The translations under genes were made by a program, and so were the position numbers. Shown here piece after piece: positions 1-64,000 of a stretch of 64,000 nucleotides of DNA; positions within the stretch are counted from its first letter, which is position 1; every line of letters starts with the position of its first letter. Source of the stretch: Patescibacteria group bacterium (lineage in GTDB: Bacteria > Patescibacteriota > Microgenomatia > Levybacterales > UBA12049); assembly GCA_038064195.1 (NCBI GenBank), contig JBBTTO010000002.1:205356-269355 (forward strand). The letters are read 5' to 3'. The notes beneath the pieces are model-generated. The model had not been told where the DNA came from, made no database searches, and saw nothing but the letters and a program-made list of their open reading frames with translations.

Positions 1-365
1 TGAGCTGCCTCTCTCAGTCCACTGGCGAGTAATGTCTTTTTGCTGTCTTTTGAATAGAGGACATTCGGTTCAACCTGGATTGCGAGGCAGTTGTTCTCTT
101 TTCCTATTTTTTTTAGCGTCGTAAGGTAGTTTTTAGTCGGGAGAATGCCTTTTGGGAGGTAGCCTATATTCAATTTGGTGTAAGGTATGGGATGGAGGGT
201 CAACGTAAAGCCGTCAACCAGCCTTTCTCCTTCATAAAACCCGAGCCTGAGGACTTTGATTCCTGTTCTTTCCCTGAATTCCCCCCATTCATAGGACTGG
301 AGGGGATGGGTGACCAATTTGTTATACGTTTTTCTCTCGCTTGGGAGTACAGGTCGTACTTTCAT
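1..365 (-). CDS. FemAB-family peptidoglycan aminoacyltransferase (N-terminal part; gene continues beyond the window start)
   Basis: Reverse-strand translation from the ATG at 365-363 gives MKVRPVLPSERKTYNKLVTHPLQSYEWGEFRERTGIKVLRLGF... with no stop before position 1. The HPLQSxEWGEF motif is the conserved FemA/FemX N-terminal signature as I recall it. Not in the ORF track because it is truncated. Confidence 0.5.
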   Translation of the reverse strand, partial: MKVRPVLPSERKTYNKLVTHPLQSYEWGEFRERTGIKVLRLGFYEGERLVDGFTLTLHPIPYTKLNIGYLPKGILPTKNYLTTLKKIGKENNCLAIQVEPNVLYSKDSKKTLLASGLREAA

Positions 366-394
366 ACCTCTATTGTAGCAGGAAGCTCAGGTGG

Positions 395-2242
395 TTAGAA
401 ATAATCCCCCGTTCCCTCCCCGCCAAGAAGGCTACGTTTGGTATTGTGTTCAATGATTGCCTCCGGCAGGTCAACCACAAAACGGGAAATGGTGTTCATC
501 GCGCGTTGACCAAAGAACAGACGACGGCGCGCGTGCGTCAGAAAGAGTTTTTCCTTAGCCCTCGTCATGCCTACATAACAAAGTCTTCGCTCTTCCTCGA
601 GCTCTTCTTTATTCATAAGAGCGCGTGAGTGAGGGAATAGGCCTTCTTCCATCCCTATCATAAATACGACAGGGAACTCGAGTCCTTTAGCTGCGTGAAG
701 CGTCATGAGTGTAACTCCTTTTTTACTGTTTTTCTCTTTAGGACCGGAGCTGTATTCCTGTTCAACAAGCGCCACATTTTCTAAAAATTCCGTGATGTCC
801 TGGAAAGAGAGAGCAACGGAGCGAAGCTCCTTGATATTCTCAAGCCTTGCTCTATCTTCAGCGTCTGTTTCATCGTAAAGTTCAAGATAGCCGGTGGACT
901 CAAGGACACTATCCAAAAGGTCAATTGTCGGAGAGTTTTCCGGATCAGGATGATTGTCAACAAAGGTGAGGAAGCGCTGCAAGCGAGCTTTTCCCAGCTT
1001 TTCAATCCGTTTTAGGGAAATAGTTTCTTTAGCGTTGGCCAAGTGACGAAGGTAGGACAAGACGTCTTTGATTTCTTTACGTTCGTAGAACCTTGTTCCT
1101 CCAATGAGGACATATGGTATTCCGTGGTGGAGAAAAGCCTCCTCAATAACACGTGACTGTGCGTTGGTGCGATAGAGGACTGCTACGTTACTCAGTTGGC
1201 TTATGCCTAAGCTGATGATAGTCCGGATAATAAAGTCAGCCTCATCCTGTTCATTCGTTGATTCATAAATTTCAATTGATTCACCACTGGGATTTTCTGT
1301 CCATAATTTGAGTACGGGGTGGGAAGTGTTTTTTGCAATAACTGATGAGGCTGCATCGAGAATTTTTTGAGTTGACCTGTAATTCTGAGACAAAGAGAAT
1401 GTTTTGCTATGAGGGAAATCGTTCGTAAACTTTATAAGGTTGCGGTAGTCTGCTCCGCGCCAGCTATAGATACTCTGGGAAAAGTCGCCGACAACACAGA
1501 TGTTTTTATTTTTTTCAGACAGAAGTTTGCTTAAGACATATTGAGCCCTGTTAGTATCCTGGTATTCATCAATCAGAATATAGTGGAAGAGGTGCTGGTA
1601 TTTCTCAAGGATTTCAGGATTTTGGCGGAAGAGCCTGACGGTCTGTAAAATAAGATCATCAAAATCCAGGGCATCGTTTTCTTTAAGGATCTTCTGATAG
1701 ACAGGATAGATTTTAGCGACAGTTTGCTGGAAAAGCCCACGGGCAAAGGTAGCATATTCGTTCTCATAGATCAGTTCATTTTTCGCGCCGGAGATAGTTG
1801 CGAGTATCGAGGATGGTTTAAAGTCTTTCGGAGAGATAAGCAATCTATGCATAGCCTCTTTCATCACCTCTAATTGGTCGTTATCATCATAAATAACAAA
1901 ACGACGGGAGATCCCGATTCTTTCACCATCTACTCTCAGAATTCTGGCACATAGCGAATGAAACGTTGAGACAATGGGTTGAGTGGCAGGGATGCCATCT
2001 TTGAGACTGTCGAAGAACTTCCGCATGCGTTCTTTCATCTCAGCTGCAGCCTTATTGGTAAAAGTGACCATGAGGATTGACTCAGGATTGATTCCTTTCT
2101 TAAGGATAAGATACATTACTTTATAAGTAAGTACGCGGGTTTTCCCGGATCCCGCACCTGCTAAAATAATCATTGGGCCATCTGTGTTAAGGACTGCTTG
2201 CTGTTGATCGGGATTTAAGTCATTGAGAAGTGAGTGATCCAT
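395..2242 (-). CDS. UvrD/PcrA-family ATP-dependent DNA helicase
   Basis: 615 aa. Walker A AGAGSGKTRVLT near the N-terminus, DEYQDTN motif (helicase motif II), and a VGDFSQSIY...NYRST region typical of UvrD/Rep/PcrA superfamily 1 helicases. Confidence 0.85.
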   Translation of the reverse strand: MDHSLLNDLNPDQQQAVLNTDGPMIILAGAGSGKTRVLTYKVMYLILKKGINPESILMVTFTNKAAAEMKERMRKFFDSLKDGIPATQPIVSTFHSLCARILRVDGERIGISRRFVIYDDNDQLEVMKEAMHRLLISPKDFKPSSILATISGAKNELIYENEYATFARGLFQQTVAKIYPVYQKILKENDALDFDDLILQTVRLFRQNPEILEKYQHLFHYILIDEYQDTNRAQYVLSKLLSEKNKNICVVGDFSQSIYSWRGADYRNLIKFTNDFPHSKTFSLSQNYRSTQKILDAASSVIAKNTSHPVLKLWTENPSGESIEIYESTNEQDEADFIIRTIISLGISQLSNVAVLYRTNAQSRVIEEAFLHHGIPYVLIGGTRFYERKEIKDVLSYLRHLANAKETISLKRIEKLGKARLQRFLTFVDNHPDPENSPTIDLLDSVLESTGYLELYDETDAEDRARLENIKELRSVALSFQDITEFLENVALVEQEYSSGPKEKNSKKGVTLMTLHAAKGLEFPVVFMIGMEEGLFPHSRALMNKEELEEERRLCYVGMTRAKEKLFLTHARRRLFFGQRAMNTISRFVVDLPEAIIEHNTKRSLLGGEGTGDYF

Positions 2243-2391
2243 AGGGTAAAATAAATTCGAATACTAAAGCACGAAATCCAAAACGTTCAATAACAAAACT
2301 ATTTTTTATTTAGTGTTTGAAAAATTTTAATTTGTTTCGAGTTTCGGTATTCGTATTTCGAATTTAGTATTGAAGTATCATTCATTGTAGC

Positions 2392-3096
2392 ATGAAAAAA
2401 CTTTTTCTGGTCGCGAACTGGAAATCAAACAAAACAGTAAGTGAGGCACATTCATTTATGATCTCATTTCTCAATCGTGATTTTATTACGTGGATGCATA
2501 GTCAGGATACGGATACAAACGGTAATAAACAAATTGTTATTTGTCCGTCTTTCACCTTATTGGCAGAGTTGGATAAGCTTATTAAGCAACATGCTCCGTC
2601 TTTCTTACTCAGTCTCGGGGCGCAAAATATGTCACCCTTTGATAAAGGCCCATATACCGGTGAAGAGTCTGCCGCCCAAATTTCTGAATTTGCAAAGTAT
2701 GTCATCCTCGGACATTCGGAGAGACGTCTCAATTTCAAAGAGACTGATCAACAAGTAGAAGAAAAAGTAGCAATTGCCAGAAAGTATCAGCTTGAACCGA
2801 TAGTCTGTGTTCAGGGGAAGAACACGCCGGTACCTCAGGGTGTGCATATTGTGGCGTATGAGCCACTCGATGCTATCAGTACTGGGCAGGTCGGGGAGCC
2901 GGCCAGTCCTGAACGAGCTGAAGAGGTAGCGCATTTTTTGAAGCATGAAAGACATATCCCTTACGTCCTTTATGGAGGTAGTGTTGACCCCTCAAATGTC
3001 CGTCAATACACGTCCCTTGAATCGATAAACGGTGTGCTTATAGGTGGAGCCAGTCTGGATCCCGTCAGCTTTTCTCAGATTATCCAGAACGCTTAG
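2392..3096 (+). CDS. tpiA: triosephosphate isomerase
   Basis: ANWKSN, GAQN, YTGEES, ILGHSERR, VAYEPLDAISTGQ and YGGSV motifs match the TIM catalytic signatures. Confidence 0.85.
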   Translation: MKKLFLVANWKSNKTVSEAHSFMISFLNRDFITWMHSQDTDTNGNKQIVICPSFTLLAELDKLIKQHAPSFLLSLGAQNMSPFDKGPYTGEESAAQISEFAKYVILGHSERRLNFKETDQQVEEKVAIARKYQLEPIVCVQGKNTPVPQGVHIVAYEPLDAISTGQVGEPASPERAEEVAHFLKHERHIPYVLYGGSVDPSNVRQYTSLESINGVLIGGASLDPVSFSQIIQNA

Positions 3097-3120
3097 AAAT
3101 GTTATAATGGAAAAACTTCT

Positions 3121-4266
3121 ATGCCCACCCGACGCAAGAAAAACACCCGCAAACTCATTTTTTTGGCTTTAGCTATCCTGGGTATTAGTTTGGTTATCAA
3201 ACTTTCTTTCTTTTTTCTTAACTATGCTCCTGTTGCCTATCAATTTGCTTTTAATAAAGAGATCGATCTAAAGAAAACAGATGATCAGAGGGTTAATCTG
3301 TTGTTACTTGGTATCGGTGGTGGTGATCATGAAGGGCCAAATTTAACCGATACAATTATATTTGCGAGTATAGATCCGAAGAATAAGAAGGTAACGATGG
3401 TTACTCTTCCCCGTGATTTATGGGTACCTGCTTTACCGGGAAGAGTTAATTCGGCATATGCGAAAGGAGAAGATCAGGGTAAGGGTAAGGGGTTAATGCT
3501 GGCAAAAGCAACAGCAGGAAAAGTCCTGGGGCAAAAGATTGATTATGGCTTCCGTATCGATTTTGACGGCTTTACCAAAGCAGTGGATATGATGGGAGGA
3601 CTGGATATCTCTGTCGATCGAACTTTTGATGATTACGCTTACCCTGTTGTGGGCAGGGAGGATGAAACATGCGGCTATCCACAGGACGCAGTAGCCAGTC
3701 TTTCGGCCCAGATTGCCACAGGCAGCGCGACTGATGCGGATTTTTTCCCGTGCCGCTTTGAACACCTTCATTTTGAAAAGGGTCTGCAGCATGTGGACGG
3801 TGTGACGGCTCTTAAATATGTTCGCTCACGTCATGCATTAGGACCTGAAGGATCTGATTTTGCGAGGTCCAAACGTCAAGAGAAGGTTATCAATGCCTTT
3901 AAAGACAGGATTTTTTCAGCCGGAACAATTCTTAATCCACTTAAGCTTGTCAGTCTTTTTGATACCTTCCAATCCAGTATAGATACGGATATTCAAAAAG
4001 ATGAATATGATGATTTTGTGAAGCTGGCGCAGAAAATGAAAGGGGCCACGACCAAGAACTATGTTATTGATACTGGAGACGTAGAGGAAGGGCGTCCTGA
4101 GCTTCTGATTAATCCGCCCGTCTCTCAGGATCAGTATGGCGGAGCCTGGGTACTCGTGCCTAAGGCGGGCCCCAGTGATTATTCAGAAATTCAATCCTAT
4201 GTCAGGTGCCTGACAGAGAATGCCGGCTGCCCTATTACCCCAACTCCTTCCCCGGGCAAAGAGTGA
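3121..4266 (+). CDS. LytR-CpsA-Psr (LCP) family cell-envelope polymer transferase
   Basis: N-terminal TM segment followed by LLLGIGGGDHEGPNLTDTIIFASIDPKNKKVTMVTLPRDLWV, the typical LCP core. Confidence 0.8.
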   Translation: MPTRRKKNTRKLIFLALAILGISLVIKLSFFFLNYAPVAYQFAFNKEIDLKKTDDQRVNLLLLGIGGGDHEGPNLTDTIIFASIDPKNKKVTMVTLPRDLWVPALPGRVNSAYAKGEDQGKGKGLMLAKATAGKVLGQKIDYGFRIDFDGFTKAVDMMGGLDISVDRTFDDYAYPVVGREDETCGYPQDAVASLSAQIATGSATDADFFPCRFEHLHFEKGLQHVDGVTALKYVRSRHALGPEGSDFARSKRQEKVINAFKDRIFSAGTILNPLKLVSLFDTFQSSIDTDIQKDEYDDFVKLAQKMKGATTKNYVIDTGDVEEGRPELLINPPVSQDQYGGAWVLVPKAGPSDYSEIQSYVRCLTENAGCPITPTPSPGKE

Positions 4267-4284
4267 TTATGGAATAGTCAGGTA

Positions 4285-6507
4285 TCAGTTCAGTTTATAA
4301 ATAGCGGTATTACCGCTTCGGAAAACGATCTTTGCCAGAGCGTTGAATTTCTCTTCATTAACTGTGTATTTCTCCCTCTCCAGAGTACCGATAAAAACAT
4401 AGTGAACGTCATATTTGTCTAAAAGAGATTGCGTTTTTTGATTATCGTCTGATTCGTACATATCTTTAACTTCCTGAATACGTGGGGCTGGGATATCGTA
4501 GGTTCCCCGCCAGAGCCATTCATGGACTGTCCAGCCTAAGACTGTTGGCAAGCCGGTGTTGGATGAGACACGAGCATAATCAGTATAAGAATCACCCTGC
4601 GCTTCAAGGATGACCGGTTGGCCTGTAACATGAGTATTTAGCCAGGTGATTGCTTTTGCATCCTCCGGGAAGCGGTCTTTAAGGTAGGCTGTGCCATCAA
4701 GTCCTTTAAAGGAGGTTAGGTTGCCGTAGTAGGACATGATGGCAAAATACGGATAAACAAAAACAACAGTGAGACAGAGTAATGTGATGACAAAGAAAAA
4801 AGGATAAAGGATTTTATAGACTCGGGCTTTGCCCGACTTAAGGAGTAATGAAACACGACTTATACTATACCCGCTAACAAGTGAGAGCATGATAAAAGAC
4901 TGGAATACAAGTTTGAACATCGTATTTGCCCGGTAATGTTCAGGATAGATATCTTTTGCATAAAGGAATTCAGGAACAATAATTAAAATAGTTCCCAGAA
5001 TAATAAGTAAAATTACATAGATATCGGCTTTTTGCCATTTTTTAACACGAGAGAGGCCCACTAGTAAGAAAAGTACAAAAACGTAAAAGAAGCCATAAAG
5101 AATTACGAGTTGCCAAAGTGGAGATTTTTGGCAATGATTGGGTTCAAAAAGAAGAGGACCCAGATGCTTCATGTTCGTTAGAAAACCTGGCGCGCAGAGA
5201 AGTCCAATCCCGGAAACAAAAGGCTTAAAAAAGAGTGAGAATGGTATGGAAAAAATAACAAAGCCAAGGCCGAGGATAAGACAAGGAACAACTAATTCGA
5301 GGATAACAGTCATCAGCTTTGGGAAAATTGAGATTTTTGCATCAGATATTTTATCCCATTCCAAATATGTCAGCAGAAGACCTGTCATGAGTAGATAAAT
5401 AAGACCGTCCCACGCGTTGGTCATATACATAACGGCTAAGAGCAGGCTTATGCTAAGCAGGTGAAAGAGAGAAACAGGAAGTGTGGCATTTAACTTCAGG
5501 TAGTATTCTCTGATAAGAGAACCTTTATTACTTAATTTTAAGGCTACTTTTTTCTCCGGACCCCCTAAAAAAACTGAGAAAAGAAAACTCAGAGTGAGAA
5601 GAACAAAAGGAATATCGGTGACATGTCCGTGAAGGTCAGATACTGTCCAGGAATAGATCGGAAATTCATGGATGGTGTGATAAATAAATCGGGTGGCATT
5701 AGGATACCAATAGGAATTAGGAAAAGTCAGAGGGGAGAATTGAAGTTGCAGAGGGGGAACAGGATGTTCGTTTTCATATGGTTTGAAAAATGTATAAATA
5801 CTATGAAAGTTACCTGCAAAAGTGACAATAGCTGCTGTCAGGATACCGACTATAAAAAGACGGAGAAAATATTTTTTTTTGGCCACATTATTATAGAGGT
5901 TAATAGCAATTGAAAAGCTACTGCTAAAAGTAAGAGCAGCAATACTCGCGATCATTAAGTTGTAGGTATAGTTTGAAGAAAGAAGCGAGAGCTTTGTCAG
6001 AAGAGCTGTAACAAAATGCCCGAAATAATAGTAGTTAATACTAAAAGGGGTGAACCACATGTCTTTGGCAGGAAAATAGGTTGTTTTGAGGATTGAATTA
6101 ACGAATCCATAATCCATAAATTTTTCAAGGCCATTAATATCCGGGGTAAATGATCTGACATAAGCCCAAAAAAGAAACACTGTTAAAAAGAGCAGTTCTT
6201 CAGCAATAATCCAGGGAAGCAATCTGTGACTTTTATCCGGCAAAGGAAAATAACGAAAAGAAAAAAAAGAAAGACCGGCGCTGACTAGGATCAAAATAAT
6301 AAGACTGGGAAAGGTGAAGGTCAGAATATGGACTGTGCCTGTGACCAGCATGAGATAAGCGACAATAAGTATACCGACGGTTTTAGAAAAAGCATAACCG
6401 CCATCAATAAATTGAGCGAACAATCTTTTCGTAAAGGGAAAAAAGATGAGCCCCAATAAAAGGAGCATGCTATACCATTGGAGCGCGATGAAGAGGCTAT
6501 TTATCAT
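4285..6507 (-). CDS. large polytopic membrane protein of the YYY/DUF2298 family (putative GT-C-like glycosyltransferase)
   Basis: 740 aa with more than 12 predicted TM helices, an INYYYFGH motif and a C-terminal soluble domain with HEWLWRG. This matches my recollection of the Chlor_Arch_YYY/DUF2298 family. Confidence 0.55.
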   Translation of the reverse strand: MINSLFIALQWYSMLLLLGLIFFPFTKRLFAQFIDGGYAFSKTVGILIVAYLMLVTGTVHILTFTFPSLIILILVSAGLSFFSFRYFPLPDKSHRLLPWIIAEELLFLTVFLFWAYVRSFTPDINGLEKFMDYGFVNSILKTTYFPAKDMWFTPFSINYYYFGHFVTALLTKLSLLSSNYTYNLMIASIAALTFSSSFSIAINLYNNVAKKKYFLRLFIVGILTAAIVTFAGNFHSIYTFFKPYENEHPVPPLQLQFSPLTFPNSYWYPNATRFIYHTIHEFPIYSWTVSDLHGHVTDIPFVLLTLSFLFSVFLGGPEKKVALKLSNKGSLIREYYLKLNATLPVSLFHLLSISLLLAVMYMTNAWDGLIYLLMTGLLLTYLEWDKISDAKISIFPKLMTVILELVVPCLILGLGFVIFSIPFSLFFKPFVSGIGLLCAPGFLTNMKHLGPLLFEPNHCQKSPLWQLVILYGFFYVFVLFLLVGLSRVKKWQKADIYVILLIILGTILIIVPEFLYAKDIYPEHYRANTMFKLVFQSFIMLSLVSGYSISRVSLLLKSGKARVYKILYPFFFVITLLCLTVVFVYPYFAIMSYYGNLTSFKGLDGTAYLKDRFPEDAKAITWLNTHVTGQPVILEAQGDSYTDYARVSSNTGLPTVLGWTVHEWLWRGTYDIPAPRIQEVKDMYESDDNQKTQSLLDKYDVHYVFIGTLEREKYTVNEEKFNALAKIVFRSGNTAIYKLN

Positions 6508-7046
6508 AGATACTTACTGAGATCTGTAAGATGATTGATAGATATTATTTTATCAGGAGATTTTACCTTGACACCGTTATGTAGCCAGAAGAACTTTGTT
6601 CCTTTGTTCATTTTGGATACATATTCCAAAAGCTGCAGGTCGTCATCAACATACAGGTCCAATGCCAGTTCCCTTAGAATTCTTTCTTTGAAAAGATGAG
6701 GTTGCTCGTTTGAAAAATTAAAATACATTCCACGAAACATCTTATCAATGCCGATAGTTTTAAGAAGTGAGAAGGTTTGTTTTTCCAAAAAACCGAACCG
6801 ACTCGAAATTAAAAAAAGTGTATATTTTTTCTTAGGTAATGAGTGAAGAAAGGTAATATTATCCGTAATAGGTGCACGAAAACCATGATAATGCGATAAC
6901 TGACGTAATAGCTGTTCTGGTCTGGAGGGAATACGGTAGATAAGCTCGTTTTTTGTTTTTCTTTTATAGAGTCGGTCAATTAAGGCATCCGGGATTAATG
7001 GCGGGTAATCAACGAAGATTTTATCAAGATCAAATCCGATTTTCAT
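6504..7046 (-). CDS. HAD-superfamily hydrolase (start chosen at the internal Met giving a 4-nt ATGA overlap with the upstream epimerase gene)
   Basis: MKIGFDLDKIF has the HAD motif I DxD. An acidic DDD cluster lies near the C-terminus (LDLYVDDDLQ). The listed ORF 6504..7142 overlaps the upstream gene by about 100 nt, and the internal start removes that overlap. Confidence 0.45.
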   Translation of the reverse strand: MKIGFDLDKIFVDYPPLIPDALIDRLYKRKTKNELIYRIPSRPEQLLRQLSHYHGFRAPITDNITFLHSLPKKKYTLFLISSRFGFLEKQTFSLLKTIGIDKMFRGMYFNFSNEQPHLFKERILRELALDLYVDDDLQLLEYVSKMNKGTKFFWLHNGVKVKSPDKIISINHLTDLSKYL

Positions 7047-8080
7047 AAACGTGAGATAAGATTGAGGATACGGAAGTTCCAACTTACGCGATGAGTTTCT
7101 CCGATCGTGGACTGAATTTTGTTCCTGTGTTGTTTGTACCACAGATAACTTTCAAGTAAAAGATCCTGATTGGACTTGCTCGGGTGCCAGCCCAGTATTT
7201 TTTCGGCCTTATCAATTGAAACATGCGAAGGTATGGGCATGGTTTTATAATGCCATAGTGAAAGAGGGGACAGGTGAAGAACGTCAAGTAATCTTAAAAT
7301 AAATTGCGCCGGAATAACCGGCAGCCCTGTGAGTTTGGAACGCGATTTATCATATTTGATAACAAATTGCAGATCTTTTTTCCAGGTTTGATAATCTTTC
7401 GCGCCGAGGTTAAAAATCTCATTAGTCACGTCGGAAGTCATGCCCTTATAAATTGCATCAACCACATCAGATACCGCTAAGAGTTGGTATTTATTATTAC
7501 CCTTTCCTAAAATAAATACACGATGACCGGTGTAAATAGCCTCAAACCATAAGGCAAAGACACCTAGTCGCTCAGGCCCCAGAAATGTTTTAGGTCTGAA
7601 GATGGTAATATCAAGGTCTTTATGCATATGCGATTGACAGATTTTTTCGGCTTCTACTTTAGACTGGCCATAATATCCAATCGGATTGAGAGGAGTTTCT
7701 TCTTTTTCCGGTACGTACTCAGGTATCCCATAAACAGCAGTTGAGGAAATAAAAATGAGTCTCGTAATGCTATGTTTTACAGAGACATCTATTACGTTTT
7801 TTGTACCGATTATGTTGGTACTGAAAATGCTTTTCTTTGTTCGTTGGATCGGGAGGGCTGCGGCAGTATGGACTACATGGGTAACACCCCGCATTGCTTT
7901 ATCAAGCGCTTTTGCATGTCTCACATCGCCTTTGATATAGGTTACCTGACCCGTCAGGTCTCTGGCTGTCAGAGGAGCAATATCAAAAAGACTTACATCC
8001 CATCCCTCCCTTAAAAAACGTCGAGCGGTATGTACCCCTAAAAAGCCCGTCCCACCAGTAATAAGTACCCTTCGTGACAT
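7043..8080 (-). CDS. NAD-dependent epimerase/dehydratase (extended SDR)
   Basis: VLITGGTGFLGVHTARRFLREGWDV Rossmann motif, and a YGQSK catalytic YxxxK (...IGYYGQSKVEAEK...). Confidence 0.8.
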   Translation of the reverse strand: MSRRVLITGGTGFLGVHTARRFLREGWDVSLFDIAPLTARDLTGQVTYIKGDVRHAKALDKAMRGVTHVVHTAAALPIQRTKKSIFSTNIIGTKNVIDVSVKHSITRLIFISSTAVYGIPEYVPEKEETPLNPIGYYGQSKVEAEKICQSHMHKDLDITIFRPKTFLGPERLGVFALWFEAIYTGHRVFILGKGNNKYQLLAVSDVVDAIYKGMTSDVTNEIFNLGAKDYQTWKKDLQFVIKYDKSRSKLTGLPVIPAQFILRLLDVLHLSPLSLWHYKTMPIPSHVSIDKAEKILGWHPSKSNQDLLLESYLWYKQHRNKIQSTIGETHRVSWNFRILNLISRL

Positions 8081-8123
8081 GTGTCTATTCTACTATGTTT
8101 TCAAAGAAAAGATAGAAGAAGAA

Positions 8124-9776
8124 CTACTTAGACAGGATTTTTTTTAGCTCAAGAAAAGAATAATGTTTTATGTTAGAAAAGATAAGTGCTTTCGGGTGAT
8201 CATAGACTTGAAAGGTTTCTTCGCTCAGATCATCGTTGATAGTTAGTCCGAGAATTTGCGGATAAGATGAAAATTCACCGACTTTTTTATATCCCAGCTT
8301 GCCGTTAAAAAGTAGCTGATAGTACTTTGCAGTAAGCGGGAATTTTTTAGGAAGATGAGTAAGGGTACCGTAAAGTCTACGACTGTTAATTGTTATGTAA
8401 TCAGCCTGTGATAGATAGTTAGCATAGTAATCAAGCTTAGCCGAGTTATCAGGTTCATAAATAGTTAGAGGAAGTAATTGATACCGCTGAGGATCTTTGC
8501 CCGGAAGTGGGATAGGTAAGCCTTCATCCCAGTGTTCACTCAATATAAATTTACCCGGCGGAATATGTTGATAAATCCACTCGGAGGCAGCAATTCGTGT
8601 CGGAATATTTCTATAAACAGACATGAAGGCAACAGCATACAGGAATGTTGCTCCGACCATACCGGCAGTAAGTATCGACCCCGCTACGCGATATCTTTTC
8701 AGTATTATTAACATGAAATGACAACCGAATATGATAAAGAATGGCAGGAGAGGAACGGTATAACGGTTAAATTTGGTATACCAGGATCCGACATACAAGA
8801 AATATAAAAAAGGGAATGAACAGAAGATTATGAAGGTAGCGCGCCTTCGACGTAATTCCTGAATCGTTGTCACAATAACTCCAAGCACTGCTATGCTTGC
8901 AAAGACACCCAGTTGCCACACAAGATTTATCAGCTGGAAAAGATAGCGAGGTGTACTTGAAAATTGCAATGTGTAGACAACTCTATTTGTACCAAGGACT
9001 ACAGAGTTCTCATAGCGCATCGACTCCATAAATTTGTTCCAGTTGAGGAATGTATAAGGTGAAAAAATACAAAACGTCACAAATGCTGTGAGGCCCATTA
9101 CTAAGCTAAGAAATAAGGCTTGAGAGAATTTTATCTTCTTTTTATAAAGTAGTATCAGGAGAGCTAATAGAGGCGCAACGAAAAAAGAGATGCCCGTTGT
9201 TTTGGTAGCAATAGCAATGCCAACTACAAGACCGATGATTACTGTTTTTTTATAGGATGGTTTTTCAAAAAGATTAATAGCAAGCAATGCAATGAGAACG
9301 ATAAGCAGACTAAGTAAATTTTCTGTCGTACTAAAATGAGCTGTCTGAATAGATGATACAGTCAGAGCGTAGATAATGCAGGTAAGAAAGGCCGTTCTCT
9401 GGTCAAATAATTTTTTGGCAAGAAAATAGAGCGGAAGAATGACCATGACCGAGAAAAATGCTGAGTAGGATCTCCCTATGAGGTTTATCCAGGCCCAATC
9501 ATGGGGTAATGAAGAGTTATGAAGAAGTAAGGCAAGTCCATCAGCCGTAGACTTGTATAAATAAATAAGAAACCCTCCATACGCATAGAATTTAGGGTCC
9601 ATCTGTGACGGTAAAATGATAGTGGAAACTGCAGCTGCGATATTGCGTTCATCAGGATGAAAATAAAGGCCCATATCCCAGTTAAGATTATAAAAGCGGA
9701 AGCCGGTAGCGAGAAGCAAGATGATTCCTAAAACAATTTTTGTTTTTGTATCAAGAAGGTGCTTGCGTTTGGTCAT
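8124..9776 (-). CDS. GT39/ArnT-like phospholipid-carrier-dependent glycosyltransferase (membrane)
   Basis: 550 aa polytopic protein. N-terminal FRFYNLNWDMGLYFHPDERNIA region typical of the PMT_2/ArnT family. Confidence 0.7.
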   Translation of the reverse strand: MTKRKHLLDTKTKIVLGIILLLATGFRFYNLNWDMGLYFHPDERNIAAAVSTIILPSQMDPKFYAYGGFLIYLYKSTADGLALLLHNSSLPHDWAWINLIGRSYSAFFSVMVILPLYFLAKKLFDQRTAFLTCIIYALTVSSIQTAHFSTTENLLSLLIVLIALLAINLFEKPSYKKTVIIGLVVGIAIATKTTGISFFVAPLLALLILLYKKKIKFSQALFLSLVMGLTAFVTFCIFSPYTFLNWNKFMESMRYENSVVLGTNRVVYTLQFSSTPRYLFQLINLVWQLGVFASIAVLGVIVTTIQELRRRRATFIIFCSFPFLYFLYVGSWYTKFNRYTVPLLPFFIIFGCHFMLIILKRYRVAGSILTAGMVGATFLYAVAFMSVYRNIPTRIAASEWIYQHIPPGKFILSEHWDEGLPIPLPGKDPQRYQLLPLTIYEPDNSAKLDYYANYLSQADYITINSRRLYGTLTHLPKKFPLTAKYYQLLFNGKLGYKKVGEFSSYPQILGLTINDDLSEETFQVYDHPKALIFSNIKHYSFLELKKILSK

Positions 9777-9784
9777 AGTCGGGA

Positions 9785-11068
9785 TTATGAATTATCAACA
9801 ATACGGGCAATCTTTTGGCCTAGCTCAACTGCATAATTGGTACCTCTGTCCCAGGGATAGACTTGCTCAATATTGGCTAAGTAGATATTTTTAAGAGGGG
9901 TAATAAATGCGGGAAGGAGCTTGGAATACCCGGTCGGCACGATAGGTTGGGCGAAGGGTGCCCGAAAGACTCTATAGCTAATCAACGCTTTTTTGTAATC
10001 AGGATTAATTTTTACAAGTGTTGAGTCATAGTGTTTGAGTAGTTCCTCTTTCGTCATGGTAAATTCAGGACTCGTGGGTTCTAAGTAATTACCTACATAA
10101 AGCAAATGCTCGTTATTGAAGTGTTTTTTATCGATTAGATTGGTGTGTTGCACGACCACCATCACAGGTGAGTCCCTCTCACAAATACTGAGCCAATACG
10201 TCCCGTCATGTAAAAAAGGTTTAGTCAATCGAAGAATCATATTGGAAGCACCCAGTCCGCGAAGTCTAACCAGTTTGTTCCTATAGTCATCAGGCAACTG
10301 GGGTGTAATTTTCAAAAATAAAAAAGATGGAAGCGTTACGATTACCCGGTCAAAGATGAAGCTTTCTTCTTTCCCTTTTGCATTCTTTGTTTTGACAGTT
10401 GCTTTATCTGAATCGGTTAGTTCGACTATTTCTGTTTGGAAATAAAAAGTGCCTTTTTGTTTTTTAATTTCTTCAACTACATGCTTAGCAAAGGTAAGAA
10501 ACCCGCCTTCAGGATAGGCTAGGGAAGGAGTTCGTTTGTTAATTCGTGTCCAGAACCAGACAAGTGATATTTCTTGAGCATATTTTCCCATTTTATTACG
10601 CAGTTGCGGTTCCCATAAAAGCGAAAAAGCTCTTCCCCCCATCGTTTTTGAGAGAAAACGTATTGCATTAATTTTTTCAAGCGGCTTCCAAAAAGGATTA
10701 AAGCGCAGAAAAGCGAGGACGATACTCATTCTCAGGCGATCGATAAGTGATAATTGTGAAAAAGTAAGAATTGCTTTCGGTGAGTCAAGCTGGTAGCTTT
10801 TTCCTTTTATAAAAACAGATGTCTTCGGGCGTTTGATGATGACGTGATGGTTAATCTCCCTGGCAAGATTTAAAACAAAATTATCATTGGTAAACCAGTG
10901 GTGATAATGTTTTTCCAAAGTCCAATCCCAGTCTTTTTCCTTGTAACCAACAGCCAACCCTCCCGGCTCCTGATCCCTTTCAAAAACAGTCACGCTATGA
11001 CCTTTTTTCTGCAATTCATAAGCTGCCGCCAGACCGGTAAATCCGGCACCAATAATCCCTATTTTCAT
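9785..11068 (-). CDS. FAD-dependent oxidoreductase (amine-oxidase/protoporphyrinogen-oxidase-like fold)
   Basis: MKIGIIGAGFTGLAAAYELQKKGHSVTVFERDQEPGGLA is a classic GxGxxG-(x17)-E dinucleotide-binding motif plus GG motif. Confidence 0.65.
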   Translation of the reverse strand: MKIGIIGAGFTGLAAAYELQKKGHSVTVFERDQEPGGLAVGYKEKDWDWTLEKHYHHWFTNDNFVLNLAREINHHVIIKRPKTSVFIKGKSYQLDSPKAILTFSQLSLIDRLRMSIVLAFLRFNPFWKPLEKINAIRFLSKTMGGRAFSLLWEPQLRNKMGKYAQEISLVWFWTRINKRTPSLAYPEGGFLTFAKHVVEEIKKQKGTFYFQTEIVELTDSDKATVKTKNAKGKEESFIFDRVIVTLPSFLFLKITPQLPDDYRNKLVRLRGLGASNMILRLTKPFLHDGTYWLSICERDSPVMVVVQHTNLIDKKHFNNEHLLYVGNYLEPTSPEFTMTKEELLKHYDSTLVKINPDYKKALISYRVFRAPFAQPIVPTGYSKLLPAFITPLKNIYLANIEQVYPWDRGTNYAVELGQKIARIVDNS

Positions 11069-12468
11069 AGTGAGCTGCCTTTAACAAGGAGGATAAGGAG
11101 GGCTCCTGTTCCTGCCATAATTGTCGCTATTATACCTGAGAGGAAGACAAGAGAACTACCGGGCGATTGCGTGACGGGTGCAACACTCTGGGTTAGTATC
11201 CCTGATACCGGAGTTCTGGTCGTAGGTGTGGGGGTTGAGGTTGCGGCCAGAGTTGCTGTCGGTGTCGGACTCAGGGACGGGATATTTGTCGGAGTCGGTG
11301 TATCAGTAGGTGTAGGCGAGGGAGTTATCTGCTGAGGTGAGACTGAAGGTTCAGTGAACTGACTCCCTTCGGCAAAGACCGTGAAAGAGCGGGTGATGGT
11401 TTGGAGGATCCCGTTACTGTCTTTTGTCTTGATGGTAATTGTATGCTCACCGGGGCTGAGTTTGGTCGTCGGGCGATACGACCATGATCCATTTTTATTT
11501 GCTGTAACTGAGGTAGTGATCGGTGTGTCTGAATGAATTTCGATTTCAACAGATTGAGACGGTAAGGCTGTTCCTTCAAATTCTGGCTGCGCGTCATGGA
11601 ATCCTTCCTTATTATCAGGATTCAGGATTTGCGGTTTGGTAGGGCCTGCCTCGGTGCCCGCAAAAGACGGGAAGGACTCCGTGGCTGAACTTGAGGCAAG
11701 AGGAGAGGGAGAAAGACGTGAGGATGTGGTGAAGTCATAAGCGTTGCCGAGGAGAATTGGTGGGACGGGGCTTATTTGACTGGCAAAAACAGATGCTGTG
11801 GCCTGATTATCAGCTCCGACTGCAAGCAGTTTAATGATTGATTGCGGGGTAAATGTCAGATAACTTGCTAAGTCTTTTGATCTAATAGCGTTGAGTGGCA
11901 TGATAAAAGTTCCGTCCGTCTTGGAGAGAACGGAGAGGGTTTGGGCGTTGTCACTTACCAGAAAGACGATGATATTATTGCTTTTATTTCCTGCGCTATC
12001 TGATACATTCCCGATAATAGGTTGTTGTTGTGACGGGTTTTGACTCAAAGGAGACAACGTCGTTATGCTAAAGGGCTGATCATTATCAAGAAAGGTTTTG
12101 TCTGAGGAGGCAATACTGTAGTAATAGCGTGTTTGGGCACTCAGGTTTTTTAGCGTAATATGATGCACAAAATAAGGTTGCGGGTTCCCCGATTGCTGAT
12201 CCCGATCATCAAGAGCGACTTTCCCCACAGCCGCGGTTGTACCATAGGAGAGCGTGCCGAGGGCCGGCGCTCTTGTTATATAGGACACAGTAAAGGATGA
12301 ATCGCTCAGATTGGTAATACGGATGTTTTCGGGAGTATAGGTCGGCGAAGCTTTACTTTCAAAAAAGACACCGTGACTGATCGCCCAATTTATCCCAAAG
12401 ATTCCCCCGATAAGCAGAAAGAGACCAAGTAATGTTGGAATTCGCTTATACCAGATTGAACCGTTCAT
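11065..12468 (-). CDS. cell-surface protein with FN3-like domains, a Pro/Thr-rich linker and a C-terminal TM anchor
   Basis: N-terminal signal/TM. ITNLSDSSFTVSYITRAPALGTLSYGTT resembles FN3/purple-acid-phosphatase N-domain. A PTPTDTPTPTNIPSLSPTPTATLAATSTPTPTT linker is encoded by GC-rich repeats at 11100-11340. C-terminal hydrophobic helix. Confidence 0.55.
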   Translation of the reverse strand: MNGSIWYKRIPTLLGLFLLIGGIFGINWAISHGVFFESKASPTYTPENIRITNLSDSSFTVSYITRAPALGTLSYGTTAAVGKVALDDRDQQSGNPQPYFVHHITLKNLSAQTRYYYSIASSDKTFLDNDQPFSITTLSPLSQNPSQQQPIIGNVSDSAGNKSNNIIVFLVSDNAQTLSVLSKTDGTFIMPLNAIRSKDLASYLTFTPQSIIKLLAVGADNQATASVFASQISPVPPILLGNAYDFTTSSRLSPSPLASSSATESFPSFAGTEAGPTKPQILNPDNKEGFHDAQPEFEGTALPSQSVEIEIHSDTPITTSVTANKNGSWSYRPTTKLSPGEHTITIKTKDSNGILQTITRSFTVFAEGSQFTEPSVSPQQITPSPTPTDTPTPTNIPSLSPTPTATLAATSTPTPTTRTPVSGILTQSVAPVTQSPGSSLVFLSGIIATIMAGTGALLILLVKGSSL

Positions 12469-12791
12469 AATGGCAGCTCCTCTCCCTTGGCTGATTCTGT
12501 CGCGACTGGCTCGGGTGGTACTTCCTCTGTTAATCCTGCAGCTTCGCTGGCAGGTGTAATTACTGTCTGTCCTGCCCCGGTCAGAAGCGGTGTCACAACA
12601 GCTCTTTTTTTCAGAAGCTCAAGGACACTCGTGTCAAAAACCGGCGCGATAGGATTAATGGCAATTTGCTGGGAGGATGAGATAGTTGAGGTAACTGCCC
12701 GATTATATACTCCGAAAATAATCCACAAAATGATAAGGATAGTTGAAGGTATCACTATGAAAAGAAGATTTTTCTGTTGCGTTTTTTTCAT
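12465..12791 (-). CDS. small membrane-anchored protein (possible pilus-assembly accessory)
   Basis: 108 aa with an N-terminal TM. Overlapping start/stop with the flanking genes suggests one operon. Confidence 0.35.
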   Translation of the reverse strand: MKKTQQKNLLFIVIPSTILIILWIIFGVYNRAVTSTISSSQQIAINPIAPVFDTSVLELLKKRAVVTPLLTGAGQTVITPASEAAGLTEEVPPEPVATESAKGEELPL

Positions 12792-13414
12792 GGTCTGTAG
12801 TATGTCTCAATAACAATTGTCAAGCGATATTTACTGGTGTTAAGCTCGGTTGGGACGACAACTGACATCGATGAGACAGTGAGTAATCGATCAAAATCAG
12901 TAAGTGAATCATAGAACTTTTTGAATGATTCAAAATCTCCTTTGACTCCGATGTTCATCATGATCGGAGTAAGTACGCTTTTTGCTTTGCCGCTTGATGC
13001 TATTTCTGTAGATTGGACCTGCAACTGGTCAAGTGTAACGCCGGCATCCTGTGCAAGCGTACGGATTTGTCCGCTGAGTTTGCCTACCTGAGGTGACTGC
13101 GGGATAGCGGAATAAAGGACAGGAAGCCGGGGCGAAATACTGGTAAACGATGATTGCAGTTGTGTCATGTTGGTAATTTTATTTTGCAGCTGAGATTCAA
13201 GGAACTTATTGTCTTTGACAGTTTTTCTCAGCACAGCGATGGTACTTAGGGTTGGGCTGATCGCAAATATACCGAAAAAGGAGATTGCTAAGAAAGTTAA
13301 GAGAACTGTGGCGTACGTCTGGACTTTTTCCTCATGAATATTAGGCAGAGAGCGAATATAGGCAAGGTATTTCTCTTTTGACAGACCTTTTAGGAAGTTA
13401 GCACTTACTTTCAT
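12788..13414 (-). CDS. PilO-like type IV pilus assembly protein
   Basis: Bitopic protein with an N-terminal TM and a coiled-coil, downstream of a PilN-like gene with 4-nt overlap. Confidence 0.45.
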   Translation of the reverse strand: MKVSANFLKGLSKEKYLAYIRSLPNIHEEKVQTYATVLLTFLAISFFGIFAISPTLSTIAVLRKTVKDNKFLESQLQNKITNMTQLQSSFTSISPRLPVLYSAIPQSPQVGKLSGQIRTLAQDAGVTLDQLQVQSTEIASSGKAKSVLTPIMMNIGVKGDFESFKKFYDSLTDFDRLLTVSSMSVVVPTELNTSKYRLTIVIETYYRP

Positions 13415-14010
13415 TGATTTCTCCCTTCAGAAGCAGAGGCTTGTGTAAGCCCAGCAATATTTTGTTTGGGAAAGACAACGTGGGCGGAGATGACAGCTGC
13501 AATCTGGGCGCTTGTTGTCCTATCTTCAATACGGTCAATACTGATGTCTTTAAGTTCTTTAAGTTCTTGAAGTTGGTTAACAAATTGTTTGAGACTGGTG
13601 ATATTACTGGTAATGATTTCAACATGTATTACGTCATGATTAATATCGATTGCTTTGAATGTCATATTTGAGTTTTTGCCTGTCTCAGTGATTTTCGTAA
13701 AAAGACCGGATGTAAAATCCAGGTTAGATGAGAGCTGTTTTGCCTGCAGCAAACGTTCTTGAAGCTGACGGTAGCTCGCTTCCTGCTCCGAAAGCGCGTT
13801 GACGATTACCTGTTTGGCTTTGATTTTGTCGTGAAGATCAACAATTTGTCTGTCGAGTGCGAAGCGGTATAAAAATGCCGCTAAAGCGATCGTTTCTGTC
13901 AGAATGACAATGAATCGGCCTCCGGTTATCGCCCAATGAATGAAAATGTCAATTGAAGGTGTCGCCTTTTTTTTGAGGAGATTAACATTAAGTGAGATTT
14001 GCTTTTCCAT
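13411..14010 (-). CDS. PilN-like type IV pilus assembly protein
   Basis: N-terminal NVNLLKKK followed by a TM helix and a coiled-coil region, which is PilN-like architecture. No pilM is adjacent. Confidence 0.45.
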   Translation of the reverse strand: MEKQISLNVNLLKKKATPSIDIFIHWAITGGRFIVILTETIALAAFLYRFALDRQIVDLHDKIKAKQVIVNALSEQEASYRQLQERLLQAKQLSSNLDFTSGLFTKITETGKNSNMTFKAIDINHDVIHVEIITSNITSLKQFVNQLQELKELKDISIDRIEDRTTSAQIAAVISAHVVFPKQNIAGLTQASASEGRNQ

Positions 14011-14272
14011 GGCAGTAAGCTAATTCGATCGGCAACACAAACAGAGCCGATTCCATCAGCCTTCTTTCAGTCTAGATTGTCTATGAAAAAATGTCAAAGC
14101 AATTTAGCTTATTTCGCTCTGGAAAGAAGGGCGATAGTATGGTATACTTACCAGTAAGTCAAAAGGTAAAAGTCAAAGGTTAAAGGCACAAGTAAAAACT
14201 CACAGGTTTTTAAATGAATTAGTAGCTCTTTTTTACTTTTGCATGGTAATTTTGATTTTTGCATTTTGACTT

Positions 14273-16390
14273 TTGATTTTAGTTATGGCAGATACATCAC
14301 GACAAGTTCCTCTTGAAAGAATTCGCAATATCGGTATTATTGCGCATATTGACGCGGGCAAAACCACGACAACTGAACGCATTCTTTTTTATACCGGTCG
14401 TACCTATAAAATCGGTGATATTGATGAAGGTAATACCCAAATGGACTGGATGGAGCAGGAAAAAGAACGCGGGATCACGATCGTTTCAGCAGCGACGACT
14501 ACTTTTTGGAAAGACTATCGTATCAATATAATTGATACCCCGGGGCACGTTGACTTCACGGCAGAGGTAGAGCGCTCCCTCCGCGTTCTTGATGGAGGCA
14601 TTACCGTACTGGACGCTGAGGAAGGTGTGCAGTCTCAGTCAGAAACCGTCTGGCGTCAGGCAGACAAGTATAAAGTTCCCCGTATTTGTTTTGTCAATAA
14701 AATGGATAAATTAGGGGCTGATTTTTTGGCTACTGTCAAAAGTATTGAAGACCGACTCGGCGCGAATCCTGCCATCATGGTCATCCCCATTGGTGCTGAG
14801 AACACCTATGTCGGGAATGTCGATTTACTTACCAGAAAGGCGATTCGTTGGAGCTCCGAAGAACTTGGTGCGAAATTTGATGTCAGTGATGATATTCCTG
14901 AAGAACTAAAGGCGCAGGTAGAAGAATATCGTTCAAAGCTTATTGAGAAAATTTCAGAGACAGATGACGCTTTACTTGAAAAATATCTGGCCGGGGAAGA
15001 GCCGACTGTTGATGAGCTTAAGAAAGCACTTCGGGCAGCTGTTATTGCCTATAAATTAGTTCCGATTTATGCAGGTACTTCTCTTCGCAATAAGGGTGTC
15101 CAGCCGCTTTTGGATGCAGTCATAGATTATCTTCCGTCCCCTGTCGACTTAAAAGAGGTAAAAGGTATCCATCCCAAGACAAATGAGCCAGAGGTGCGTC
15201 AGCTCGTTCCTGCGGAGTCTTTCAGTGGTCTCGCATTTAAGATTCAGAACGATCCGCATGTCGGGAAACTTACGTATTTCCGTGTTTATTCAGGCAAAAT
15301 AGAAGCCGGTTCGTATGTTTTTAACAGTTCTAAAGGAGTTAAAGAACGTGTCGGGCGCTTACTGATGATGCATGCAAATCAAAGAGAGGAAATAAAAGAA
15401 GGTTTTGCCGGAGAGATTGTGGCAGTTGTAGGACTAAAAGACACAGGTACAGGAGATACACTCTGTGATGAGGCAAAGCCGATTGTCTTGGAGAAAATTT
15501 CTTTCCCTGAGCCGGTTATTTCACTGGCGATTGAGCCCCAGACTAAGTCAGATCAGGAAAAGTTAGGCTATGCCTTAAAACGCCTGACGGAGGAGGATCC
15601 GACATTCTCAGTAAAAAGCAATCATGAGACAGGTCAAACAATCATCTCAGGTATTGGTGAGCTACAGCTTGAAGTTATGGTAGACCGTATGAAAAGGGAA
15701 TTTAATGTCTTGGCTAATGTCGGTGCACCTCAAGTAGCTTATAAAGAAACGTTCACTGAAGAAGTCAAAGCAGAGGGTAAATATATTCGTCAGTCCGGAG
15801 GACGAGGACAATTCGGACATTGTTGGCTCAGAATTGAGCCAAAAACCCGCGGTGAGGGAAATGAGTTCGTCAGTGAGATTAAGGGAGGAGCTATCCCTCA
15901 AGAATTCGTCAAAGCAGTTGAGAAAGGAGTCTGGGAAACACTTGAAAATGGAGTCCTACTTGGGTATCCGATTGTTGATGTCAAGGTCGCATGTTATGAC
16001 GGGTCCTATCATGAAGTTGACTCGAGTGAAGTAGCCTTTAAGATTGCTGCTTCTCAGGCTATCCAGGCAGCCTCCAAGAAAACACAGATGAATCTGCTTG
16101 AGCCTATCATGAAGGTTGAAGTGACGACTCCATCAGAGTTCATGGGAGATGTGATGGGTGATCTTTCCAGTAAACGCGCACAAATTATTGGCACTGAGGA
16201 ACGCGCTCGAGCTACCATTATTAACGCGATGGTTCCTTTGTCTGAATTAACAGGCTATGTAACAACGCTTCGCTCGATGAGTAAAGGTCGAGCAAGTGCT
16301 TATGTTGAGCCGAGTCACTATGACATCGTTCCCCGTAACATCGTCGACCAGATGGTCGCCAAATCCACTTTCACCGGCCGCGTTGAATAA
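14273..16390 (+). CDS. fusA: elongation factor G
   Basis: [23 protein letters not shown] and NKMDK GTPase motifs, full-length 705 aa EF-G. Confidence 0.95.
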
Positions 16391-16410
16391 AACCTAACCT
16401 ATCCTATAGT

Positions 16411-16440
16411 TGATTATCCAGCTTATTTTGTTTATAATGC
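16411..16440 (+). promoter_or_regulatory. near-consensus sigma70-type promoter (TTGATT-17 nt-TATAAT) upstream of the Cys-rich mini-ORF
   Basis: ttgattatccagcttattttgtttataat read directly. The 17-nt spacer is ideal. Confidence 0.45.
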
Positions 16441-16485
16441 AAATAGTGTTGTCCGTTTGGATGACAGAAGTAGAAAGGTACGACC

Positions 16486-16758
16486 GTGAGTCACGAAGAA
16501 GTCGACGAATGGTACCGGAAAAATCAGCCAAGGGAAGAAGTCTGCTCCGGATGCAATGGCACCGGCAGGATGGACTCAATGACCGACTCCGGATCGTTCA
16601 CCTGCACCTGGTGCGGAGGCAGCGGGAAGCCGAACGAGTATTCTCGGCGATTCGGTCACGGGACTGTAACCCGGTGTGCTCACTGCCACGGGACGGGACA
16701 GATTGACTCAATCGCTGATGCCGGTAAATTCCCCTGTCCCTACTGCAGCCGCCGATGA
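16486..16758 (+). CDS. small DnaJ-CR-like zinc-finger protein (three CxxCxGxG repeats plus a CxxC)
   Basis: GTG start. CSGCNGTG, CTWCGGSG, CAHCHGTG and CPYC spaced like the DnaJ cysteine-rich domain. Encoded in a roughly 400-bp segment of markedly higher GC than its surroundings. Confidence 0.6.
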   Translation: MSHEEVDEWYRKNQPREEVCSGCNGTGRMDSMTDSGSFTCTWCGGSGKPNEYSRRFGHGTVTRCAHCHGTGQIDSIADAGKFPCPYCSRR

Positions 16759-16966
16759 AAAGGCAAGTCAAACGTTCCAAAGCACCGTAAGGTGAGAAAG
16801 GATTGCCTATGGCACAGGTCCTGCAAGCGCAGGCGAAAAGAGTGTCTTAGGGTTGTCCAATCTCTACAACCCCAGGGTGCTTTTTTCATGGAAGGAAGCT
16901 ATAATTTTAGATATTTTTTTAAAATCAGCTTGTAAATTAATTCTAATCAAGTTACTATAGCTTTCC

Positions 16967-18076
16967 ATGAAGAAGAAAATCCGGATTGGTATTTTGTTTG
17001 GTGGGCAGTCGGCCGAGCACGAGGTCTCGATCCAGTCGGCAAAGAATGTTGTGGCTGCTTTAGATAAAAGCAAATACGAGGCAGTCCCGATTGGCATCAC
17101 TAAAAAAGGCAAATGGCATAGTTTTACCCAAGCGCAATTCAATCTCCTTGCTAGCAAAAACTATCAGGCTCTCCCAGAGAAGGTAGCTAGTGAGAGCTTG
17201 CCTATCGTTTCAGTAAAGCAAGGCAACCTTGACGTTGTTTTTCCCATTTTGCATGGGCCGATGGGTGAGGATGGAACGGTTCAGGGCTTGTTGAAATTAA
17301 TGGATATACCTTTTATCGGAGCGGATGTACTCGGCTCAGCCTTAGGGATGGACAAAGATGTCATGAAGCGGTTGCTGCGTGATGCAGGACTACCAATTGC
17401 AAAGTTTTTAGTATTTCATAAAAAGAATAATACCGTCATTCTGGCAAACGGAGTGCGTCCAGAATCAACAAAAGATAGATCCTGGACAAGCCAGGATGAC
17501 GAATTGTTTTTATTTGTCAAAAAACAATTAGGACTTCCTTTTTTTGTAAAACCTGCTAATCTTGGTTCCTCAGTCGGAGTTTCAAAAGTTCATAGTTCAG
17601 AGGAGTTTGATAGAGCAATAGATAAAGCATTTAGTTATGACAGAAAAATTCTTGTTGAAGAGGGAATTGACGCACGCGAAATTGAGTGTTCGGTCTTAGG
17701 TAATGAAGAAAAAATTGCATCAGTTCCTGGAGAAATAATTCCAAGCCATGAATTTTATGACTATGAGGCAAAGTATATTGATGAAGATGGTGCAATACTT
17801 GATATCCCTGCTAAATTAAACAAAAAACAAGTAAAAGAGATCCAGGAGATGGCCATTAAAGCTTGCCAAGTTCTCTGCGTGGATGGAATGGCGAGGGTTG
17901 ATTTTTTTATAGACAAAAAAACAGACAAGATCTATATCAATGAGATTAATACCACTCCTGGCTTTACCAATATCAGCATGTATCCCAAGCTTTGGGAGGC
18001 AAGCGGTATCCCGTATGCAGCCTTAATTGATCGATTAATAAGCCTGGCACTCGAAAGACATAAAAAAAGAGTATAG
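16967..18076 (+). CDS. ddl: D-alanine--D-alanine ligase
   Basis: IGILFGGQSAEHEVS and HGPMGEDGTVQGLLKLMDIPFIG, with an ATP-grasp C-terminal half (EINTTPGFT). Confidence 0.9.
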   Translation: MKKKIRIGILFGGQSAEHEVSIQSAKNVVAALDKSKYEAVPIGITKKGKWHSFTQAQFNLLASKNYQALPEKVASESLPIVSVKQGNLDVVFPILHGPMGEDGTVQGLLKLMDIPFIGADVLGSALGMDKDVMKRLLRDAGLPIAKFLVFHKKNNTVILANGVRPESTKDRSWTSQDDELFLFVKKQLGLPFFVKPANLGSSVGVSKVHSSEEFDRAIDKAFSYDRKILVEEGIDAREIECSVLGNEEKIASVPGEIIPSHEFYDYEAKYIDEDGAILDIPAKLNKKQVKEIQEMAIKACQVLCVDGMARVDFFIDKKTDKIYINEINTTPGFTNISMYPKLWEASGIPYAALIDRLISLALERHKKRV

Positions 18077-18106
18077 CTAGGCCTATAGCTAAAATATGAT
18101 ACAATA

Positions 18107-19288
18107 GTGCCACCTATGGCACGTAAAAGAATAACCGAACACAAAGCCAAGGAGCTCTTTTTGGAATACCTCGGTCTCCCCTACCAGGGAAGAGAAGTGA
18201 GAGGGAATGACTTCTCCACCATTTCTGATCTTGACTCTGGAACTACCTATGTTGTTAAAGTTGATCAGGGTATCAAGAAAAGATTTAAATTAGGCTTAGT
18301 TGCACTTGATATCTCGGTAGATAAGCTCCCTCATGAAATAAAACAACTTGCTGACAAAGGCTATTCTCAGTTCATTGTTGAGCCCTTTCGTACACATGTT
18401 CAATCTCAGGAGCGGTATGTAGCAATTCAGAGAACTCGTGAAGGGTTTACGTTTCTTCTCTCTACACAAGGAGGAGTCAGTATTGAAGAACACAGTGATT
18501 CATTAAAAACATTCCCTCATACACAAATCGTCAAAGCGGCAGAATTCATTGGGCTCACACAAGAGCTGCTTGAGAAGATGCTTAAGGCAATGGATGAATA
18601 TCATTTTTCATTCCTTGAGGTTAATCCACTTATCCATACTGGTGATGATATCTATTTGCTTGATTTAGCTGTTGAGGTTGATAGTGCAGGCGAGTTCTTT
18701 GTTAAAAATAGCTGGACACACAAAGATTTTGTGGCAGATGGTAGTGGTAAGACAGATGAGGAAAAAGCTGTTGAAGAGTTATCTGATAAAAGCCAGGCAT
18801 CATTCCGACTTGCCGTCCTCAACCCAAATGGGTCAATTTTTATGCTCCTTTCAGGCGGAGGAGCAAGTATCGTTCTGGCTGATGAGGTATATAACCAAGG
18901 TAAAGGTAAAGAGCTAGCTAACTATGGAGAATATAGCGGTAATCCGAATGCTGAGGAAACATATCTTTATACAAAGCAAATCTTACGTTTATTACTTTCT
19001 TCTCAGGCAAAAAGAAAAGCGCTTATCATTGCCGGCGGAGTAGCTAATTTTACTGATATTCGGGTGACTTTTAAGGGCATCATCCAGGCTCTTGATGAAG
19101 TTAAAAATGAACTAAAGGCTCAAGGTGTAAAGGTTTTTGTGCGCCGTGGTGGGCCTTATCAGGAAGAGGGTTTAGCTACTATGAAAACCTATCTTGAAAA
19201 AGAGGATTTACTAGGAACGCTTGCAGGTCCGGAGATGATGTTGACTGATGTTGTTTCACAAGGACTTAAGGAGGTTACTCATGCTTGA
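18107..19288 (+). CDS. ATP-citrate lyase subunit A-like (ATP-grasp / citryl-CoA synthetase beta-like)
   Basis: VVKVDQGIKKRFKLGLV, FIVEPF, YLEVNPL, NPNGSIFMLLSGGGASIV, ELANYGEYSGNP, ANFTDIRVTFKGII and VFVRRGGPYQEEGL match, block by block, the N-terminal half of ACLY/AclA as I remember it. They match SucC much less well. Confidence 0.75.
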   Translation: MPPMARKRITEHKAKELFLEYLGLPYQGREVRGNDFSTISDLDSGTTYVVKVDQGIKKRFKLGLVALDISVDKLPHEIKQLADKGYSQFIVEPFRTHVQSQERYVAIQRTREGFTFLLSTQGGVSIEEHSDSLKTFPHTQIVKAAEFIGLTQELLEKMLKAMDEYHFSFLEVNPLIHTGDDIYLLDLAVEVDSAGEFFVKNSWTHKDFVADGSGKTDEEKAVEELSDKSQASFRLAVLNPNGSIFMLLSGGGASIVLADEVYNQGKGKELANYGEYSGNPNAEETYLYTKQILRLLLSSQAKRKALIIAGGVANFTDIRVTFKGIIQALDEVKNELKAQGVKVFVRRGGPYQEEGLATMKTYLEKEDLLGTLAGPEMMLTDVVSQGLKEVTHA

Positions 19289-21071
19289 TATTAACAATCT
19301 CAAACAACAACCAACCAATATCCTTTTTCTGGGAAGCCATCCCGGTATCATCCAGTCTATTTTGGACTTTGATTACCTGGCAGGTAAATCCGAGCCCAGT
19401 GTAAAAGGAATTATCGCGGGTGGAAGAAGGTTTGAAAGGTTTTTTTTCGGAAAGAAAGAAATTCTTCTCCCTGTCTCCCCCACCGTCTCAGGGCTTTCTG
19501 AGTCAATACGATCAGAAATAACCTATTTTTTTAATACGACTTCAGGCAGGCGCGCGTTTTCATCAACGCAAGAAGCATTTGAAGTATTGCCTAAAGTACT
19601 GGGCGGAATTATTTTTGCTGAGGATGTGCCTGAGGAGCATGCAGCCAAGCTTTATCAGCTTGTTGAAGCTAAAAACAAATTTGTGATAGGGCCGGCCAGC
19701 GTCGGTCTGTTATTGCCTAATATTCTCAAATTAGGGGCAATCGGTGGGGTTGATACCAGACAACTCATTGCCTCAGATGTTTTTATACAGGGTAATGTGG
19801 CTGTTTTCTCGGCCTCCGGGGGAATGACTAATGAGATTATCAATATAGTCGCGAAGCAAGGAAGAAGGCTCAGTTTTGCCCTTTCCTTTGGAGGCGATCG
19901 TTTCCCGGTCCTTACACCCCAAAGCGCGTTTGAAATTGCAGAAAATGATCCGCAGACAGAAACGATTATTTATTTCGGTGAACTCGGGGGTACGGATGAA
20001 TATGATGTGGTAAGGCTTCTTAAAGAGAAGAAAGTAAACAAGCCGGTCCTGTGCTACATCGGAGGTGTGGTCGCAGACTTGTTTGAGACTCCTCCGCAAT
20101 TTGGTCATGCTAAGGCGTTAGCCGAAACAGGAGAGGAAACAGCACGCGCTAAACGAGATGCCTTACGGGAGGCAGGCGCGCAGGTAGCTGAGTCGTTTGG
20201 TGAATTTGTTGAACTGATTGGTAAGATCAAAACTCGTGATAAAATCAACACAAAGGATTATACTCTTCTTATGAAAGATCTTTCTGATCGACAGCATGCT
20301 TTGATTACCAGCAGTATTTCCAGTGATGAAAAAGGAGATGTCAAAATTCTGGGCGAGGATTTGCTGGAATTTGTCCAGGCGAGATCATTTGCTGGTATTG
20401 TCGCCTCATTGTTCTTAGGTAAAGCAAAAGTCAGTAAGGATCTTGAGGACTTTGTCGATTTTACCCTACGCCTCCTGGTCGATCACGGTCCGTATGTTTC
20501 AGGAGCTGTCAATACAATTATTACAGCGCGAGCAGGCAGAGACCTCTCATCTTCACTTGCAGCCGGACTTTTGACAATCGGACCTCGTTTTGGCGGAGCG
20601 ATTAATCAGGCGGCTATTAATTGGCTTGAGGGTGTAACGAAGGGTGTATCAGCCCACGATTTTGTCGAGGAATTCGCAATCCGTAAAGAGTATATATCCG
20701 GTATTGGACATCGTAAATACAGGGTCGATCTTCCCGATCCGCGAGTCAATAAGCTTCTCGAGTTCTCAGAAAGTCTTAAGGTCAAACGTTTTACATCGTT
20801 TGCAAAAGACGTTGCCGCAATCACCACGGCTAAGAAAGGTAATCTCATCTTAAACGTTGATGGGACAATTGCCGCTGTTTTACTTGATCTTTTATCTGAA
20901 AAAGAAGGTATGACAGATCAGGAACTGGATAAAATCACCCGGACAGAATTTTTTAATGCTCTTTTTGTTTTGTCACGCAGTGTCGGTTTTATTGCCCATT
21001 TTCTTGATCAGAAGAGGCTTGATGAGGGACTTTTTCGCCTTGGGGAAAAGCATGTCACAACCCTTGATTAA
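19281..21071 (+). CDS. ATP-citrate lyase subunit B-like (CoA-binding plus citrate-synthase-like domain)
   Basis: Start taken at the MLDINN Met, which overlaps the aclA-like stop. CoA-binding/SucD-like N-domain with the phosphohistidine-loop-like QFGHAKALAETGE. C-terminal GIGHRKYRVDLPDPRV resembles the citrate-synthase/ACL GHRxK..DPR motif. Confidence 0.75.
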   Translation: MLDINNLKQQPTNILFLGSHPGIIQSILDFDYLAGKSEPSVKGIIAGGRRFERFFFGKKEILLPVSPTVSGLSESIRSEITYFFNTTSGRRAFSSTQEAFEVLPKVLGGIIFAEDVPEEHAAKLYQLVEAKNKFVIGPASVGLLLPNILKLGAIGGVDTRQLIASDVFIQGNVAVFSASGGMTNEIINIVAKQGRRLSFALSFGGDRFPVLTPQSAFEIAENDPQTETIIYFGELGGTDEYDVVRLLKEKKVNKPVLCYIGGVVADLFETPPQFGHAKALAETGEETARAKRDALREAGAQVAESFGEFVELIGKIKTRDKINTKDYTLLMKDLSDRQHALITSSISSDEKGDVKILGEDLLEFVQARSFAGIVASLFLGKAKVSKDLEDFVDFTLRLLVDHGPYVSGAVNTIITARAGRDLSSSLAAGLLTIGPRFGGAINQAAINWLEGVTKGVSAHDFVEEFAIRKEYISGIGHRKYRVDLPDPRVNKLLEFSESLKVKRFTSFAKDVAAITTAKKGNLILNVDGTIAAVLLDLLSEKEGMTDQELDKITRTEFFNALFVLSRSVGFIAHFLDQKRLDEGLFRLGEKHVTTLD

Positions 21072-21511
21072 TAGATAAAGGGGATAAAGCGTTTGGTTTT
21101 TCTTTGATAATCCTCGTAACCCTTCTTAAAATACTTCACAAGGAGTGTTTCTTCATAGTTAGCTTTTATAAAGAGATCACATATAAGCAGAAGAGAAGCA
21201 AATATTCTAGGGAAAGAAGAATTATTGAAGAGAAGGCCAATCGCAACGAGTAAAACGGCTGTGTACATCGGATGACGGATGAACTCGTATGGTCCGTCAG
21301 TGACGAGATTGCTATCGGGAGCGACATCAGCAGTAATCTGAATAGTTGTAATCCGCATCGACCAAATTGCCCAGAGCCCAAGCAGTATACCCAGGAGCTC
21401 ACAAATTCCCGCAAGAGAACTAAGAGGAAGCACAGGCCCACTTAAGAAAAGATAGATAAGCAGCAGCGCTTGAAGGAGGACGAGGAAAAGGGATTTAGGG
21501 TTGCGGGACAT
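21068..21511 (-). CDS. isoprenylcysteine carboxyl methyltransferase / PEMT-family membrane methyltransferase
   Basis: About 4 TM segments. C-terminal FIRHPMYTAVLLVAIGLLF...EE..L motif typical of the ICMT/PEMT family. Confidence 0.7.
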   Translation of the reverse strand: MSRNPKSLFLVLLQALLLIYLFLSGPVLPLSSLAGICELLGILLGLWAIWSMRITTIQITADVAPDSNLVTDGPYEFIRHPMYTAVLLVAIGLLFNNSSFPRIFASLLLICDLFIKANYEETLLVKYFKKGYEDYQRKTKRFIPFIY

Positions 21512-21600
21512 ACCCTGATTATTACTCAGAGATAGATATTACGCAAGAGCAGGTATCTTTTTGTTGAGTTTTATAGCAAAATAGTATATAAAGGCTAGCT

Positions 21601-22254
21601 ATGAAAAGAGTAGTTGGCATATTCGCGCATCCTGATGATGAGGCTCTCGGTCCCTCAGGCACCTTAGCTCTTCTTGCCAAAGATCACGAGGTTTATCTTC
21701 TCTGTGTCACCAGTGGCGAGGCTGCAGGCAGGACCCCGGAGGAGAAGCGAGTTATTGGTGAGACACGCAGAAAGGAAGTAGTAGACTCTGCCAGGATCAT
21801 TGGGATTAAAGAAGTTTTCTTTCTCGGTTACGAAGATGGCTGTCTCTGTAATAGCGTGTATCATCAATTAGCCGGAGAGATTGGTAAAAAGATAGAAGAA
21901 CTTCGTCCTGAAGTGCTGCTTACCTTCGAGATTCGGGGAGTGTCAGGGCATATTGATCACATTACCACTTCTCTTGTGACGACATTTGTTTTTGGAAAGT
22001 ATTCGTTTATTAAAAAGCTTATGTACTATGTCACTACTAAAAAGGAGAGTGAGATGATGAAGGACTACTTTATCTATTTTCCTCAAGGGTTTGAACGCGA
22101 TGAGGTAGATGAAGTAATTGATATCTCTAGCGTATGGGATACAAAGATTAAGGCAATGCATGTCCATCAGTCACAGATTAATGATGTGGAGAGAATCCTG
22201 CGAAATAAATCTGGACTTCCCCGTGAAGAGTACTTCCTCGTTAAAACAAGGTAA
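21601..22254 (+). CDS. PIG-L/LmbE-family N-acetylglucosaminyl deacetylase
   Basis: VGIFAHPDDEALGPSGTL matches the zinc-binding HPDDE signature of LmbE/MshB/BshB-like deacetylases. Confidence 0.75.
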   Translation: MKRVVGIFAHPDDEALGPSGTLALLAKDHEVYLLCVTSGEAAGRTPEEKRVIGETRRKEVVDSARIIGIKEVFFLGYEDGCLCNSVYHQLAGEIGKKIEELRPEVLLTFEIRGVSGHIDHITTSLVTTFVFGKYSFIKKLMYYVTTKKESEMMKDYFIYFPQGFERDEVDEVIDISSVWDTKIKAMHVHQSQINDVERILRNKSGLPREEYFLVKTR

Positions 22255-22297
22255 CATCATACTACTGCCAAAATGAGAGGTATAATAGGAGGATCGT

Positions 22298-23386
22298 ATG
22301 AAAAAAATATTGGTGCTTCTCATCATAATAACCTTGGTTGCAACTTTTTATGTTGCTTTGAGAGCTTTTCGTACAAAACTCGATAGAGTTCTGTCTACAC
22401 AGCCTGTTCAAACATTTACTCAACCTACCCCTACTCCAACCAGTCCTGCAGCAAAGGAAATTGACCGGACACTCTTTGTTCCTTACTGGAGTTTAAAAAA
22501 TGCGTCTCCCCTTCCTCCTTATCACACTCTTGTTTATTTTGGTGTCCAAGTAGGAGAAAAGGGGCTTGATACGACAGATGACGGGTATAAAAATCTAGGT
22601 AGTTTTGTTCGTGATGCGGGCACGAGTGAGACTGTCTTGACTGTCCGTATGCTTGACAGTACGACTAACTTTGCCATTCTTAAAGATAAGGCTGTTCAGG
22701 AGTCACTTATCAAAGACTCAATTGCTTTAGCTCAGAAATATCATTTTAAAGGGATTTTGCTTGATATTGAGCTTTCGGCATTACCTTTCTCTTCCCTTGT
22801 TGATCAAATTGATATATTTAACACAAAATTTGCCAGGGCTAGTCACGCGAAGGGCTTTACGTATGCGGTGACTGCCTATGGAGATACTTTTTATCGCCTA
22901 CGTCCTTTTGATATCAAAAGACTTGCTCAGGACGTAGACGGGATGTATGTAATGGCCTATGATTTTTCCAAGGCAAAGGGGAATCCCGGTCCGAATTTCC
23001 CGTTATCAGGAAGTAGCACCTATGGCTATGACTATGAGCATATGCTTAATAATTTTGCGGATAGCGTCCCCCTTAAGAAATTGACGATTATTTTCGGAAT
23101 GTATGGGTATGACTGGGCAGTTGATGATCGCGGTATTGCTCAGGCAGTAGGAGAGGCTGTCGCTCTCAAAGATATAAAGGCCAACATTATTGATAGTTGT
23201 AAGCACTTAGAATGTAATTGGGAGAGAGACAGTGTTTCTGCTGAAACAAAGGCTATCTATAAGGATAGTGATACTGGTAAGCACACTGTCTGGTTTGAAG
23301 ACGAACAGTCGGTCAAGCGTAAAGAGGATTATCTTAAAAGTCATGGTGTAGGCTCTTTTGCCTACTGGGCATACTCATATTTCTGA
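22298..23386 (+). CDS. secreted TIM-barrel glycoside-hydrolase-like protein (GH18-like, catalytic motif incomplete)
   Basis: N-terminal signal/TM and a Pro/Thr linker. FKGILLDIE resembles the end of the GH18 DxxDxDxE motif but lacks the upstream Asp residues. Confidence 0.35.
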   Translation: MKKILVLLIIITLVATFYVALRAFRTKLDRVLSTQPVQTFTQPTPTPTSPAAKEIDRTLFVPYWSLKNASPLPPYHTLVYFGVQVGEKGLDTTDDGYKNLGSFVRDAGTSETVLTVRMLDSTTNFAILKDKAVQESLIKDSIALAQKYHFKGILLDIELSALPFSSLVDQIDIFNTKFARASHAKGFTYAVTAYGDTFYRLRPFDIKRLAQDVDGMYVMAYDFSKAKGNPGPNFPLSGSSTYGYDYEHMLNNFADSVPLKKLTIIFGMYGYDWAVDDRGIAQAVGEAVALKDIKANIIDSCKHLECNWERDSVSAETKAIYKDSDTGKHTVWFEDEQSVKRKEDYLKSHGVGSFAYWAYSYF

Positions 23387-23476
23387 TTGATTAATTCATC
23401 AAGGGGAGTTCTAGCTCAACCTTTTTAATAAAAATTCAGAGGTGAGTCAGCTTCAGGTTCTTGTCCATTTAGGGTA

Positions 23477-23505
23477 TTGACGCTCTGAGCTAAATGTAGT
23501 ATCAT
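23477..23505 (+). promoter_or_regulatory. sigma70-type promoter upstream of tuf (TTGACG-17 nt-TATCAT)
   Basis: ttgacgctctgagctaaatgtagtatcat read directly, about 55 nt upstream of the tuf ATG. Confidence 0.4.
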
Positions 23506-23560
23506 ACATCTAATCTCATTTAATGAATGAGGGTTCTTTTTTTCTTTAGGATTTTAAAAT

Positions 23561-24739
23561 ATGGCAGCATTTAATCGCAACAAACCACACGTTAATATCG
23601 GTACCATCGGTCATGTCGATCACGGTAAGACGACAACGACAGCAGCTATTGCTACTGTTTTGTCTAAGCATGGCGGTGGAGAAGCCAAAAAATACGAAGA
23701 TATTGATAACGCGCCAGAGGAAAAAGCTCGTGGTGTTACTATCAATATTTCCCACATCGAGTATGAGACTGAAAAGCGTCATTATGCTCACATCGATGCT
23801 CCGGGTCATGCGGATTATATCAAAAACATGATCACAGGTGCAGCTCAGATGGATGGAGCAATTCTCGTTGTATCAGCACCAGACGGTCCAATGCCTCAAA
23901 CCCGTGAACACATTCTTCTTGCCTATCAGGTCGGTGTCCCGGCAATCGTTGTCTACCTTAATAAGTGTGACATGGTTCAGGATGAAGAACTACTGGATCT
24001 TGTTGAGATGGAAGTTCGTGAGCTTTTGACCAAATACAAATATCCAGGAGACACTACTCCTATTATTCGCGGCTCATCCCTTAAAGCCCTTGAAGGTGAT
24101 CCGGTCTATGAAGAGAAGATCATGGAGCTTATGAAGACAGTGGATGACTATATCCCGACTCCAGAGCGTGATCTTGATAAACCATTCCTGATGCCTGTTG
24201 AGGATGTTTTCTCAATCAAAGGCCGAGGTACGGTTGTTACCGGCCGTGTTGAGCGCGGAGTTGTTAAAGTTAACGAGCCGATTGAGATTGTCGGTATGAA
24301 AGCTACAACTAGCTCAGTTGTAACAGGAGTTGAAATGTTCCGTAAACAGCTTGATCAGGGGCAAGCAGGAGATAATGTCGGGCTTCTTCTCCGCGGTGTT
24401 GAGAAAGAAGATGTAGAGCGTGGACAAGTCCTCGCTAAGCCGGGATCAATCACTCCTCATACAGAATTTGAAGCTGAAGCATATATTCTTACCAAAGAAG
24501 AGGGTGGTAGGCACACGCCTTTCTTTAAAGGCTATCGTCCTCAATTCTATATCCGCACAACTGATGTTACCGGTGAGACTGTTCTTCCTGACGGTGTGGA
24601 GATGGTTATGCCTGGAGATACTACCAAAATGACTGTAAAACTCATTGTTCCGGTTGCTCTTGAAGAAGGTGTCCGATTTGCTATCCGTGAGGGTGGTAGA
24701 ACAGTCGGAGCTGGTGTTATCACCAAAATCTTAAAATAA
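23561..24739 (+). CDS. tuf: elongation factor Tu
   Basis: [17 protein letters not shown] and NKCD GTPase motifs. 392 aa. Confidence 0.95.
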
Positions 24740-24799
24740 ATTGCCCGTCCGCCTTCGGCGAGATGAGGCTAGCACATTGACTGTCTGTTAGGAGGCTAT

Positions 24800-25108
24800 A
24801 TGCCAAAAGGAAGAATTCGTGTTCGCTTAAAGAGTTACGACGCGCGAGTCATTGACTCGACGTGTCAGCAGATTTTAGATACGGCAATAAGAACCGGAGC
24901 TAAGATTGTGGGACCTGTTCCTCTTCCTACCCAACGTAGTGTATACGCTGTTAACAAATCTCCATTTGTCGATAAGAATGCACGCGACCATTTTGAAATT
25001 AAGGTTCATAAACGGTTAATTGACATCATTTCTCCAACAGATAAAACGATTGACAGTCTTACCCACTTAGAGTTACCAGCAGGGGTAGACGTTGAGATTA
25101 AGATGTAG
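24800..25108 (+). CDS. rpsJ: 30S ribosomal protein S10
   Basis: MPKGRIRVRLKSYD...HKRLIDI matches the S10 signature. First gene of an S10-type operon. Confidence 0.95.
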   Translation: MPKGRIRVRLKSYDARVIDSTCQQILDTAIRTGAKIVGPVPLPTQRSVYAVNKSPFVDKNARDHFEIKVHKRLIDIISPTDKTIDSLTHLELPAGVDVEIKM

Positions 25109-25208
25109 TCTTCCTGACTACTTGAAGGATTGCATGCCCAAATTTACAGAAAGTATGAATAAGGTAGGAACAGCCTAACGGGGCCTAAGATTCGACTCTA
25201 TGAGAAGA

Positions 25209-25235
25209 GGTAGCCTAGGGGCTATCTTTTTTTTT
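25209..25235 (+). terminator. intrinsic-terminator-like hairpin (GGTAGCC-tagg-GGCTATC followed by T9) between rpsJ and rplC
   Basis: 7-bp stem with one G·U pair, then 9 consecutive T, read directly. A second hairpin CCGATT-aa-ATCGG follows at 25240-25253. Confidence 0.5.
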
Positions 25236-25267
25236 GATTCCGATTAAATCGGAGTTGCAATAAACAT

Positions 25268-26095
25268 ATGAATACATTATTTGGAAGAAAAATACAACAA
25301 ACACAGGGTTTTTTAGAGAACGGGGCTCGCATCCCGGTTACGGTTGTTGCGGCATCTGAAAATGTCGTCATGGGTTTTAAGACAGAGGACACAGACAAAT
25401 ATACAGCAATCAAAATGGGCTTTGGCAAAACAAAAAAATCTACCAAAGCCCTTCTCGGTGAAATGAGGAAAGCAAATATAACATCAGCGCCTCAGTTCAT
25501 GCGTGAGGTTAAGCTTGATGAAGCCTCAACGTTTGCTTTAGGCGCAACGGTTAAAGTAGATGAAGTCTTCAAACCGGGGGATATTGTTGATGTCACGGGA
25601 ATGTCTAAAGGGAAAGGTTTTGCCGGAGGCGTAAAGCGCTACGGCTTTAAAGGCGGACCAAAGACTCATGGTCAATCAGATAGACACCGTGCCCCCGGTT
25701 CGATCGGTTCAGGGACTACCCCAGGCCGTGTCTACAGGGGTAAAAGGATGGCAGGTAACATGGGTCGTGACAACGTCACAGTTAAAAACCTGGTCATTAT
25801 TAATGTTGATGCAGATTCCGGTAAGCTTTTTATTAAAGGACTTGTCCCCGGGATTCTCAACGGTATGATCACGATTACTAAAGTCGGAGAAGTAAACTCG
25901 AAAAAATTCGTACCTTTCTTTAAAATCGCGGAACCGGAAACAGCTGAAGAGAAAATTGTCGTTGAGGAGCAGCCGGCAGAAGTAGTAGTACGGGAAGCAG
26001 CCGCGGAACCGGAAAAAATTGAAGAATCACAAACAGAAAAGACAGAGGCGCCTATTGAGACAAAAGAGGAAAAGGAGACAACAGATGGCAACTAA
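25268..26095 (+). CDS. rplC: 50S ribosomal protein L3 with an acidic C-terminal extension
   Basis: L3 core (GFKTEDTDKYTAIKMGFG...GQSDRHRAPGSIGSGTTPGRVYRGKRMAG) plus an E/K-rich tail of about 60 aa. Confidence 0.9.
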   Translation: MNTLFGRKIQQTQGFLENGARIPVTVVAASENVVMGFKTEDTDKYTAIKMGFGKTKKSTKALLGEMRKANITSAPQFMREVKLDEASTFALGATVKVDEVFKPGDIVDVTGMSKGKGFAGGVKRYGFKGGPKTHGQSDRHRAPGSIGSGTTPGRVYRGKRMAGNMGRDNVTVKNLVIINVDADSGKLFIKGLVPGILNGMITITKVGEVNSKKFVPFFKIAEPETAEEKIVVEEQPAEVVVREAAAEPEKIEESQTEKTEAPIETKEEKETTDGN

Positions 26096-26852
26096 GAAAA
26101 TAAATGCAACATCTGTTACCAAAGAAGTAAAGGTGGTACGCACACATAAAACAATGACTGAGGTCAAAGCGGGATCTTCTATCGGAGCTAAAGTTCAGAC
26201 CAAGGGTCTCAAAGTAGATGTCTTTGATCTAACGGGAAAAGTTACAACGACTGTTACTCTCCCCGAGTCTTTGTTCGGAGCAAAGGTGAACAAGCCTCTC
26301 ATGGCTCAGGCCGTCAGAGTTTATCTAGCTAACCAACGTACCGGTACGCAGTCTACCAAGACACGCGGAGAAGTAGATGGTTCGACTCGTAAGATTTATC
26401 GTCAAAAAGGCACAGGTCGTGCCCGTCATGGCGGTATCCGGGCTCCTATCTTTGTCGGTGGAGGTATCGCACATGGCCCTAGGCCACATGATTTTACTCG
26501 TGATTTACCACAGAAAATGCGTCGGGCTGCTCTCTCGTCTGCTTTGACTGTCAAACAAGATAACGGCAAGGTAAAGATAGTTGATGGTTTGGAAAGTATT
26601 GAGCCTAAAACCAAACTCTTCGTCACCGCGCTCCAAAAGCTCAATCTGGATGAAAAAAATAAAAAAGTTTTGGTGGTTTTGCCCCGCAAAGTCGAAAATA
26701 TGCAGAGAGCTATACGAAACGTAGAGGGAATAACCTTTGTTTTGGCAAATCAACTCAATACGTATGAGGTCATGACAGCTAAGACATTATTAGTTATGAA
26801 ATCCTCGCTTGAGACGCTTGAAAAGACATTTGTTATGAAGGAGGATAAATAA
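26085..26852 (+). CDS. rplD: 50S ribosomal protein L4 (start taken at MATKK; the listed ORF extends further upstream in a basic-residue-rich frame)
   Basis: GTGRARHGGIRAPIFVGGGIAHGPRPHDF is the L4 signature. The MATKK start overlaps the rplC stop by about 10 nt. Confidence 0.85.
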   Translation: MATKKINATSVTKEVKVVRTHKTMTEVKAGSSIGAKVQTKGLKVDVFDLTGKVTTTVTLPESLFGAKVNKPLMAQAVRVYLANQRTGTQSTKTRGEVDGSTRKIYRQKGTGRARHGGIRAPIFVGGGIAHGPRPHDFTRDLPQKMRRAALSSALTVKQDNGKVKIVDGLESIEPKTKLFVTALQKLNLDEKNKKVLVVLPRKVENMQRAIRNVEGITFVLANQLNTYEVMTAKTLLVMKSSLETLEKTFVMKEDK

Positions 26853-27139
26853 TGCAGACTGTTATTATCTCCCCGCTTATTACTGAGCGATCTATGGCAC
26901 TTGTTAAGCAAGGTAAGTTCTCGTTCAAAGTTAGCAAAAATGCCAGCAAAGAGACTATTAAGAAGGCAATTAAAGACACCTTTAGTGTGGATGTAATATC
27001 AGTTGATACCGTGACTCAGAAAGGTAAAACACATCGTGTCGGAGTCAGACGTATGGAAAAAAGACTGGAGCCTGTCAAGAAAGCAGTGGTGACTTTAAAG
27101 TCAGGACAAAAGATTGACATTTTTGATCTTGGCGTATAA
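26852..27139 (+). CDS. rplW: 50S ribosomal protein L23
   Basis: 95 aa. ISPLITERS...KFSFKVSKNASKETIKKAIKDTF matches the L23 pattern. Confidence 0.9.
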   Translation: MQTVIISPLITERSMALVKQGKFSFKVSKNASKETIKKAIKDTFSVDVISVDTVTQKGKTHRVGVRRMEKRLEPVKKAVVTLKSGQKIDIFDLGV

Positions 27140-27186
27140 GATTGGCCTTTGGCAAATTCAGCCGTATGAATTAGCAATAAAATAAT

Positions 27187-27927
27187 ATGAATAAACTAAA
27201 AACAATAAAAAAGAAACATTCAGGACGGGATGCGTCAGGAAAGCTTGTGGTAAGGCATCAGGGCGGCCAGCACAAGCGTTATATTCGTCTGGTGGATTTT
27301 AAGCGTAACAAGTTTGATATTGAAGGTAAGGTAGTTGCAATCGAATATGATCCTAACCGTACCTGCGATATCGCGCTTATTCATTACACCGATGGAGATA
27401 AGAGATATATTTTAGCTCCGGAAGGACTTAAGGTCGGAGATAAAATAAAATCAGGAGTACAATCTGACGTAAAGGTAGGAAATGCACTCCCTATGGCCAA
27501 CATGCCTTTGGGAACAATTGTGCATAATGTTGAGTTGACACCAGGTCGTGGCGGGCAGATGGCCAGGGGCGCAGGTGCAGGAGCAATCGTTACCGCACGA
27601 GAGGCAGGCTATATCCATCTCAAGCTCCCTTCAGGCGAGGTACGAATGGTCAGTGAGGCTTCCTACGCAACAATCGGGCAAGTAGGGAATATTAATTTAA
27701 AAAATGAAGAATTAGGTAAAGCAGGTCGTTCCCGACATAAAGGTATCAGACCGACCGTCCGCGGAACAGCCCAGAATCCGCGTTCTCATCCTCACGGAGG
27801 AGGAGAGGGAAGATCAGGTATCGGTATGCCAAGTCCTAAAACCTACGCCGGGCGTAAAGCTGTCGGGAAGACACGACATCCGAAGAAATACTCTAATAAA
27901 TATATTTTACAAAGGAGAAAGAAATAA
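27187..27927 (+). CDS. rplB: 50S ribosomal protein L2 (N-terminally shortened, 246 aa)
   Basis: [20 protein letters not shown]...[32 protein letters not shown] and a C-terminal GGGEG match L2. An in-frame stop at 27178-27180 precludes a longer N-terminus. Confidence 0.9.
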
Positions 27928-27929
27928 TT

Positions 27930-28214
27930 ATGGCACGTTCACTAAAAAAAGGACCGTATATAGACGAAAAATTAATGAAGAAAGTCATGGCACAGAAGCA
28001 GGGTAGTAATCGTATTGCTATCAAGACCTGGGCTCGCGCATGTCAGATTCCGCCTGAATTTGTCGGGCATACTTTTGCAGTTCATAACGGTCGAATTTTT
28101 GTGAATGTCTTGGTCAGTGAGCCGATGGTAGGGCACCGTTTGGGAGAATTTTCTCCTACCCGTACCTTTAGAAGTCACGGTCGAGTTGTGGCGCGTGAGG
28201 TTTCAAAGACTTAA
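27930..28214 (+). CDS. rpsS: 30S ribosomal protein S19
   Basis: [15 protein letters not shown]...[10 protein letters not shown]. Confidence 0.95.
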
Positions 28215-28222
28215 AAAATAAT

Positions 28223-28561
28223 ATGGAAATTACAGCAACAACAAATCAAGTTAGAATCAGTCCTCGTAAAGTACGCTTGGTTGCGGACAGTATCCGTAAT
28301 CTTTCACTTGATCAGGCTTTGGCTTCACTTCAGGTTACTCGTCAGCGAGGATCGTCAGTACTTGAAAAGACCATCAGGAGTGCAGTCGCAAATGCGTTGA
28401 ATAATGCTCAATTAGAGCGTTCAAACCTGAAGATCAGTGAAATTCTTGTCAGTGAAGGACCGGCTTTGAAGCGTTATCACGCCTCAACTCGGGGCAGAAT
28501 TCATCCTTACAAAAGGCGAAGCAGTAATGTCAGAATTACACTAACGGAGGTTAAAAACTAA
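28223..28561 (+). CDS. rplV: 50S ribosomal protein L22
   Basis: 112 aa. ...RISPRKVRLVADSIR... matches the L22 pattern. Operon position is correct. Confidence 0.9.
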   Translation: MEITATTNQVRISPRKVRLVADSIRNLSLDQALASLQVTRQRGSSVLEKTIRSAVANALNNAQLERSNLKISEILVSEGPALKRYHASTRGRIHPYKRRSSNVRITLTEVKN

Positions 28562-29208
28562 TGGGACAAAAAGTGAATCCACATCTTATCCGTCTGCAAA
28601 ATGTTCATACATGGAGTAGTCGATGGTTTAGTGAAAAAAATTATAAAGAGACAGTCCTTGAGGATTATGCTCTACGTAAGTTACTCATGGAGCGCCTCAG
28701 ACAGGCAGGAGTAAGTAAGGTTGAAATTGAGCGATCGATTAATAATGTTCGGGTTATGGTCTATGTATCACGACCGGGTATTGTTATCGGCCGGGGAGGA
28801 GCGGGGATTGAAGAGTTAAAGAAGATGTTAACGAGGTTCTTTATTAAACAAGGCAAAACAGGTAAAATGATGCCTCGTTTTGATCTGAGAGTTGAGCAGG
28901 TCAAAGATCCCAACCAGGATGCATACTTAGTTGCTAAAAGTATAGCTGAAGGGCTTATCAGACGTCTTTCATTTAAGAGAGTCTTGGTTCAGACCTCAGA
29001 TAAAGTGATGAATTCAGGAGCGCTCGGTGTGAGAATTGTCCTTTCAGGACGCATTAACGGATCAGAAATCGGGAGGCGTGAGAAAATTCAGGTTGGCACA
29101 GTTCCACTCTCAACCATCAGAGCCAATATTGATTATGCACAGTTCCCGGCGCTGACTAAGAAAGGGTATATCGGAGTTAAAGTGTGGATTAATAGAAAAG
29201 AGGAATAA
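28561..29208 (+). CDS. rpsC: 30S ribosomal protein S3
   Basis: [13 protein letters not shown]-terminus, with KH and S3-C domains. Confidence 0.95.
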
Positions 29209-29209
29209 T

Positions 29210-29620
29210 ATGTTAGTACCAAGAAGAGTAAAATATCGAAAACAAATGCGCGGCACTATGAAGGGGGACGCCTATCGCGGCACCACACTTGCTTTTGGTG
29301 AGTTCGGCCTGGTGACTGAGGAGCCGGCCTGGATTTCCAGTCGCCAGATAGAGTCAGCCCGTCGCGCGATTACTCATTATACTCAGCGTGGTGGTCGTGT
29401 CTGGATTCGTATTTTTCCTGATAAGCCGGTTTCTAAAAAACCACCGGAAGTACGTATGGGTGGCGGAAAAGGGGATATTGAAGAGCATGTAGCACCCGTG
29501 TTACCAGGTAGAGTTCTTTTTGAAATGGGAGGCGTTACACTTGACATTGCCAGTGAAGCACTTAGGCTCGCAGCGCATAAATTGCCGGTAAAAACACGCT
29601 TTATTACGAGAGGAAAATAA
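29210..29620 (+). CDS. rplP: 50S ribosomal protein L16
   Basis: [15 protein letters not shown]...RMGGGKG. Confidence 0.95.
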
Positions 29621-29621
29621 T

Positions 29622-29840
29622 ATGAAATTAAAATTAAAACAGGAAATTACCAACAGCACTCCGGAAGAGTTGAAAAAAAGATTGCTTGACAGCAGGAAGG
29701 CTTTTCAGCAGGCAATGCTTGATCATAAACAATTCAAGTTGAAAAACACCAGCTCACTGACAACTAAGCGTCACGAAATCGCAGTTATTTTAACTGTTAT
29801 TAAAGAAAAGGAGGCACAAAACCATGGCCAAAACGCTTAA
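29622..29840 (+). CDS. rpmC: 50S ribosomal protein L29
   Basis: 72 aa. ...TPEELKKRLLDSRKAFQQAMLDH... Confidence 0.85.
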   Translation: MKLKLKQEITNSTPEELKKRLLDSRKAFQQAMLDHKQFKLKNTSSLTTKRHEIAVILTVIKEKEAQNHGQNA

Positions 29841-30081
29841 CGGTAACGTAACATCAGTTAGTATGACAGGGACTGCAACTGTTGAGGTTTCACGACGCAT
29901 TCCTCATAAACTGTATCGAAAACTGCTTGCCCGAAGCAAGAAGTATAAAGTAGCAGTAAATGGCATTGAAGTAATGCAGGGTGATTATGTTGAGATTGAG
30001 GAGACTAAGCCCGTTTCAAAAGATAAATATTTTAAACTTACAAAAGTCTTAACGAGTGCAAAGGAGAAAAAACACGCATGA
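29824..30081 (+). CDS. rpsQ: 30S ribosomal protein S17
   Basis: 85 aa OB-fold. The start overlaps the rpmC end. Confidence 0.9.
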
Positions 30082-30452
30082 TACAACATCGCTCAATGCT
30101 TACCGTAGCTGACAACTCGGGAGCACGATTATTACAGGTAATTCATATCTTTGGTGGATCAAAACGCCGTAAAGGTTCAATTGGCGATGTGGTTAATGCT
30201 GTTGTCAAACAGGCGACCCCCCATGGCAATATCAAGGAGGGTGAGATTGTCAAGGTAGTTGTGGTACGCACCCGTAAAGAATATGGACGAAGCGATGGTT
30301 CCTTTATTCGTTTCTCAGATAATGCAGGGGTTCTGATCGACAATCCGAAAGACAAGAATCCGCGCGGAACACGTATCTTTGGACCTGTCGCGCGTGAAGT
30401 ACGTGATCTTGGGTTTAGTAAAATAGCCAGTATGGCAATTGAGGTGATTTAG
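30078..30452 (+). CDS. rplN: 50S ribosomal protein L14
   Basis: [17 protein letters not shown]... Confidence 0.95.
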
Positions 30453-30460
30453 GAGGATAT

Positions 30461-30766
30461 ATGAAAATTCTTAAAGGCGATTTAGTCGCAATTGTTACAG
30501 GTAAAGATGAAGGCAAAACCGGTAAGGTCGAAAAAGTTTTGACAAAAGAAAATAAGGTTGTGGTTGAAGGCGTTAATCTATTTAAGCGCCATATCAAGGC
30601 CAGGACGCAGGGTCAGAAATCAGAAATCGTGACTATCACTAAGCCCTTGCCGCAGGCAAATGTGGCTCTTATCTGTCCGAAATGCAAAGAGCAAACACGA
30701 GTTGGTTATATAGTAAGCAAAGACAGTAAAGAGCGGATCTGTCGAAAGTGTAAAGCAGTTATCTAG
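30461..30766 (+). CDS. rplX: 50S ribosomal protein L24 with a C-terminal C4 zinc-ribbon extension
   Basis: KOW motif MKILKGDLVAIVTGKDEGKTGKV, then CPKCKEQ...(14)...CRKCK. Confidence 0.9.
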   Translation: MKILKGDLVAIVTGKDEGKTGKVEKVLTKENKVVVEGVNLFKRHIKARTQGQKSEIVTITKPLPQANVALICPKCKEQTRVGYIVSKDSKERICRKCKAVI

Positions 30767-30770
30767 ACAT

Positions 30771-31325
30771 ATGGAAAACTTACAAACACGCTATACCAAA
30801 TCATTACGATCTGAACTCCAACAAAAGTTGGGAGTAAAAAATCCTATGGCAACACCGAAGTTAGTTAAGATCGTTGTTAATATGGGAGTAAAAGATGCTG
30901 TTGCGGACAAGAAAAATATTGAGCGGGCAGCAGCTGCTTTATCGCAGATCACCGGACAGAAGGCCAAAGTAACCCGTGCTAAAAAATCAGTTGCATCATT
31001 TAAGCTACGTGAAGGCGAACCGATCGGTGTCGTTGCTACACTAAGGGGCAAAAGAATGTATGATTTTTTTGAAAAATTAGTGACTATTGTTTTCCCTCGC
31101 TTGAAGGACTTCCATGGAATCAGTCGAAACAGTTTTGACGGACAGGGGAATTATACTCTCGGATTTTCAGAATATGCGGTTTTCCCGGAGATTGATCCAT
31201 CAACTGTTGAGAAAATACAGGGGCTTGAGGTAGTTGTTGTAACATCCACTCGTAAGAATAATGAGGGACTTGCCCTTCTTGAAGCGTTAGGAACACCTTT
31301 TGAAAAAGAAAGAGAGAGTAAGTAG
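30771..31325 (+). CDS. rplE: 50S ribosomal protein L5
   Basis: ...NPMATPKLVKIVVNMGV...FPEIDPS... Confidence 0.95.
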   Translation: MENLQTRYTKSLRSELQQKLGVKNPMATPKLVKIVVNMGVKDAVADKKNIERAAAALSQITGQKAKVTRAKKSVASFKLREGEPIGVVATLRGKRMYDFFEKLVTIVFPRLKDFHGISRNSFDGQGNYTLGFSEYAVFPEIDPSTVEKIQGLEVVVVTSTRKNNEGLALLEALGTPFEKERESK

Positions 31326-31380
31326 GCCCTGCCTGCCGGCGGGTTGTCATTTGAAGCTAAAAAGCTTATAATTACAGACT

Positions 31381-31566
31381 ATGGCAAAAACATCAGATAT
31401 TGTTAAATTTCAACACAAGCAAAAGTTTAGCGTTCGCATGGTCAACCGATGTGCTTTATGTGGTAGATCTCGTGGGTATATGCGTCGCTTTGGTTTATGT
31501 AGGCTTTGTTTTAGAGAAAGAGCACAGAGAGGAGAGCTTCCAGGCGTACTGAAAGCTAGTTGGTAA
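31381..31566 (+). CDS. rpsN: 30S ribosomal protein S14 type Z (zinc-binding)
   Basis: 61 aa. [23 protein letters not shown] is a CxxC...CxxC motif. Confidence 0.95.
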
Positions 31567-31569
31567 CTT

Positions 31570-31959
31570 ATGTATAGTGTTGCTGATTTTGTTATTCGAG
31601 TGAAAAATGCATCTGATGCCAGACGGAGAGAGGTTGTTATGCCGTACTCAAAAATCACTAAAGCAATAGGAAAACTTTTAGTGAAAGAAGGTTTTTTGGC
31701 TGATATTCGTGAAACTGAGTTTGACGGGAAAAAGACAATTACGGCAGGGATACGCTACGTTAGACGAAAACCGGTAGTCGAAGCAGTTGAGATTGTTTCA
31801 AAACCGTCACTTAGATTTCACATTAATCATAAAGAGTTGCAAACAGAGCAGCGAAAAAAGACGTTGACACTTGTTGTCTCTACCAGCCAGGGACTGATGA
31901 CGGGTAAAGATGCCCTTAAAAAAGGCTTAGGAGGAGAACTTCTTTTTAAGATAGGATAA
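31570..31959 (+). CDS. rpsH: 30S ribosomal protein S8
   Basis: MYSVADFVIRVKNA... Confidence 0.95.
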   Translation: MYSVADFVIRVKNASDARRREVVMPYSKITKAIGKLLVKEGFLADIRETEFDGKKTITAGIRYVRRKPVVEAVEIVSKPSLRFHINHKELQTEQRKKTLTLVVSTSQGLMTGKDALKKGLGGELLFKIG

Positions 31960-31964
31960 ATACT

Positions 31965-32513
31965 ATGTCAAAAATAGGACGGTCACCAATAGAAATTAAA
32001 GAGGGAGTAACTGTCTCGCTTAGCGGGAATGCAGTTACTGTTTCAGGCGTTAAAGGGCAACTCTCGTATGCTTTGCCTCGGGGTATTACTGTCAGTCAAG
32101 AGGATACTACCTTAGTAGTCGCTCGTGAAGCAGACAATCCCGAGTTGAGTGCAAAATGGGGACTTGCTCGTGCGCAGATTGCAAATCTTATTAAAGGAGT
32201 GGATCGCGGATTTGAGAAAAAGCTTGAGCTTCAAGGAGTAGGTTATCGCGCCCAAATGCAGGGGAATGACTTGGTTCTCAGTCTTGGATTTTCTCATCCC
32301 GTTAAATTTACCCCTCGTGAAGGCGTCAAATTGGCAGTTCAGGAGAATATTATTACTATTTCTGGAGTCAGTAAAATGCTTGTCGGTGAGGCAGCGGCAA
32401 AGATTCGTGAAGTAAGGCCGCCTGAGCCCTATAAAGGGAAAGGCATTCGTTATGTCGGTGAACAGGTAAGACGTAAGGCAGGCAAAGCTGCCAAAGCAGT
32501 AGGAGGCAAATAA
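31965..32513 (+). CDS. rplF: 50S ribosomal protein L6
   Basis: MSKIGRSPIEIKEGVTVSLSGNAVTVSGVKGQL... Confidence 0.95.
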   Translation: MSKIGRSPIEIKEGVTVSLSGNAVTVSGVKGQLSYALPRGITVSQEDTTLVVAREADNPELSAKWGLARAQIANLIKGVDRGFEKKLELQGVGYRAQMQGNDLVLSLGFSHPVKFTPREGVKLAVQENIITISGVSKMLVGEAAAKIREVRPPEPYKGKGIRYVGEQVRRKAGKAAKAVGGK

Positions 32514-32515
32514 CT

Positions 32516-32857
32516 ATGAAAGGTAAAATAAATCGTATTCAGCAGAGACAGGAAAGAACCAGGGCAAAAGTCAGGTTGATCTCTCCACGACCAAGACTAT
32601 CTGTTTTTCGTTCAAATAGTTTCATTTATGCCCAAATCATAGATGATAAGTCACAAAAAACTCTCCTTGGGGTTAGTGAGAAAAAAGAACAGAAAGGTAA
32701 TAAAACAGAGCGTGCTCATGTGTTGGGGCAGGAATTGGCCAAAATGGCGCTGACTAAGAAAATTAAAGAGGTAGTTTTTGATAAAGGACGTTATGCGTAT
32801 CATGGTCGGGTTAAGGCTTTAGCTGAAGGGGCAAGAGAAGGAGGGTTAGTTTTTTAA
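32516..32857 (+). CDS. rplR: 50S ribosomal protein L18
   Basis: ...RPRLSVFRSNSFIYAQIIDD... Confidence 0.9.
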   Translation: MKGKINRIQQRQERTRAKVRLISPRPRLSVFRSNSFIYAQIIDDKSQKTLLGVSEKKEQKGNKTERAHVLGQELAKMALTKKIKEVVFDKGRYAYHGRVKALAEGAREGGLVF

Positions 32858-32858
32858 T

Positions 32859-33347
32859 ATGGCAAGTATGGATTATCAAAATAAGGGAGAATATATTGAG
32901 CACGTTGTGAAGATCAGCCGTGTTTCTAAGAAGACCAAAGGTGGCAATAAAGTTGGCTTTTCTGCGTTAACTGTAGTTGGAGATGGAAAGGGCAAAGTAG
33001 GTGTTGGTCTTGGTAAAGCTCCCGATGTCTCAGGTGCAGTGCGAAAAGGGATCTTGCTTGCGAAAAAGCATATGATCTCAGTCCCGCTTGTTAAAGGGAC
33101 AATTCGTTCACGGGTTGATGTCAAAGTCGGAGCTGCGCGTGTTATGCTTAAGCCGGCACCTCCCGGAAGTGGAATTATCGCAGGCGGCGCAGTACGAAGC
33201 GTGGTAGCTGCAGCCGGCATTACCAATATCTCCAGTAAAGTGCTTGGCAGTAACAATAAAAACGGCAATGTTACAGCCACCCTTGAGGCTCTCCGTATTC
33301 TGTCTGAGATGCAGGAGAAAAAAGAGGCAGGGTTAAAAAATAAATAA
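32859..33347 (+). CDS. rpsE: 30S ribosomal protein S5
   Basis: ...VKISRVSKKTKGGNKVGFSALTVVGDGKGKVGVGLGKA... Confidence 0.95.
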   Translation: MASMDYQNKGEYIEHVVKISRVSKKTKGGNKVGFSALTVVGDGKGKVGVGLGKAPDVSGAVRKGILLAKKHMISVPLVKGTIRSRVDVKVGAARVMLKPAPPGSGIIAGGAVRSVVAAAGITNISSKVLGSNNKNGNVTATLEALRILSEMQEKKEAGLKNK

Positions 33348-33350
33348 TAT

Positions 33351-33818
33351 ATGGAACTTAATCAACTACCATCAATTAGTCATAAAAGTAAAAGACGTCT
33401 TGGTCAAGGCCACGGGTCAGGTCGCGTCAAAACGGCCGGCCGGGGAACAAAAGGCCAAAAAGCCCGTTATGATATTCCGCTTGATTTTGAAGGTGGAGCG
33501 CTGCCGCTTATCAAGAGACTTCCTTTTCTCCGCGGAAAAGATCGTAATAAATCAATCTATGCAAAGCCTATCGTCCTTGATGTAGCCAGCCTGAACAGGC
33601 TTCCTCAGAATACCAAGGTTACCATAGAGTCTTTAGCAAAGCATCAGATCGTCGATAAATTGGCGGCGGAAACGCGTGGTGTTAAGATTTTGGGAAATGG
33701 TGACGTGAATGTTGCGTTGGTTATACAGTTACCTATTTCAAAAAGCGCTGAAGAAAAAGTCATTAAAGCAGGTGGGCGTATTGAACCTGTCACAACGAGT
33801 GTTAGTGTAACTGCATGA
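33351..33818 (+). CDS. rplO: 50S ribosomal protein L15 (it follows rpsE directly; no rpmD/L30 gene)
   Basis: ...[25 protein letters not shown]... Confidence 0.9.
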
Positions 33819-35107
33819 ACAAATTATTTTCCACCCTGTCTACAGCTTTCAGAACACCTGAAGTTCGTCGAAAGCTGATTTATACCGCCATTATTTTTCT
33901 CGTATTCAGAATCTTTGCTCATATTCCGGTCGCGGGCGTTGATGTGGCACATCTGAAAAATTTGTTCGCTCAAAATCAATTTTTGGGGCTTTTGGATGTT
34001 TTTTCAGGCGGAACCTTACGTAACTTTTCTATTCTTGCCTTAGGTCTTAATCCTTATATCAATGCCTCAATTATTCTCCAGGTTTTGACCATGGTTCTCC
34101 CCAAACTTGAGGAAATGCAGAAAGAAGGCGAGCAAGGGAGGCAAAAGATCAATCAATACACACGTTTTCTGACCGTTCCCTTGGCTGTCCTTCAAGCCAT
34201 AGGAATGTACGCACTCCTTCGAAGTCAGGGAATTATTTCGACTCTCTCCCCACTTGAGCTCATAACTTTTCTTTTAACAATGACTGCGGGTACGATGTTT
34301 GCCGTGTGGCTTGGGGAGCTGATTACGGAGCGCGGAGTTGGTAATGGTGTATCAGTTCTTATTTTTGCAGGCATTATCGGAGGTATCCCCGGAGTGCTTG
34401 GTCAGACTGCAGCTACAACAACTGCTGAGAGTGCTATCGGAATTCTGATCTTTTTAGTTCTGGGATTAGCAGTTGTGTCCTCGATTATTTTTGTCAATGA
34501 GGCAACCCGTCAAATTCCTGTACATTATGCAAAAAGGATGCGAGGTAATAAAATGTATGGTGGACAATCCACCCATCTGCCTCTTCGTCTAAATCAATCA
34601 GGCGTTATTCCTATTATTTTCGCAGTCTCGCTTGTTCTTTTACCCTCACTTCTTGCTAATTTTATGCTGGCTTCTCGTAATCCAAAGCTCATAGGTATAG
34701 GTCAGTTTTTAACGTATTGGTTTAATCCTGACGGCTGGGCGTATAATATCGGCTATTTCCTCCTAGTAGTTGGTTTTACTTTTTTCTACACAGCGGTTGT
34801 CTTTAATCCCAAGAAGATTTCAGAGGAGATGCAAAAGCACGGAGGTTTTATCCCCGGTATTCGTCCAGGTATCCAAACAGCCGGTTATCTTAACTATATT
34901 CTAACCCGGTTGACGCTTGTCGGAGCGATTTTCTTAGGAGTTATCGCAATTTTACCGTCACTAGCTAAGGGGGTAACTGGTATTCAAAATCTTGTTCTCG
35001 GCGGTACGGGAATTCTGATCGTCGTGAGTGTTGTTTTGGAAACATATAAAGCAATTGAAGCACAGCTGGTGATGCGGAGTTACGACGGATTTTTACAGAG
35101 GAATTGA
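33815..35107 (+). CDS. secY: preprotein translocase subunit SecY
   Basis: 430 aa with 10 TM helices. [27 protein letters not shown]-terminus. Confidence 0.95.
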
Positions 35108-35108
35108 T

Positions 35109-35666
35109 ATGAAGCTTATTCTTATTGGTATTCAGGGAGCAGGTAAATCAACGCAGGGGAAGCTTCTTTCAGAAAAGCTCCATATTCCCTATCTCTCAAC
35201 GGGGCATATTTTCCGTGAGCTTGCAAAAGAACATACACCTTTAGGTCGCTATGTTAAAGAAACCATTAATGCCGGATTCTTGCTACCTGATGATAAAACA
35301 CTGGAGATCGTCAGTGAATATCTGCACAAACCTGAATATAAAGCCGGCTATATTTTGGATGGATTCCCTCGTACGACCCATCAGGCAGAAAAATTTGAGA
35401 ATGGGGTAGATCATGTGTTTTATCTTAAAGTCTCAGATAAAGAGGCGCTCTGGAGGCTTTCATATCGAGAGGGTGAAGAAGCAGATGGACGCGAAGACGA
35501 TACGCTTAAGGCACTTCGTAGGAGAATAGAGCTTTTTCATGAACATACAGAGCCGGTACTTGCACACTATCGTCACCATAGAAAGCTCATAGAGATTGAC
35601 GGTGAACAAAAGATTCCTCATATCCACGATGAAATCATGCAAAAGATTCATCAAGCGCAAAAGTAG
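35109..35666 (+). CDS. adk: adenylate kinase (short-lid form)
   Basis: ILIGIQGAGKSTQGKLL P-loop. GFILDGFPRT. Confidence 0.9.
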   Translation: MKLILIGIQGAGKSTQGKLLSEKLHIPYLSTGHIFRELAKEHTPLGRYVKETINAGFLLPDDKTLEIVSEYLHKPEYKAGYILDGFPRTTHQAEKFENGVDHVFYLKVSDKEALWRLSYREGEEADGREDDTLKALRRRIELFHEHTEPVLAHYRHHRKLIEIDGEQKIPHIHDEIMQKIHQAQK

Positions 35667-35669
35667 CTC

Positions 35670-36383
35670 ATGAAGACGCAGCAAAAAGGATTTGTCATAG
35701 CAATTGACGGCCCCGCAGCAGCCGGTAAGGGAACAATAGTTCAACTTCTGACAGAGCATTTTAAGGGAGTTAATATTTACACTGGGGGTATGTATCGCGC
35801 TCTTGCTTTAAAATGCATACGAAGCGATATTGACCTCAATGATTCTGAGCAAATTATACACATTCTTAACGAGACAAAAATAGATCTTGGGGCTGATGGG
35901 TCAATGGGCGCAGTTGCTCAGATTTTTCTCGATGGAGGAAATGTAACGAATGAAATTAGGACACCAAAGGCAGCTTTGGGAGCGGGGAAAGTTGGGCAAA
36001 TTAAGCAGGTTCGACAGGTTATGCTGTTTAAGCAGCGGGAAATAGCACAAAGATTTGTCGATCAGGGAAGAGTGGTCATTATTGATGGGCAAGACATAGC
36101 ACGGTCTGTCTATCCTCAGGCAAAAGTAAAAATTTTTTTAACTGCAACTCAAGAAGAAAGGGCAAAAAGACGAAAAAAACAATATGATAAGCAAGGAATA
36201 AATAAAACTATGAGCGATATGTTAGAGGAGATTAAAATACGAGATACAAATGACTTTACGAGAGAACTACATCCATTATCAAATGTCCCTGAAAAAGACG
36301 GTTACTCCGTGGTTGATAGTACAAATTTAAATGAACTTGAGACGAAAGATGCCATTGTCGAGATAGTAAGCAAAAATAAATAG
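35670..36383 (+). CDS. cmk: cytidylate kinase
   Basis: VIAIDGPAAAGKGTI P-loop. ...GGMYRALAL... matches Cmk. Confidence 0.85.
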   Translation: MKTQQKGFVIAIDGPAAAGKGTIVQLLTEHFKGVNIYTGGMYRALALKCIRSDIDLNDSEQIIHILNETKIDLGADGSMGAVAQIFLDGGNVTNEIRTPKAALGAGKVGQIKQVRQVMLFKQREIAQRFVDQGRVVIIDGQDIARSVYPQAKVKIFLTATQEERAKRRKKQYDKQGINKTMSDMLEEIKIRDTNDFTRELHPLSNVPEKDGYSVVDSTNLNELETKDAIVEIVSKNK

Positions 36384-36384
36384 T

Positions 36385-37146
36385 ATGATACATATTAAAA
36401 ACAAAAAAGAAATAGAGGCTATGAAAAAAGGTGGGCATATGTTGGCGGTTGCGTTGCGTGAGACGCTTACCGCAATTAAGCCTGGAATTACTGAGGGAGA
36501 GCTTGACAAGATCGCGGAAAAAGCAATTCGTCGTCAGGGAGGAGAGCCTGGTTTTATGAAGGTACCCGGCTATCATCATACAATCTGTACCGCAACTAAT
36601 GAGGTAATAGTACATGGCATCCCGGGATCTTACGCACTCAAAAAAGGCGATGTTATCTGTATAGATGCCGGAGTTTTTTATGGAGGACTGCACACAGACA
36701 TGGCAGATACGGTAATAGTCGGTGGAAATGATGCCACAACTCAGCCTGTCATAGATTTTTTGGCAGCGGGTGAAAAAGCGCTTTGGGCGGGGATAGCTCA
36801 GGCAAAAGCGGGTAACAGGGTCGGCGATATCTCCAAGGTCATCCAGGAGATTGTTGAAGGTAAAGGCTATAGTGTCGTTCGGACGCTGGTCGGACACGGT
36901 GTCGGGAAAGAATTGCACGAAGAACCTGAGATACCGGGTTATTTGGCAACAGATATTTCTCGCACTCCCTTACTCAAGGAAGGAATGACCATCGCAATTG
37001 AGGTAATTTATGCGATGGGAGGCTCGGATGTGGTCTATGCAAATGAGGATGGATGGACAATAAAGACTGCTGATGATAGTCTTTCGGCAGTTTTTGAACG
37101 TAGCATTGTTGTGACAAAGAATGGGCCAGTCGTTTTGACAGAATAG
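36385..37146 (+). CDS. map: type I methionine aminopeptidase
   Basis: MIHIKNKKEIEAMKKGGHMLAVAL...ICIDAGVFYGGLHTDMADT... Confidence 0.9.
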   Translation: MIHIKNKKEIEAMKKGGHMLAVALRETLTAIKPGITEGELDKIAEKAIRRQGGEPGFMKVPGYHHTICTATNEVIVHGIPGSYALKKGDVICIDAGVFYGGLHTDMADTVIVGGNDATTQPVIDFLAAGEKALWAGIAQAKAGNRVGDISKVIQEIVEGKGYSVVRTLVGHGVGKELHEEPEIPGYLATDISRTPLLKEGMTIAIEVIYAMGGSDVVYANEDGWTIKTADDSLSAVFERSIVVTKNGPVVLTE

Positions 37147-37180
37147 GGTTGCTCTTTCGAGGCTAGTTTGATATAATAAT

Positions 37181-37318
37181 ACGAATAGACGCGAATACTC
37201 ATTTGTTTGTCCATATTTGAGTGTATTCGTGTGAATGAATAGCACTATAAAGTAAATCTCAAACACGCGAATTAACGCGAAAAAGAGAAGCATTAAAGCT
37301 GATTCGCGTCGATTCGTG
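37181..37318. promoter_or_regulatory. cluster of at least seven (A/C)CGAAT(A/T) motifs in both orientations, upstream of infA
   Basis: acgaatagacgcgaatac ... gtattcgtgtgaatgaat ... cacgcgaattaacgcgaaaaag ... gattcgcgtcgattcgtg, in the 177-nt map-infA spacer. Confidence 0.4.
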
Positions 37319-37323
37319 TTTTT

Positions 37324-37542
37324 ATGGTTCATCAAGGATCAGTAGAAAAAGAAGGAATTGTTAGAGAAGCCCTGCCAAATACATTATTTAGGGTGGAAAT
37401 TGAGGATGGCTCAATCGTACTTTGTCATTTATCCGGTAAGATGCGTATTCACTTTATAAAAATTTTACCCGGAGATAAGGTTCGGATTGAGATGACTCCT
37501 TATGATATAGGCAAAGGGCGTATTACCTATCGAGTTAGGTAG
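37324..37542 (+). CDS. infA: translation initiation factor IF-1
   Basis: ...[51 protein letters not shown]... matches the IF-1 S1-fold. Confidence 0.95.
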
Positions 37543-37555
37543 GTATTGAAGCTAT

Positions 37556-37669
37556 ATGAAAGTACAAGCCAGTGTTAAAAAAAGATGTATCAAATGCAAA
37601 ATTATTCGTCGAAAGGGCGTTGTTTTTGTAATTTGTCAAACACCAAAGCATAAACAGCGACAAGGATAG
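37556..37669 (+). CDS. rpmJ: 50S ribosomal protein L36 (not in the ORF track; below its length cutoff)
   Basis: Translation [37 protein letters not shown] is the canonical L36 zinc-ribbon sequence. It lies between infA and rpsM as expected. Confidence 0.9.
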
Positions 37670-37760
37670 GTTAGGCATTAGTTAATTAGCGTTTAGGGTT
37701 TAGTTAAAAATAAAGCAAACTAATTACTAGACGTTAGCAAACTAAAGGCCAGACAAAATT

Positions 37761-38162
37761 ATGAGAATTGCAGGAGTTACTATACCGGACGAAAAAAGAG
37801 TTGATATTGCCCTTACCTACTTATATGGGATTGGTCGAAGTAATGTTGTGGGAGTTCTTAAAGCAGCTGAGATTGAAGGATCAAAAAGAGTAAAAGATCT
37901 TTCAGAAGATGATCAGAAACGCATTACTAAAGCTTTGGAAACAATTAAAGTAGAAGGAGATTTAAGGACTCAGGTCAACAGTGATGTGAAGCGTTTGAGA
38001 GAATCGGGAGCTTATCGAGGTATTCGACATACAAGAGGATTACCTGTTCGCGGTCAACGCACCAAATCAAATGCCCGAACAAAACGTGGGAAGAGAATGA
38101 CAATTGGGGCTATTAAGAAAGAATTAGCAGCTAAGATAGAAGCAGCAGCAGTTAAAAAATAA
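37761..38162 (+). CDS. rpsM: 30S ribosomal protein S13
   Basis: MRIAGVTIPDEKRVDIALTYLYGIGRS... Confidence 0.95.
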   Translation: MRIAGVTIPDEKRVDIALTYLYGIGRSNVVGVLKAAEIEGSKRVKDLSEDDQKRITKALETIKVEGDLRTQVNSDVKRLRESGAYRGIRHTRGLPVRGQRTKSNARTKRGKRMTIGAIKKELAAKIEAAAVKK

Positions 38163-38174
38163 CGGAGTAGTTAT

Positions 38175-38576
38175 ATGGCAGATAAAAAGACACAAAAAAC
38201 AACAGCCAAGAAGAAGTCAACATTGACCGTTACCGATCATGGACGGGTTTATGTGACAGCTACTTTTAATAACTCATTAATTAGTATCACAAATGACAAA
38301 GGAGATCTTATCTCCTGGAGCTCAAGTGGAAATGCAGGCTTTAAAGGGACACGAAAATCAACTCCTTATGCTGCGTCTCTGGCTGTAGAGAATGCAGTTC
38401 GTAAAGCTATCACGCGCGGCCTTAAGTCAGTTGACGTTTTTGTAAAAGGTCCCGGCTCAGGCAGAGATTCGTCACTCAGAGCTATTAAAAGTGCCGGCCT
38501 CTCTATTACCTCAATTGCCGATATTACACCGATCCCTCACAACGGCCCTCGGGCTAAGAAGAAAAGGAGAGTATAG
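38175..38576 (+). CDS. rpsK: 30S ribosomal protein S11
   Basis: ...VYVTATFNNSLISITNDKGDLISWSSSGNAGFKGTRKSTPYAA... Confidence 0.95.
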   Translation: MADKKTQKTTAKKKSTLTVTDHGRVYVTATFNNSLISITNDKGDLISWSSSGNAGFKGTRKSTPYAASLAVENAVRKAITRGLKSVDVFVKGPGSGRDSSLRAIKSAGLSITSIADITPIPHNGPRAKKKRRV

Positions 38577-38579
38577 TCT

Positions 38580-39182
38580 ATGGCACGTTATACCGGACCA
38601 AAACACAAATTAGCACGTAGAGAAGGGGTTAATATCCTGGATAAGTCGTCTGCCAGTTTGCAGCGCCGCTTGAATGTCCCCCCGGGTGTGCATGGCAAAA
38701 AACCAAAACGTCGCACCTCAGAATTCGGACAGCAACTTCGTGAAAAACAGAAAGCGAAAGCCATGTATGGAGTCCTCGAGAGACAGTTTAAGCGTTTGGT
38801 GACTGAACTTGAAAAGAAAAAGGGTGATACAGGTGAGCTGATGCTGTCTTTACTTGAGACCAGACTGGATAACATGGTCTATCGACTGGGGTTTGCTAAA
38901 AGTCGTTTCCAAGCACGACAATTTGTTTCTCACGGACATGTCAAAGTTAACGGTAAGAAATTAAATATCCCTTCCTATCAGGTTAAACTTAATGAAGAGA
39001 TCGAAGTAGATGAGAAAATACAAAAGACGCCTGATGTTATGAAACTTCTTCAGGAGAAAACAGAGTTAGTTTCATTTATTGAGAGATCAGGCACTAAGGG
39101 GAGACTTTCCCGTATGCCAAGCAAGGAGGATATAGTCGTTCCGTTCAATACTCAACAGATTATTGAATATTACTCGAGATAA
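38580..39182 (+). CDS. rpsD: 30S ribosomal protein S4
   Basis: MARYTGPKHKLARREG... Confidence 0.95.
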   Translation: MARYTGPKHKLARREGVNILDKSSASLQRRLNVPPGVHGKKPKRRTSEFGQQLREKQKAKAMYGVLERQFKRLVTELEKKKGDTGELMLSLLETRLDNMVYRLGFAKSRFQARQFVSHGHVKVNGKKLNIPSYQVKLNEEIEVDEKIQKTPDVMKLLQEKTELVSFIERSGTKGRLSRMPSKEDIVVPFNTQQIIEYYSR

Positions 39183-39214
39183 TGATACAATATATCATTG
39201 TCTTTTGAAATTAT

Positions 39215-40141
39215 ATGGAGAACACACCCTTTACAGTTAAAGAAATCGTAAATGCAGATGGTTATGGCGAGTTCGTCATTGAGCCTCTGGAGCCGGGTTA
39301 TGGGTATACCATTGGTAATGCTCTGCGTCGTGTACTTTACACATCTATCTCAGGCGCGGCAGTTACAGAGGTAAGAATCAGTGGTGTTAAGCATAAATTT
39401 TCAACAGTTGATGGCCTTAAAGAAAATGTTATTGATATCCTCCTTAATATTAAAGAATTAAACCTCAAGCTTGCTGAGGGGAAGGATTCCGCAACGCTCA
39501 ATCTTTCGGTAAAAGGTGCACGTGAAATTAAAGCCTCAGATTTTGAGGAAACAGACAGTGTTGAGGTCATTAATAAGGATCATTATATCGGTTCACTTTC
39601 AGGTAAATCAGCCAAGCTTGAGATTGAGCTGCTTGTTGAGCGGGGAATGGGTTATTCTTTAGCTGAAGACAGAAAGTCCTCAACAGTCGGTGTTATTCAG
39701 ACAGATGCGATTTTCTCACCTATTCGTCGAGTTACTTATAACGTCGAAGCAACCCGTGTCGGTCGTCAGACTAATTTAGATAAGCTTACCTTAAAGATTT
39801 GGACAAATGGTACTGTTGATCCCAAAGACGCACTGGAAAAAGCAGCCCGTATTTTGTCAAATTCTTTCCTGCAAATTTACGAACCTCAAGCACTAGCTGC
39901 TTCCGAAGAGACAGCAACGACCACCGCATCAATTCCGTCTGCATTGGCTAAAATGACTATTGATGAGTTAGATCTTCCAACCAGAATATATAACAGCTTA
40001 CGCAACGGGGGCATTGAAACGGTTGAGCAACTTCTCCAGACTCCTCGTAAAGATCTTATTTCTATGCGTAATATGGGTGGTAAATCCATCTCTGTTATTG
40101 AAGAAAAGTTAAAAGAAAAAGGTGTATCTTTTTCAATCTAA
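39215..40141 (+). CDS. rpoA: DNA-directed RNA polymerase subunit alpha
   Basis: 308 aa. ...EPLEPGYGYTIGNALRRVLYTSISGAAVT... and a C-terminal alphaCTD (...IDELDLPTRIYNSLRNGGIETVEQL...). Confidence 0.95.
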   Translation: MENTPFTVKEIVNADGYGEFVIEPLEPGYGYTIGNALRRVLYTSISGAAVTEVRISGVKHKFSTVDGLKENVIDILLNIKELNLKLAEGKDSATLNLSVKGAREIKASDFEETDSVEVINKDHYIGSLSGKSAKLEIELLVERGMGYSLAEDRKSSTVGVIQTDAIFSPIRRVTYNVEATRVGRQTNLDKLTLKIWTNGTVDPKDALEKAARILSNSFLQIYEPQALAASEETATTTASIPSALAKMTIDELDLPTRIYNSLRNGGIETVEQLLQTPRKDLISMRNMGGKSISVIEEKLKEKGVSFSI

Positions 40142-40312
40142 TAAAGATATTAAGATAGTAGGAGACTAACCTGCCTGACGGCAGGCAGGGATATTAAGAG
40201 TAAGAGAAGAGTTCCTCAGATTGCCCCTTAATATCTTAATTACTTACCATCCTAATATCTTTTTTTATATGATCCTTCGATAAACTCAGGATCATAATGA
40301 GCAGAGTCAATT

Positions 40313-40849
40313 ATGAGAAAACAAGTTTTCGGCAGAAAGTTTAAGCGGGATACAAATGAAAGAAAGGCTCTTTTTAAGAGTCTGGCTTCTTCATTGGTAA
40401 TGTACGAACGCATAGAGACTACCGAAGAAAAGGCAAAAGCAATTAAAGGTCATGTCGAGAAAATGGTAACAAAAGTTAATACCAATACTTCAGAACACGC
40501 GCGAAAACTAATACAAGCGTATCTCACTAATGAGGCCTTAGCTAAAATGATGACTGATATTGCCCCCCGATTTACTAAACGCCCCGGAGGCTATACCCGC
40601 ATTCTCAAAACACGGAGCAGGTTCTCAGATGATGCGTCAATGGCTATTATCGAATGGGTAGAGAAAGCACCAGTTGTCGGTAGTAAAGTTGTCAGTGGCA
40701 AGAAAGAGGTTCAAGACGAAGTCGTAGTAACGGCAACTACAACAACTTCTGATAAGAAAGTCAAGACTGCAGCAAAAACTCAGACTAAGAAAATACCTCT
40801 AAAATCTTCAACTAAAAAAACAACAACTAAAAAAAAGGAGACTAAATAA
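40313..40849 (+). CDS. rplQ: 50S ribosomal protein L17 with a Lys/Thr-rich C-terminal tail
   Basis: ...FGRKFKRDTNERKALFKSLASSLVMYERIETT... is the L17 core, plus a low-complexity extension of about 60 aa. Confidence 0.9.
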   Translation: MRKQVFGRKFKRDTNERKALFKSLASSLVMYERIETTEEKAKAIKGHVEKMVTKVNTNTSEHARKLIQAYLTNEALAKMMTDIAPRFTKRPGGYTRILKTRSRFSDDASMAIIEWVEKAPVVGSKVVSGKKEVQDEVVVTATTTTSDKKVKTAAKTQTKKIPLKSSTKKTTTKKKETK

Positions 40850-41286
40850 TGAAAGTACAAACAAAAGCCACCAAACAGGCAGAGATTCAGCATTTGTGGC
40901 ATCTTGTTGATGTGAAAGAGCAAACTTTAGGAAGAATTGCGACAGTGATCGCAGAGAAATTAATGGGTAAAACAAAGCCTCAGTTTGTTCGTAATCTTGA
41001 TTGCGGGGATTACGTCGTCGTTACCAACGCGGCCCTAATTAAAGTAACGGGGAGGAAAGAGGAGCAGAAGGTCTATGCGCGTCACTCAGGTTATCCCGGG
41101 GGCTTCCGTTCAGAGACGTTAAAAGAATTAAGAACCCGAAAGCCCGAGGAAATTATTATGCACGCAGTTAAGGGAATGTTGCCTGATAATAGGCTTCGTG
41201 CTACAATGCTTACGCGTTTGTTCGTTTTTTCAGGCAGTGAGCATCCTTATAATGAAAAGTTTGTCAGTAAAGGAGAAAAAAAATAA
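40849..41286 (+). CDS. rplM: 50S ribosomal protein L13
   Basis: ...WHLVDVKEQTLGRIATVIAEKLMGK... Confidence 0.9.
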   Translation: MKVQTKATKQAEIQHLWHLVDVKEQTLGRIATVIAEKLMGKTKPQFVRNLDCGDYVVVTNAALIKVTGRKEEQKVYARHSGYPGGFRSETLKELRTRKPEEIIMHAVKGMLPDNRLRATMLTRLFVFSGSEHPYNEKFVSKGEKK

Positions 41287-41287
41287 T

Positions 41288-41767
41288 ATGGCAGCCGCAA
41301 AATCTCAAATAGTCGAAAGAAAGACCCACACGAGGGGGAATTATATTAACGCAGTTGGTCGTCGTAAAGAAGCGGTCGCCCGAGTTCGTTTACATGAAAC
41401 AGTTCAGGAGGGGATGATGTGGGGTAAAATTGAAATTAAAAAAGGAGATATCGTTGTTAACGAGAAAATGATTTCTGAGTACTTCCCCGGTGAAGTTAAT
41501 CGTTTTAAGTATACAGAGCCTCTTCGAGTAGCAAATGCCCAGAATAAGTATACTATTACCATCAGTGTTTCAGGCGGGGGGCCAGCGGGACAACTGGATG
41601 CCGTAGTTAATGGTCTGGCTCATGCTCTTGCCAACGCTGATAGTGAAGCCTTTAAGCCTGCTCTCCGCAAGCAAGGGCTTCTTACCCGCGATGCCCGTGT
41701 TCGTGAGCGCCGTAAAGTCGGTACAGGTGGAAAAGCTCGTCGTAAGAAACAGTCTCCAAAGCGCTAA
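41288..41767 (+). CDS. rpsI: 30S ribosomal protein S9 (start at MAAAKSQ; the listed ORF begins upstream inside rplM)
   Basis: C-terminal ...GGKARRKKQSPKR and a GGGPAGQLDAV core. Confidence 0.9.
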   Translation: MAAAKSQIVERKTHTRGNYINAVGRRKEAVARVRLHETVQEGMMWGKIEIKKGDIVVNEKMISEYFPGEVNRFKYTEPLRVANAQNKYTITISVSGGGPAGQLDAVVNGLAHALANADSEAFKPALRKQGLLTRDARVRERRKVGTGGKARRKKQSPKR

Positions 41768-41791
41768 ATACAGACATCTCCACTTTGTGGT

Positions 41792-42394
41792 TCAGCAGAT
41801 TATTTCTACGTCGTCTGCTTGTCCCAAACTTTCTATTGCCTGAACCAGACTTTTTGCGGGGATCTTATTAAAATCTATGTCTTCTTTTTTTGCAGTCACC
41901 AGACCCTGGATAATACGTCTTGCTTTACATGCCTCCTCTTTCTTAAGGTATTCAACTTGGATTGAGCTTTCAATATAACTGATATCTACAATTTTGATTG
42001 ACGCGAAAAAAAGACTGGTCTCAAGAAAAATATCGGCTATATTTTTGATGGGTATGGTATGTAAATGAGCAGTAGCAAAGAAATATCTTTTGATAACGTT
42101 TACCTGGGCGATTTCAACTGTGATTTCATCTGTAAATAAATCAAAAGGGAAGACATTTGATAAATGAAAAAGTGGTTGATGTGAACCGCGAACGAGTGTA
42201 TTCAAGCGTTCCTCATTAACTTTTTCATTTTTTATTGCTTCTATTCGTACTTCCTGAGTTGCATCAATTTCATTTTTTTTGCGGTAATTTTTGAGGGAGG
42301 GATAATTTGTACTAACGTAGCTGTAGTCCTGAGCTATATGAGAGTTATTTATCTTAGTGTCTTTATTTTCTGTAATATAGAGCGAGTTATGCAT
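41792..42394 (-). CDS. hypothetical cytoplasmic protein (no recognisable family)
   Basis: 200-aa ORF with no conserved motif I can place. Confidence 0.4.
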   Translation of the reverse strand: MHNSLYITENKDTKINNSHIAQDYSYVSTNYPSLKNYRKKNEIDATQEVRIEAIKNEKVNEERLNTLVRGSHQPLFHLSNVFPFDLFTDEITVEIAQVNVIKRYFFATAHLHTIPIKNIADIFLETSLFFASIKIVDISYIESSIQVEYLKKEEACKARRIIQGLVTAKKEDIDFNKIPAKSLVQAIESLGQADDVEIIC

Positions 42395-42512
42395 CAGGTA
42401 ATGATGACATAAAAGCTGTAAAAAACGATATGAATAGTGTAAGAATTAAGTAGCAGTCTCAGTCGGGGTACTTTCCTTGACGTATTTATAGGTCGTGTGA
42501 TACGGTAGGCGT

Positions 42513-42851
42513 ATGGGGATATTTATTTATTTGCTTGTAAACGGATTTACTATTTTTGTCGCGGCGCAAGTACTCTCAGGTGTGCATGTCAATAATTTTT
42601 TTACGGCCATAGTAGTAGCTGTTATTCTTGGAATCGTGAATACTCTCATCAAGCCTATTCTTGTACTGCTTACGCTTCCGTTGACAGTCCTTACATTCGG
42701 ACTGTTTGCCTTCATAATCAACGCCTTTATGGTTCTTGTGGTCAGTAGAATAGTTCCCGGTTTTGAAGTAGACGGATTTTTGTGGGCGTTACTTTTCAGC
42801 CTGGTTATTGCAATTATATCCTCGTTCCTGAATTCGTTATTGAAGAGGTAA
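42513..42851 (+). CDS. DUF360 / phage_holin_4_2-family small membrane protein
   Basis: 112 aa with four TM helices. GIFIYLLVNGFTIFVAAQVLSGVHVNNFFTAIVVAVILGIVNTLIKPIL matches my recollection of the YvlD/DUF360 family. Confidence 0.6.
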   Translation: MGIFIYLLVNGFTIFVAAQVLSGVHVNNFFTAIVVAVILGIVNTLIKPILVLLTLPLTVLTFGLFAFIINAFMVLVVSRIVPGFEVDGFLWALLFSLVIAIISSFLNSLLKR

Positions 42852-43418
42852 TTAGTTCTCGTCTACCACAAGTTCTTTTGCGAAAAGATATCCCCACATA
42901 ATGGCAGCTGGAAGAAGATTCTCAAATTTGTCCACGTTAAATTCTCTTCCTCGTAAACTAAACCTACGAATATACTGTTGGGTATTGAGATGAGTAATGA
43001 AAAGCTCCATAACCTGACTGACAGGTGGTTGGACTTTAATTCCCTCAGAAAGAGTTCTGCCTATTTTTTGTCGTGCCAAACGAATATCTTCATCCTCCTT
43101 ACGGATTCGATAGGGAAGATATCCTTTAGTCAGACTTCTCTCCTTAAGATATATTTGTACACCCCCGGTCATAGAGAGATAAAGCATACCATAGAGGCGG
43201 GTACGGGAGACCTCCTCAGGGGATGGAATAGGATTATAGAGAAGTTGGCTAAAGATGTTAGAAGCTTTTCTGCAATGGACAAGAAGATCTTCAGGAAGAT
43301 AAAATTTTGAAAGAGCACTATCATGGGTATATTGATCCATAGAATACACAATATCCTCCCAAATTCTCTGGACAGACGGATCAAGTTGTTGTTCTTGCTT
43401 GCTGGGCAGTCGTTTCAT
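42852..43418 (-). CDS. hypothetical cytoplasmic protein (no recognisable family)
   Basis: 188-aa ORF, convergent with the DUF360 gene. Charged, with no motifs recognised. Confidence 0.4.
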   Translation of the reverse strand: MKRLPSKQEQQLDPSVQRIWEDIVYSMDQYTHDSALSKFYLPEDLLVHCRKASNIFSQLLYNPIPSPEEVSRTRLYGMLYLSMTGGVQIYLKERSLTKGYLPYRIRKEDEDIRLARQKIGRTLSEGIKVQPPVSQVMELFITHLNTQQYIRRFSLRGREFNVDKFENLLPAAIMWGYLFAKELVVDEN

Positions 43419-43534
43419 ATCAAAATCGGATACTGTATATGGTCATTATTAGCATATACACAATCAATTATGAAATGCAAGCAGATTAGCTCAAGTGTTA
43501 TAATTAATTATGCGACTTTTCCCGCGAAATCTTA

Positions 43535-43768
43535 TTGTCCGAAATCTCGACGGATTTTTTTCCGCCAACAATCGCGTTACTTTACGTCATTTTTATCTCA
43601 ATCTATATCCTGTCGAAGATGTTAGCAACTCGAAGAACTATTTCTGAGAAGGAATATCTTGTGAACGCGCTTGAGATGGTTGAAGAGGCAGTTATCAATG
43701 ATCTGGATCTTGAGGAAAAAAAGCGGGCTCAGTTTTATCTGGGGAAAAGTGATTCAGGCGATCCCTAA
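43535..43768 (+). CDS. small membrane-anchored hypothetical protein
   Basis: 77 aa with one N-terminal TM helix and an acidic C-terminus. Confidence 0.3.
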   Translation: MSEISTDFFPPTIALLYVIFISIYILSKMLATRRTISEKEYLVNALEMVEEAVINDLDLEEKKRAQFYLGKSDSGDP

Positions 43769-43823
43769 GCAATCGATCGGGAAGAACACTCTTTATGAAC
43801 ATTTAATGGTATAATTCACTACT

Positions 43824-44795
43824 ATGTTAATTGATAACGTTATTATTACCGTTGAAGGTGGCTCAGGTGGTAACGGGGCTATTTCCTTTCGACGGAACGA
43901 AGGTAATCCCATGGGCGGTCCGGATGGAGGTAATGGAGGCAATGGTGGAGATGTCTATTTTGTCGGGATTAATGATCTGACTGCGTTAGACAAGTTTCAA
44001 TATAAGAAAATCTGGAAAGCTCAGGATGGTGTTCCCGGGAAGAAAAAAAATCTTTTTGGTAAGAATGCTCCGGATCTGATTATCTCACTCCCTTTAGGAA
44101 CAAGGGTTACTGACGAATCGGGGGAAGAAATACTTGAGATAGAAGACACCGAAAGAAAACATCTTATTGCACATGGAGGTAAAGGCGGAAGAGGTAACAA
44201 TGAGTTCAAATCAGCGACTAATCAAGCTCCTCGGATTGCTGAGCAGGGTGAGATAGGTGAAAAAAAAGTTTTGGCATTACAATTACGACTCATCGCTGAC
44301 ATCGGCTTAATCGGGCTTCCGAATGCGGGTAAGAGTACACTCCTGTCACTTTTGACCAGCGCAAAGCCGAAAATAGGTGATTATCCCTTCACAACGCTTG
44401 AGCCGAATGTCGGGATGATGGATGGGGTAATGCTGGCTGATATTCCCGGACTTATTGAGGGGGCAAGTAGTGGCAAGGGGTTAGGGATTACCTTTTTAAA
44501 GCATATTGAGAAGACACATCTACTTGTTCACTGTGTTGATGCAGTCCAACCCAATCTTTTAGGTAACTATAATATTGTAAGAGACGAGTTTGCTAAGTTT
44601 AACCCTGAGCTACTTACTAAACCGGAAATTATTATTCTTACCAAAACTGATGAGATATCCGAGGAGAGTTTGAAGTCTCAGTTGGAGAGTCTTCAGAATA
44701 CCAAGCGAGAAATACTACCTATGAGTATTCTTGATGATGATAGCGTTATTACAGTTCGTGAGCGATTACTTGCTCTTTATAGAGAATATAAGTAG
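43824..44795 (+). CDS. obg: GTPase Obg
   Basis: Obg-fold glycine-rich N-domain (GGSGGNGAISFRRNEG...GGNGGDVYF) and G-domain GLIGLPNAGKST. Confidence 0.9.
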   Translation: MLIDNVIITVEGGSGGNGAISFRRNEGNPMGGPDGGNGGNGGDVYFVGINDLTALDKFQYKKIWKAQDGVPGKKKNLFGKNAPDLIISLPLGTRVTDESGEEILEIEDTERKHLIAHGGKGGRGNNEFKSATNQAPRIAEQGEIGEKKVLALQLRLIADIGLIGLPNAGKSTLLSLLTSAKPKIGDYPFTTLEPNVGMMDGVMLADIPGLIEGASSGKGLGITFLKHIEKTHLLVHCVDAVQPNLLGNYNIVRDEFAKFNPELLTKPEIIILTKTDEISEESLKSQLESLQNTKREILPMSILDDDSVITVRERLLALYREYK

Positions 44796-44875
44796 CTAAG
44801 ATTTCTTTTGAATATCCGGTATTCTGTAATCCTCCTTGACGAAGTCCCTAGTATCAGTTACTATATTTCTCTATT

Positions 44876-45433
44876 ATGGATTCCAAACAACAAGCCTCAG
44901 ATTCTTGTCCCAAATGCGGACAGCCTCTCGGTGATATAGTAACTACCGCTTCCGGACGTAAATTGCAGCGTTGCTCCACATCCGTTTGGGATCCGAATAC
45001 GCGAAGTAATACCGGATGTGACTTTGTTAAATGGCTTGAGGTAGAGCCACAACAGCTTGATGAGAAGTGCCCTAAGTGCGGTGCTCCTGTTATCTTGGCG
45101 GTTACGAGGTTTGGTAAAAAAATGAAAAAATGTTCAACCTCCTCCTGGGATAAAGAAGCAAAAAAGGCAATTGGCTGTGACTATATAGAATGGATAAACG
45201 GTACGACAGAGCAGCTTGATGAAGACTGTCCGGAATGCGGCGCAAAATTGGTACTATATACGACGGCAAATGGCAAAAAAATGAAAAAATGCAGTACTTC
45301 AGGCTGGGATAAAGCCGCACGTAAACCAACAGGGTGTACCTATGTTTACTGGTTAAAGCCTTCGGAGTATCCATCCTCAACCCCCCAGGATACAGGTGAG
45401 GAGTTTCTTCCCCCTGCGCCAGAAAATGAGTAA
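44876..45433 (+). CDS. stand-alone protein of three tandem C4 zinc-ribbon repeats (topoisomerase-type zinc-finger-like)
   Basis: Three repeats of about 58 aa, each CP[KE]CG-x14-CSTS-x-WD-x9-10-GC-x-[YF]-[VI]-x-W. Examples are CPKCGQPLGD...RCSTSVWD...GCDFVKW and CPKCGAPVIL...KCSTSSWD...GCDYIEW. Confidence 0.6.
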   Translation: MDSKQQASDSCPKCGQPLGDIVTTASGRKLQRCSTSVWDPNTRSNTGCDFVKWLEVEPQQLDEKCPKCGAPVILAVTRFGKKMKKCSTSSWDKEAKKAIGCDYIEWINGTTEQLDEDCPECGAKLVLYTTANGKKMKKCSTSGWDKAARKPTGCTYVYWLKPSEYPSSTPQDTGEEFLPPAPENE

Positions 45434-45716
45434 GTATAAAGAAGTATTCCAGGATATGGTGGATTATAACGGTGAGGTTTTTGCTTCATTTCAAAAACTT
45501 CATGACGCCTATTCACTTAATCCTCAACAGCTTCAAAAAGCCTTCAATCAAGAAGGTGAGCGTGTTTTGAGGATTATTAGAAAATATGAGAACATTCTCT
45601 GTGGTAAGTCTGAGTCAGGTAAGTATGGAAAGTTCTCAAGTACGTTATCTGATAAGTTCTGGGGTGAGGTTCGTCAACGGTTCCCAAATATTGATAAAGT
45701 CGGACTGCTCTCCTAA
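45427..45716 (+). CDS. small hypothetical protein translationally coupled (ATGA-type overlap) to the zinc-ribbon gene
   Basis: MSKYKEVFQDMVDYNGEVF... The listed ORF 45396..45716 includes an upstream extension that overlaps the zinc-ribbon gene. Confidence 0.4.
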
Positions 45717-45736
45717 GCCTCGTTTTTTTCTCAGAT

Positions 45737-46669
45737 TTGCGTCATAATAAATTAGTTACTATGTTTTTATTTGACAAGAAAAAACAAGCGGGAACACAGA
45801 GAAGCTTACAGCGATCGTCAATAAAGAAAAATCAGCCTCATTTCATCACGAGATTTCCCATCGGGAAAATTATTTTAGTATTGGGTGTTATCTTTCTTAT
45901 TCTTCTGCTTATTACGCCGGGAAGTTTTATGGGCAAATACTCAGATAGTCTACCTGGTAGTGGATCAAACATAAATGGCAGTCCTGATCTAGAAACAGCC
46001 AATACTCAGCAACTTACCCCCGAACAGCTTCAATCTGAGAAGACTCAGTCTAAGGATTTTTTTATCGGGCCAATTAGGCTATCTCATTCTTCATATATTA
46101 ATGAACAATTAGACTCATTCTCACAAGAGTCAAAAGATTCATCTTCTCAAACTGATGAGTCCCAAAGTAAAGGGGATCAACAGTTTTCTCTTCAAGATAT
46201 TCTTATAAAGCCCTTGGATTATCTCGCCTCTCTAGGATACACAATACGAGTGTCTGTCAGCAATAGTAGTAAAAAAACCACGTTTTATAAATTGGTTGAC
46301 AGTATCTCAAGATACTATGTCAGTTATTCACATTTTCCACACTACGATGTCAGTGCAGAAGACGGCTATAGCTGGGTGACTGAGATGGTCCAGGCTAATG
46401 AAATGTCAGGGACATATGAATATGTCCTTCGCACAACTGCCCCGATGTCATATTGTGGAACAGTTCAACAAAATGGCTACTGTTACAAATCAGATGAGGC
46501 AAATGCGATTCTCTATGTAAGAATAGATGAGCCTTCAGGTCAGGATATTTGCTCTGATCAGGCATTATTCCTTCTCTGGTCTTCACAGGATAATAAAACA
46601 GGAGAATTATGTATGGATCAGGAGCCTATACAGCTCGGAGGATTTAAGTTCTTACCGATCCGTAATTAA
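45737..46669 (+). CDS. membrane-anchored secreted hypothetical protein with a Cys-containing C-terminal domain
   Basis: N-terminal TM (IILVLGVIFLILLLITPG), a Ser/Gln-rich linker, and a C-terminal domain with several Cys residues (YCGTVQQNGYCY...DICSDQ...ELCMDQ). Confidence 0.4.
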   Translation: MRHNKLVTMFLFDKKKQAGTQRSLQRSSIKKNQPHFITRFPIGKIILVLGVIFLILLLITPGSFMGKYSDSLPGSGSNINGSPDLETANTQQLTPEQLQSEKTQSKDFFIGPIRLSHSSYINEQLDSFSQESKDSSSQTDESQSKGDQQFSLQDILIKPLDYLASLGYTIRVSVSNSSKKTTFYKLVDSISRYYVSYSHFPHYDVSAEDGYSWVTEMVQANEMSGTYEYVLRTTAPMSYCGTVQQNGYCYKSDEANAILYVRIDEPSGQDICSDQALFLLWSSQDNKTGELCMDQEPIQLGGFKFLPIRN

Positions 46670-47095
46670 GTGGGGATAATCATTAATCTTTTTAAGAGTC
46701 TTGGTAAATATGTCAGAGTACTCTAGGGGAGGAAGCTTAGTAAAGGTGATCCACCGATACTCGGAGTGATCAGGGCTTAGTTTGATGCTCTCAGATTCTG
46801 TTTGGAGACAAAGATAGACGATCCTTATCACCTGCATGGAAGTATCACTTACTGAATGTCCATTAAGTACAGTAAGAGGATAGAGAGTTCCTGTTTTTAA
46901 ACCGGTCTCTTCAGAGATCTCTCTTTTTATTGCTTGCTGTGGATCCTCACCTAAATCTACAGCTCCTCCCGGAAGCTCCCAAAGATTTGGGTGGGTGTCA
47001 TGAGCTGCTCTTTTTATGATCAGGAACTCTTCTTTTTTGATTTGATTTAAGATCAATCCGTAGACGGCAATTCTTTGCTTGCTAATATCCATCAC
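46652..47095 (-). CDS. NUDIX hydrolase
   Basis: Nudix box GGAVDLGEDPQQAIKREISEETGL. Confidence 0.8.
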   Translation of the reverse strand: MMDISKQRIAVYGLILNQIKKEEFLIIKRAAHDTHPNLWELPGGAVDLGEDPQQAIKREISEETGLKTGTLYPLTVLNGHSVSDTSMQVIRIVYLCLQTESESIKLSPDHSEYRWITFTKLPPLEYSDIFTKTLKKINDYPHLITDR

Positions 47096-47631
47096 AGTAG
47101 TATAACTATATTAAATCTTGAGAACAAGTTCAGGAGAAGAGGAGAGCGGACTAATACGTTTTCAACTTCACTGATACCTGTTTGGGTGTCGATTCGTGAC
47201 AGTATCTCAACAATAACTTCATCTCCCGAGAGAATTTTTTTCAACCATGGTTCTGTGTCGTCAAACATATCGCTATAAGGGATATCGTCAAAAGTAAACC
47301 AGCGTGGATAGACTCCCGGAGTAGATCTGGGTTCACCACTAAAGCGTCTGCACAGGAAAACAGTGATTGTAAGTGTTTCCTGTCTCACGTCTTTCTCTTG
47401 TAGATCGTAGTAGTGAATGATACCTACTTTTTCTAAGTCGGTTTCGTTAACGTGAATTTTTATCTCCTCATAGAGTTCTCTTATAGCAGCCATTTCCGGA
47501 CTTTCTCTCATCTCCGTATATCCGCTGATACCGTTCCAGGTGATTTTGTTTTGACGGTAGTTACTTTCTGCTAAAAGGATCCTGTCATCATCAATAAGAA
47601 ATGTAATGACAGCGTTACGTCTGTCAGTCAT
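47092..47631 (-). CDS. NUDIX-family hydrolase (divergent Nudix box)
   Basis: ISGYTEMRESPEMAAIRELYEEIKI approximates GX5EX7REUXEEXGU. 4-nt overlap with the downstream NUDIX gene. Confidence 0.55.
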   Translation of the reverse strand: MTDRRNAVITFLIDDDRILLAESNYRQNKITWNGISGYTEMRESPEMAAIRELYEEIKIHVNETDLEKVGIIHYYDLQEKDVRQETLTITVFLCRRFSGEPRSTPGVYPRWFTFDDIPYSDMFDDTEPWLKKILSGDEVIVEILSRIDTQTGISEVENVLVRSPLLLNLFSRFNIVILL

Positions 47632-47645
47632 ATTGATAGTTTTGG

Positions 47646-48821
47646 TTATTCAACATGAATTTGCTTGTTTATCTGTATAGAAAATTTTCCTCTGAGAAGT
47701 GCTGATATTTCCTCCGAGAGCTTTGTGATGCCGTATTGATTTTTTACCGATATAAAAAGAGCTGTATCGTCTATGAAATAGTTTTGTAGAGATTTTTTTT
47801 CAGCAGAGGTAAGTTTGTCTGATTTATTGAGAACATAGAGGGTTGGCTTGTTAACGACTCCTAAATCTTTAAGAATTTTTTTGACGGTAGAAACTTTTCT
47901 TTCCCAATCCTCATCAGCTGCATCAATCACATGCAGAAGCAGGTTTGCCTGAAGCGATTCCATCAAGGTTGAACGGAAAGCATTAATCAAGCTTGCCGGA
48001 AGGTTACGTATAAAACCAATAGTATCAGACACTACGACCTCCTCCGCAACATCGGCGAGAAATAACTTCCCAACGTGACTGTCAAGGGTCGCAAAAAGGG
48101 CATTCTCAACTAATTGTTTTTTCCCTGTAAGGAGATTGAAGAGTGAGGTTTTACCTGCGTTGGTATACCCGACAATGGAAACTGTTTTTATACCCATGCG
48201 CTCACGATGTATAAGCTGTCTTTGTCTATCATCGGACAATTTTAGCAGTCGTTTTTCAACTTTTCCGATTTGATCCCGCCAGTGGCGTTTCATAAGCTCG
48301 GTGTTCGTTTCTCCAATGCCACGGGTACCTATACTTCCCCCTTGGCGAGATAGTATATAGCCCATACCATAGATACGGGGCCCCATATGTCGCATTGCAG
48401 CCAGTTCAATTTGAAGTTTTGCTTCAGTAGTATGGGCGTGACGGGAGAAGATGTGGAGAATAAGATCGACGCGGTCCCAGACTTCAATTGTCGGCTTGGA
48501 GGACTGAAGTATCTTTCTCATATCAAAGATATGCCCGGGTTTGACAATGGCATTCAAAACTACGACGTTAATGTCTTTTGTTTTTATACAATCCGCAATT
48601 TCTTGTATTTTCCCATTGCCTAAATACAGCCCTTTATCATGAATTTCTCTTTTTTGTAAAACATATTCTATTGTCTGGCCTGCGTAGGAATCAATCAGTT
48701 CTTTAACTTCTTTTATATCTTGAAAAGCATCGCTATCAGAGAGGGTGTGCGGGAGGATGCTGGCAATAAGAAATTTTTTATGATCAGAAGGAGTCATGAG
48801 ATATGTGTCTAATGATAACAA
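47646..48821 (-). CDS. hflX: GTPase HflX
   Basis: HflX N-domain plus G-domain VSIVGYTNAGKTSLFNLLTG and DTIGFI. Confidence 0.85.
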   Translation of the reverse strand: MLSLDTYLMTPSDHKKFLIASILPHTLSDSDAFQDIKEVKELIDSYAGQTIEYVLQKREIHDKGLYLGNGKIQEIADCIKTKDINVVVLNAIVKPGHIFDMRKILQSSKPTIEVWDRVDLILHIFSRHAHTTEAKLQIELAAMRHMGPRIYGMGYILSRQGGSIGTRGIGETNTELMKRHWRDQIGKVEKRLLKLSDDRQRQLIHRERMGIKTVSIVGYTNAGKTSLFNLLTGKKQLVENALFATLDSHVGKLFLADVAEEVVVSDTIGFIRNLPASLINAFRSTLMESLQANLLLHVIDAADEDWERKVSTVKKILKDLGVVNKPTLYVLNKSDKLTSAEKKSLQNYFIDDTALFISVKNQYGITKLSEEISALLRGKFSIQINKQIHVE

Positions 48822-48917
48822 AAATTCAGGAAAATGCTATGGGGATTGTAAAATGCATTCCATTAAACAGCAGTGCTTGTTTGTTGTGCGTAGCTATGGC
48901 ACAATAGGGTACATTTA

Positions 48918-49589
48918 ATGCGAACCACTATCATTTTTGTCAGTTGTTTGGCAGTGAGCCTTATTATTGCTTTCAGTCTTATTTATGTTAAACGCTCATT
49001 ATCCCGTCCGGTTTTGGGCACTCAAGATAAATCGGAGACCATAAGTATGTATACCAGTTCGCGATTCCGTTTCCGTTTTCCCTATCCGTCCGGGTATCAC
49101 ATTAGGGAGGAAAATAACGGAAGAACGATTTATGTTAATGAAAACTTCTCTTCAAGTCCCTCCGCAGCTATCCAGATAATCCCAACCGACATTCTTTTCC
49201 CGACCCAATCCCTGCTCAAAAATGCTCAAGTTATCTGCTCAGGCGGAGAGGCGGGTAGCTGTTCGCAGATAGAGAGTCAATCTGTGGTAACTAATATCCA
49301 TGGAGCCACCGGGATAATCTACTATTTTAGACAGCAGCCTGATAAGAAGGCAGACGGGAATCGGGTCGTGGTGGGAAATAAAGGTCCCTTCTACGCCTAC
49401 CGGTTATCCGGTGATCGAGACTATATAGGTTTTTTGTTATTCACACCGGTTCCTGATAGGAACAAACTCCTTACTTTTATTACTGATGGACTCGAAATCT
49501 ATTCTCCCCCAAGCATTTCATCCAATGTGTCTCAATCCCCTATTCGGAATGCTTTGCAAGCTTCATCCTCTGCGCAGCAGGGTAAGTGA
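48918..49589 (+). CDS. secreted hypothetical protein
   Basis: N-terminal signal/TM (IIFVSCLAVSLIIAFSLIYV). No recognisable domain. Confidence 0.35.
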   Translation: MRTTIIFVSCLAVSLIIAFSLIYVKRSLSRPVLGTQDKSETISMYTSSRFRFRFPYPSGYHIREENNGRTIYVNENFSSSPSAAIQIIPTDILFPTQSLLKNAQVICSGGEAGSCSQIESQSVVTNIHGATGIIYYFRQQPDKKADGNRVVVGNKGPFYAYRLSGDRDYIGFLLFTPVPDRNKLLTFITDGLEIYSPPSISSNVSQSPIRNALQASSSAQQGK

Positions 49590-50240
49590 GATACTCAGGA
49601 CAAAGATAAGAGCAAGATCAAGTCCCAGGGGTATGAGTAGATAGAGGACTCCCTGGTAAAAAATGTGAATAATGTTGTCGTTGAGGAGATTTTGCAGCTG
49701 ATGGAATGAGGGTGTGACTCCAAGTAAATACAGTACCCCACAAACAATAATAAGAAAAACTCCCATAAAAAGCGCGCCTTCAAGGTCTTTTTTACTTGAG
49801 AACATGGTGTTGCCAACTTCAAAGAGTGCATAGAGGATGAGGATGATCGCCAATGGCGTCTGCCACAGTCCATTTTTTTCAGTGAGAAAGAGCAGAAAGA
49901 TGATGATGATTGTTCCCACAAGAAAAGGCGCAAGTCCGATCAAAAGCCTGCGGAAAGGATCAGTACGGGCGATTGAAACACTTCCCAGCTTGACGCTTTG
50001 ACCATCAAGTTTTGGTATAAGAACCATTGCGCCAGTCGTTACAAAAAGTAATCTTGCCATGAGATAGTGTGCTACTTCGTGAATTACTGTCCCGGGGAGA
50101 AAAAGTATTGCCAGTAAATACACGGTTACTTTTATACTGCCGGAGAGCGTATAGAAGAAAAGAGAGATTTTCTTTTGTAAGGCACGTGATAAAAGAAAGA
50201 GGGTGAGAAGCTCTAGAAAAAACAGGCCGACAATTTCCAT
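49563..50240 (-). CDS. M50/site-2-protease-family intramembrane zinc metalloprotease
   Basis: HEVAHYLMA is an HExxH inside a TM helix, with a downstream LDG motif (IPKLDGQSV), which is characteristic of S2P/SpoIVFB-like proteases. Confidence 0.6.
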   Translation of the reverse strand: MEIVGLFFLELLTLFLLSRALQKKISLFFYTLSGSIKVTVYLLAILFLPGTVIHEVAHYLMARLLFVTTGAMVLIPKLDGQSVKLGSVSIARTDPFRRLLIGLAPFLVGTIIIIFLLFLTEKNGLWQTPLAIILILYALFEVGNTMFSSKKDLEGALFMGVFLIIVCGVLYLLGVTPSFHQLQNLLNDNIIHIFYQGVLYLLIPLGLDLALIFVLSISLTLLRRG

Positions 50241-50746
50241 TAGAGATTGAGATTGGGTTGTTGAGAATTTTGAGTATCCTTGGTCACCTCCAGGAGTTCA
50301 ATCTCAAAAATAAGTGTTGAGTTAGCAGGAATTGTGCCTTGGGCCTGATTGCCGTAAGCTAACTCAGGGGGAATTGTCAGTTTTCTTTTACCGCCTATTT
50401 TCATACCAACGACCCCCTGGTCCCAGCCTTTAATTACTTCGCCATTACCCAATTTAAAGCTAAAGGGTTGGTTACGATCGTATGAACTGTCAATTTTTTT
50501 ACCGTTGGTGAGTGTCCCGACATAATTTACTTTGACAGTATCGCCTGTTGCAGCCTCCGCGCCCGTACCATTGGTAATATCTTCGCTTTTAAAATCTATT
50601 GAGGGTTGCGTTGTTTGGTTTGGTGTAGGTTTGCCAAATTCCGTAGTTGCCTCGCTTGTAAGTTTTTTTGACGGGAGATTAATGATGATAACCCCTGCAA
50701 TATAGATGACAAGAATAATTCCAAGGAAAGCAGCAAGCCGTTTCAT
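50240..50746 (-). CDS. FKBP-type peptidyl-prolyl cis-trans isomerase (membrane-anchored/secreted)
   Basis: N-terminal TM. ...[65 protein letters not shown] is a canonical FKBP domain. Confidence 0.85.
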
Positions 50747-50805
50747 TATGTGGCTATTGTACAGGAAATATCTCTAAAAGTGTAGATCTATGCTATGATA
50801 CGCTC

Positions 50806-51654
50806 ATGCGTATTTTACAAACAAATGGTTGGGAAGATTATGAACTCCTTGATAGCGGAGAGGGTTACCGCCTGGAGCGATTTGGGGAGTACACTATTGC
50901 CAAACCTGATCCTCAGGCAATTTGGCAACGAGGTCTCCCAATATCTGTATGGAAGAAAGCTGACGCAACTTTTGAGAAAGAAGGCTGGGTGCGAAGGACA
51001 GATGTTCCTGAGAAATGGTTAGTGCACTATAAGAAGATTTCTTTCTATACCAAGCTCACTCCTTTTAAGCATACCGGAGTTTTCCCTGAGCAACATCTTC
51101 ATTGGGATTTTATCAGTCATGCAATTACACAAAGTAAGCGAGAAGTTAAGGTTCTCAATCTCTTCGCCTATACAGGGATTGCCAGTCTTATTGCCGCTTT
51201 TGCTGGGGCAGAAGTAACACATGTTGATGCTTCGCGACCGGCTATCGGTTGGGCAAGAGAAAATCAAGAAGCGTCCAAGCTGGCAGACAAACCAATCAGG
51301 TGGATTTTAGATGACGTAGTGCGATTTGTCGAAAAAGAAGTAAGGCGAGGAAATACGTATGAAGGAATTATTATGGATCCCCCAGTTTATGGACACGGGC
51401 CGGGTGGAGAGTTATGGGATTTCCCAAAAAATTTCCCGGAATTAGTCAAGCTTTGTAGTCAGTTATTATCAGATAAACCACTTTTTGTCATCGTAAACGC
51501 ATATGCAATTTCCGCCTCAAGTATAATGCTTGAGAATGTTTTACGGGATCATCTAACAAAAGGAAAGGTTGAGGTTGGTGAATTAGCTATTCAGGAGAGT
51601 AGCGGTAAAAGACTATTGTCTACCGGAATTTTTGCCCGCTGGTCAGCTGAGTAG
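50806..51654 (+). CDS. class I SAM-dependent RNA methyltransferase (RlmI/RlmK-like)
   Basis: ...VLNLFAYTGIASLIAAFAGAEVTHVDASRPAIGWAREN...IIMDPP... gives SAM-binding motifs I and IV (DPP). Confidence 0.65.
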   Translation: MRILQTNGWEDYELLDSGEGYRLERFGEYTIAKPDPQAIWQRGLPISVWKKADATFEKEGWVRRTDVPEKWLVHYKKISFYTKLTPFKHTGVFPEQHLHWDFISHAITQSKREVKVLNLFAYTGIASLIAAFAGAEVTHVDASRPAIGWARENQEASKLADKPIRWILDDVVRFVEKEVRRGNTYEGIIMDPPVYGHGPGGELWDFPKNFPELVKLCSQLLSDKPLFVIVNAYAISASSIMLENVLRDHLTKGKVEVGELAIQESSGKRLLSTGIFARWSAE

Positions 51655-52173
51655 CTTGGCTGCGACAAGAGCGGCAAGAGTGGCATTTGCCCTCCATTCT
51701 CCCCGCGCTATTTCTTTTTTAAGTTCTGAAACAGTAATAACTCTCTGGGTCAGACTCTCATTCGGATCAAAGTTAGTCTCCTGGGTTTTGGTGACACCGG
51801 TAGCTTTTATGAAATGAGCCCTATGAGAATCCTTTGTAGTATAATCATAATACTCTCCTAGGTTTTCCCATTCTCCTCCTGTATATCCTGTCTCCTCCGC
51901 GAGCTCTCGTTTGGCGGACTCTAAAGGATCTTCACCTTTTTCAATATGACCTGCAGGGAGTGTGTGAATGATTTTATTAATGGCGTATTTATACTCATCA
52001 ATTGTTACGATATTATTGTCAGTATCCAGTGCGACAATCATAGAATAATTGGGTTTTTCAATGACAGAGTAGTCATCGATGACATTCCCATTAGGGAGTT
52101 TTACTTTGTCCTCGTAGACTTTGAGGAATTTTGTATCAATTAACGTTTTTCTATCTAAACGTTTCCAAGACAT
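51643..52173 (-). CDS. NUDIX hydrolase (ADP-ribose pyrophosphatase-like)
   Basis: Nudix box ...AGHIEKGEDPLESAKRELAEETGY... Confidence 0.8.
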   Translation of the reverse strand: MSWKRLDRKTLIDTKFLKVYEDKVKLPNGNVIDDYSVIEKPNYSMIVALDTDNNIVTIDEYKYAINKIIHTLPAGHIEKGEDPLESAKRELAEETGYTGGEWENLGEYYDYTTKDSHRAHFIKATGVTKTQETNFDPNESLTQRVITVSELKKEIARGEWRANATLAALVAAKLLS

Positions 52174-52210
52174 AATCGAAGTTTAGTCTAGGCGTTTTTT
52201 CTTGTCAATG

Positions 52211-52281
52211 TCGGGGATCGGGGAGTTGAACCCCAGTCTCACGGCCCCCAGCCGCGAATTCTACCGTTAAACTAATCCCCG
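52211..52281 (-). tRNA. tRNA-Pro (anticodon GGG)
   Basis: Hand-folded from the reverse complement, CGGGGAT TA GTTT AACGGTA GAAT T CGCGG CUGGGGG CCGTG AGAC TGGGG TTCAACT CCCCG ATCCCCG A. This gives a 7-bp acceptor with C1:G72 and A73 (typical of bacterial tRNA-Pro), G18G19, an anticodon loop with U33-GGG-G37, and a TTCAACT T-loop. CCA is not encoded. Confidence 0.7.
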
Positions 52282-52415
52282 CTTCGCAACGTATATTATA
52301 CATTATCTTGGTTTTATAGAATAATCTCTGTGAAGATATAAGGAAATCTGATATAGATTGCGACAGTATGAGTGCTTGTAAAAAACACGAAACTTTACTA
52401 CTATGAACTGACTTT

Positions 52416-53522
52416 ATGGCTCGATCTTCAAATAACGCTAAATCTACTGCAGTGATCCAACCTCAAACAGAAGCCTCGCAAAAACTAGAATCTATTAAAA
52501 TGGCGATGGAGCAGATTGAAAAGCAATACGGTCGTGGTTCGATTATGCGTTTTGGTGATGCTGCCGGTAAATTAGATATTTCAGTTATATCCACAGGTTG
52601 CCTTCCGCTAGACTTAGCACTTGGTGTCGGTGGCCTCCCCCGCGGAAGAATTATTGAAATTTATGGTCCTGAGGCATCGGGCAAAACGACGGTATGTCTG
52701 TCAACAATTGCGCAAGCACAAAAACACGGTGGGGTTGCCGCCTTTATTGATGCAGAACATGCATTAGATCCGATTTGGGCCGAGCGCATTGGTGTCAAAT
52801 TAGACGAACTCCTTATCTCCCAACCCGATACGGGTGAACAGGCACTCGAGATTACTGAGAGTCTTGTCAGAAGCGGGGGCATTGACGTATTGGTTATTGA
52901 CTCGGTAGCAGCGTTAGTTCCTCGAGCTGAAATTGAGGGAGAGATGGGTGACTCAGTCATGGGACTTCAAGCACGCCTTATGTCTCAAGCGCTGCGTAAA
53001 TTAACGGCTGTTATTTCCAAATCAAAAACAGTTGTTATTTTTACCAATCAACTCCGACAAAAAATCGGAGTGATGTTCGGGAATCCCGAAACAACAACAG
53101 GCGGGATGGCACTTAAATTCTATTCTTCAATCCGTATGGATATTCGTAAAATTGAGACGATCAAAGATGGTGATCGTGCAATCGGTTCACGACATCGTGT
53201 AAAGGTAGTTAAAAATAAAGTGTCGACCCCTTTTCGTATTGCTGAGTTTGATGTTTTTATCGATGGAATCTCGCGTGAAGGGGGAATTTTAGATGTCGGA
53301 GTTGAGATGAATGTGATCACAAAATCAGGTGCTTTTTATCGCTATAACGATCAGATGATAGGTCAAGGTAAGGCAGCATCCATTGAATGGCTCAAAGAAA
53401 ATCCTGATGAGACGAAGAAGATGATTGCTGAGATAATGAAACGAAGTAAAGACGGCGATATGCCTGTGGCTGTTGGAGTCGAGGAGACCGATTCGGAAGA
53501 ATCTCTTGCACCTGCAGAATAA
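52416..53522 (+). CDS. recA: recombinase RecA
   Basis: GPEASGKTT Walker A, and L1/L2 loop regions (...[10 protein letters not shown]...). 368 aa. Confidence 0.95.
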
Positions 53523-53529
53523 TCCTCAC

Positions 53530-54012
53530 ATGGATCTCTTTAAAAAGTATTACGGACTCACAGCTCATTATTTAGCCCGTAGACCACACTCGACACGAGA
53601 AGTTAGAGACTATTTACTCAAGAAAAAAGCACCGGAGGATGTTATTGAAAAGATTATAGCCTCCATGCAGCGAGATAAATTTTTAAATGACTTAGACTTT
53701 GCACATTGGTGGAGAGAGCAACGAACACGATTTCGGACAAAAAGTGATCGCGTTATTCGAATGGAGCTCAAACAAAAAGGAATAGCTACTGATATTATTG
53801 CCTTAGTTTTTGAAGAAAAGACAGAGGAGACAAAGACTGATTTAGAAAAAGCCCGACTACTTATAGAAAAATACAGCAGACGCTTTGATGGGTTGGAGGG
53901 GCATGAGAAATACAGAAAAATCCAGATGTTTTTAGGAAGCCGTGGCTTTGATTACGAGACCATTAAGCAAGCAATTGACGATATATTAGAAAGAGGTTAT
54001 AATACGGACTAG
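53530..54012 (+). CDS. recX: RecA regulator RecX (start at MDLFKKYY, just after the recA stop)
   Basis: Three-helix-repeat protein immediately downstream of recA. The listed ORF begins inside recA. Confidence 0.7.
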   Translation: MDLFKKYYGLTAHYLARRPHSTREVRDYLLKKKAPEDVIEKIIASMQRDKFLNDLDFAHWWREQRTRFRTKSDRVIRMELKQKGIATDIIALVFEEKTEETKTDLEKARLLIEKYSRRFDGLEGHEKYRKIQMFLGSRGFDYETIKQAIDDILERGYNTD

Positions 54013-54122
54013 AGTAGCTGGGGCTAGTCCTCATTTGTGGATATGATTTATATTTCATACTCACCATCTGGAACAACTATCTAAAAGGCTTTAATGCTTT
54101 AACCTCTTGTACTCTACACATT

Positions 54123-55394
54123 ATGGCAGATACTACCCAACAAGATCTTATAACGCTTGAGAAAAAACTTCTTGAGCGTCAGGAAAAGATCGAACAAAAA
54201 CAAGAACAGATTGACAAAGAAAAAGAAACTCTTCAGCAAAAGCGTGACGAGTATCTCAAAAAGCTTGAACAAGTAGCGAGTCTGACCCGTGACGAAGCCC
54301 GTAAGCAGCTCTTAGAGGAGACAGAGCGTGACTCAGCGAGTATGATCGCCCGTATTATCAAAGAAAAAGAGGAAGAGGCAAAAGCCACAGCCGATCAGAA
54401 GACACGGGAGATATTGGTTGACTCAATGCGACACGGAGCCCTGGACTATATTGCAGAATACACAGTCACTGTTGTTAAAGTTGCCGATGATGAGATGAAG
54501 GGAAGGATTATCGGTAAAGAAGGACGAAATATCCGTGCCTTTGAACAGGCTACCGGGATAGATGTTGATTTAGATGAGGAAGGCATTATTAAGCTTTCAT
54601 CTTTTGATAGCGTTCGGCGTGAGATCGCCAGACGTTCCTTAGAGAAGCTTTTGAAGGACACCCGCATTCAACCTTTCCGTATTGAAGAGATTGTCGATCA
54701 GACACGCAAGGAAGTAGAGAAGATCATGTTTGAGGAAGGTCAGAAGCTGGCTGCTGAGGTGGGTGTATTTAACCTTCCAAGTGAGCTGTATCAAACCCTC
54801 GGACGATTCAAGTTCAGAACCTCTTTTGGTCAAAACCTCGTTGTTCATACGCTGGAGGAAACCAAGATCGGTATTCAGATTGCCCATGAAATCGGAGCTG
54901 ATGTCAATATCGTCAGACTCGGATGTCTCTTTCATGATATCGGCAAAGTTGTCGAGGGGGAAGGCAGTCATGTCAAACTGGGAGTTGAATATCTCCATAG
55001 ATTTAACTTGCCTGACGCTGTTGTAAATTGTGTGGCAGAACATCATGAAGACAAGCCCTTTTCAAGCGTTGAGTCAGTCATCGTCCATATCGCTGATGCG
55101 ATTTCAGGTGCCAGGCCGGGCGCGAGATTTGAAGATATCGAAAATTACGCCAAGCGTCTTAAAGAGATGGAGGAGATTGCTAAAAAGTATGAAGGAGTTG
55201 AAGATGCGTATGCTTTTGAGGCAGGGCGTGAGCTGCGTGTTATTCTCAACCCTGGAAAGTTGGATGACGCCCAAACAGTTATCCTTTCCCGTAAGATTCA
55301 GGAAGAAGTCAGTAAGGCCCTCGCAGTACCTGGAGAAGTGAAGGTAACGGCTATCCGTGAATTCCGTTCTATTTACCCCGAACATACCGTCTGA
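54123..55394 (+). CDS. rny: ribonuclease Y (no N-terminal TM)
   Basis: Coiled-coil N-terminus, KH domain (IGKEGRNIRAFEQATGIDVDLD) and HD domain (LFHDIGK...HH...). Confidence 0.85.
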   Translation: MADTTQQDLITLEKKLLERQEKIEQKQEQIDKEKETLQQKRDEYLKKLEQVASLTRDEARKQLLEETERDSASMIARIIKEKEEEAKATADQKTREILVDSMRHGALDYIAEYTVTVVKVADDEMKGRIIGKEGRNIRAFEQATGIDVDLDEEGIIKLSSFDSVRREIARRSLEKLLKDTRIQPFRIEEIVDQTRKEVEKIMFEEGQKLAAEVGVFNLPSELYQTLGRFKFRTSFGQNLVVHTLEETKIGIQIAHEIGADVNIVRLGCLFHDIGKVVEGEGSHVKLGVEYLHRFNLPDAVVNCVAEHHEDKPFSSVESVIVHIADAISGARPGARFEDIENYAKRLKEMEEIAKKYEGVEDAYAFEAGRELRVILNPGKLDDAQTVILSRKIQEEVSKALAVPGEVKVTAIREFRSIYPEHTV

Positions 55395-55552
55395 TTTTTC
55401 TAAGATAAACCTCACCTTGATCCTCTCCTGTGAAGAGAGGATGGTAGGAAATAGTTCTATTTAGGCTGATATATCAAAGTAATCACTTGACAAGTCTCCG
55501 TTTTCCCTGTACCTTAAATCTAATCATACTTTTTGAAGGGAGGTGAACTGAG

Positions 55553-55825
55553 TTGACCAAAAAAGACCTCATTGAGATTGTCGCTAAAAAATCAAATTTA
55601 ACCAATAAAGCAGCCAGAGATTCTGTCCAAACGACATTGAACACGATCCGTGATTCACTCAAACGAGGTGAAAAGGTTGTTCTGACCGGTTTTGGGACAT
55701 TCAGCGTTAGAAGCCGAGCGCAACGGGTGGGACGTAATCCTAAGACAGGCGAAAGAATAACACTTTCTGCTCGAAAAGCACCGGGATTTACGCCCGGTAA
55801 GACATTTAAAAAAGCGATTCGTTGA
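55553..55825 (+). CDS. hup: DNA-binding protein HU
   Basis: TTG start after a GGGAGG RBS. MTKKDLIEIVAK...GFGTFSVRSRAQRVGRNPKTGE... is the HU/IHF arm. Confidence 0.9.
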   Translation: MTKKDLIEIVAKKSNLTNKAARDSVQTTLNTIRDSLKRGEKVVLTGFGTFSVRSRAQRVGRNPKTGERITLSARKAPGFTPGKTFKKAIR

Positions 55826-55885
55826 CAGTTGATGGATTGATACAAGAAGAGGAAGCCCACATACGGGAGGCCTCTTTTTGTTATA

Positions 55886-56878
55886 ATGAAATGTATGCCG
55901 GTTATTAGTATCGATCATTTATCAAAATATTATCAGGTACATAAGAAGGAGCCGGGCTTTGTAGGCTCACTTAAGTCTCTTGTCGCACGTAAATATGAAG
56001 TCGTTAAAGCTGTGGATGATATCTCTTTTACAATTGATGAGGGAGAGATTATCGGATTTATCGGCCCAAACGGCGCAGGCAAGACAACAACACTAAAGTG
56101 TCTCTCAGGTCTTCTCTACCCGACTAAAGGTAGAGTCAGTGTCTTAGGTCACACACCTTTTAATCGTAAAGCGGTTTTTCTCAAGCAAATCTCACTCGTC
56201 ATGGGACAGAAAAACCAGTTGTGGTGGGATTTGCCGGCCATGGACACATTTCTTCTAAATAAAGAAATATATGAGATCCCCAAAGCTCGCTTTGAGGAAG
56301 TTGTTGAGGATCTGGCGACTCGCCTGGCAGTTAAAGATATTCTGCATGTCCCTGTTCGCAAGCTATCTCTGGGCCAGCGGATGAAGATGGAGCTCATTGC
56401 TGCCCTCATTCACTCCCCCAAAGTGCTTTTTCTTGACGAGCCGACGATAGGACTTGATGTCGTGATGCAGCAAACAATACGGGAGTTCCTCAAGGAATAC
56501 AACGAAGCCTATAAAGCCACAATTATTCTGACCTCTCATTATATGGGGGATGTAGAGGCACTTTGTAAAAGGGTAATTGTCATCAATTTCGGCAAGATTC
56601 TCTATGACGGATTACTCTCTGACTTAGTTAAAGAGCATGCTCCTTATAAAGTGATTAAAGTAGTCCTTTCCAAAAAAATTGATCAGGAGAAATTAGATAG
56701 TTTCGGCGAGACTCGAAGTCTTAACTATCCTGAATGGGAAGTCCGGATTAAGCAAAAAGATGCTAACGAGACGGCTGCAAAATTACTCAAAGAATTACCG
56801 GTTGAGGATATAACGATTGAAGACCCGCAGATAGAGGATGTCATCGCCGGATTTTTTGTAGCAAACAAAAAAAACTAA
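55886..56878 (+). CDS. ABC transporter ATP-binding protein (ABC-2/DrrA-like with a C-terminal extension)
   Basis: Walker A GPNGAGKTT, signature LSLGQRMK, Walker B LFLDEPT, and a C-terminal domain of about 100 aa. Confidence 0.9.
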   Translation: MKCMPVISIDHLSKYYQVHKKEPGFVGSLKSLVARKYEVVKAVDDISFTIDEGEIIGFIGPNGAGKTTTLKCLSGLLYPTKGRVSVLGHTPFNRKAVFLKQISLVMGQKNQLWWDLPAMDTFLLNKEIYEIPKARFEEVVEDLATRLAVKDILHVPVRKLSLGQRMKMELIAALIHSPKVLFLDEPTIGLDVVMQQTIREFLKEYNEAYKATIILTSHYMGDVEALCKRVIVINFGKILYDGLLSDLVKEHAPYKVIKVVLSKKIDQEKLDSFGETRSLNYPEWEVRIKQKDANETAAKLLKELPVEDITIEDPQIEDVIAGFFVANKKN

Positions 56879-56907
56879 TTTTGTTTTACTTTTGACCTTT
56901 ATTATGT

Positions 56908-57705
56908 ATGCGCTATCTCAGAATCTTCCTCATTCATTTCCACAGAGTTATTGAAAACAGAAGCAGATCAGTTGTTTGGACACTTTTATCAATTTTTAAT
57001 CCCCTTGTCTATCTGTGCTTCTGGTTTGCTGTTTACAAAAGTAGTGGTAAAGTAGTTGGAGATTTATCCTTATCTGAACTTGCTTCATATTACCTCCTTC
57101 TAACATTTGCCGGGTCACTTCTTATGGCACATATTGATGAATCAGTGGCTGAAGAAGATATTTACGAAGGAGGTTTGGTGAAATATATTGTTCGGCCTTT
57201 CTCTTATTTTTGGGATCTCTATTTTGGTGAGCTTGGATGGCGAATCTTTCAGGGAGGACTAAGTATTATTGTATTTGTTATTTTTAGTTATTTTCTTCAT
57301 TCATTATCGCATTTTGTCAGTTCTCCCATATTAATACTGCTAACTTTGTTATCAATTATATTGGCATACACTTTGTCTTTTATCTTCAGAATGATCTTAG
57401 GTTTTACTGCTTTTTGGGTTACCGAATTTAGGGGCGTTCAAAATGTGGCAGAAACTATCATACTGGTCTTTGCTGGATTTGTAGTTCCTCTACAGTTTCT
57501 ACCAGTATTCATGCAAAAGATAAGTTATATCTTGCCTTTTGCCTATATGATATATTATCCAATTCTTGCTATCCAGGGGAAATTAGACTTTAGTCAGATG
57601 GTTAAAGTCCTGTCGACTCAGGCTGTATGGATAGTTCTCCTAAGTCTTCTTTATCAATATATGTGGAGAAAAGGCCTAAAGCTATTCACAGGAGTGGGAC
57701 AATGA
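56908..57705 (+). CDS. ABC-2-family transporter permease (paralog 1 of 4)
   Basis: 265 aa with 6 TM helices, immediately after the ATPase. Confidence 0.7.
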   Translation: MRYLRIFLIHFHRVIENRSRSVVWTLLSIFNPLVYLCFWFAVYKSSGKVVGDLSLSELASYYLLLTFAGSLLMAHIDESVAEEDIYEGGLVKYIVRPFSYFWDLYFGELGWRIFQGGLSIIVFVIFSYFLHSLSHFVSSPILILLTLLSIILAYTLSFIFRMILGFTAFWVTEFRGVQNVAETIILVFAGFVVPLQFLPVFMQKISYILPFAYMIYYPILAIQGKLDFSQMVKVLSTQAVWIVLLSLLYQYMWRKGLKLFTGVGQ

Positions 57706-58496
57706 GAGCATCACAACTACTTAGAGTATACAAACAATTACTTTCCATGAACTTTTCAGTACTTACAGCTCACCGAGCTGCATTTGCTAATCATTTGATT
57801 AGTGGAATAATCTGGGGAATATTTTATTTTGTTGTTATGCTTTTATTGACGAATAATGTAAAGTCAATTTTTGATTGGAGTAAAGAAGAAATACTTTTAT
57901 TAGCCGCTATTTTAGCTATTATGATAGGGATTTTTAATGCATTATTTCAAGCTAACTTTGATAGTTTTCCTAACCTAGTTAATAAAGGCAAACTAGATTC
58001 TTATTTATTAAAACCAATTGACTCTCAACTTATTTTAACAATGTGGAACATTAAATTTTTTAGCTTAACCCGGTCATTAATAGGAGTTATTTTCATATGG
58101 TACTTAACTGTTTATTATCATATTACATTTAGTTGGTTAGGATTTGCATATGCAATTCCCTTTATGATTTTAGGACTTGGTCTTTATTATTCTATTTGGT
58201 CAATTATAACTACATTGACTGTTTGGTTTGACAGGGCAACAAATATTATTGAACTGCTGCATTCATTACAAGGTATTATGCGAATGCCTCCAGTAGTTTT
58301 TCGTGAGGTAAACGTTGTTTTGTATATGGCAGTGCTTCCTTTAACTATAATCGCTGCTACCCCGGTAGGGTTAGTTTTGAAGAAATCTAGTGCTTCTAAT
58401 CTCATTATACTAACTGTTACGTCCATTATATTTATGGTCGCTTGTCGGAAATTTTGGCTTTTTGCATTAAGGTCATATACAAGTGCGAGTAGTTGA
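57702..58496 (+). CDS. ABC-2-family transporter permease (paralog 2 of 4; start at the ATGA overlap)
   Basis: 264 aa with 6 TM helices. The ATG overlaps the previous stop. Confidence 0.65.
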   Translation: MRASQLLRVYKQLLSMNFSVLTAHRAAFANHLISGIIWGIFYFVVMLLLTNNVKSIFDWSKEEILLLAAILAIMIGIFNALFQANFDSFPNLVNKGKLDSYLLKPIDSQLILTMWNIKFFSLTRSLIGVIFIWYLTVYYHITFSWLGFAYAIPFMILGLGLYYSIWSIITTLTVWFDRATNIIELLHSLQGIMRMPPVVFREVNVVLYMAVLPLTIIAATPVGLVLKKSSASNLIILTVTSIIFMVACRKFWLFALRSYTSASS

Positions 58497-58498
58497 TC

Positions 58499-58540
58499 AC
58501 GAATTGATGCGAATTCTAATAATCCGAATTAATACGAATT
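58499..58540. promoter_or_regulatory. array of four direct CGAATT repeats between permease genes 2 and 3
   Basis: caCGAATTgatgCGAATTctaataatcCGAATTaataCGAATTt read directly. Spacing is 11, 15 and 10 nt. Confidence 0.4.
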
Positions 58541-58573
58541 TATTCAAGTAAAAGTTAAAACAGATATTTAGTT

Positions 58574-59368
58574 ATGAGGAAGTACTGGCAGATCACTAAA
58601 AATACCTGGGATGAGGCTCTGACTTATCGTACGAGTTTTGTTGTTTATCGGGTACGTGAGCTACTTCAGTTACTAGCCAGTTATTTTCTCTGGTTATTCA
58701 TTGTCCCAGCGAACAGTAGTTTTCTCGGTTATACGCAACCGCTTATTTTGACCTATATCATCGGTTCGGCATTTGTGAGTGATATTGTCTTTGCCACCCG
58801 AACGACTGCTATCGCTAGTGAAATTAATGAAGGAGTTTTGACTAATTTTCTGGTCCGTCCGATGCACTATCTTAAATACTATTTTGCCCGCGATATCGGA
58901 GATAAGGCCATGAACATAGCATTCTCGATAGTAGAGTTGACGCTTGTTATTATTATATTTCATGTCCCGTTTTTTATTCAGCAGAACATCTTTGTTATTG
59001 TGTTGTTTTTTCTTATTACGTTTTTAGCGCTTGTCCTTAATTTTTTTATCAGTGTTCTGATTAGTCTCATCGGTTTTTGGAGTAATGAAGGCTGGGGACC
59101 GCGATTTATTTTCTATTCAGTAATCGGCTTTCTTTCTGGCGGAATGTTCCCGCTTGATATTCTGCCAAAACCTATTTTTACTCTATTGCAGTTTTTGCCG
59201 TTTTCTTATCTTACTTACTTCCCAATGAAAGTCTACCTGGGGCAATCGACATTTATGTCAACTGTGCAGGGAATAGGGATGCTTATTCTGTGGATCAGTA
59301 TTATGTCTTTTATTACACTTAAAGTCTGGAAGATCGGTTTGAAGGCTTATACTGCTCAGGGGATATAG
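58574..59368 (+). CDS. ABC-2-family transporter permease (paralog 3 of 4)
   Basis: 264 aa with 6 TM helices. Confidence 0.7.
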   Translation: MRKYWQITKNTWDEALTYRTSFVVYRVRELLQLLASYFLWLFIVPANSSFLGYTQPLILTYIIGSAFVSDIVFATRTTAIASEINEGVLTNFLVRPMHYLKYYFARDIGDKAMNIAFSIVELTLVIIIFHVPFFIQQNIFVIVLFFLITFLALVLNFFISVLISLIGFWSNEGWGPRFIFYSVIGFLSGGMFPLDILPKPIFTLLQFLPFSYLTYFPMKVYLGQSTFMSTVQGIGMLILWISIMSFITLKVWKIGLKAYTAQGI

Positions 59369-59369
59369 T

Positions 59370-60152
59370 ATGAAAAAGTATCTTTTTCTTTGGTTTAAAG
59401 TAACGACACAACTCACTCAGATTGCTTTTGCTTCACGTCTGGGAGTGGTGCTTTTTACGCTGGGTAAGATTATCAGATTTGTTTTATTTCTGGTATTTCT
59501 TCTTCTCCTTGTTTCACGAACGAAGTCACTGGCGGGATACGGGCTTTGGCAAGTGATGATGTTTTTTCTTACCTTTAATTTCATTGATATTATCTCTCAA
59601 TTTTTATGGCGTGATGTCTATCGTTTTCGCAGCTATATTGTGTCGGGTAACTTTGACATGATACTTACCAAACCAATCTCACCCCTCCTCCGCTCACTTT
59701 TTGGAGGAAGTGATATCCTCGACCTCATAACACTTTTCCCCTTAACAGGATTTATGATTTATGCAGTCGGGCATCTGGATCATGTGAGTATCACGCAGAT
59801 AGTACTTTATATAGTACTAGTACTTAACGGGCTGATAATTGCGATGTCACTTCATATTCTAGTCCTGGCACTCGGTGTTATTACAACTGAAGTAGATAAT
59901 GCGATATGGCTTTTTCGTGAGTTAACTCAGCTTGGGAGACTGCCTTTACGCATCTATCCGAGGCCTGTGGGGTTGGTTTTTACTTTCATTCTTCCTGTTG
60001 CTGCCCTTATAACTATTCCCACAGAAGCACTTCTCGGGGTGCTTTCAGTTGAGGGGGTAATAATCGCCTTTGTTTTCAGCGGTGGGTTTTTATGGCTGAG
60101 TCTTCGAGCCTGGAGAGGGGCGCTTAAAAGATACGCAAGCGCAAGTAGTTAA
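59370..60152 (+). CDS. ABC-2-family transporter permease (paralog 4 of 4)
   Basis: 260 aa with 6 TM helices. Starts 2 nt after the previous stop. Confidence 0.7.
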   Translation: MKKYLFLWFKVTTQLTQIAFASRLGVVLFTLGKIIRFVLFLVFLLLLVSRTKSLAGYGLWQVMMFFLTFNFIDIISQFLWRDVYRFRSYIVSGNFDMILTKPISPLLRSLFGGSDILDLITLFPLTGFMIYAVGHLDHVSITQIVLYIVLVLNGLIIAMSLHILVLALGVITTEVDNAIWLFRELTQLGRLPLRIYPRPVGLVFTFILPVAALITIPTEALLGVLSVEGVIIAFVFSGGFLWLSLRAWRGALKRYASASS

Positions 60153-60154
60153 TA

Positions 60155-60512
60155 GTACTCGGGAAGGTGGTAAGCCAGATTCTGTTTTAAGTCACAATCT
60201 CTCTCGTAGTGATGCTTTCTATCACTTCGTCTCGCTTTAGGCGAGATGCCTTCGAACTTTGCTACTCCCATATACAGGTAATAACGTAGCGATCGGAAGT
60301 TGCAGCAGGGAGGATTACCCGTTTCAGACCCACTCGTCTCTGTTGTTCTCAAGTCTTGTTGATTCAAGACTCGCTCTAGAAGCCGTATGTGGGAAAGGCT
60401 TCTAAATACTATCTATTACTAGTCGGAGCTTACACTCCGTCCCTGGTATATTGCCTGTCTGGACTTTCCTGTCCGATATATATCGGACTAGTGACCCTTC
60501 TTCCCGAGTAGG
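60155..60512 (-). ncRNA. rnpB: RNase P RNA (bacterial type), not in the ORF track
   Basis: The reverse complement reads 5' ...CUCGGGAAGAAGG...CAGGAAAGUCCAGAC... ...ACAGAAUCUGGCUUACCACCUUCCCGAG 3'. It has P4 5'-strand GGAAAGUCC and 3'-strand ACAGAAUCUGGCUUA, with a compensatory CCAG/CUGG change relative to E. coli CCGG/CCGG (from memory). A P1 stem is formed by CUCGGGAAGG / CCUUCCCGAG. Coordinates are within a few nt. Confidence 0.75.
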
Positions 60513-60540
60513 TCTATTATACCACTTCCTTACTATAAGA

Positions 60541-63500
60541 TCAATTGACAGAGGTCCCGCAGATCATGTTATACTCACAATTCTTACAGAATATACTCCC
60601 GCTACAGCGAAAATCACTGTGCTGTATCTCTTCTGCCTTTGTTATTATTTTGTCACGGGCAATCTCGAGTTCCTCTTTTGATCGTGTCGTTGAAAGTTTC
60701 TTGTCTTGTTCAATATAGTAGAGTGTTAAGATAACCTCCTCTGCAGACTGTTTAAAAATCTCATTTTTCACATTAGCTGCAGCTAAAGCATAGAAGGTGA
60801 GTTGAAAATCATCCTTGAGTTTTTTCCCATCGGGGACATTTGCTCCTGTTTTATAATCGATAATTTCCACTCTTCCGTCCGGGAGTCTGTCAATTCTATC
60901 AATTCTTCCCCCGACTTTTAATGTATTGATCCAAAACTGAAAAGGAGTTTCAATCCCAACAGTATCAGGGATTTTTTTGAGAGTATCCCAGGCAAAATTC
61001 AGTAACATCCGATCAGCTTGTGTAAAAGCTTTTTCCTCATGACTCTTACTGACATAGCCTGCTTTCAGCCAATTTTTTTTAAGTATTTCATGCATCAACT
61101 CCGCATTAACATTCGGGTTGGCTTTGATATTTTGGAAGAAATCCCGAAGCGAGCTATGGACGCTGACTCCATAACTTAAAGCAGGTGATGGAGGAGTCGG
61201 GATATTAAGAATGTAGCGCAATTTATAGTGAAGAGGGCAGGTGTCAAAGGTCTGGATTTGCGAATAAGAAATATAGGTGAGGGGAGGAATTGATGGCTCA
61301 ATCTTTTCCTCTTCTTTTTTTTCTTCAACGTGGTTGGTATTGAAGACATCAAGGAGGGATAATTGTTGGCCTGCCTTGGTGAAGTTATGTTTGGTAATAA
61401 TTTTATCGACGTATTCTTGTCCCAGTGCCTCGATTACAAAAGGTGAAAGTTTACGTTCTCTTTTCCCCTCTCCATAAAATTTGGCAGCAGATAGTATCAG
61501 CTTGTCACGAGCACGCGTCATTGCTACGTAAAAGAGCCGGCGTTCTTCCTGTAAGTTGGCGTCACCCGTGGGGAGTTCTTCGCGGATAATATCTTTGGGT
61601 ACGGGGATTTGTTCTTTGCGGTCTCGACTGGGGAAGCGTTGTGTAACAAGATTGACGATAAAAACGACGGGGAATTCCAGCCCCTTACTTGAATGGACTG
61701 TGAGAATATTGACAGCATCCTGAGCCGACCAGTCAATTTCAGCTGCCATCGGACTCTCCCCCAGTTCCATAGACAGCTCGAGCCACTCAACGACAGCAAA
61801 GACAGAGGCATCCGTACGGCTCGTGGTAAATGATTGAAATTTATTAAATAACTTAGCGACATTTTGTGCTTCCCTCTCAGTACGCGGAGTTTTGGGATCT
61901 AGGTAATAGCCTAGGAGTCCTGAATCTTCAAAGAAATAGAAAAGTATCTGTCCGGCTGTCTCAGTAGCGAGAAGACCTAAATGCTTTTTAAGCATTTCTT
62001 CAACTCGTTTTATCTTGATCTGTCCTGGATCTGTCAGTCCTGCTCTTTCTGCCTGCTCGACTGCTTCAAAAAGTGTACAGTTATTTTTCTTTACATAGTT
62101 AAGGAGGCTTGCGATGTCCCTAGATTCAATTGCAAAAATCGGCATAGTCAATACACGATAAAGTGATGCATTGTCATCAAAATTAGCAAGGACTTTCAAA
62201 TAGGCAATGAGATCTTTAATTTCTTCCTGTTCATAGAGATGGCTCGGTCCTAAAAACTGGCTGGGGATCTTCTGTCTTTCAAGAGCACGCTGGAAAGGGA
62301 TTGCATGATCATTAGCCCGGACTAAGATGGCGAAATCGCTATATTTATAATTTTTTCGTCCAGAGGACGATCGGCCTTTGGCCGATGTTTCATCTTTGAT
62401 ATACTTCGCAACCAACTCAGCTTCGTCCTCTGCCCGGTCGCCATACAAAAAATCTATATCATGGTTGGTTTGAGGTATTGAATTACTTAACAGGGATAAA
62501 TCCTCTGGGGATCCTTCAGCTCGCTTTTGCTCGTTCAGGATGGCAGCACTTCTTTGCGCTACCAATTTTTTATCGATACCTTCTTTTGTCTCCAGGCGAT
62601 CAGGATTATTATTTTGGATCATACGATATGCGCTATCAAGAATCAGTTGGGTGGAACGATAGTTTTTGTTAAGGGTTACGACTGTAGCCTTTGGGAAATG
62701 TGAACGAAATTGCAGCATGTTAGCAAGAGCAGCTCCTCGCCAGCGATAAATACTCTGATCATCATCTCCCACGACCGTAATATTTTGCTCTATACCGGCA
62801 AGTAGAATCGCCATCTCATTTTGTGCATAGTTAGTATCCTGGAATTCATCAACAAGTATATATTGAAATTGTTTTTGATATTGTTTGAGAATATTCGGAC
62901 GAGTTCGGAAAAGCTGGAGAACATTACTGATGAGGTCTGAAAAGTCCATCATGCTTTCTTTGGCTTTCATTTTCTCGTATGTTTCAAATGCTTTGGCCAA
63001 TTCAAGGGTCTTTTTAATTTCTTCTTGAGTTATCTCATCACTAGGCTTTAACTTTTTAGCATAGTTGAGGTATTGTTCTGGGTTAATGTCATCGTCTTTT
63101 AGTCGGCTGAAATGATTGAGCATGCCTTGGAGAAATTTCATAGGGTTGCCCATAGGCAGAAAGTACTCAAGTTCGAATTTAAAGAGATTTTTTCGCAGAA
63201 AAATGAGCGCTTCCGTCTCTGTCATCAACGTATAAGAGGGATCAAGGCCGATATGTATGGCCTCCTGCCTGAGAACGCGATCGCAAAAAGCATGGAAGGT
63301 CTCAATCCACAGACTGGAGTATCCGTAAGGAAGGACCTCATCAGTACGTGTCTCCATTTCACTCGCTGCTTTCTCGGTAAAGGTGAGTGCGAGGATCTGA
63401 GAAGGGTTGATCTTTTTCTCAAGTATTAAGTGTTCGATGCGTTTGGTAACAACTGTTGTTTTGCCGGTACCTGCTCCCGCAATTATAAGAAGCGGACCTT

Positions 63501-63582
63501 CGCCATGAGTTACAGCTGTGAGTTGTTCAGGGTTGAGATTTGAAGTATCGGGCATGGGGACTATTTTAACACAAGAAATCAT
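60541..63582 (-). CDS. UvrD-family helicase fused to a C-terminal PD-(D/E)XK nuclease with a Cys cluster (AddA/helicase-nuclease-like)
   Basis: 1013 aa. Walker A AGAGTGKTTVV, DEFQDTN and VGDDDQSIYRWRGA helicase motifs. C-terminal RIDRIDRL...EIIDYKTG nuclease motif, then four Cys at spacing Cx7Cx2Cx6C (CSGSIFCKNCEYNMIC). Confidence 0.8.
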   Translation of the reverse strand: MISCVKIVPMPDTSNLNPEQLTAVTHGEGPLLIIAGAGTGKTTVVTKRIEHLILEKKINPSQILALTFTEKAASEMETRTDEVLPYGYSSLWIETFHAFCDRVLRQEAIHIGLDPSYTLMTETEALIFLRKNLFKFELEYFLPMGNPMKFLQGMLNHFSRLKDDDINPEQYLNYAKKLKPSDEITQEEIKKTLELAKAFETYEKMKAKESMMDFSDLISNVLQLFRTRPNILKQYQKQFQYILVDEFQDTNYAQNEMAILLAGIEQNITVVGDDDQSIYRWRGAALANMLQFRSHFPKATVVTLNKNYRSTQLILDSAYRMIQNNNPDRLETKEGIDKKLVAQRSAAILNEQKRAEGSPEDLSLLSNSIPQTNHDIDFLYGDRAEDEAELVAKYIKDETSAKGRSSSGRKNYKYSDFAILVRANDHAIPFQRALERQKIPSQFLGPSHLYEQEEIKDLIAYLKVLANFDDNASLYRVLTMPIFAIESRDIASLLNYVKKNNCTLFEAVEQAERAGLTDPGQIKIKRVEEMLKKHLGLLATETAGQILFYFFEDSGLLGYYLDPKTPRTEREAQNVAKLFNKFQSFTTSRTDASVFAVVEWLELSMELGESPMAAEIDWSAQDAVNILTVHSSKGLEFPVVFIVNLVTQRFPSRDRKEQIPVPKDIIREELPTGDANLQEERRLFYVAMTRARDKLILSAAKFYGEGKRERKLSPFVIEALGQEYVDKIITKHNFTKAGQQLSLLDVFNTNHVEEKKEEEKIEPSIPPLTYISYSQIQTFDTCPLHYKLRYILNIPTPPSPALSYGVSVHSSLRDFFQNIKANPNVNAELMHEILKKNWLKAGYVSKSHEEKAFTQADRMLLNFAWDTLKKIPDTVGIETPFQFWINTLKVGGRIDRIDRLPDGRVEIIDYKTGANVPDGKKLKDDFQLTFYALAAANVKNEIFKQSAEEVILTLYYIEQDKKLSTTRSKEELEIARDKIITKAEEIQHSDFRCSGSIFCKNCEYNMICGTSVN

Positions 63583-63900
63583 TACATTGCTAAACCCGCC
63601 TGCATTTGCCTGAGGAAAGCTCTGGCGGGCAGGTTGTTGGATTGATGAATTGTTAAGAAGTTCTCATTTTGATATTATGCTTGCATGCAAATTCAGCCGA
63701 AAGAGTTTTTTCTTCTCTTTATTAAGAAAGAACAAATTGCCAAGAATACCTACTCATTTTTTTTTGACAGATCCGGTCATCCTTTTGATTTTCTTCCTGG
63801 ACAATATAACAGAGTATTCCTAGAATTATCTCAGAAAGATGAGCGGGGCAATCATCGATCTTTCACCATCTGCTCTGCTCCCCAACAAAAAGGTATACTC

Positions 63901-64000
63901 ATGATCACCACAAAAATTGTCGATCAAGCAAGTCCCTTCAAACAAAAATTTAATCTACTTATTCCAGGAGAAAAGGTTCGTTTCTTCGGACCGATGGGGA
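63901..64000 (+). CDS. 5' end of an unidentified CDS running off the window (possibly an FAD/NAD-binding oxidoreductase subunit)
   Basis: MITTKIVDQASPFKQKFNLLIPGEKVRFFGPMG... with no stop before the window end. Identification is a weak guess from the GPMG motif. Confidence 0.25.
   Translation, partial: MITTKIVDQASPFKQKFNLLIPGEKVRFFGPMG

Follow-up and report, generated by a model that had tools for sequence, protein, structure and literature searches.

A compositionally foreign single-gene cassette for a two-module DnaJ-type zinc-finger microprotein, inserted between fusA and ddl and probably acquired horizontally

In the window analysed here (the whole 64,000-nt stretch of DNA), fusA and ddl are separated by 576 nt, versus 39 nt in all five related contigs that we compared (L004 and L005 from GTDB genomes; L087, L088 and L089 from Logan assemblies). 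The 538 extra bases begin right behind the fusA stop codon and include a 90-aa open reading frame (ORF) together with predicted expression signals. The features of the locus are as follows.

16391..16928, + strand: whole cassette, a lineage-specific insertion of 538 nt, delimited against the order fusA stop, 39-nt spacer, ddl ATG in the five relatives
16403..16409, + strand: CCTATAG box, abutting the -35 hexamer on its upstream side
16410..16438, + strand: predicted sigma-70-type promoter, TTGATT-17-TATAAT, matching 10 of 12 consensus positions
16447..16466, + strand: 5'-UTR hairpin UGUUGUCC-GUUU-GGAUGACA, where the transcript is predicted to begin (from the fold of 16447-16895)
16472..16478, + strand: Shine-Dalgarno-like AGAAAGG, 7 nt before the GTG start
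16486..16758, + strand: gene for a 90-aa zinc-finger microprotein, GTG start and TGA stop (from the ORF list, Pfam and codon-position differences)
16779..16886, + strand: imperfect rod-shaped hairpin (105 nt) with AAAGCACC/GGGUGCUUU as its closing stem, leading into U6, a predicted intrinsic terminator (from folding)
16889..16928, + strand: right arm of the insertion, AT-rich (23% GC), with no recognised function
16929..16966, + strand: native spacer between fusA and ddl, still present and holding the ddl promoter, outside the insert and collinear with the relatives' 39-nt spacer

In the five relatives, the 39-nt spacer reads CTTGCAG-N17-TACTATAACTTTTCA-ATG, and the last 38 of the 576 nt in the window are collinear with it. 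This retained part holds the ddl promoter (TTGTAA at 16930-16935, a 17-nt spacer and TACTAT at 16953-16958), followed by 8 nt and the ATG at 16967. The closest relative, L087, shares with the window the gene order pilO-fusA-ddl-acl-PIG-L, 98.6% of the EF-G and 88.7% of the AclB amino acid residues and about 88% nucleotide identity through fusA; homology to it ends at 16386 and starts again at 16950. The right-hand junction was reproduced with 100% identity in an assembly of an independent run (L086), and the left junction, from fusA to the cassette, is seen in the window assembly alone. These comparisons established an insertion of 538 bp in one lineage, placed precisely behind the fusA stop codon and ahead of the -35 element that serves ddl, and the absence of the cassette from the five contigs of relatives. 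A first-pass annotation of the same DNA had described a unit of roughly 400 bp, which is too short by this delimitation.

ddl itself is 57-84% identical to that of L087 at the nucleotide level, while the sequences flanking it are 88-95% identical. Co-transfer of the cassette with ddl by homologous recombination was considered and rejected, because Ddl diverges this fast across the whole clade: the identities of EF-G and Ddl are 98.6 and 77.0% between the window and L087, and 98.0 and 77.8% between L004 and L005.

The insertion consists of a core with 54.6% GC and AT-rich arms with 27% and 23% GC. The 400-bp segment with the highest GC content in the entire 64 kb is 16481-16880 (56.5%, z = 3.8; mean 41.9%), and the block 16470-16870, which had been annotated by eye as GC-rich relative to its flanks, has 55.4% GC and overlaps this peak. 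The first-pass annotation had also suggested comparing the block with the rest of the DNA in GC content and codon usage. The GC content of the 90-aa ORF is 58%, and its GC3 is 0.648, compared with 0.377 +/- 0.044 in the 63 other long ORFs, which places it 6 SD above the genes of the window; none of 1293 ninety-codon windows drawn from those 63 ORFs had a GC3 above 0.54. Since the GC3 of the ORF lies outside the range of the 63 ORFs, the jump is one of codon usage and not just of Cys/Gly-rich residues. The composition of the ORF is foreign.

The promoter is formed by TTGATT (16410-16415), a 17-nt spacer and TATAAT (16433-16438). It had been annotated correctly, with coordinates off by 1-2 nt. 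Matches this good occur 26 times in 128 kb (both strands), or about once per 5 kb; by itself, the predicted promoter is therefore only moderately significant. It lies within the inserted DNA and is therefore private to the cassette, in agreement with the first-pass annotation. Immediately upstream of it is the CCTATAG box, which with the TTGA behind it forms the window's only instance of the pattern CCTRTAG-N0-2-TTGA.

Downstream of the ORF, the segment 16776-16890 folded with a free energy of -41.8 kcal/mol (z = -3.67), and 0 of 200 shuffled sequences were equally stable; the fold of 16447-16895 also surpassed its shuffles (z = -2.05). In the best 3' fold there is a single long rod with the CCUGC hairpin (CCTGC-AAGC-GCAGG, 16820-16833) at its tip, and a T6 run follows at 16881-16886. 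All of the 3' elements annotated before are present, but the pair GGGTTGT/ACAACCC (16850-16856 and 16866-16872), taken for a second hairpin, is an alternative pairing to the rod. A search of 15900-17400 gave no Rfam match at E <= 1 and no T-box, and ARAGORN found no tmRNA.

The 90-aa ORF contains the motifs CSGCNGTG, CTWCGGSG, CAHCHGTG and CPYC, as had been annotated, and no CxxCxGxG motif was found elsewhere in the window in any of the six reading frames. Because of the in-frame TAG at 16471, the GTG at 16486 is the only possible start of the ORF. The protein is composed of two tandem 4-Cys units (C20/C23/C40/C43 and C64/C67/C84/C87), formed by tandem duplication of a 24-residue unit, CxxCxGTGx[MI]DS[MI]xDxGxFxCx[WY]C, and its two halves match one another with a BLASTP E-value of 2e-10. 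We compared the ORF with the gene of its close homologue P0001 at locus L001 (78% identical in amino acids, 75% in nucleotides). The differences at the first, second and third codon positions numbered 11, 7 and 38, with a pN of 0.11 and a pS of about 0.75 (saturated), and the cysteines and glycines were conserved; each of the other five frames showed no such pattern or contained stop codons. Homology to L001 is limited to the coding part, in which 221 nt (16528-16748) form a conserved core, and does not extend to the structured 3' region. Judged by this distribution of substitutions, the ORF was shown to be a real gene under purifying selection.

Among domain families, PF00684 matched the protein with an E-value of 1.3e-7, residues 20-88 aligning with profile positions 1-62 of 65; the score of 32.2 bits is just under the gathering score of 32.7, and the homologues P0001 and P0002 scored 26.7 and 26.9 bits. 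The top Pfam match was PF15777 (Anti-TRAP), above its cut-off. A bacterial DnaJ model of 354 positions was matched at 141-199 only, which is the cysteine-rich domain; tblastn matches to true DnaJ proteins mapped to the same region, and the best PDB sequence match was 1EXK, the cysteine-rich domain of DnaJ (E = 0.04). In a Pfam scan at E <= 10 there was no J domain (PF00226, HPD motif) and no C-terminal substrate-binding domain (PF01556); 19 residues precede the first CxxC, and the ORF stops 3 residues past the last one. Having neither a J domain nor PF01556, the protein was rejected as a member of the type I DnaJ/Hsp40 J-proteins. The resemblance to the DnaJ cysteine-rich region and Anti-TRAP thus appears to hold at the domain level only, and at that level the earlier description of a DnaJ-type cysteine-rich module free of J and C-terminal domains was borne out.

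Compared to the DnaJ cysteine-rich domain (PF00684; 1EXK), the protein has its four CxxC motifs in the same order and at similar spacing, and three of these show the complete CxxCxGxG; the profile alignment spans almost the whole domain, and the central linker of the protein aligns with the DnaJ beta-hairpin. It differs in standing alone as a 90-aa protein without J domain, G/F region or C-terminal domains, in lacking GxG in the fourth motif, and in the clear, recent-looking tandem duplication of its halves.

An exhaustive HMM search of 1.84 billion (1.84e9) representative proteins retrieved two homologues (P0001 and P0002), and a word-index search retrieved one; P0001 is the sole close homologue. 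The three family members have no gene neighbourhood in common, each lying in a different context, so the context gives no clue to function. Scanning of JGI metagenomes for further members yielded just one true DnaJ and one 52-aa protein with one zinc finger. Relatives of the microprotein were found neither in IMG/VR nor among PLSDB plasmids, and the single match in 50,697 phage records was to the cysteine-rich region of a true (huge-phage) DnaJ. PHROG matches were weak and at motif level (E ~1e-5), to small phage CxxCxGxG proteins, and PADLOC gave a single weak 19-bit match.

P0001 is encoded in a 2.1-kb GC-rich island of three promoter-ORF-terminator units (L001/L090), with a GC3 of 0.51-0.71 compared with 0.29-0.44 in its host. 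The neighbours in the island (P0129, P0131 and P0132) had no family matches and no close relatives in IMG/VR contigs, and P0132 had no homologue at all. No shared genes linking the L090 host to the organism of the window were found. Synonymous sites are saturated between the two zinc-finger genes, yet both are GC-rich, which suggests that they arrived independently and recently from a GC-rich reservoir. The CCTRTAG box is present at all four cassette promoters, that of the window and the three of the island; outside the cassettes it occurred once, at an L090 promoter, in about 0.7 Mb of bacterial and metagenome sequence scanned. In viral contigs the strict pattern was absent, and a relaxed one gave two isolated matches at chance level (L093 and L094). 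It is conceivable, if rather doubtful, that these units are drawn from a pool of autonomous mini-cassettes, or 'chromosomal morons', not described before and made up of GC-rich ORFan or rare ORFs with their own terminators and a shared promoter module (CCTRTAG abutting the -35 TTGA). Such cassettes would move among AT-rich genomes of uncultured bacteria (possibly Patescibacteria), settling in intergenic spacers with no recognisable recombinase.

We consider it about 80% probable that the cassette came in by horizontal transfer and forms a self-contained transcription unit of one gene, built like a phage 'moron' but situated at a core chromosomal site. The imported DNA may have entered by illegitimate recombination. 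The signals that it would bring, all of them predicted, are a near-consensus sigma-70 promoter preceded by the CCTATAG box, a Shine-Dalgarno sequence and a short 5' UTR containing a hairpin; the rod hairpin and U6 would stop the cassette transcript before ddl and insulate ddl, which would still be driven from its own retained promoter. Two independent observations, a GC3 6 SD above that of the window's genes and the absence from five relatives, support the proposal in the first-pass annotation that the DNA between fusA and ddl was acquired and is not native. Morons are single ORFs of deviant GC content that carry a promoter and a terminator of their own and sit between genes adjacent in relatives, as the element containing gene 15 of HK97 does (PMC3594210). 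Similarly, the cassette has one ORF flanked by a predicted promoter and terminator, deviates in GC from the neighbouring genes and was inserted between fusA and ddl, which are adjacent in the five relatives; unlike a moron, it lies between core chromosomal genes (with EF-G, Ddl, ATP-citrate-lyase-like and PilO flanks) and not in a phage or prophage. Because no phage, plasmid or viral-contig relatives were found, 'moron' is used here for the architecture only. Horizontal gene transfer in Patescibacteria is documented, partly virus-mediated, and comprises individually transferred genes and genomic islands (PMC12455944). The cassette resembles these as a single-gene gain in a streamlined candidate-phyla-radiation genome, recognised by composition and comparison, and differs in being delimited to the nucleotide and in carrying its own predicted regulatory signals.

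No terminal inverted repeats, target-site duplication, recombinase or phage genes were found for the insert, which occurs only once in the window and, apart from its coding core in L001/L090, has no further copy in the fetched loci. That the unit might be mobile, in the sense of mobilising itself, is therefore not established. Three candidate marks of mobility were rejected as being within chance for 660 nt: the 9-nt repeat AAAATCAGC (16520 and 16921), a TAAAA(C/T)C at each border, and TAG(T/G)GTTGTCC, an 11-nt repeat (16444 and 16848).

Other explanations of the locus were weighed against horizontal acquisition. The cassette could be what is left of a prophage or mobile element, either a true moron remaining after decay or DNA brought in by one of the phages or plasmids of this group of bacteria. 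The promoter-ORF-terminator layout and the deviant GC content fit the definition of a moron (PMC3594210), partly virus-mediated transfer is known in Patescibacteria (PMC12455944), and the weak PHROG matches point in the same direction. However, both flanks are core genes in conserved synteny, the insert measures just 538 nt and has neither phage genes nor att-like repeats, the microprotein has no relative in IMG/VR or PLSDB and only a true DnaJ as its counterpart in the phage records, and the island ORFs are likewise without close relatives in IMG/VR contigs; we regard such a remnant as unlikely. An ancestral cassette, lost independently by deletion in the relatives, is much less likely still. 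Presence and absence in the five relatives examined cannot separate insertion from deletion; nevertheless, at least two clades without the cassette (L087/L088/L089 and L004/L005) have the same collinear 39-nt spacer, so an ancestral cassette requires several clean deletions with identical endpoints, and a GC3 6 SD above that of the host is not expected of a long-resident gene.

GC-rich islands of AT-rich genomes are often RNA genes, and the block at issue is such an island, with folds more stable than their shuffles both in 16447-16895 and in the 3' part. Nonetheless, a structured non-coding RNA gene with an incidental ORF is scarcely credible: there is neither an Rfam match at E <= 1 nor a tmRNA, substitutions pile up at third codon positions with Cys and Gly conserved, and homology to L001 stays within the coding part and leaves out the 3' structure. 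We give equally little credence to a gene cassette of the integron type or a mobile element resembling a MITE or IS, which the small intergenic unit, the long imperfect hairpin at its 3' end and an RYYYAAC-like string (ACCTAAC) at the left border might suggest. The unit is single-copy in the window and lacks terminal inverted repeats and a target duplication, integrase and transposase are absent among the neighbours, and the ends of the sole long hairpin (AAAGCACC...GGGTGCTTT), as read from the sequence, have no RYYYAAC/GTTRRRY cores. Typical integron cassettes have no promoter of their own, whereas a promoter is predicted here. As to the protein, the 36.9 bits of the PF15777 match (cut-off 32) would fit an orthologue of Bacillus Anti-TRAP (RtpA) regulating a TRAP-like RNA-binding protein. 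The protein is, like Anti-TRAP, a free-standing bacterial microprotein of DnaJ-type CxxCxGxG zinc motifs, and each of its halves resembles one Anti-TRAP zinc module. Anti-TRAP, however, has about 53 aa, one zinc module, a C-terminal helix forming trimers and a T-box-controlled operon (PMC2896485), in contrast to 90 aa, two modules and no evident C-terminal trimerisation helix in the present protein, which comes from an unrelated phylum and from a locus with no T-box leader or T-box-controlled operon. With a score of 24.2 bits against a cut-off of 65 for the NCBIfam RtpA equivalog, orthology is extremely improbable.

AlphaFold2 gave a pLDDT of 49 with the three-sequence alignment and 43 with the single sequence, and the models were unusable. 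Judging from the homologous DnaJ cysteine-rich domain and Anti-TRAP, the eight cysteines would form two Zn(Cys)4 sites, with the motifs paired either as 1+4 and 2+3 or as 1+2 and 3+4. Anti-TRAP acts through binding another protein (PMC2896485), and plant or plastid DnaJ-like zinc-finger proteins of the PSA2, ORANGE, BSD2 and LQY1 class are assembly, holdase or thiol-oxidoreductase factors (PMC4806229, PMC12063368); the redox/zinc chaperone module that the first-pass annotation had considered possible would be of this type. The latter have a zinc finger of the cysteine-rich type without a J domain, as the microprotein does; they differ in being eukaryotic, larger and equipped with targeting or membrane segments, and their sequence relation to it is no closer than the motif. 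By analogy with both, the microprotein would most likely be a small module, stabilised by zinc, that binds a partner protein and holds or blocks it; action as an Hsp70 co-chaperone is unlikely.

On present evidence, the cassette is an ordinary horizontal acquisition. It represents an unusually clean, nucleotide-resolved case of one foreign gene added to the genome of a streamlined uncultured bacterium, in which the gene arrived with a predicted promoter and terminator, the essential neighbours were left undisturbed and the ddl promoter remained intact. Its product belongs to a very rare variant of the DnaJ-type zinc finger, free-standing and with two modules, which has 3 members in 1.84 billion representative proteins; at 90 aa, the protein is small enough for direct synthesis and testing. 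If the promoter box does mark a wider class of cassettes, these would point to a route of gene flow in the candidate phyla that current island and prophage finders miss.

We scanned GTDB species genomes with the Ddl of the window, searched a collection of 5.8 billion proteins and looked up the contigs of the best matches. Five related contigs carry fusA directly upstream of ddl: L004 and L005 from GTDB genomes, and L087, L088 and L089 from Logan assemblies. All five have a 39-nt spacer, CTTGCAG-N17-TACTATAACTTTTCA, between the fusA stop codon and the ddl ATG. The closest relative, L087 (fusA 88% identical in nucleotides, EF-G and AclB 98.6% and 88.7% in amino acids), shares with the window the gene order pilO, fusA, ddl, ATP-citrate-lyase-like genes, PIG-L; homology between the two stops at 16386 and restarts at 16950. 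Since the native spacer is kept at 16929-16966, the extra DNA is 16391-16928, 538 nt extending exactly from the fusA stop codon to the -35 element of ddl. Its arms are AT-rich (27% and 23% GC), and its core is 54.6% GC. The features of the region are as follows.

16410-16415 and 16433-16438, plus strand: predicted cassette promoter, TTGATT and TATAAT separated by a 17-nt spacer
16486-16758, plus strand: microprotein ORF, GTG start seven bases past AGAAAGG
16776-16890, plus strand: optimal fold a 105-nt rod hairpin, closed by AAAGCACC/GGGUGCUUU and continuing into the U-tract
16929-16966, plus strand: native fusA-ddl spacer, CTTGTAA-N17-TACTAT-AGCTTTCC-ATG

Deletion of this DNA from the relatives is unparsimonious, because the same short spacer is common to two clades. 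The right-hand junction was confirmed by an independent assembly of run ERR3858127 (L086, Logan), which equals window 16661-19763 at 100% identity. That contig breaks off at 16661, a position inside the microprotein ORF rather than on the insertion border; the break could reflect a coverage drop or strain variation.

Composition sets the insert apart as well. In a GC profile of the 64 kb (mean 41.9%), the richest single 400-bp stretch is 16481-16880 (56.5%, z = 3.8). GC3 of the 90-aa ORF is 0.648, compared to a mean of 0.377 (sd 0.044) in 63 long ORFs of the window, and all 1293 ninety-codon windows taken from the latter stay at or below 0.54. The GC anomaly thus lies in synonymous codon choice, not in Cys/Gly content alone. 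The first-pass annotation had described a GC-rich block, a private promoter and a structured 3' region; the composition bore out the first, the predicted promoter lies within the 538 nt, and both hairpins and the T6 run were found where they had been placed. For the segment 16776-16890 the folding energy is -41.8 kcal/mol (z = -3.67), a stability reached by 0 of 200 shuffles. GTG is the earliest possible start, because TAG occurs in frame at 16471. The insertion is lineage-specific, its codon usage is foreign and the native ddl promoter is intact downstream; its absence from five relatives and its outlying GC3 support the proposal that it is acquired, non-native content.

A GC-rich block following a promoter in an AT-rich genome raised the suspicion of a structured RNA. 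Searches with Rfam (E <= 1) and ARAGORN gave no RNA match for the block. The closest homologue of the microprotein, and the only close one, is P0001 (81 aa, 78% identity), whose gene aligns to the window solely in the coding core 16528-16748 (75% nucleotide identity) between unrelated flanks. Over 74 aligned codons the two genes differ at 11, 7 and 38 sites by codon position (pN = 0.11; pS about 0.75, saturated), and no other reading frame showed such a pattern free of stop codons. The lack of RNA matches and the codon-position pattern ruled out an RNA gene; judged from this codon comparison, purifying selection acts on the ORF, which is a true gene.

The microprotein had been read as the cysteine-rich module of DnaJ, and the searches agreed at domain level. 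PF00684 (DnaJ_CXXCXGXG) covered residues 20-88 with positions 1-62 of its 65 (E = 1.3e-7; 32.2 bits, cut-off 32.7), the bacterial DnaJ model of NCBIfam matched solely at its cysteine-rich domain (141-199), the top sequence match in PDB was the cysteine-rich domain of E. coli DnaJ (1EXK, E = 0.04), and no J domain is present. Matches by tblastn in metagenomes and a 636-kb phage were cysteine-rich regions of true DnaJ proteins. PF15777 (Anti-TRAP) scored 36.9 bits (Pfam cut-off 32); the RtpA equivalog of NCBIfam was not reached (24 bits, cut-off 65). The protein consists of two tandem duplicate halves, CxxCxGTGx[MI]DS[MI]xDxGxFxCx[WY]C (24 residues aligned at 50% identity, E = 2e-10), and the eight cysteines in four CxxC pairs imply two Zn(Cys)4 sites. 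Their ligation may be of the DnaJ type (1+4, 2+3) or of the Anti-TRAP type (1+2, 3+4). Two AlphaFold2 runs gave low confidence (pLDDT 49 and 43).

Members of this family are exceedingly scarce. An exhaustive HMM search covering 1.84 billion representatives yielded only P0001 and P0002 (80 aa, E = 4.5e-11) as true relatives. The window gene stands alone between fusA and ddl, that of P0001 comes second in a GC-rich island, and that of P0002, host-like in composition, lies upstream of a P-type ATPase; with three different contexts, the neighbourhood gives no functional clue. An N-terminal P-R-E-E motif, perhaps a coincidence, is common to the microprotein, P0001 and a 109-aa ORF upstream of P0001 (window 16486-16545; L001 276-335, 635-675), and in two of these three cassette ORFs W-Y lies a few residues ahead of it.

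The P0001 gene is on NCBI contig CAZCCG010000001.1 (GCA_964497535.1, 393 kb; locus L090), in a 2.1-kb GC-rich island (9150-11250; also seen as L001 and L091) of a genome with 41% GC. GC3 is 0.29-0.44 in the host genes of this contig and 0.51-0.71 in four consecutive island ORFs. These four form three promoter-ORF(s)-terminator units, with promoters that are nearly identical, CCTGTAGTRTTGAC-N15-TGCTATATT, and a separate hairpin/T-run terminator in each. The other three ORFs (109, 161 and 188 aa) showed no family matches and no close relative among IMG/VR viral contigs; the 188-aa ORF, the sole one searched, had no detectable homologue. The window has a single copy of the box CCTRTAG-N0-2-TTGA, located at the cassette promoter. 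Elsewhere among the bacterial and metagenome loci fetched, the box was confined to the promoters of the island and a single other promoter in L090. The latter serves a gene with native composition, and its alignment with the window promoter beats 1996 of 2000 shuffles. Scans of viral contigs for the promoter pattern stayed at chance level. Five sites in two genomes suggest that this promoter type may travel with such cassettes; membership of the cassette in an undescribed class of cassettes that carry promoters seems unlikely.

The insert had also been called acquired or mobile, or possibly a redox/zinc chaperone module. Acquisition was supported; self-mobility and a chaperone role stay hypothetical. 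We found no recombinase, terminal repeats, extra copies, target duplication or attC-like cores for the cassette. Entry was probably by illegitimate recombination of imported DNA. We dismissed joint arrival of the cassette and ddl by homologous recombination, since all pairs of relatives show equally rapid Ddl divergence.

In this clade Ddl evolves much faster than its neighbours (77% amino acid identity versus 98.6% for EF-G and 88.7% for AclB; window 16967-18076, L087 4001-5053), and the window ddl has a 63-nt extra in-frame segment near 17416-17519 relative to L087. In six of six genomes the ddl ATG lies 8-9 nt past a conserved TACTAT -10 element (window 16929-16969; L004/L005 3962-4003; L087 3962-4003), with a -35 element, TTGCAG or TTGTAA, 17 nt upstream of the -10 and no Shine-Dalgarno sequence ahead of ddl. 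From this arrangement, ddl mRNA in this clade is probably leaderless or near-leaderless. The cassette terminator end (16882-16893, UUUUUCAUGGAA) and the ddl start region (16963-16974, UUCCAUGAAGAA) form a 12-nt inverted repeat with 92% complementarity; it could hide the ddl start codon in a read-through transcript, and equally may be chance.

A second single-gene difference from L087 lies at 21073-21599. There, ORF 21068-21511 (minus strand, 147 aa, isoprenylcysteine-methyltransferase-like, near host level in composition with GC3 of 0.43) separates the ATP-citrate-lyase-like and PIG-L genes, which are 2 nt apart in L087. The nearest two GTDB genomes, L004 (CAZERI010000003.1) and L005 (JBDHUU010000002.1), are labelled in conflict, one as 'uncultured Gammaproteobacteria', the other as 'Candidatus Levyibacteriota'; at least one label is probably wrong, because their EF-G is 98% identical and their gene order the same. 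Assignment of the host is tentative.

Free-standing zinc fingers of the cysteine-rich type are already known. Of the four features of a phage moron (PMC3594210), the cassette has insertion between otherwise adjacent genes and deviating GC, and by prediction its own promoter and terminator; it is not within a phage. Single-gene transfer into Patescibacteria has been documented (PMC12455944). Transcription is predicted to start near 16445, translation to start from the GTG and the rod hairpin with U6 to act as terminator, so that the strong imported promoter would not drive ddl. The product would be a zinc-stabilised protein-binding module, acting in the manner of Anti-TRAP (PMC2896485) and of the plant J-domain-less DnaJ-like zinc-finger proteins (PMC4806229) rather than as a DnaK co-chaperone.

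Follow-up and report, generated by a model that had tools for sequence, protein, structure and literature searches.

Predicted ATP-citrate lyase genes beside cell-wall genes in Microgenomates and Dojkabacteria

Two overlapping genes in the window, by which we mean the whole 64-kb stretch of DNA that was analysed, are predicted to encode a complete heteromeric ATP-citrate lyase (ACL; EC 2.3.3.8) of the AclA/AclB (ACLY-B/ACLY-A) type. The identification rests on the domains, the full-length similarity to solved ACLs, the conserved ligand and catalytic residues, and the position of a CPR clade within the ACL family. ACL is widespread in Levybacteria-type ultra-small bacteria. The genes that surround it suggest that the acetyl-CoA made by the enzyme is used to acetylate amino sugars when the envelope is built. 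The presence of ACL in CPR is already published. A two-subunit ACL with affinity to archaeal sequences was described in 2019 in mBio from Gracilibacteria, where the authors read it as converting scavenged citrate to acetyl-CoA and oxaloacetate without a TCA cycle (PMC6851277). That paper describes a canonical GHAGA site and two candidate citrate transporters, calls ACL 'rarely detected in CPR' and reports no cell-wall link (PMC6851277). Set against this description, GHAKA marks the ACL studied here, which is common across a whole Microgenomates/Dojkabacteria clade and has murB, glmS and ddl among its linked genes. The gene context is the part that looks new.

Gene structure and enzyme identity

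The small-subunit gene (AclB/ACLY-A type; 18116..19288, forward strand) encodes 390 amino acids with an ACL-type ATP-grasp domain and a citrate-binding domain. The large-subunit gene (AclA/ACLY-B type; 19281..21071, forward strand) encodes 596 amino acids with CoA-binding, CoA-ligase and citrate-synthase-homology modules. A preliminary description of the window had reported both reading frames, and both are present on the forward strand with all of the motifs that it quoted in their translations. It gave sizes of 393 and about 597 amino acids, and the likely starts give 390 and 596. The small subunit probably begins at ATG 18116 and not at the alternative GTG 18107 (393 amino acids), since the same start is called in the other assembly of the same genome. 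The longest reading frame of the large subunit starts at 19248 and has 607 amino acids. Its start is probably ATG 19281, which is preferred because of a Shine-Dalgarno sequence, AGGAGG (19268..19273, forward strand), within the 3'-terminal part of the small-subunit gene, the 8-nt overlap of the small-subunit stop with the large-subunit start (ATGCTTGA), and the agreement with homologues of 594-601 amino acids. Close relatives (L018 and L019) have a similar GGAGG. The two genes are predicted to be translationally coupled. Inspection of the sequence upstream of the small-subunit ATG found no Shine-Dalgarno sequence. An extended -10-like element, TGATACAAT (18097..18105, forward strand), lies 10 nt 5' of this ATG, and in most of 10 relatives a TAnAAT-like box precedes the start codon by 7-12 nt, in several with TG upstream. 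TGATACAAT is a putative promoter belonging to aclBA itself, and the mRNA is probably leaderless or near-leaderless.

The small subunit matches the Pfam models Citrate_synth_N (101 bits; cutoff 83) and Citrate_bind (190 bits; cutoff 26.8). The large subunit matches Ligase_CoA, Succ_CoA_lig and a C-terminal Citrate_synt domain, which covers residues 380-597 of the 607-amino-acid reading frame and is also matched by NCBIfam citryl-CoA lyase models. The best solved relatives of both subunits are ACLY-A/ACLY-B of Methanosaeta (Methanothrix) concilii and human ACLY. The small subunit aligns to 6hxi_A with an E-value of 1.4e-61 and the large subunit to 6hxi_B with an E-value of 1.3e-104, both over nearly their full length.

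Positions that contact ATP and citrate were in some cases assigned from the ACLY structures. The other residue lists for the ATP, citrate and catalytic sites come from published work (PMC10115795; PMC11365397). In the small subunit, the positions K58, D60, R66, K68, E118, N203, D216, G281-283, S308, G309, N346, F347, T348, R378 and R379 (human numbering) are conserved in the window protein and 11 clade relatives. Large-subunit residues E114, S179-G180-G181, H276, H402, H477, D527 and R566 do not vary among 121 sequences, except for single outliers that stem from the frameshifted P0001. Their human equivalents in the alignment are, in the same order, E599, S663-G665, H760, H900, H975, D1026 and R1065. 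The catalytic His and the citryl-CoA lyase Asp are thus both in place. The position of human R976 holds R in 73 of the 121 large subunits and K in 47.

The enzyme resembles that of M. concilii (PDB 6hxi, 6znw) in having two subunits, the same domain order and shared catalytic residues, one of which is the Asp altered in the 6znw mutant. It differs in sequence (about 37-40% identity), in chain length (390 and 596 amino acids vs. 421 and 631) and in its GHAKA loop where M. concilii has GHAGA, and the two fall in different parts of a tree whose deep nodes are unsupported. AclA-AclB of Chlorobium limicola and other Chlorobiaceae (PDB 6hxj; P0192) is also a bacterial ACL of the heteromeric kind and agrees in domains and catalytic residues, but the match is much weaker (E 3e-38 and 1e-61; 36% identity to P0192). 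The Chlorobium ACL works within a complete reductive TCA cycle for autotrophy, a context that the CPR locus does not have. Animal ACLY (human; PDB 6uuz, 3mwd) is about equal to the archaeal enzyme in similarity (E about 1e-60 and 6e-103) and has identical catalytic residues. Unlike the CPR enzyme, it consists of one fused chain that contains a regulatory linker, and its acetyl-CoA goes to lipids and protein acetylation.

Could the pair have been mistaken for ACL and really be succinyl-CoA synthetase (SucCD), some other acyl-CoA synthetase, or a citryl-CoA synthetase/lyase system of two enzymes? The CoA-ligase core is one that SucD also has, and some homologues bear the JGI label 'succinyl-CoA synthetase alpha subunit'. 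Nevertheless, we give this possibility practically no credence, as domains and scores refute it. NCBIfam SucCD beta models score 45-55 bits against cutoffs of 370-376, and alpha models score 104-108 bits against cutoffs of 336-353. Succinyl-CoA synthetase structures align with E-values of 7e-4 (small subunit) and about 1e-24 (large subunit), compared with 1e-61 and 1e-104 for ACL, and Citrate_bind and the fused citrate-synthase module are additional ACL-specific domains. The Hydrogenobacter-type CcsAB/Ccl system was likewise rejected. Its CCS chains (6hxq) match with E-values of 3.5e-13 (small) and 1.1e-22 (large), and its lyase module is a separate polypeptide, whereas here it is fused to the large subunit. 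The AclA/AclB-like assignment of the preliminary description, with a much poorer match to SucCD, is borne out by domains, residues, phylogeny and HMMER scores.

Distribution and the GHAKA loop

A neighbour-joining tree of 62 ACL-family large subunits, which includes Chlorobiaceae, Nitrospinota, archaeal and eukaryotic ACLs, places the window protein in a Microgenomates/Dojkabacteria (CPR) clade with 100% bootstrap. SucD and CCS were too distant for this tree and were judged by HMMER scores. The clade is separate from the ACLs of Chlorobiaceae (P0192) and Nitrospinota, in a topology with unsupported deep nodes, and human ACLY has no specific relationship to it. The enzyme is found in more than 120 clusters (90% identity) at 60-98% identity, and 335 metagenome stretches match. 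ATP citrate lyase/synthase is already the annotation of some homologues, and others are labelled 'hypothetical protein', 'succinyl-CoA synthetase alpha subunit' or 'citrate/2-methylcitrate synthase'. This breadth speaks against the earlier view of the pair as an unusual metabolic acquisition. Together with the conserved placement beside fusA and tuf, it suggests that ACL is a housekeeping enzyme in the clade.

The phospho-His loop of the large subunit reads QFGH276AKA, with His276 aligned to human His760. Lys278 replaces the canonical Gly (GHAKA vs. GHAGA) in 121 of 121 clade members, while GHAGA is retained in M. concilii, human, Bathyarchaeia, Thermoplasmata, Riflebacteria and Saccharibacteria-type sequences. 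This fixed difference might be read as a sign of altered chemistry, with an ACL-like enzyme that acts on some other hydroxy-polycarboxylate and is no citrate lyase. We consider such a change very improbable, for the citrate contacts (equivalents of G309, N346, F347, T348 and R379) and the citryl-CoA lyase residues are unchanged, and other ACL-family representatives also differ at this loop position (GHAWA, GHAAA, GHSGS). Because of that variation, the His and not the Gly is treated as the defining feature of the loop. The invariant GHAKA is a natural variant that adjoins the catalytic phospho-histidine in a medically important enzyme family.

Gene neighbourhood

In the window, the ACL pair lies between fusA (EF-G; 14273..16390, forward strand) and tuf (23561-24739). 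The gene directly upstream is ddl (D-Ala-D-Ala ligase by Pfam; 16967..18076, forward strand), a candidate functional partner in peptidoglycan precursor synthesis. It is a conserved neighbour in the window's subclade, and the Ddl-[ACL] arrangement is found in L013, L018, L019, L025 and L026. Downstream, a PEMT/ICMT-like membrane methyltransferase gene (21068..21511, reverse strand), conserved in the subclade, is convergent with the large-subunit gene and overlaps it by 4 nt. It is followed by two conserved neighbours identified by Pfam, a PIG-L family de-N-acetylase (21601-22254, forward strand) and a GH18 glycoside hydrolase (22298-23386, forward strand). These two genes (21601..23386) are possible amino-sugar salvage genes. 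The pair adjoins fusA in many related loci, and tuf lies downstream where it is visible. The preliminary description was right that the pair sits between fusA and tuf, but the recent insertion implied by its term island does not hold, as the placement is kept down to 58% identity and the GC content is unremarkable. Its statements that the 64 kb have no other TCA-cycle genes and no L30 agree with the window reading frames that we scanned and with the position of S5, which ends at 33347, next to L15, which starts at 33351. It overlooked the strongest context signal, the recurrent linkage to peptidoglycan and UDP-GlcNAc genes, though it listed ddl.

Flanking gene families were counted without bias at 94 ACL loci. 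MurB heads the list with 29 loci, in 28 of which it occupies +1 or +2, followed by GlmS (9), sugar nucleotidyltransferases (9), Ddl (6), Acyl_transf_3 (5), PIG-L (5), GH18 (5), epimerase (5) and VanW (4). Core peptidoglycan genes occupy 18% of positions at ±1-2 and 5.6% at ±4-7 (odds ratio 3.7; Fisher p 1e-6, an optimistic value since related genomes do not provide phylogenetically independent cases of adjacency). The envelope-gene link appears on both strands and in at least five gene orders, among them Ddl-[ACL], [ACL]-MurB, Acyl_transf_3-[ACL]-GlmS and [ACL]-ManC-GlmS-VanW. A Woesebacteria locus (L006) has the order GlmS-NagB-like-PP2C-[ACL]-CofD-x-GlmU-like-Mur ligase-MurA-PBP. In a distant relative (L021), a hexapeptide acetyltransferase and a DegT aminotransferase lie directly upstream of ACL. 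A class I/II aminotransferase is found at -1 in 4 loci.

Proposed role and alternatives

An ACL of this type would turn citrate, ATP and CoA into acetyl-CoA, oxaloacetate, ADP and Pi and would be expected to form an A4B4 assembly. By homology with solved ACLs, the small subunit would bind ATP through its ATP-grasp domain as well as citrate. His276 of the large subunit would be phosphorylated and would pass the phosphate to citrate, and CoA would attack the citryl-phosphate to form citryl-CoA. The latter would then be split to acetyl-CoA and oxaloacetate with the involvement of Glu114 and the fused citrate-synthase-homology module (His402, His477 and Asp527). The gene context points to cleavage as the direction, with citrate imported from a host or the environment and ACL in a housekeeping role that provides acetyl-CoA and oxaloacetate. 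Most of the acetyl-CoA would be spent on the N- and O-acetylation of peptidoglycan and envelope-glycan amino sugars, through GlmU-type, hexapeptide and Acyl_transf_3 acetyltransferases. The oxaloacetate may go to aspartate or other precursors, as suggested by the aminotransferase at -1 (4 loci) and a PEP carboxylase at -3 (6 loci). The envelope role is drawn from the MurB/GlmS/Ddl linkage over 94 loci, which recurs in unrelated gene orders. Taken as a whole, this reading has, in our judgement, a somewhat better than even chance of being right. The source of acetyl-CoA and oxaloacetate from scavenged citrate that the preliminary description proposed is reasonable, given the published precedent in another CPR lineage (PMC6851277).

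Some observations count against the role. MurB, GlmS and Ddl use no acetyl-CoA, and the acetyl-CoA users (GlmU-like, hexapeptide and Acyl_transf_3 proteins) are rarer neighbours. No recognisable citrate transporter was found among the window reading frames scanned or the recurrent neighbours. Acetyl-CoA formation via PFOR has been predicted for one complete Microgenomates genome (PMC7143001), and a 2-oxoacid:ferredoxin oxidoreductase adjoins ACL in two clade loci (L060 and L066).

ACL may instead be a general node of central carbon metabolism and citrate fermentation, in which acetyl-CoA mainly yields acetate and ATP, oxaloacetate yields pyruvate or aspartate, and adjacency to wall genes is inherited order. 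This is how the Gracilibacteria enzyme was read (PMC6851277). Some clade loci adjoin PEP carboxylase, an aminotransferase or 2-oxoacid:ferredoxin oxidoreductase and not wall genes, and a core peptidoglycan gene at a distance of one or two genes is missing from about 42% of the informative loci. We think this account unlikely, though it deserves to be taken seriously. Inheritance alone is hard to credit for a link that spans so many gene orders on both strands, and a non-exhaustive survey of the annotated neighbours turned up no acetate kinase, phosphotransacetylase or ADP-forming acetyl-CoA synthetase. Because the ACL reaction runs close to equilibrium, sequence does not dictate its direction. 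In Desulfobacter postgatei, ACL reportedly acts as an ATP-yielding citrate synthase within a complete oxidative cycle. A CPR enzyme that ran in this direction (acetyl-CoA + oxaloacetate + ADP + Pi -> citrate + ATP + CoA) could serve glutamate synthesis or the conservation of thioester energy. Its oxaloacetate could come from the PEP carboxylase three genes upstream and its acetyl-CoA from the adjoining oxidoreductase or from the PFOR of some Microgenomates (PMC7143001), and the envelope link is compatible with it since the wall needs D-Glu and glutamine. We nonetheless regard synthesis as rather improbable. Neither aconitase nor isocitrate dehydrogenase was found in the 64-kb window or the annotated neighbour families, a complete TCA cycle is generally missing from CPR (PMC7143001), and the excretion of citrate would bring no energy gain once the ATP forgone via PEP carboxylase is counted.

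ACL is widely used in metagenome annotation pipelines as the marker of the reductive TCA cycle, and an archaeal-looking relative (L024) has a classical ACL and oxidoreductase context. Autotrophic CO2 fixation as in Chlorobium or Nitrospira is nevertheless extremely improbable here. The window reading frames scanned include no 2-oxoglutarate synthase (2-oxoglutarate:ferredoxin oxidoreductase), fumarate reductase or other cycle gene, and the neighbours at the 94 loci are mostly envelope genes rather than genes of the cycle. The CPR clade stands apart from the ACLs of Chlorobiaceae and Nitrospinota, and autotrophic pathways are missing in the CPR bacteria studied so far (PMC7143001). A large CPR clade with ACL and without the cycle would lead such pipelines to false calls of autotrophy, and the current labels of homologues conceal the enzyme.

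The envelope reading can be put in a fuller form, in which ACL is a lineage-wide, vertically inherited, GHAKA-bearing housekeeping enzyme of Microgenomates/Dojkabacteria that turns host citrate into the acetyl-CoA with which amino sugars of the wall and the cell surface are N- and O-acetylated. We hold this form only tentatively and think it more apt to be wrong than right. If true, bacteria would have a counterpart to the cytosolic citrate-to-acetyl-CoA shuttle of eukaryotes, with the logic of ACLY, in which a compartment without its own route from pyruvate to acetyl-CoA uses imported citrate. Citrate would then serve as a key currency that passes from host to episymbiont, with ACL as a point of dependency. 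For an uncultivated lineage this is a concrete proposal, with citrate as the nutrient and envelope amino-sugar acetylation as the sink, and it could aid cultivation attempts.

Identity and catalytic residues of the ATP-citrate lyase pair

Two overlapping forward-strand genes of the window (18107-19288 and 19248-21071, 393 and 607 aa in their longest forms) encode, judged by sequence comparison, a complete heteromeric ATP-citrate lyase (ACL) that is under strong purifying selection and conserved across a clade of Patescibacteria-type (CPR) bacteria. The small subunit matches the Pfam domains Citrate_synth_N, which is an ACL-specific ATP-grasp domain, and Citrate_bind. The large subunit matches Ligase_CoA, Succ_CoA_lig and the C-terminal half of citrate synthase. 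The closest solved structures found with HMMER are the ACLY-A/B pair of Methanosaeta concilii and human ACLY. The M. concilii proteins align nearly end to end (E 1.4e-61 for the small and 1.3e-104 for the large subunit), and because similarity to solved ACLs spans the full length, the fold is settled. The corresponding E-values are 3e-38 and 1e-61 for Chlorobium limicola AclAB, 3.5e-13 and 1e-22 for citryl-CoA synthetase, and 7e-4 and about 1e-24 for succinyl-CoA synthetase. The NCBIfam SucC and SucD models score 45-108 bits, which is below their cutoffs of 336-375. The preliminary description had called the pair an ACL and not a succinyl-CoA synthetase, and this call holds: since the ACL domains are present and other families score much lower, the pair neither groups with SucCD nor lacks the citrate-binding and citrate-synthase-like domains. 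All motifs quoted in that description are present in the translations of both ORFs.

Residues listed in two ACLY mechanism papers (PMC10115795; PMC11365397), covering the ATP-grasp, citrate-binding, phospho-His and lyase classes, were mapped through HMMER alignments to human ACLY. In the small subunit, the window and 11 clade relatives all retain K58, D60, R66, K68, E118, N203, D216, G281-283, S308, G309, N346, F347, T348, R378 and R379 (human numbering). In the large subunit, E114, S179-G181, H276, H402, H477, D527 and R566 (human E599, S663-G665, H760, H900, H975, D1026 and R1065) are invariant among 121 sequences of 60-98% identity, so that both the catalytic His (H276) and the citryl-CoA lyase Asp (D527) are in place. 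The position of human R976 is Arg or Lys in these sequences. The few outliers at catalytic positions all come from P0001, a copy of the same gene from a low-coverage assembly of the window's own genome with local frameshifts, and its substitutions (G181E, R566H and others) were rejected as frameshift artefacts. The contig in question (locus L013, ENA ERZ1300416 NODE_2, 171 kb, ~5x coverage) is 99.84% identical to the window over 13 kb. It carries 15 indels in those 13 kb, which break ddl into two ORFs and put the large-subunit C-terminus out of frame; these look like assembly errors, not pseudogenes.

The phospho-His loop reads QFGHAKA in 121/121 clade members and in Woesebacteria, with Lys at large-subunit residue 278 (window about 20112-20114) in place of the second Gly of the canonical GHAGA. 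QFGHAGA is found in M. concilii, human, Bathyarchaeia, Thermoplasmata, Riflebacteria and Saccharibacteria-type relatives. GHAGA also occurs in one nested representative, the large-subunit homologue P0122, and GHAWA, GHAAA or GHSGS in other representatives of the ACL family.

For the small subunit, ATG 18116 (390 aa) is the probable start, as the genome's other assembly has the gene called from there. For the large subunit, the probable start is ATG 19281 (596 aa): it follows a perfect AGGAGG at a distance of 7 nt, shares 8 nt with the small-subunit stop (ATGCTTGA) and gives a length that fits that of homologues (594-601 aa). No Shine-Dalgarno sequence is present upstream of the small-subunit ATG. 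A -10-like box, TGATACAAT, lies at 18097-18105, 10 nt from that ATG. Of 10 relatives inspected, most have a comparable box (TAnAAT, often with a preceding TG) 7-12 nt ahead of this ATG (loci L001, L003-L006, L014, L016, L018 and L019). The conserved box, together with the missing Shine-Dalgarno sequence, suggests that aclBA of this CPR clade may be transcribed from a promoter of its own into a leaderless or near-leaderless mRNA. Scans around the operon for promoter and terminator consensus sequences gave match counts equal to shuffled expectation. A palindrome over the start codon, GTGCCACCTATGGCAC (18107-18122), was considered as a regulatory hairpin and dropped, as it is not conserved in L018 or L019.

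Distribution, phylogeny and placement near fusA and tuf

The large subunit forms more than 120 clusters at 90% identity (60-98% identity), and those that are named belong to Candidatus Levybacteria. The family is compact: among 1.84 billion representatives searched exhaustively, it comprises 144 clusters at 50% identity (E <= 1e-30). In a neighbour-joining tree (62 sequences, 578 columns, 100 bootstraps), the window falls into a 100%-supported clade with Levybacteria, Woesebacteria, one Dojkabacteria sequence and unnamed bacteria. The sister group has weak 53% support and includes a Saccharibacteria 'ATP citrate synthase'. Chlorobiaceae, Nitrospinota, DPANN, and other archaeal and eukaryotic ACLs lie outside the CPR clade. 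All deep nodes, including those bearing on an archaeal versus a bacterial donor and on the relation to eukaryotic ACLY, have <60% support, and hence we claim no donor lineage. GTDB species genomes with the large subunit are Levybacteria, Woesebacteria, unnamed Patescibacteria and three MAGs titled 'uncultured Gammaproteobacteria' (L002, L004 and L005; CAZYWG010000001, CAYYLC010000001 and CAYVFE010000001). In these three the ACL has the GHAKA loop and sits beside a fusA 71-76% identical to that of the window; the label is therefore probably wrong.

The preliminary description had taken the pair for an unusual acquisition in an island that splits fusA from tuf. We reject a recent, horizontally acquired island, because the GC content of the pair (0.42-0.44) matches that of the rest of the window and relatives at 58-98% identity share the placement. 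In L001-L005, L013, L018, L019, L025, L026 and others, the pair comes directly after fusA or is separated from it by one or two genes, and it lies upstream of tuf and the S10 operon in every locus that extends that far. Other clade members have the order greA-[ACL]-murB instead. Between fusA and ddl of the window lies a 90-aa ORF (16486-16758, forward strand) with two DnaJ-type CXXCXGXG zinc-finger repeats and Anti-TRAP/DnaJ_CXXCXGXG matches, where GC content is locally raised. L013 has no gene call at this position, and L018 lacks the ORF.

Gene neighbourhoods and proposed physiological role

An association with envelope genes was first indicated by ddl upstream of the pair in the window, by murB downstream in relatives, and by a Woesebacteria locus (L006) in which a glmS/glmU-like/murA/Mur-ligase/PBP cluster surrounds the pair. 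Neighbours were then analyzed without a prior panel, by ORF calling, blastp families, counts of relative position and Pfam searches of family representatives. For this, 80 further clade loci were taken from metagenome contigs, where 335 matching stretches exist. Across 94 loci, the families within three genes of the pair are MurB (29 loci, 28 of them at +1 or +2), fusA (18), GlmS and an unknown 413-aa protein (9 each), HhH-GPD (8), GreA, dCTP deaminase and an unknown 564-aa protein (7 each), Ddl, a PEMT-like protein and archaeal-type PEP carboxylase (6 each, the last always at -3), an RmlA/GlmU-like nucleotidyltransferase, GH18, PIG-L, an epimerase and Acyl_transf_3 (5 each), and a class I/II aminotransferase (always at -1), a ManC-like nucleotidyltransferase, VanW and NUDIX (4 each). 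Core peptidoglycan/UDP-GlcNAc genes, a set that includes one nucleotidyltransferase family mixing GlmU-like and RmlA-like members, occupy 49/276 positions at ±1-2 versus 20/359 at ±4-7 (odds ratio 3.7; Fisher p 1.2e-6, a value that ignores the relatedness of loci). Such a gene lies within two positions of the pair in 44 of 76 informative loci. The linkage is seen on both strands and in several gene orders that are unrelated to each other. In the distant relative L021, the pair lies inside a polysaccharide cluster, directly downstream of a fused oxidoreductase/DegT aminotransferase and a hexapeptide acetyltransferase.

A minority of loci hint at central carbon metabolism, with PEP carboxylase, aminotransferase or 2-oxoacid:ferredoxin oxidoreductase as neighbours. 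The fixed block of archaeal-type PEP carboxylase, dCTP deaminase, the 564-aa protein and ACL (L061, L072, L074, L080, L085 and L086) links ACL to a second oxaloacetate-producing enzyme in one subclade. Two loci of the GHAKA clade (L060 8654-11249; L066 7974-9914) have a two-subunit 2-oxoacid:ferredoxin oxidoreductase directly downstream of the pair in convergent orientation, and the archaeal-looking L024 also has the classical ACL-plus-oxidoreductase pairing.

The most likely role of the enzyme is cleavage of imported citrate, which would give this organism, one that lacks a TCA cycle, both acetyl-CoA and oxaloacetate. The glmS, murB, ddl, GlmU-like, hexapeptide and Acyl_transf_3 genes are repeatedly linked to the pair, and this suggests that the acetyl-CoA would mainly serve amino-sugar acetylation during envelope synthesis, and the oxaloacetate probably goes to aspartate. 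The ACL reaction is near equilibrium and its direction is therefore not fixed by sequence. As the preliminary description had noted, no other TCA gene is found among the window ORFs scanned; no recognisable citrate transporter is found among them or in the recurrent neighbour families. In one complete Microgenomates genome, acetyl-CoA is predicted to come from PFOR (PMC7143001).

The enzyme and its metabolic reading are not new, since ACLs have been published from CPR bacteria and some homologues already carry an ATP citrate lyase/synthase annotation. In 2019, a two-subunit ACL was described in a Gracilibacterium as converting scavenged citrate to acetyl-CoA and oxaloacetate, and was called rare in CPR (PMC6851277). 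A 2022 preprint noted misannotated CPR sequences in citrate-cleavage enzyme trees, and aclAB was found enriched in Saccharimonadia MAGs in 2025 (PMC12577380). Several publications mention ACL only as a marker of the reductive TCA cycle. Our literature search returned nothing specific on ACL in Levybacteria or Microgenomates, and no published report was found of its breadth in these groups, its conserved placement beside fusA and tuf, the GHAKA signature, the linkage to envelope genes or the apparent leaderless aclBA promoter.

Other features of the window and related loci

The CPR-like character proposed for the window is borne out by a ribosomal-protein operon without L30, TIM, an LCP protein, PilO and glycosyltransferases; RecA/RecX are also encoded. 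S5 ends at 33347 and L15 starts at 33351, which leaves 3 nt between them (32859-33818), and the missing L30 agrees with CPR ribosome features described in the literature (PMC9297842).

In the subclade to which the window belongs, a PIG-L de-N-acetylase and a GH18 hydrolase occur together downstream of ACL (window 21601-23386; also L019, L025, L026 and L049). They could form an amino-sugar salvage pair, analogous to the chitin and chitobiose deacetylase pathways of archaea. Three NUDIX hydrolases are encoded in the window (46652-47631 and 51643-52173 regions), and others lie next to the pair or near it in several relatives (L001 12774-13199; L019 11798-12253; L021 634-1161; L022 8156-8767); a CoA or nucleotide-sugar pyrophosphatase would fit this context. 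Just downstream of the ribosomal-protein genes, a 112-aa protein (42513-42851) with a Phage_holin_4_2 match (E 8e-32) lies between unannotated ORFs. The ABC-2 transporter of the window (55886-60152) consists of an ABC ATPase followed by four consecutive permease genes (ABC2_membrane_6), an unusual fourfold tandem.

What the first reader, a model, noticed from the sequence alone, without database searches (positions are those of the whole stretch)
44876..45716. Stand-alone triple zinc-ribbon protein (topoisomerase-type zinc-finger-like repeats) translationally coupled to a small unknown ORF
A 185-aa protein consists of three tandem repeats of about 58 aa, each with four Cys in the pattern CP[KE]CG-x14-C-S-T-S-x-W-D-x9-10-G-C-x-[YF]-[VI]-x-W, and nothing else. 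No topoisomerase or helicase catalytic domain is attached. A sigma70-like promoter (TTGACG-17-TACTAT) lies at about 44835-44865. The stop overlaps the start of a 96-aa ORF (ATGAGTAA), implying a two-gene module, which is followed by a membrane-anchored Cys-rich secreted protein. Free-standing topo-type zinc ribbons are nucleic-acid-binding modules, so a dedicated pair could be a DNA/RNA-binding regulator or a toxin-antitoxin-like pair.
Basis: seen in the sequence. Interest (0 to 1): 0.6.

Follow-up and report, generated by a model that had tools for sequence, protein, structure and literature searches.

The report
Stand-alone triple topoisomerase-type zinc-ribbon protein
This is a real, very strongly conserved small protein of one group of ultra-small groundwater bacteria (Microgenomatia, CPR), built only from three topoisomerase-I-type zinc ribbons plus an acidic docking tail; it most likely binds single-stranded nucleic acid, and it is not a toxin-antitoxin or fixed two-gene module.

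Summary
ORF 44876-45433 (+) encodes 185 aa with three tandem 4-Cys repeats. The period is 53-54 aa, not 58. Its stop overlaps the ATG (45426) of a 96-aa ORF.

The repeats are genuine topoisomerase-I C-terminal zinc ribbons of an undescribed subtype. PF01396 scores above its threshold, hhalign against canonical ribbons gives 96.5% probability, and the best fold matches are E. coli Topo I. The subtype has a 9-10-residue hairpin with an invariant Trp inserted between Cys3 and Cys4. It has Met/Leu where the canonical DNA-stacking aromatic sits.

The protein is not a topA fragment. About 2,000 homologues are all stand-alone proteins of about 175-190 aa. They share 64-89% identity, occur in at least 540 species genomes, and are 10-20 points more conserved than Obg or HflX. 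All carry a conserved tail, GEEFLPPEP. Five of 212 members add an SSB-like D[LMV]PF tip.

The "two-gene module" reading fails. The 96-aa gene follows in only 13 of 144 loci, and its more distant homologues sit elsewhere.

My best reading is a housekeeping ssDNA- or RNA-binding hub, analogous to YrdD and to SSB, possibly working with Topo I. The same ribbon subtype is fused to type IA topoisomerases in other lineages. The function is inferred, not shown. I rate it a new variant of a known kind, of moderate interest.

The parts
44836..44864 (+). Sigma-70-type promoter, TTGACG (44836-44841), 17-nt spacer, TACTAT (44859-44864). The -10 box ends 11 nt before the ATG, so the mRNA would have a leader of only a few nucleotides and no Shine-Dalgarno sequence.
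   Evidence: One search found the site. Searches show the same arrangement in homologous loci, with the -10 box ending mostly 5-12 nt before the ATG. One search shows this leaderless style is common among first genes in the window.
44876..45433 (+). CDS of the 185-aa triple zinc-ribbon protein (ZnR), 12 Cys. The ribbon core carries a net positive charge and the tail is acidic.
44894..45052 (+). Ribbon 1 (residues 7-59): C11-P-K-C14 ... C33-S-T-S-V-W38-D ... G47-C48-D-F-V-K-W53. Leu30 sits at the position of the canonical stacking aromatic.
   Evidence: Invariant columns; repeat statistics; strand pattern; hhalign.
45056..45214 (+). Ribbon 2 (residues 61-113): C65-P-K-C68 ... T-R-F-G-K-K-M83-K-K-C86-S ... 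W91-D ... G100-C101-D-Y-I-E-W106. It is the only ribbon with the R-F-G turn motif of Topo I ribbons. The linker E-W-I-N-G-x-x-E to ribbon 3 is invariant.
   Evidence: The motif definition is from PMC10969213.
45215..45373 (+). Ribbon 3 (residues 114-166): C118-P-E-C121 ... G-K-K-M136-K-K-C139-S ... W144-D ... G153-C154-T-Y-V-Y-W159.
45374..45430 (+). Disordered acidic C-terminal tail (residues 167-185). The conserved peptide G174-E-E-F-L-P-P180 lies at nt 45395-45415. It sits at a fixed distance of about 14 residues after the last Trp and about 4 residues from the C-terminus across the family.
   Evidence: pLDDT of about 50; conservation (GEE[FYL]LP in 202 of 212 full-length members).
45426..45716 (+). 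CDS of the 96-aa helical protein (p96). Its start overlaps the ZnR stop by 8 nt. It is a clade-restricted neighbour, not a constant partner.
   Evidence: The AF2 model has pLDDT 90.6, with no PDB fold match.
45761..46669 (+). CDS of a 302-aa protein (310 aa from TTG 45737) with an N-terminal membrane anchor and a Cys-containing C-terminal part. It is seen near ZnR only in the window's close relatives.
   Evidence: No Pfam, NCBIfam, PHROG or PADLOC match.

Best explanation
The gene encodes a small housekeeping nucleic-acid-binding protein specific to Microgenomatia-type CPR bacteria.

Three Cys4 zinc ribbons homologous to the C-terminal ribbons of bacterial topoisomerase I are strung together by short conserved linkers. 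Together they form a positively charged core. Each ribbon carries an extra beta-hairpin, with an invariant Trp, inserted in the Cys3-Cys4 loop.

By analogy with E. coli Topo I domains D5-D7 and with E. coli YrdD, the ribbons would each hold 2-3 nucleotides of single-stranded DNA (or RNA). A flexible acidic tail ends in the conserved peptide GEEFLPPEP. The tail would then act like the C-terminal tip of SSB, docking a partner protein and/or folding back on the basic core.

The gene is transcribed from its own strong promoter as a nearly leaderless mRNA. In the window's own clade the 96-aa gene has come to lie behind it and is translationally coupled to it. That coupling is a local arrangement and does not define the system.

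Shown here: homology, architecture, conservation, distribution and gene context.
Inferred: Zn binding, ssDNA binding, the docking role of the tail, and the identity of the partner.
For: Homology to Topo I ribbons:
- PF01396 scores above its gathering threshold.
- BLASTP to E. coli YrdD gives E 2e-6, with the gap exactly at the inserted loop.
- hhalign of the single-ribbon profile (A3) against canonical ribbons (A4) gives 96.5% probability, E 8e-10, with one 9-residue insertion.
- The top three Foldseek PDB hits are E. coli Topo I (9gdh_F, 4rul_A, 9gda_F; probability 0.85-0.90).

Fold:
- The AF2 model has pLDDT 80.
- The CxxC knuckle lies in the beta1-beta2 loop. Cys3 ends beta3 and Cys4 precedes the last strand, with an extra hairpin between them.

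Stand-alone and conserved:
- 2,089 and 1,829 hits in two searches. All listed hits are 160-211 aa at 64-89% identity.
- The family collapses to one full-length cluster at 50% identity.
- It is found in at least 540 GTDB species genomes and at least 557 metagenome contigs.
- 119 of 120 members have exactly 12 Cys.
- ZnR is 10-20 identity points above Obg and HflX in the same genome pairs.

Tail and charge:
- GEE[FYL]LP occurs in 202 of 212 members at fixed spacing. The tail has a net charge of about -4.6 and the core about +8.
- Five members add a terminal [DE]D[LMV]PF, the SSB tip motif.

Link to topoisomerase:
- The same ribbon subtype is fused to the C-terminus of type IA topoisomerases P0206, P0207, P0220 and P0227.

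Known biochemistry:
- Topo I ribbons bind ssDNA by stacking, and YrdD shows Zn-dependent ssDNA binding (PMC4678816).
Against: - The canonical beta3 aromatic that stacks on bases (F616/Y728 in E. coli Topo I) is Met or Leu in all 352 ribbons examined.
- The G(R/K)(Y/F)G turn motif is present only in ribbon 2. PMC10969213 states that ribbons lacking these aromatics may not bind ssDNA. The binding mode, and even the ligand (ssDNA, RNA, dsDNA or a protein such as RNA polymerase), is therefore open.
- PF01396 aligns only its first 20 of 39 positions.
- No solved structure matches the single-ribbon profile by sequence.
- No conserved neighbour gives a functional hint.
- There are no experimental data for this family.
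Confidence: 0.6

Rival explanations
1. Trans-acting topoisomerase I partner. The protein would be a detached C-terminal DNA-binding domain that works with a Microgenomatia Topo I, which may lack its own ribbons. It would hold the passing or unwound strand, and the tail would dock on the enzyme.
For: - Ribbons of exactly this subtype are fused C-terminally to Toprim+Topoisom_bac enzymes in other lineages: P0206 (a Mycoplasma sp. MAG), P0207 and P0220 (which look UGA-recoded), and P0227. This is a Rosetta-stone type of link.
- The E. coli Topo I ribbons are required for relaxation activity (PMC4678816).
Against: - No topA lies within 6-10 kb of the gene in about 160 loci, about 1.65 Mb in all.
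- The domain architecture of Microgenomatia TopA could not be obtained with the tools, so the key premise is untested.
- E. coli keeps both a full TopA and the stand-alone YrdD, so a stand-alone ribbon protein need not complement a truncated enzyme.
Confidence: 0.2
2. RNA-binding or ribosome-associated factor, for example an rRNA or ribosome-assembly chaperone, rather than a DNA-binding protein.
For: - In the window's clade the gene lies between obg and hflX and just downstream of the rpsM-rpoA-rplQ-rplM-rpsI block.
- Its conservation is at the level expected of translation components.
- It has Lys-rich strands and lacks the DNA-stacking aromatic.
- Type IA topoisomerase C-terminal zinc fingers are proposed to bind RNA as well (PMC10969213).
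Against: - The Obg neighbourhood is present in only 14 of 78 loci, and no neighbour is conserved family-wide.
- All detectable homology is to topoisomerase ribbons.
- The occasional SSB-type tip points to ssDNA transactions.
Confidence: 0.12
3. Dedicated two-gene module with the 96-aa protein (a regulator pair or a toxin-antitoxin-like pair).
For: - There is an 8-nt start/stop overlap in the window.
- In the 10 loci of the first, genome set where the two genes are adjacent, the gap is 2 nt or less in 7.
- Both genes are under purifying selection.
Against: - They are adjacent in only 13 of 144 loci.
- There are 53 homologues of the 96-aa protein against about 2,000 of ZnR.
- Homologues of the 96-aa protein at 52-56% identity follow unrelated genes, with ZnR absent or 3.7 kb away.
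- There are no PADLOC, Pfam or PHROG matches.
- ZnR behaves as a core gene rather than a mobile or variable one.
Confidence: 0.04
4. Fragment or pseudogene remnant of a topA gene.
For: Only the domain homology to the Topo I C-terminal region.
Against: - All listed homologues have uniform length and 12 Cys.
- The gene has its own conserved promoter.
- It has a conserved non-topoisomerase tail.
- No Toprim or Topoisom_bac sequence lies upstream; obg ends 80 nt before it.
Confidence: 0.01

Closest known systems
E. coli YrdD (b3283; COG0551, 'ssDNA-binding Zn-finger/Zn-ribbon of topoisomerase 1')
   Same: - Both are stand-alone proteins of about 180 aa made only of tandem Topo-I-type Cys4 ribbons.
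- There is weak but significant similarity: BLASTP gives 33% identity over 72 aa, E 2e-6.
- IMG names family members with the COG0551 label.
- YrdD is reported to bind ssDNA in a Zn-dependent manner (cited in PMC4678816), which is the function inferred here.
   Different: - YrdD has four canonical ribbons (PF01396 at 180 bits). This protein has three ribbons, and PF01396 barely detects them (36 bits).
- YrdD has the short C-S-x-Y-P-x-C second knuckle and the stacking Phe. This protein has a 9-10-residue Trp-bearing insertion and Met/Leu instead.
- YrdD has no GEEFLPPEP tail.
- The two are not orthologues. This family is confined to CPR bacteria and is far more conserved.
C-terminal zinc-ribbon domains D5-D7 of E. 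coli topoisomerase I (Topo_C_ZnRpt, PF01396; PDB 4RUL, 9GDA-9GDH)
   Same: - Same fold class and same order of zinc ligands: the first knuckle C-P-x-C-G lies in the beta1-beta2 loop and the second on the beta3-beta4 loop.
- Both have three tandem ribbons.
- They are the best structural matches, and the profile-profile match is 96.5%.
- Ribbon 2 keeps the R-F-G turn motif.
   Different: - This protein is not attached to a Toprim/topoisomerase core.
- It has an extra hairpin in the second knuckle.
- The first DNA-binding aromatic is absent.
- The second aromatic is possibly replaced by the loop Trp, two positions further on.
- It has a GRF-like [YF]-[VI]-x-W after Cys4.
- It has an acidic docking tail.
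zf-GRF zinc fingers (APE2, NEIL3, TOP3A; PF06839/PF23549)
   Same: - Both are small Cys4 ssDNA-binding ribbons found on type IA topoisomerases.
- Both have a variable Cys3-Cys4 spacer.
- Both have an aromatic cluster ending in Trp after the last Cys (described in PMC9369019).
   Different: - In GRF fingers the first two ligands are separated by one residue. Here the spacing is C-x2-C, preceded by a beta1 strand.
- There is no G-R-x-F motif here.
- PF23549 scores 22 bits against a cut-off of 27, and only over the CPKCG knuckle.
Bacterial SSB (OB fold plus disordered linker plus acidic D-D-D-I-P-F tip)
   Same: - The overall logic is the same: a basic nucleic-acid-binding core, a short disordered linker, and a conserved acidic/hydrophobic C-terminal peptide.
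- Five family members actually end in [DE]D[LMV]PF.
   Different: - There is no OB fold here.
- The usual tail motif is GEEFLPPEP, not DDIPF.
- A Levybacteria genome carrying ZnR also has a canonical SSB ending in DDIPF (L027), so this protein does not replace SSB.

Membership tests
Topo_C_ZnRpt / PF01396 (topoisomerase I C4 zinc ribbon) | Four Zn-ligand Cys: C-x2-C in the first knuckle, with Cys3 and Cys4 further apart | tested here: met
   C-P-x-C ... C-S ... G-C is present in all three repeats. All 12 Cys are invariant in alignment A1, and 119 of 120 homologues have exactly 12 Cys.
Topo_C_ZnRpt / PF01396 (topoisomerase I C4 zinc ribbon) | Score above the Pfam gathering threshold, or profile-level homology to canonical ribbons | tested here: met
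   PF01396 scores 36 bits against a cut-off of 32, but covers only model positions 1-20 of 39. hhalign of A3 against A4 gives probability 96.5%, E 7.9e-10, end to end with one 9-residue insertion.
Topo_C_ZnRpt / PF01396 (topoisomerase I C4 zinc ribbon) | Conserved aromatic in the middle of beta3, three positions before Cys3 (the first ssDNA stacking site) | tested here: not met
   The residue at this position is Met in 237 and Leu in 115 of 352 ribbons. The feature definition is from PMC10969213 and PMC9369019.
Topo_C_ZnRpt / PF01396 (topoisomerase I C4 zinc ribbon) | Second stacking site: the G(R/K)(Y/F)G turn, or an aromatic just after Cys3 | tested here: inconclusive
   R-F-G is present only in ribbon 2. 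All three ribbons have an invariant Trp five residues after Cys3, where canonical ribbons have Tyr at +3.
Topo_C_ZnRpt / PF01396 (topoisomerase I C4 zinc ribbon) | Four-stranded antiparallel sheet with the Zn site at one end | tested here: inconclusive
   The AF2 model (pLDDT 80) gives five strands per repeat, that is the canonical four plus an inserted hairpin. The best PDB matches are E. coli Topo I, but with E of only 4e-3 to 2e-2.
Topo_C_ZnRpt / PF01396 (topoisomerase I C4 zinc ribbon) | Binds Zn(II) and single-stranded DNA | not testable with these tools
   This needs purified protein, with metal analysis and EMSA or anisotropy.
YrdD-type stand-alone ribbon proteins (COG0551) | A protein consisting only of tandem Topo-I-type ribbons, with no catalytic domain | tested here: met
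   No other Pfam or NCBIfam domain was found. All listed homologues are 160-211 aa. IMG gives the COG0551 name.
YrdD-type stand-alone ribbon proteins (COG0551) | Orthology to E. coli YrdD (same repeat number and type) | tested here: not met
   Identity is only 33% over 72 aa. The counts are three ribbons against four. The insertion and the tail are absent from YrdD.
zf-GRF | C-x-C first knuckle, G-R-x-F motif, and a Pfam threshold score | tested here: not met
   The spacing is C-x2-C and there is no GRxF motif. PF23549 scores 22 bits, below its cut-off of 27, and PF06839 is not among the best 25 of 61 matched families listed. Only the [YF]-[VI]-x-W after Cys4 resembles GRF fingers.
Toxin-antitoxin or defence gene pair | Two genes that stay together across genomes, with variable or mobile context and a match to known TA or defence families | tested here: not met
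   The partner is adjacent in only 13 of 144 loci and is found elsewhere on its own. There are no PADLOC hits. ZnR is a conserved core gene.
Bacterial SSB | OB-fold ssDNA-binding domain | tested here: not met
   PF00436 is not among the best 25 of 61 matched Pfam families listed. The model is all zinc ribbon. A canonical SSB is present in a ZnR-carrying Levybacteria genome.
Bacterial SSB | Disordered linker ending in an acidic tip with a terminal P-F | tested here: inconclusive
   An acidic disordered tail is present in all members. The tip motif is GEEFLPPEP in most, and a true D[LMV]PF end occurs in only 5 of 212.

The most novel reading that the evidence does not exclude
Microgenomatia may carry, next to canonical SSB, a second lineage-wide single-strand-binding hub built from topoisomerase-type zinc ribbons instead of an OB fold. 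Its conserved GEEFLPPEP tail would be a new docking peptide that recruits a specific partner to unwound DNA or R-loops. The best candidate partner is topoisomerase I, since in other lineages the same ribbon subtype is covalently attached to that enzyme. This would be a split, non-covalent version of the Topo I C-terminal domain and a new kind of SSB-like organiser in reduced genomes.
Probability: 0.25. Interest if true: 0.6.

Novelty: new variant of a known kind. Interest (0 to 1): 0.38.

Why it matters
CPR bacteria have tiny genomes, and most of their lineage-specific conserved proteins have no assigned role. This protein is more conserved than the universal GTPases Obg and HflX. It is present in at least 540 species genomes and is driven by a conserved, near-consensus promoter. 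It probably does something central to DNA or RNA handling in Microgenomatia.

Three things make it useful:
- It defines a ribbon subtype that current Pfam models barely see. That subtype also sits undetected on some type IA topoisomerases and on phage proteins.
- It offers a short, testable docking peptide.
- If the link to Topo I or the SSB-like hub role is confirmed, it would show how a reduced genome re-packages a topoisomerase accessory domain as a separate factor.

If not, it remains a well-defined but ordinary stand-alone zinc-ribbon nucleic-acid-binding protein.

Tried and rejected
**TopA architecture in Microgenomatia.**
- tblastn with the E. coli, P0206 and P0227 topoisomerase cores found nothing in the window or in about 165 related loci, about 1.65 Mb in all.
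- The window's large ORFs are not topA.
- The split-enzyme idea therefore could not be tested.

**SSB replacement.** Rejected. A canonical SSB with a DDIPF tip lies in Levybacteria locus L027.

**Other proteins sharing the tail motif.** None was found in the window or in the first 83 fetched loci.

**Giant "relatives".** P0186, P0209 and P0261 are spurious repeat or low-complexity hits. P0186 and P0209 lack the Cys motif, and P0261 is a fish mucin-like protein with only low-complexity Pfam matches.

**Single-ribbon profile against PDB sequences.** It gave only generic CPxCG knuckle hits.

**The 96-aa protein.** No family and no fold match.

**Viral context.** The context of a single-ribbon relative (L170) was uninformative.

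**Other checks.**
- No Rfam family in 43000-48000.
- No DNA-level tandem repeat.
- The YrdD paper (PMC4211881) is not held, so YrdD biochemistry is cited second-hand from PMC4678816.
- A literature search found nothing on this CPR family.
Full report
**1. What is in the sequence**

ORF 44876-45433 (+) encodes 185 aa. The protein is three tandem repeats followed by a 19-residue tail.

- The repeats align with 38-56% pairwise identity, z = 15-17 against shuffled sequence.
- The period is 53-54 residues, not about 58. At the DNA level the duplication is no longer detectable.
- Each repeat reads C-P-x-C-G, 17-18 residues, C-S-T-x-x-W-D, 8 residues, G-C-x-[YF]-[VI]-x-W.
- The stop codon overlaps by 8 nt the ATG (45426) of a 96-aa ORF. 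Homologues of that ORF confirm this start.
- A TTGACG-17-TACTAT promoter lies at 44836-44864.

The window is part of a roughly 1.07-Mb contig of a Patescibacteria MAG from Hainich groundwater.

**2. The repeats are topoisomerase-I-type zinc ribbons of a distinct subtype**

Evidence for homology to topoisomerase I ribbons:

- Pfam PF01396 is the best hit and passes its threshold (36 against 32 bits), but only the first knuckle half of the model aligns.
- E. coli YrdD, a stand-alone protein with four canonical ribbons, matches at E 2e-6. The alignment gap falls exactly between Cys3 and Cys4.
- I built a profile of single ribbons (A3) and a profile of canonical ribbons from YrdD, E. coli TopA and other topoisomerases (A4). 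hhalign gives 96.5% probability, E 8e-10, end to end with one 9-residue insertion in the second knuckle.
- AlphaFold2 (pLDDT 80) gives the expected hairpins for each repeat, plus an extra hairpin in that loop. The tail is disordered.
- The three best Foldseek matches in the PDB are E. coli Topo I structures, at probability 0.85-0.90 but weak E-values.

Differences from the canonical ribbon:

| Feature | Canonical Topo I ribbon | This family |
|---|---|---|
| Aromatic three residues before Cys3 (first ssDNA stacking site) | Phe or Tyr | Met or Leu in 352 of 352 ribbons |
| G(R/K)(Y/F)G turn motif | usual | survives only in ribbon 2 |
| Aromatic after Cys3 | usually Tyr at +3 | invariant Trp at +5 |
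| Residues after Cys4 | no equivalent | [YF]-[VI]-x-W, reminiscent of GRF fingers |

GRF membership itself fails. No solved structure matches this subtype by sequence.

**3. It is a complete, stand-alone and very conserved protein**

- Two searches returned 2,089 and 1,829 homologues. Every listed one is 160-211 aa at 64-89% identity.
- NCBI names them [quoted passage not shown]. IMG gives the COG0551 label.
- In a library clustered at 50% identity the family collapses to a single full-length representative plus fragments.
- It is present in at least 540 GTDB species genomes and at least 557 metagenome contigs.
- The named genomes are mostly Levy-, Shapiro-, Woese-, Gottesman-, Roizman- and Daviesbacteria, that is Microgenomatia.
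- In genome pairs where neighbours can be compared, ZnR is 10-20 identity points more conserved than Obg and HflX.

**4. The tail**

After about 14 variable residues comes G-E-E-[FYL]-L-P-P-E-P, about four residues from the end, in 202 of 212 full-length members.

- The tail has a net charge of about -4.6 and the ribbon core about +8.
- Five members carry an additional terminal [DE]D[LMV]PF, the signature tip of bacterial SSB.
- A canonical SSB ending in DDIPF exists in a ZnR-carrying Levybacteria genome, so ZnR does not replace SSB.

A basic nucleic-acid-binding core, a disordered linker and a conserved acidic/hydrophobic tip together make up the design of SSB-type hubs. That comparison rests on my own knowledge of SSB biology.

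**5. Gene context**

There is no conserved operon.

- Among 78 genome loci, the commonest neighbours are a generic ABC transporter (19 loci) and Obg (14 loci).
- The 96-aa gene directly follows ZnR in 13 of 144 loci with enough downstream sequence. All of these are close relatives of the window.
- In the 10 such loci of the first (genome) set, the gap is 2 nt or less in 7, so the two genes are co-translated in that clade.
- The 96-aa family has only 53 members.
- Three of its members at 52-56% identity sit behind an unknown 322-aa gene, a histidine-kinase-like ATPase gene, and an FKBP gene. ZnR is absent or 3.7 kb away in those loci.
- The 96-aa protein is a confident four-helix model with no family or fold match.
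- None of the three proteins matches defence or TA models.

The pair is therefore a local arrangement, not a module.

**6. Promoter**

The promoter is conserved in position across the family. The -10 box ends mostly 5-12 nt before the ATG, which implies a leaderless or nearly leaderless mRNA. This is not special to ZnR. Many first genes in the window look the same, while genes inside the ribosomal-protein operon have Shine-Dalgarno sequences.

**7. Relatives with other architectures**

Beyond the family, the representative-library search found:

- Type IA topoisomerases with one or two ribbons of this subtype at their C-terminus. These are P0206 from a Mycoplasma sp. MAG, P0207 and P0220 (which show Trp where Gly is expected, as if UGA were recoded), and P0227.
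- Proteins of about 100-230 aa with a single such ribbon, some on viral contigs.

In three of these ribbons the position before Cys3 is Phe, which confirms the alignment to the canonical stacking site. The fusion to topoisomerases is the only functional link found. It motivates the rival reading that ZnR works with Topo I. I could not obtain a Microgenomatia TopA to test whether it lacks ribbons.

**8. Verdict**

The "two-gene regulator or TA" interpretation is not supported.

The most likely function is a housekeeping single-stranded nucleic-acid-binding protein with a docking tail. It works like YrdD or the Topo I C-terminal domain, and in design like SSB. Confidence is moderate, because the canonical stacking residue is missing and nothing has been measured.

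The family is already annotated at domain level. What is new is:

- the ribbon subtype;
- the tail motif;
- the extreme conservation;
- the restriction to one CPR class.

I rate it a new variant of a known kind, interest about 0.38.

Noticed in passing
window, e.g. starts at 3121, 7043(-), 16967, 43824, 50240(-), 50806; contrast 26852-39182: Many first-in-operon genes have a -10-like box ending 5-12 nt before the start codon and no Shine-Dalgarno sequence. Genes inside the ribosomal-protein operon have GGAGG-type sites. Leaderless transcription appears to be the rule for monocistronic or first genes in this CPR genome.
   Followed up: partly
family members P0017, P0025, P0033, P0116, P0381 (C-termini): Five of 212 full-length family members end in [DE]D[LMV]PF, the C-terminal tip motif of bacterial SSB, added after the usual GE[EQ][FN]LPPEP peptide.
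   Followed up: partly
P0206, P0207, P0220, P0227 (C-terminal 70-110 residues): Type IA topoisomerases carry one or two ribbons of the same Trp-loop subtype. Pfam PF01396 does not detect them in three of the four. P0207 and P0220 have Trp where conserved Gly is expected (for example S-F-W-R-V-Q-T-P and W-I-W-R-P-S-T-Y), which suggests UGA-recoded organisms translated with the wrong code.
   Followed up: partly
L170-L174 (IMG/VR contigs, e.g. IMGVR_UViG_3300028920_000131): Proteins of about 160-185 aa on viral contigs have a single ribbon of this subtype, flanked by an unknown N-terminal domain and a C-terminal helix. Neighbouring genes gave no informative PHROG matches.
   Followed up: partly
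window 45426-45716: The 96-aa protein belongs to a small family of 53 homologues, all 85-99 aa. It has a highly conserved core Y-E-N-x-L-C-G-K-S-E-S-G-K-Y-G-K-F-S (13 invariant columns) and a confident four-helix model (pLDDT 90.6). It matches no known family and no PDB fold.
   Followed up: yes
window 19248-21071: The ORF at 19248-21071 combines CoA-ligase/succinyl-CoA-ligase-like domains with a citrate synthase C-terminal domain. This is an ATP-citrate-lyase- or citryl-CoA-type architecture, which is unexpected in a metabolically reduced CPR genome.
   Followed up: no
window 46652-47631 (-) and 51643-52173 (-): Three NUDIX hydrolase genes lie within 6 kb, two of them tandem and overlapping by 4 nt, next to hflX.
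   Followed up: no
L006-L008, L011, L012 and many others (record titles): Many ENA-derived MAG records that clearly carry Microgenomatia-type loci are titled "uncultured Gammaproteobacteria bacterium". The titles cannot be used for taxonomy.
   Followed up: no
L005:6520-6546, L007:6510-6533: In the loci where the 96-aa gene follows ZnR, the last ZnR codons (P-E-P-E-E...CCGGAGGAATAA) themselves form a GGAGG Shine-Dalgarno sequence a few nt before the downstream ATG. The window lacks this and uses the ATGAGTAA overlap instead.
   Followed up: partly
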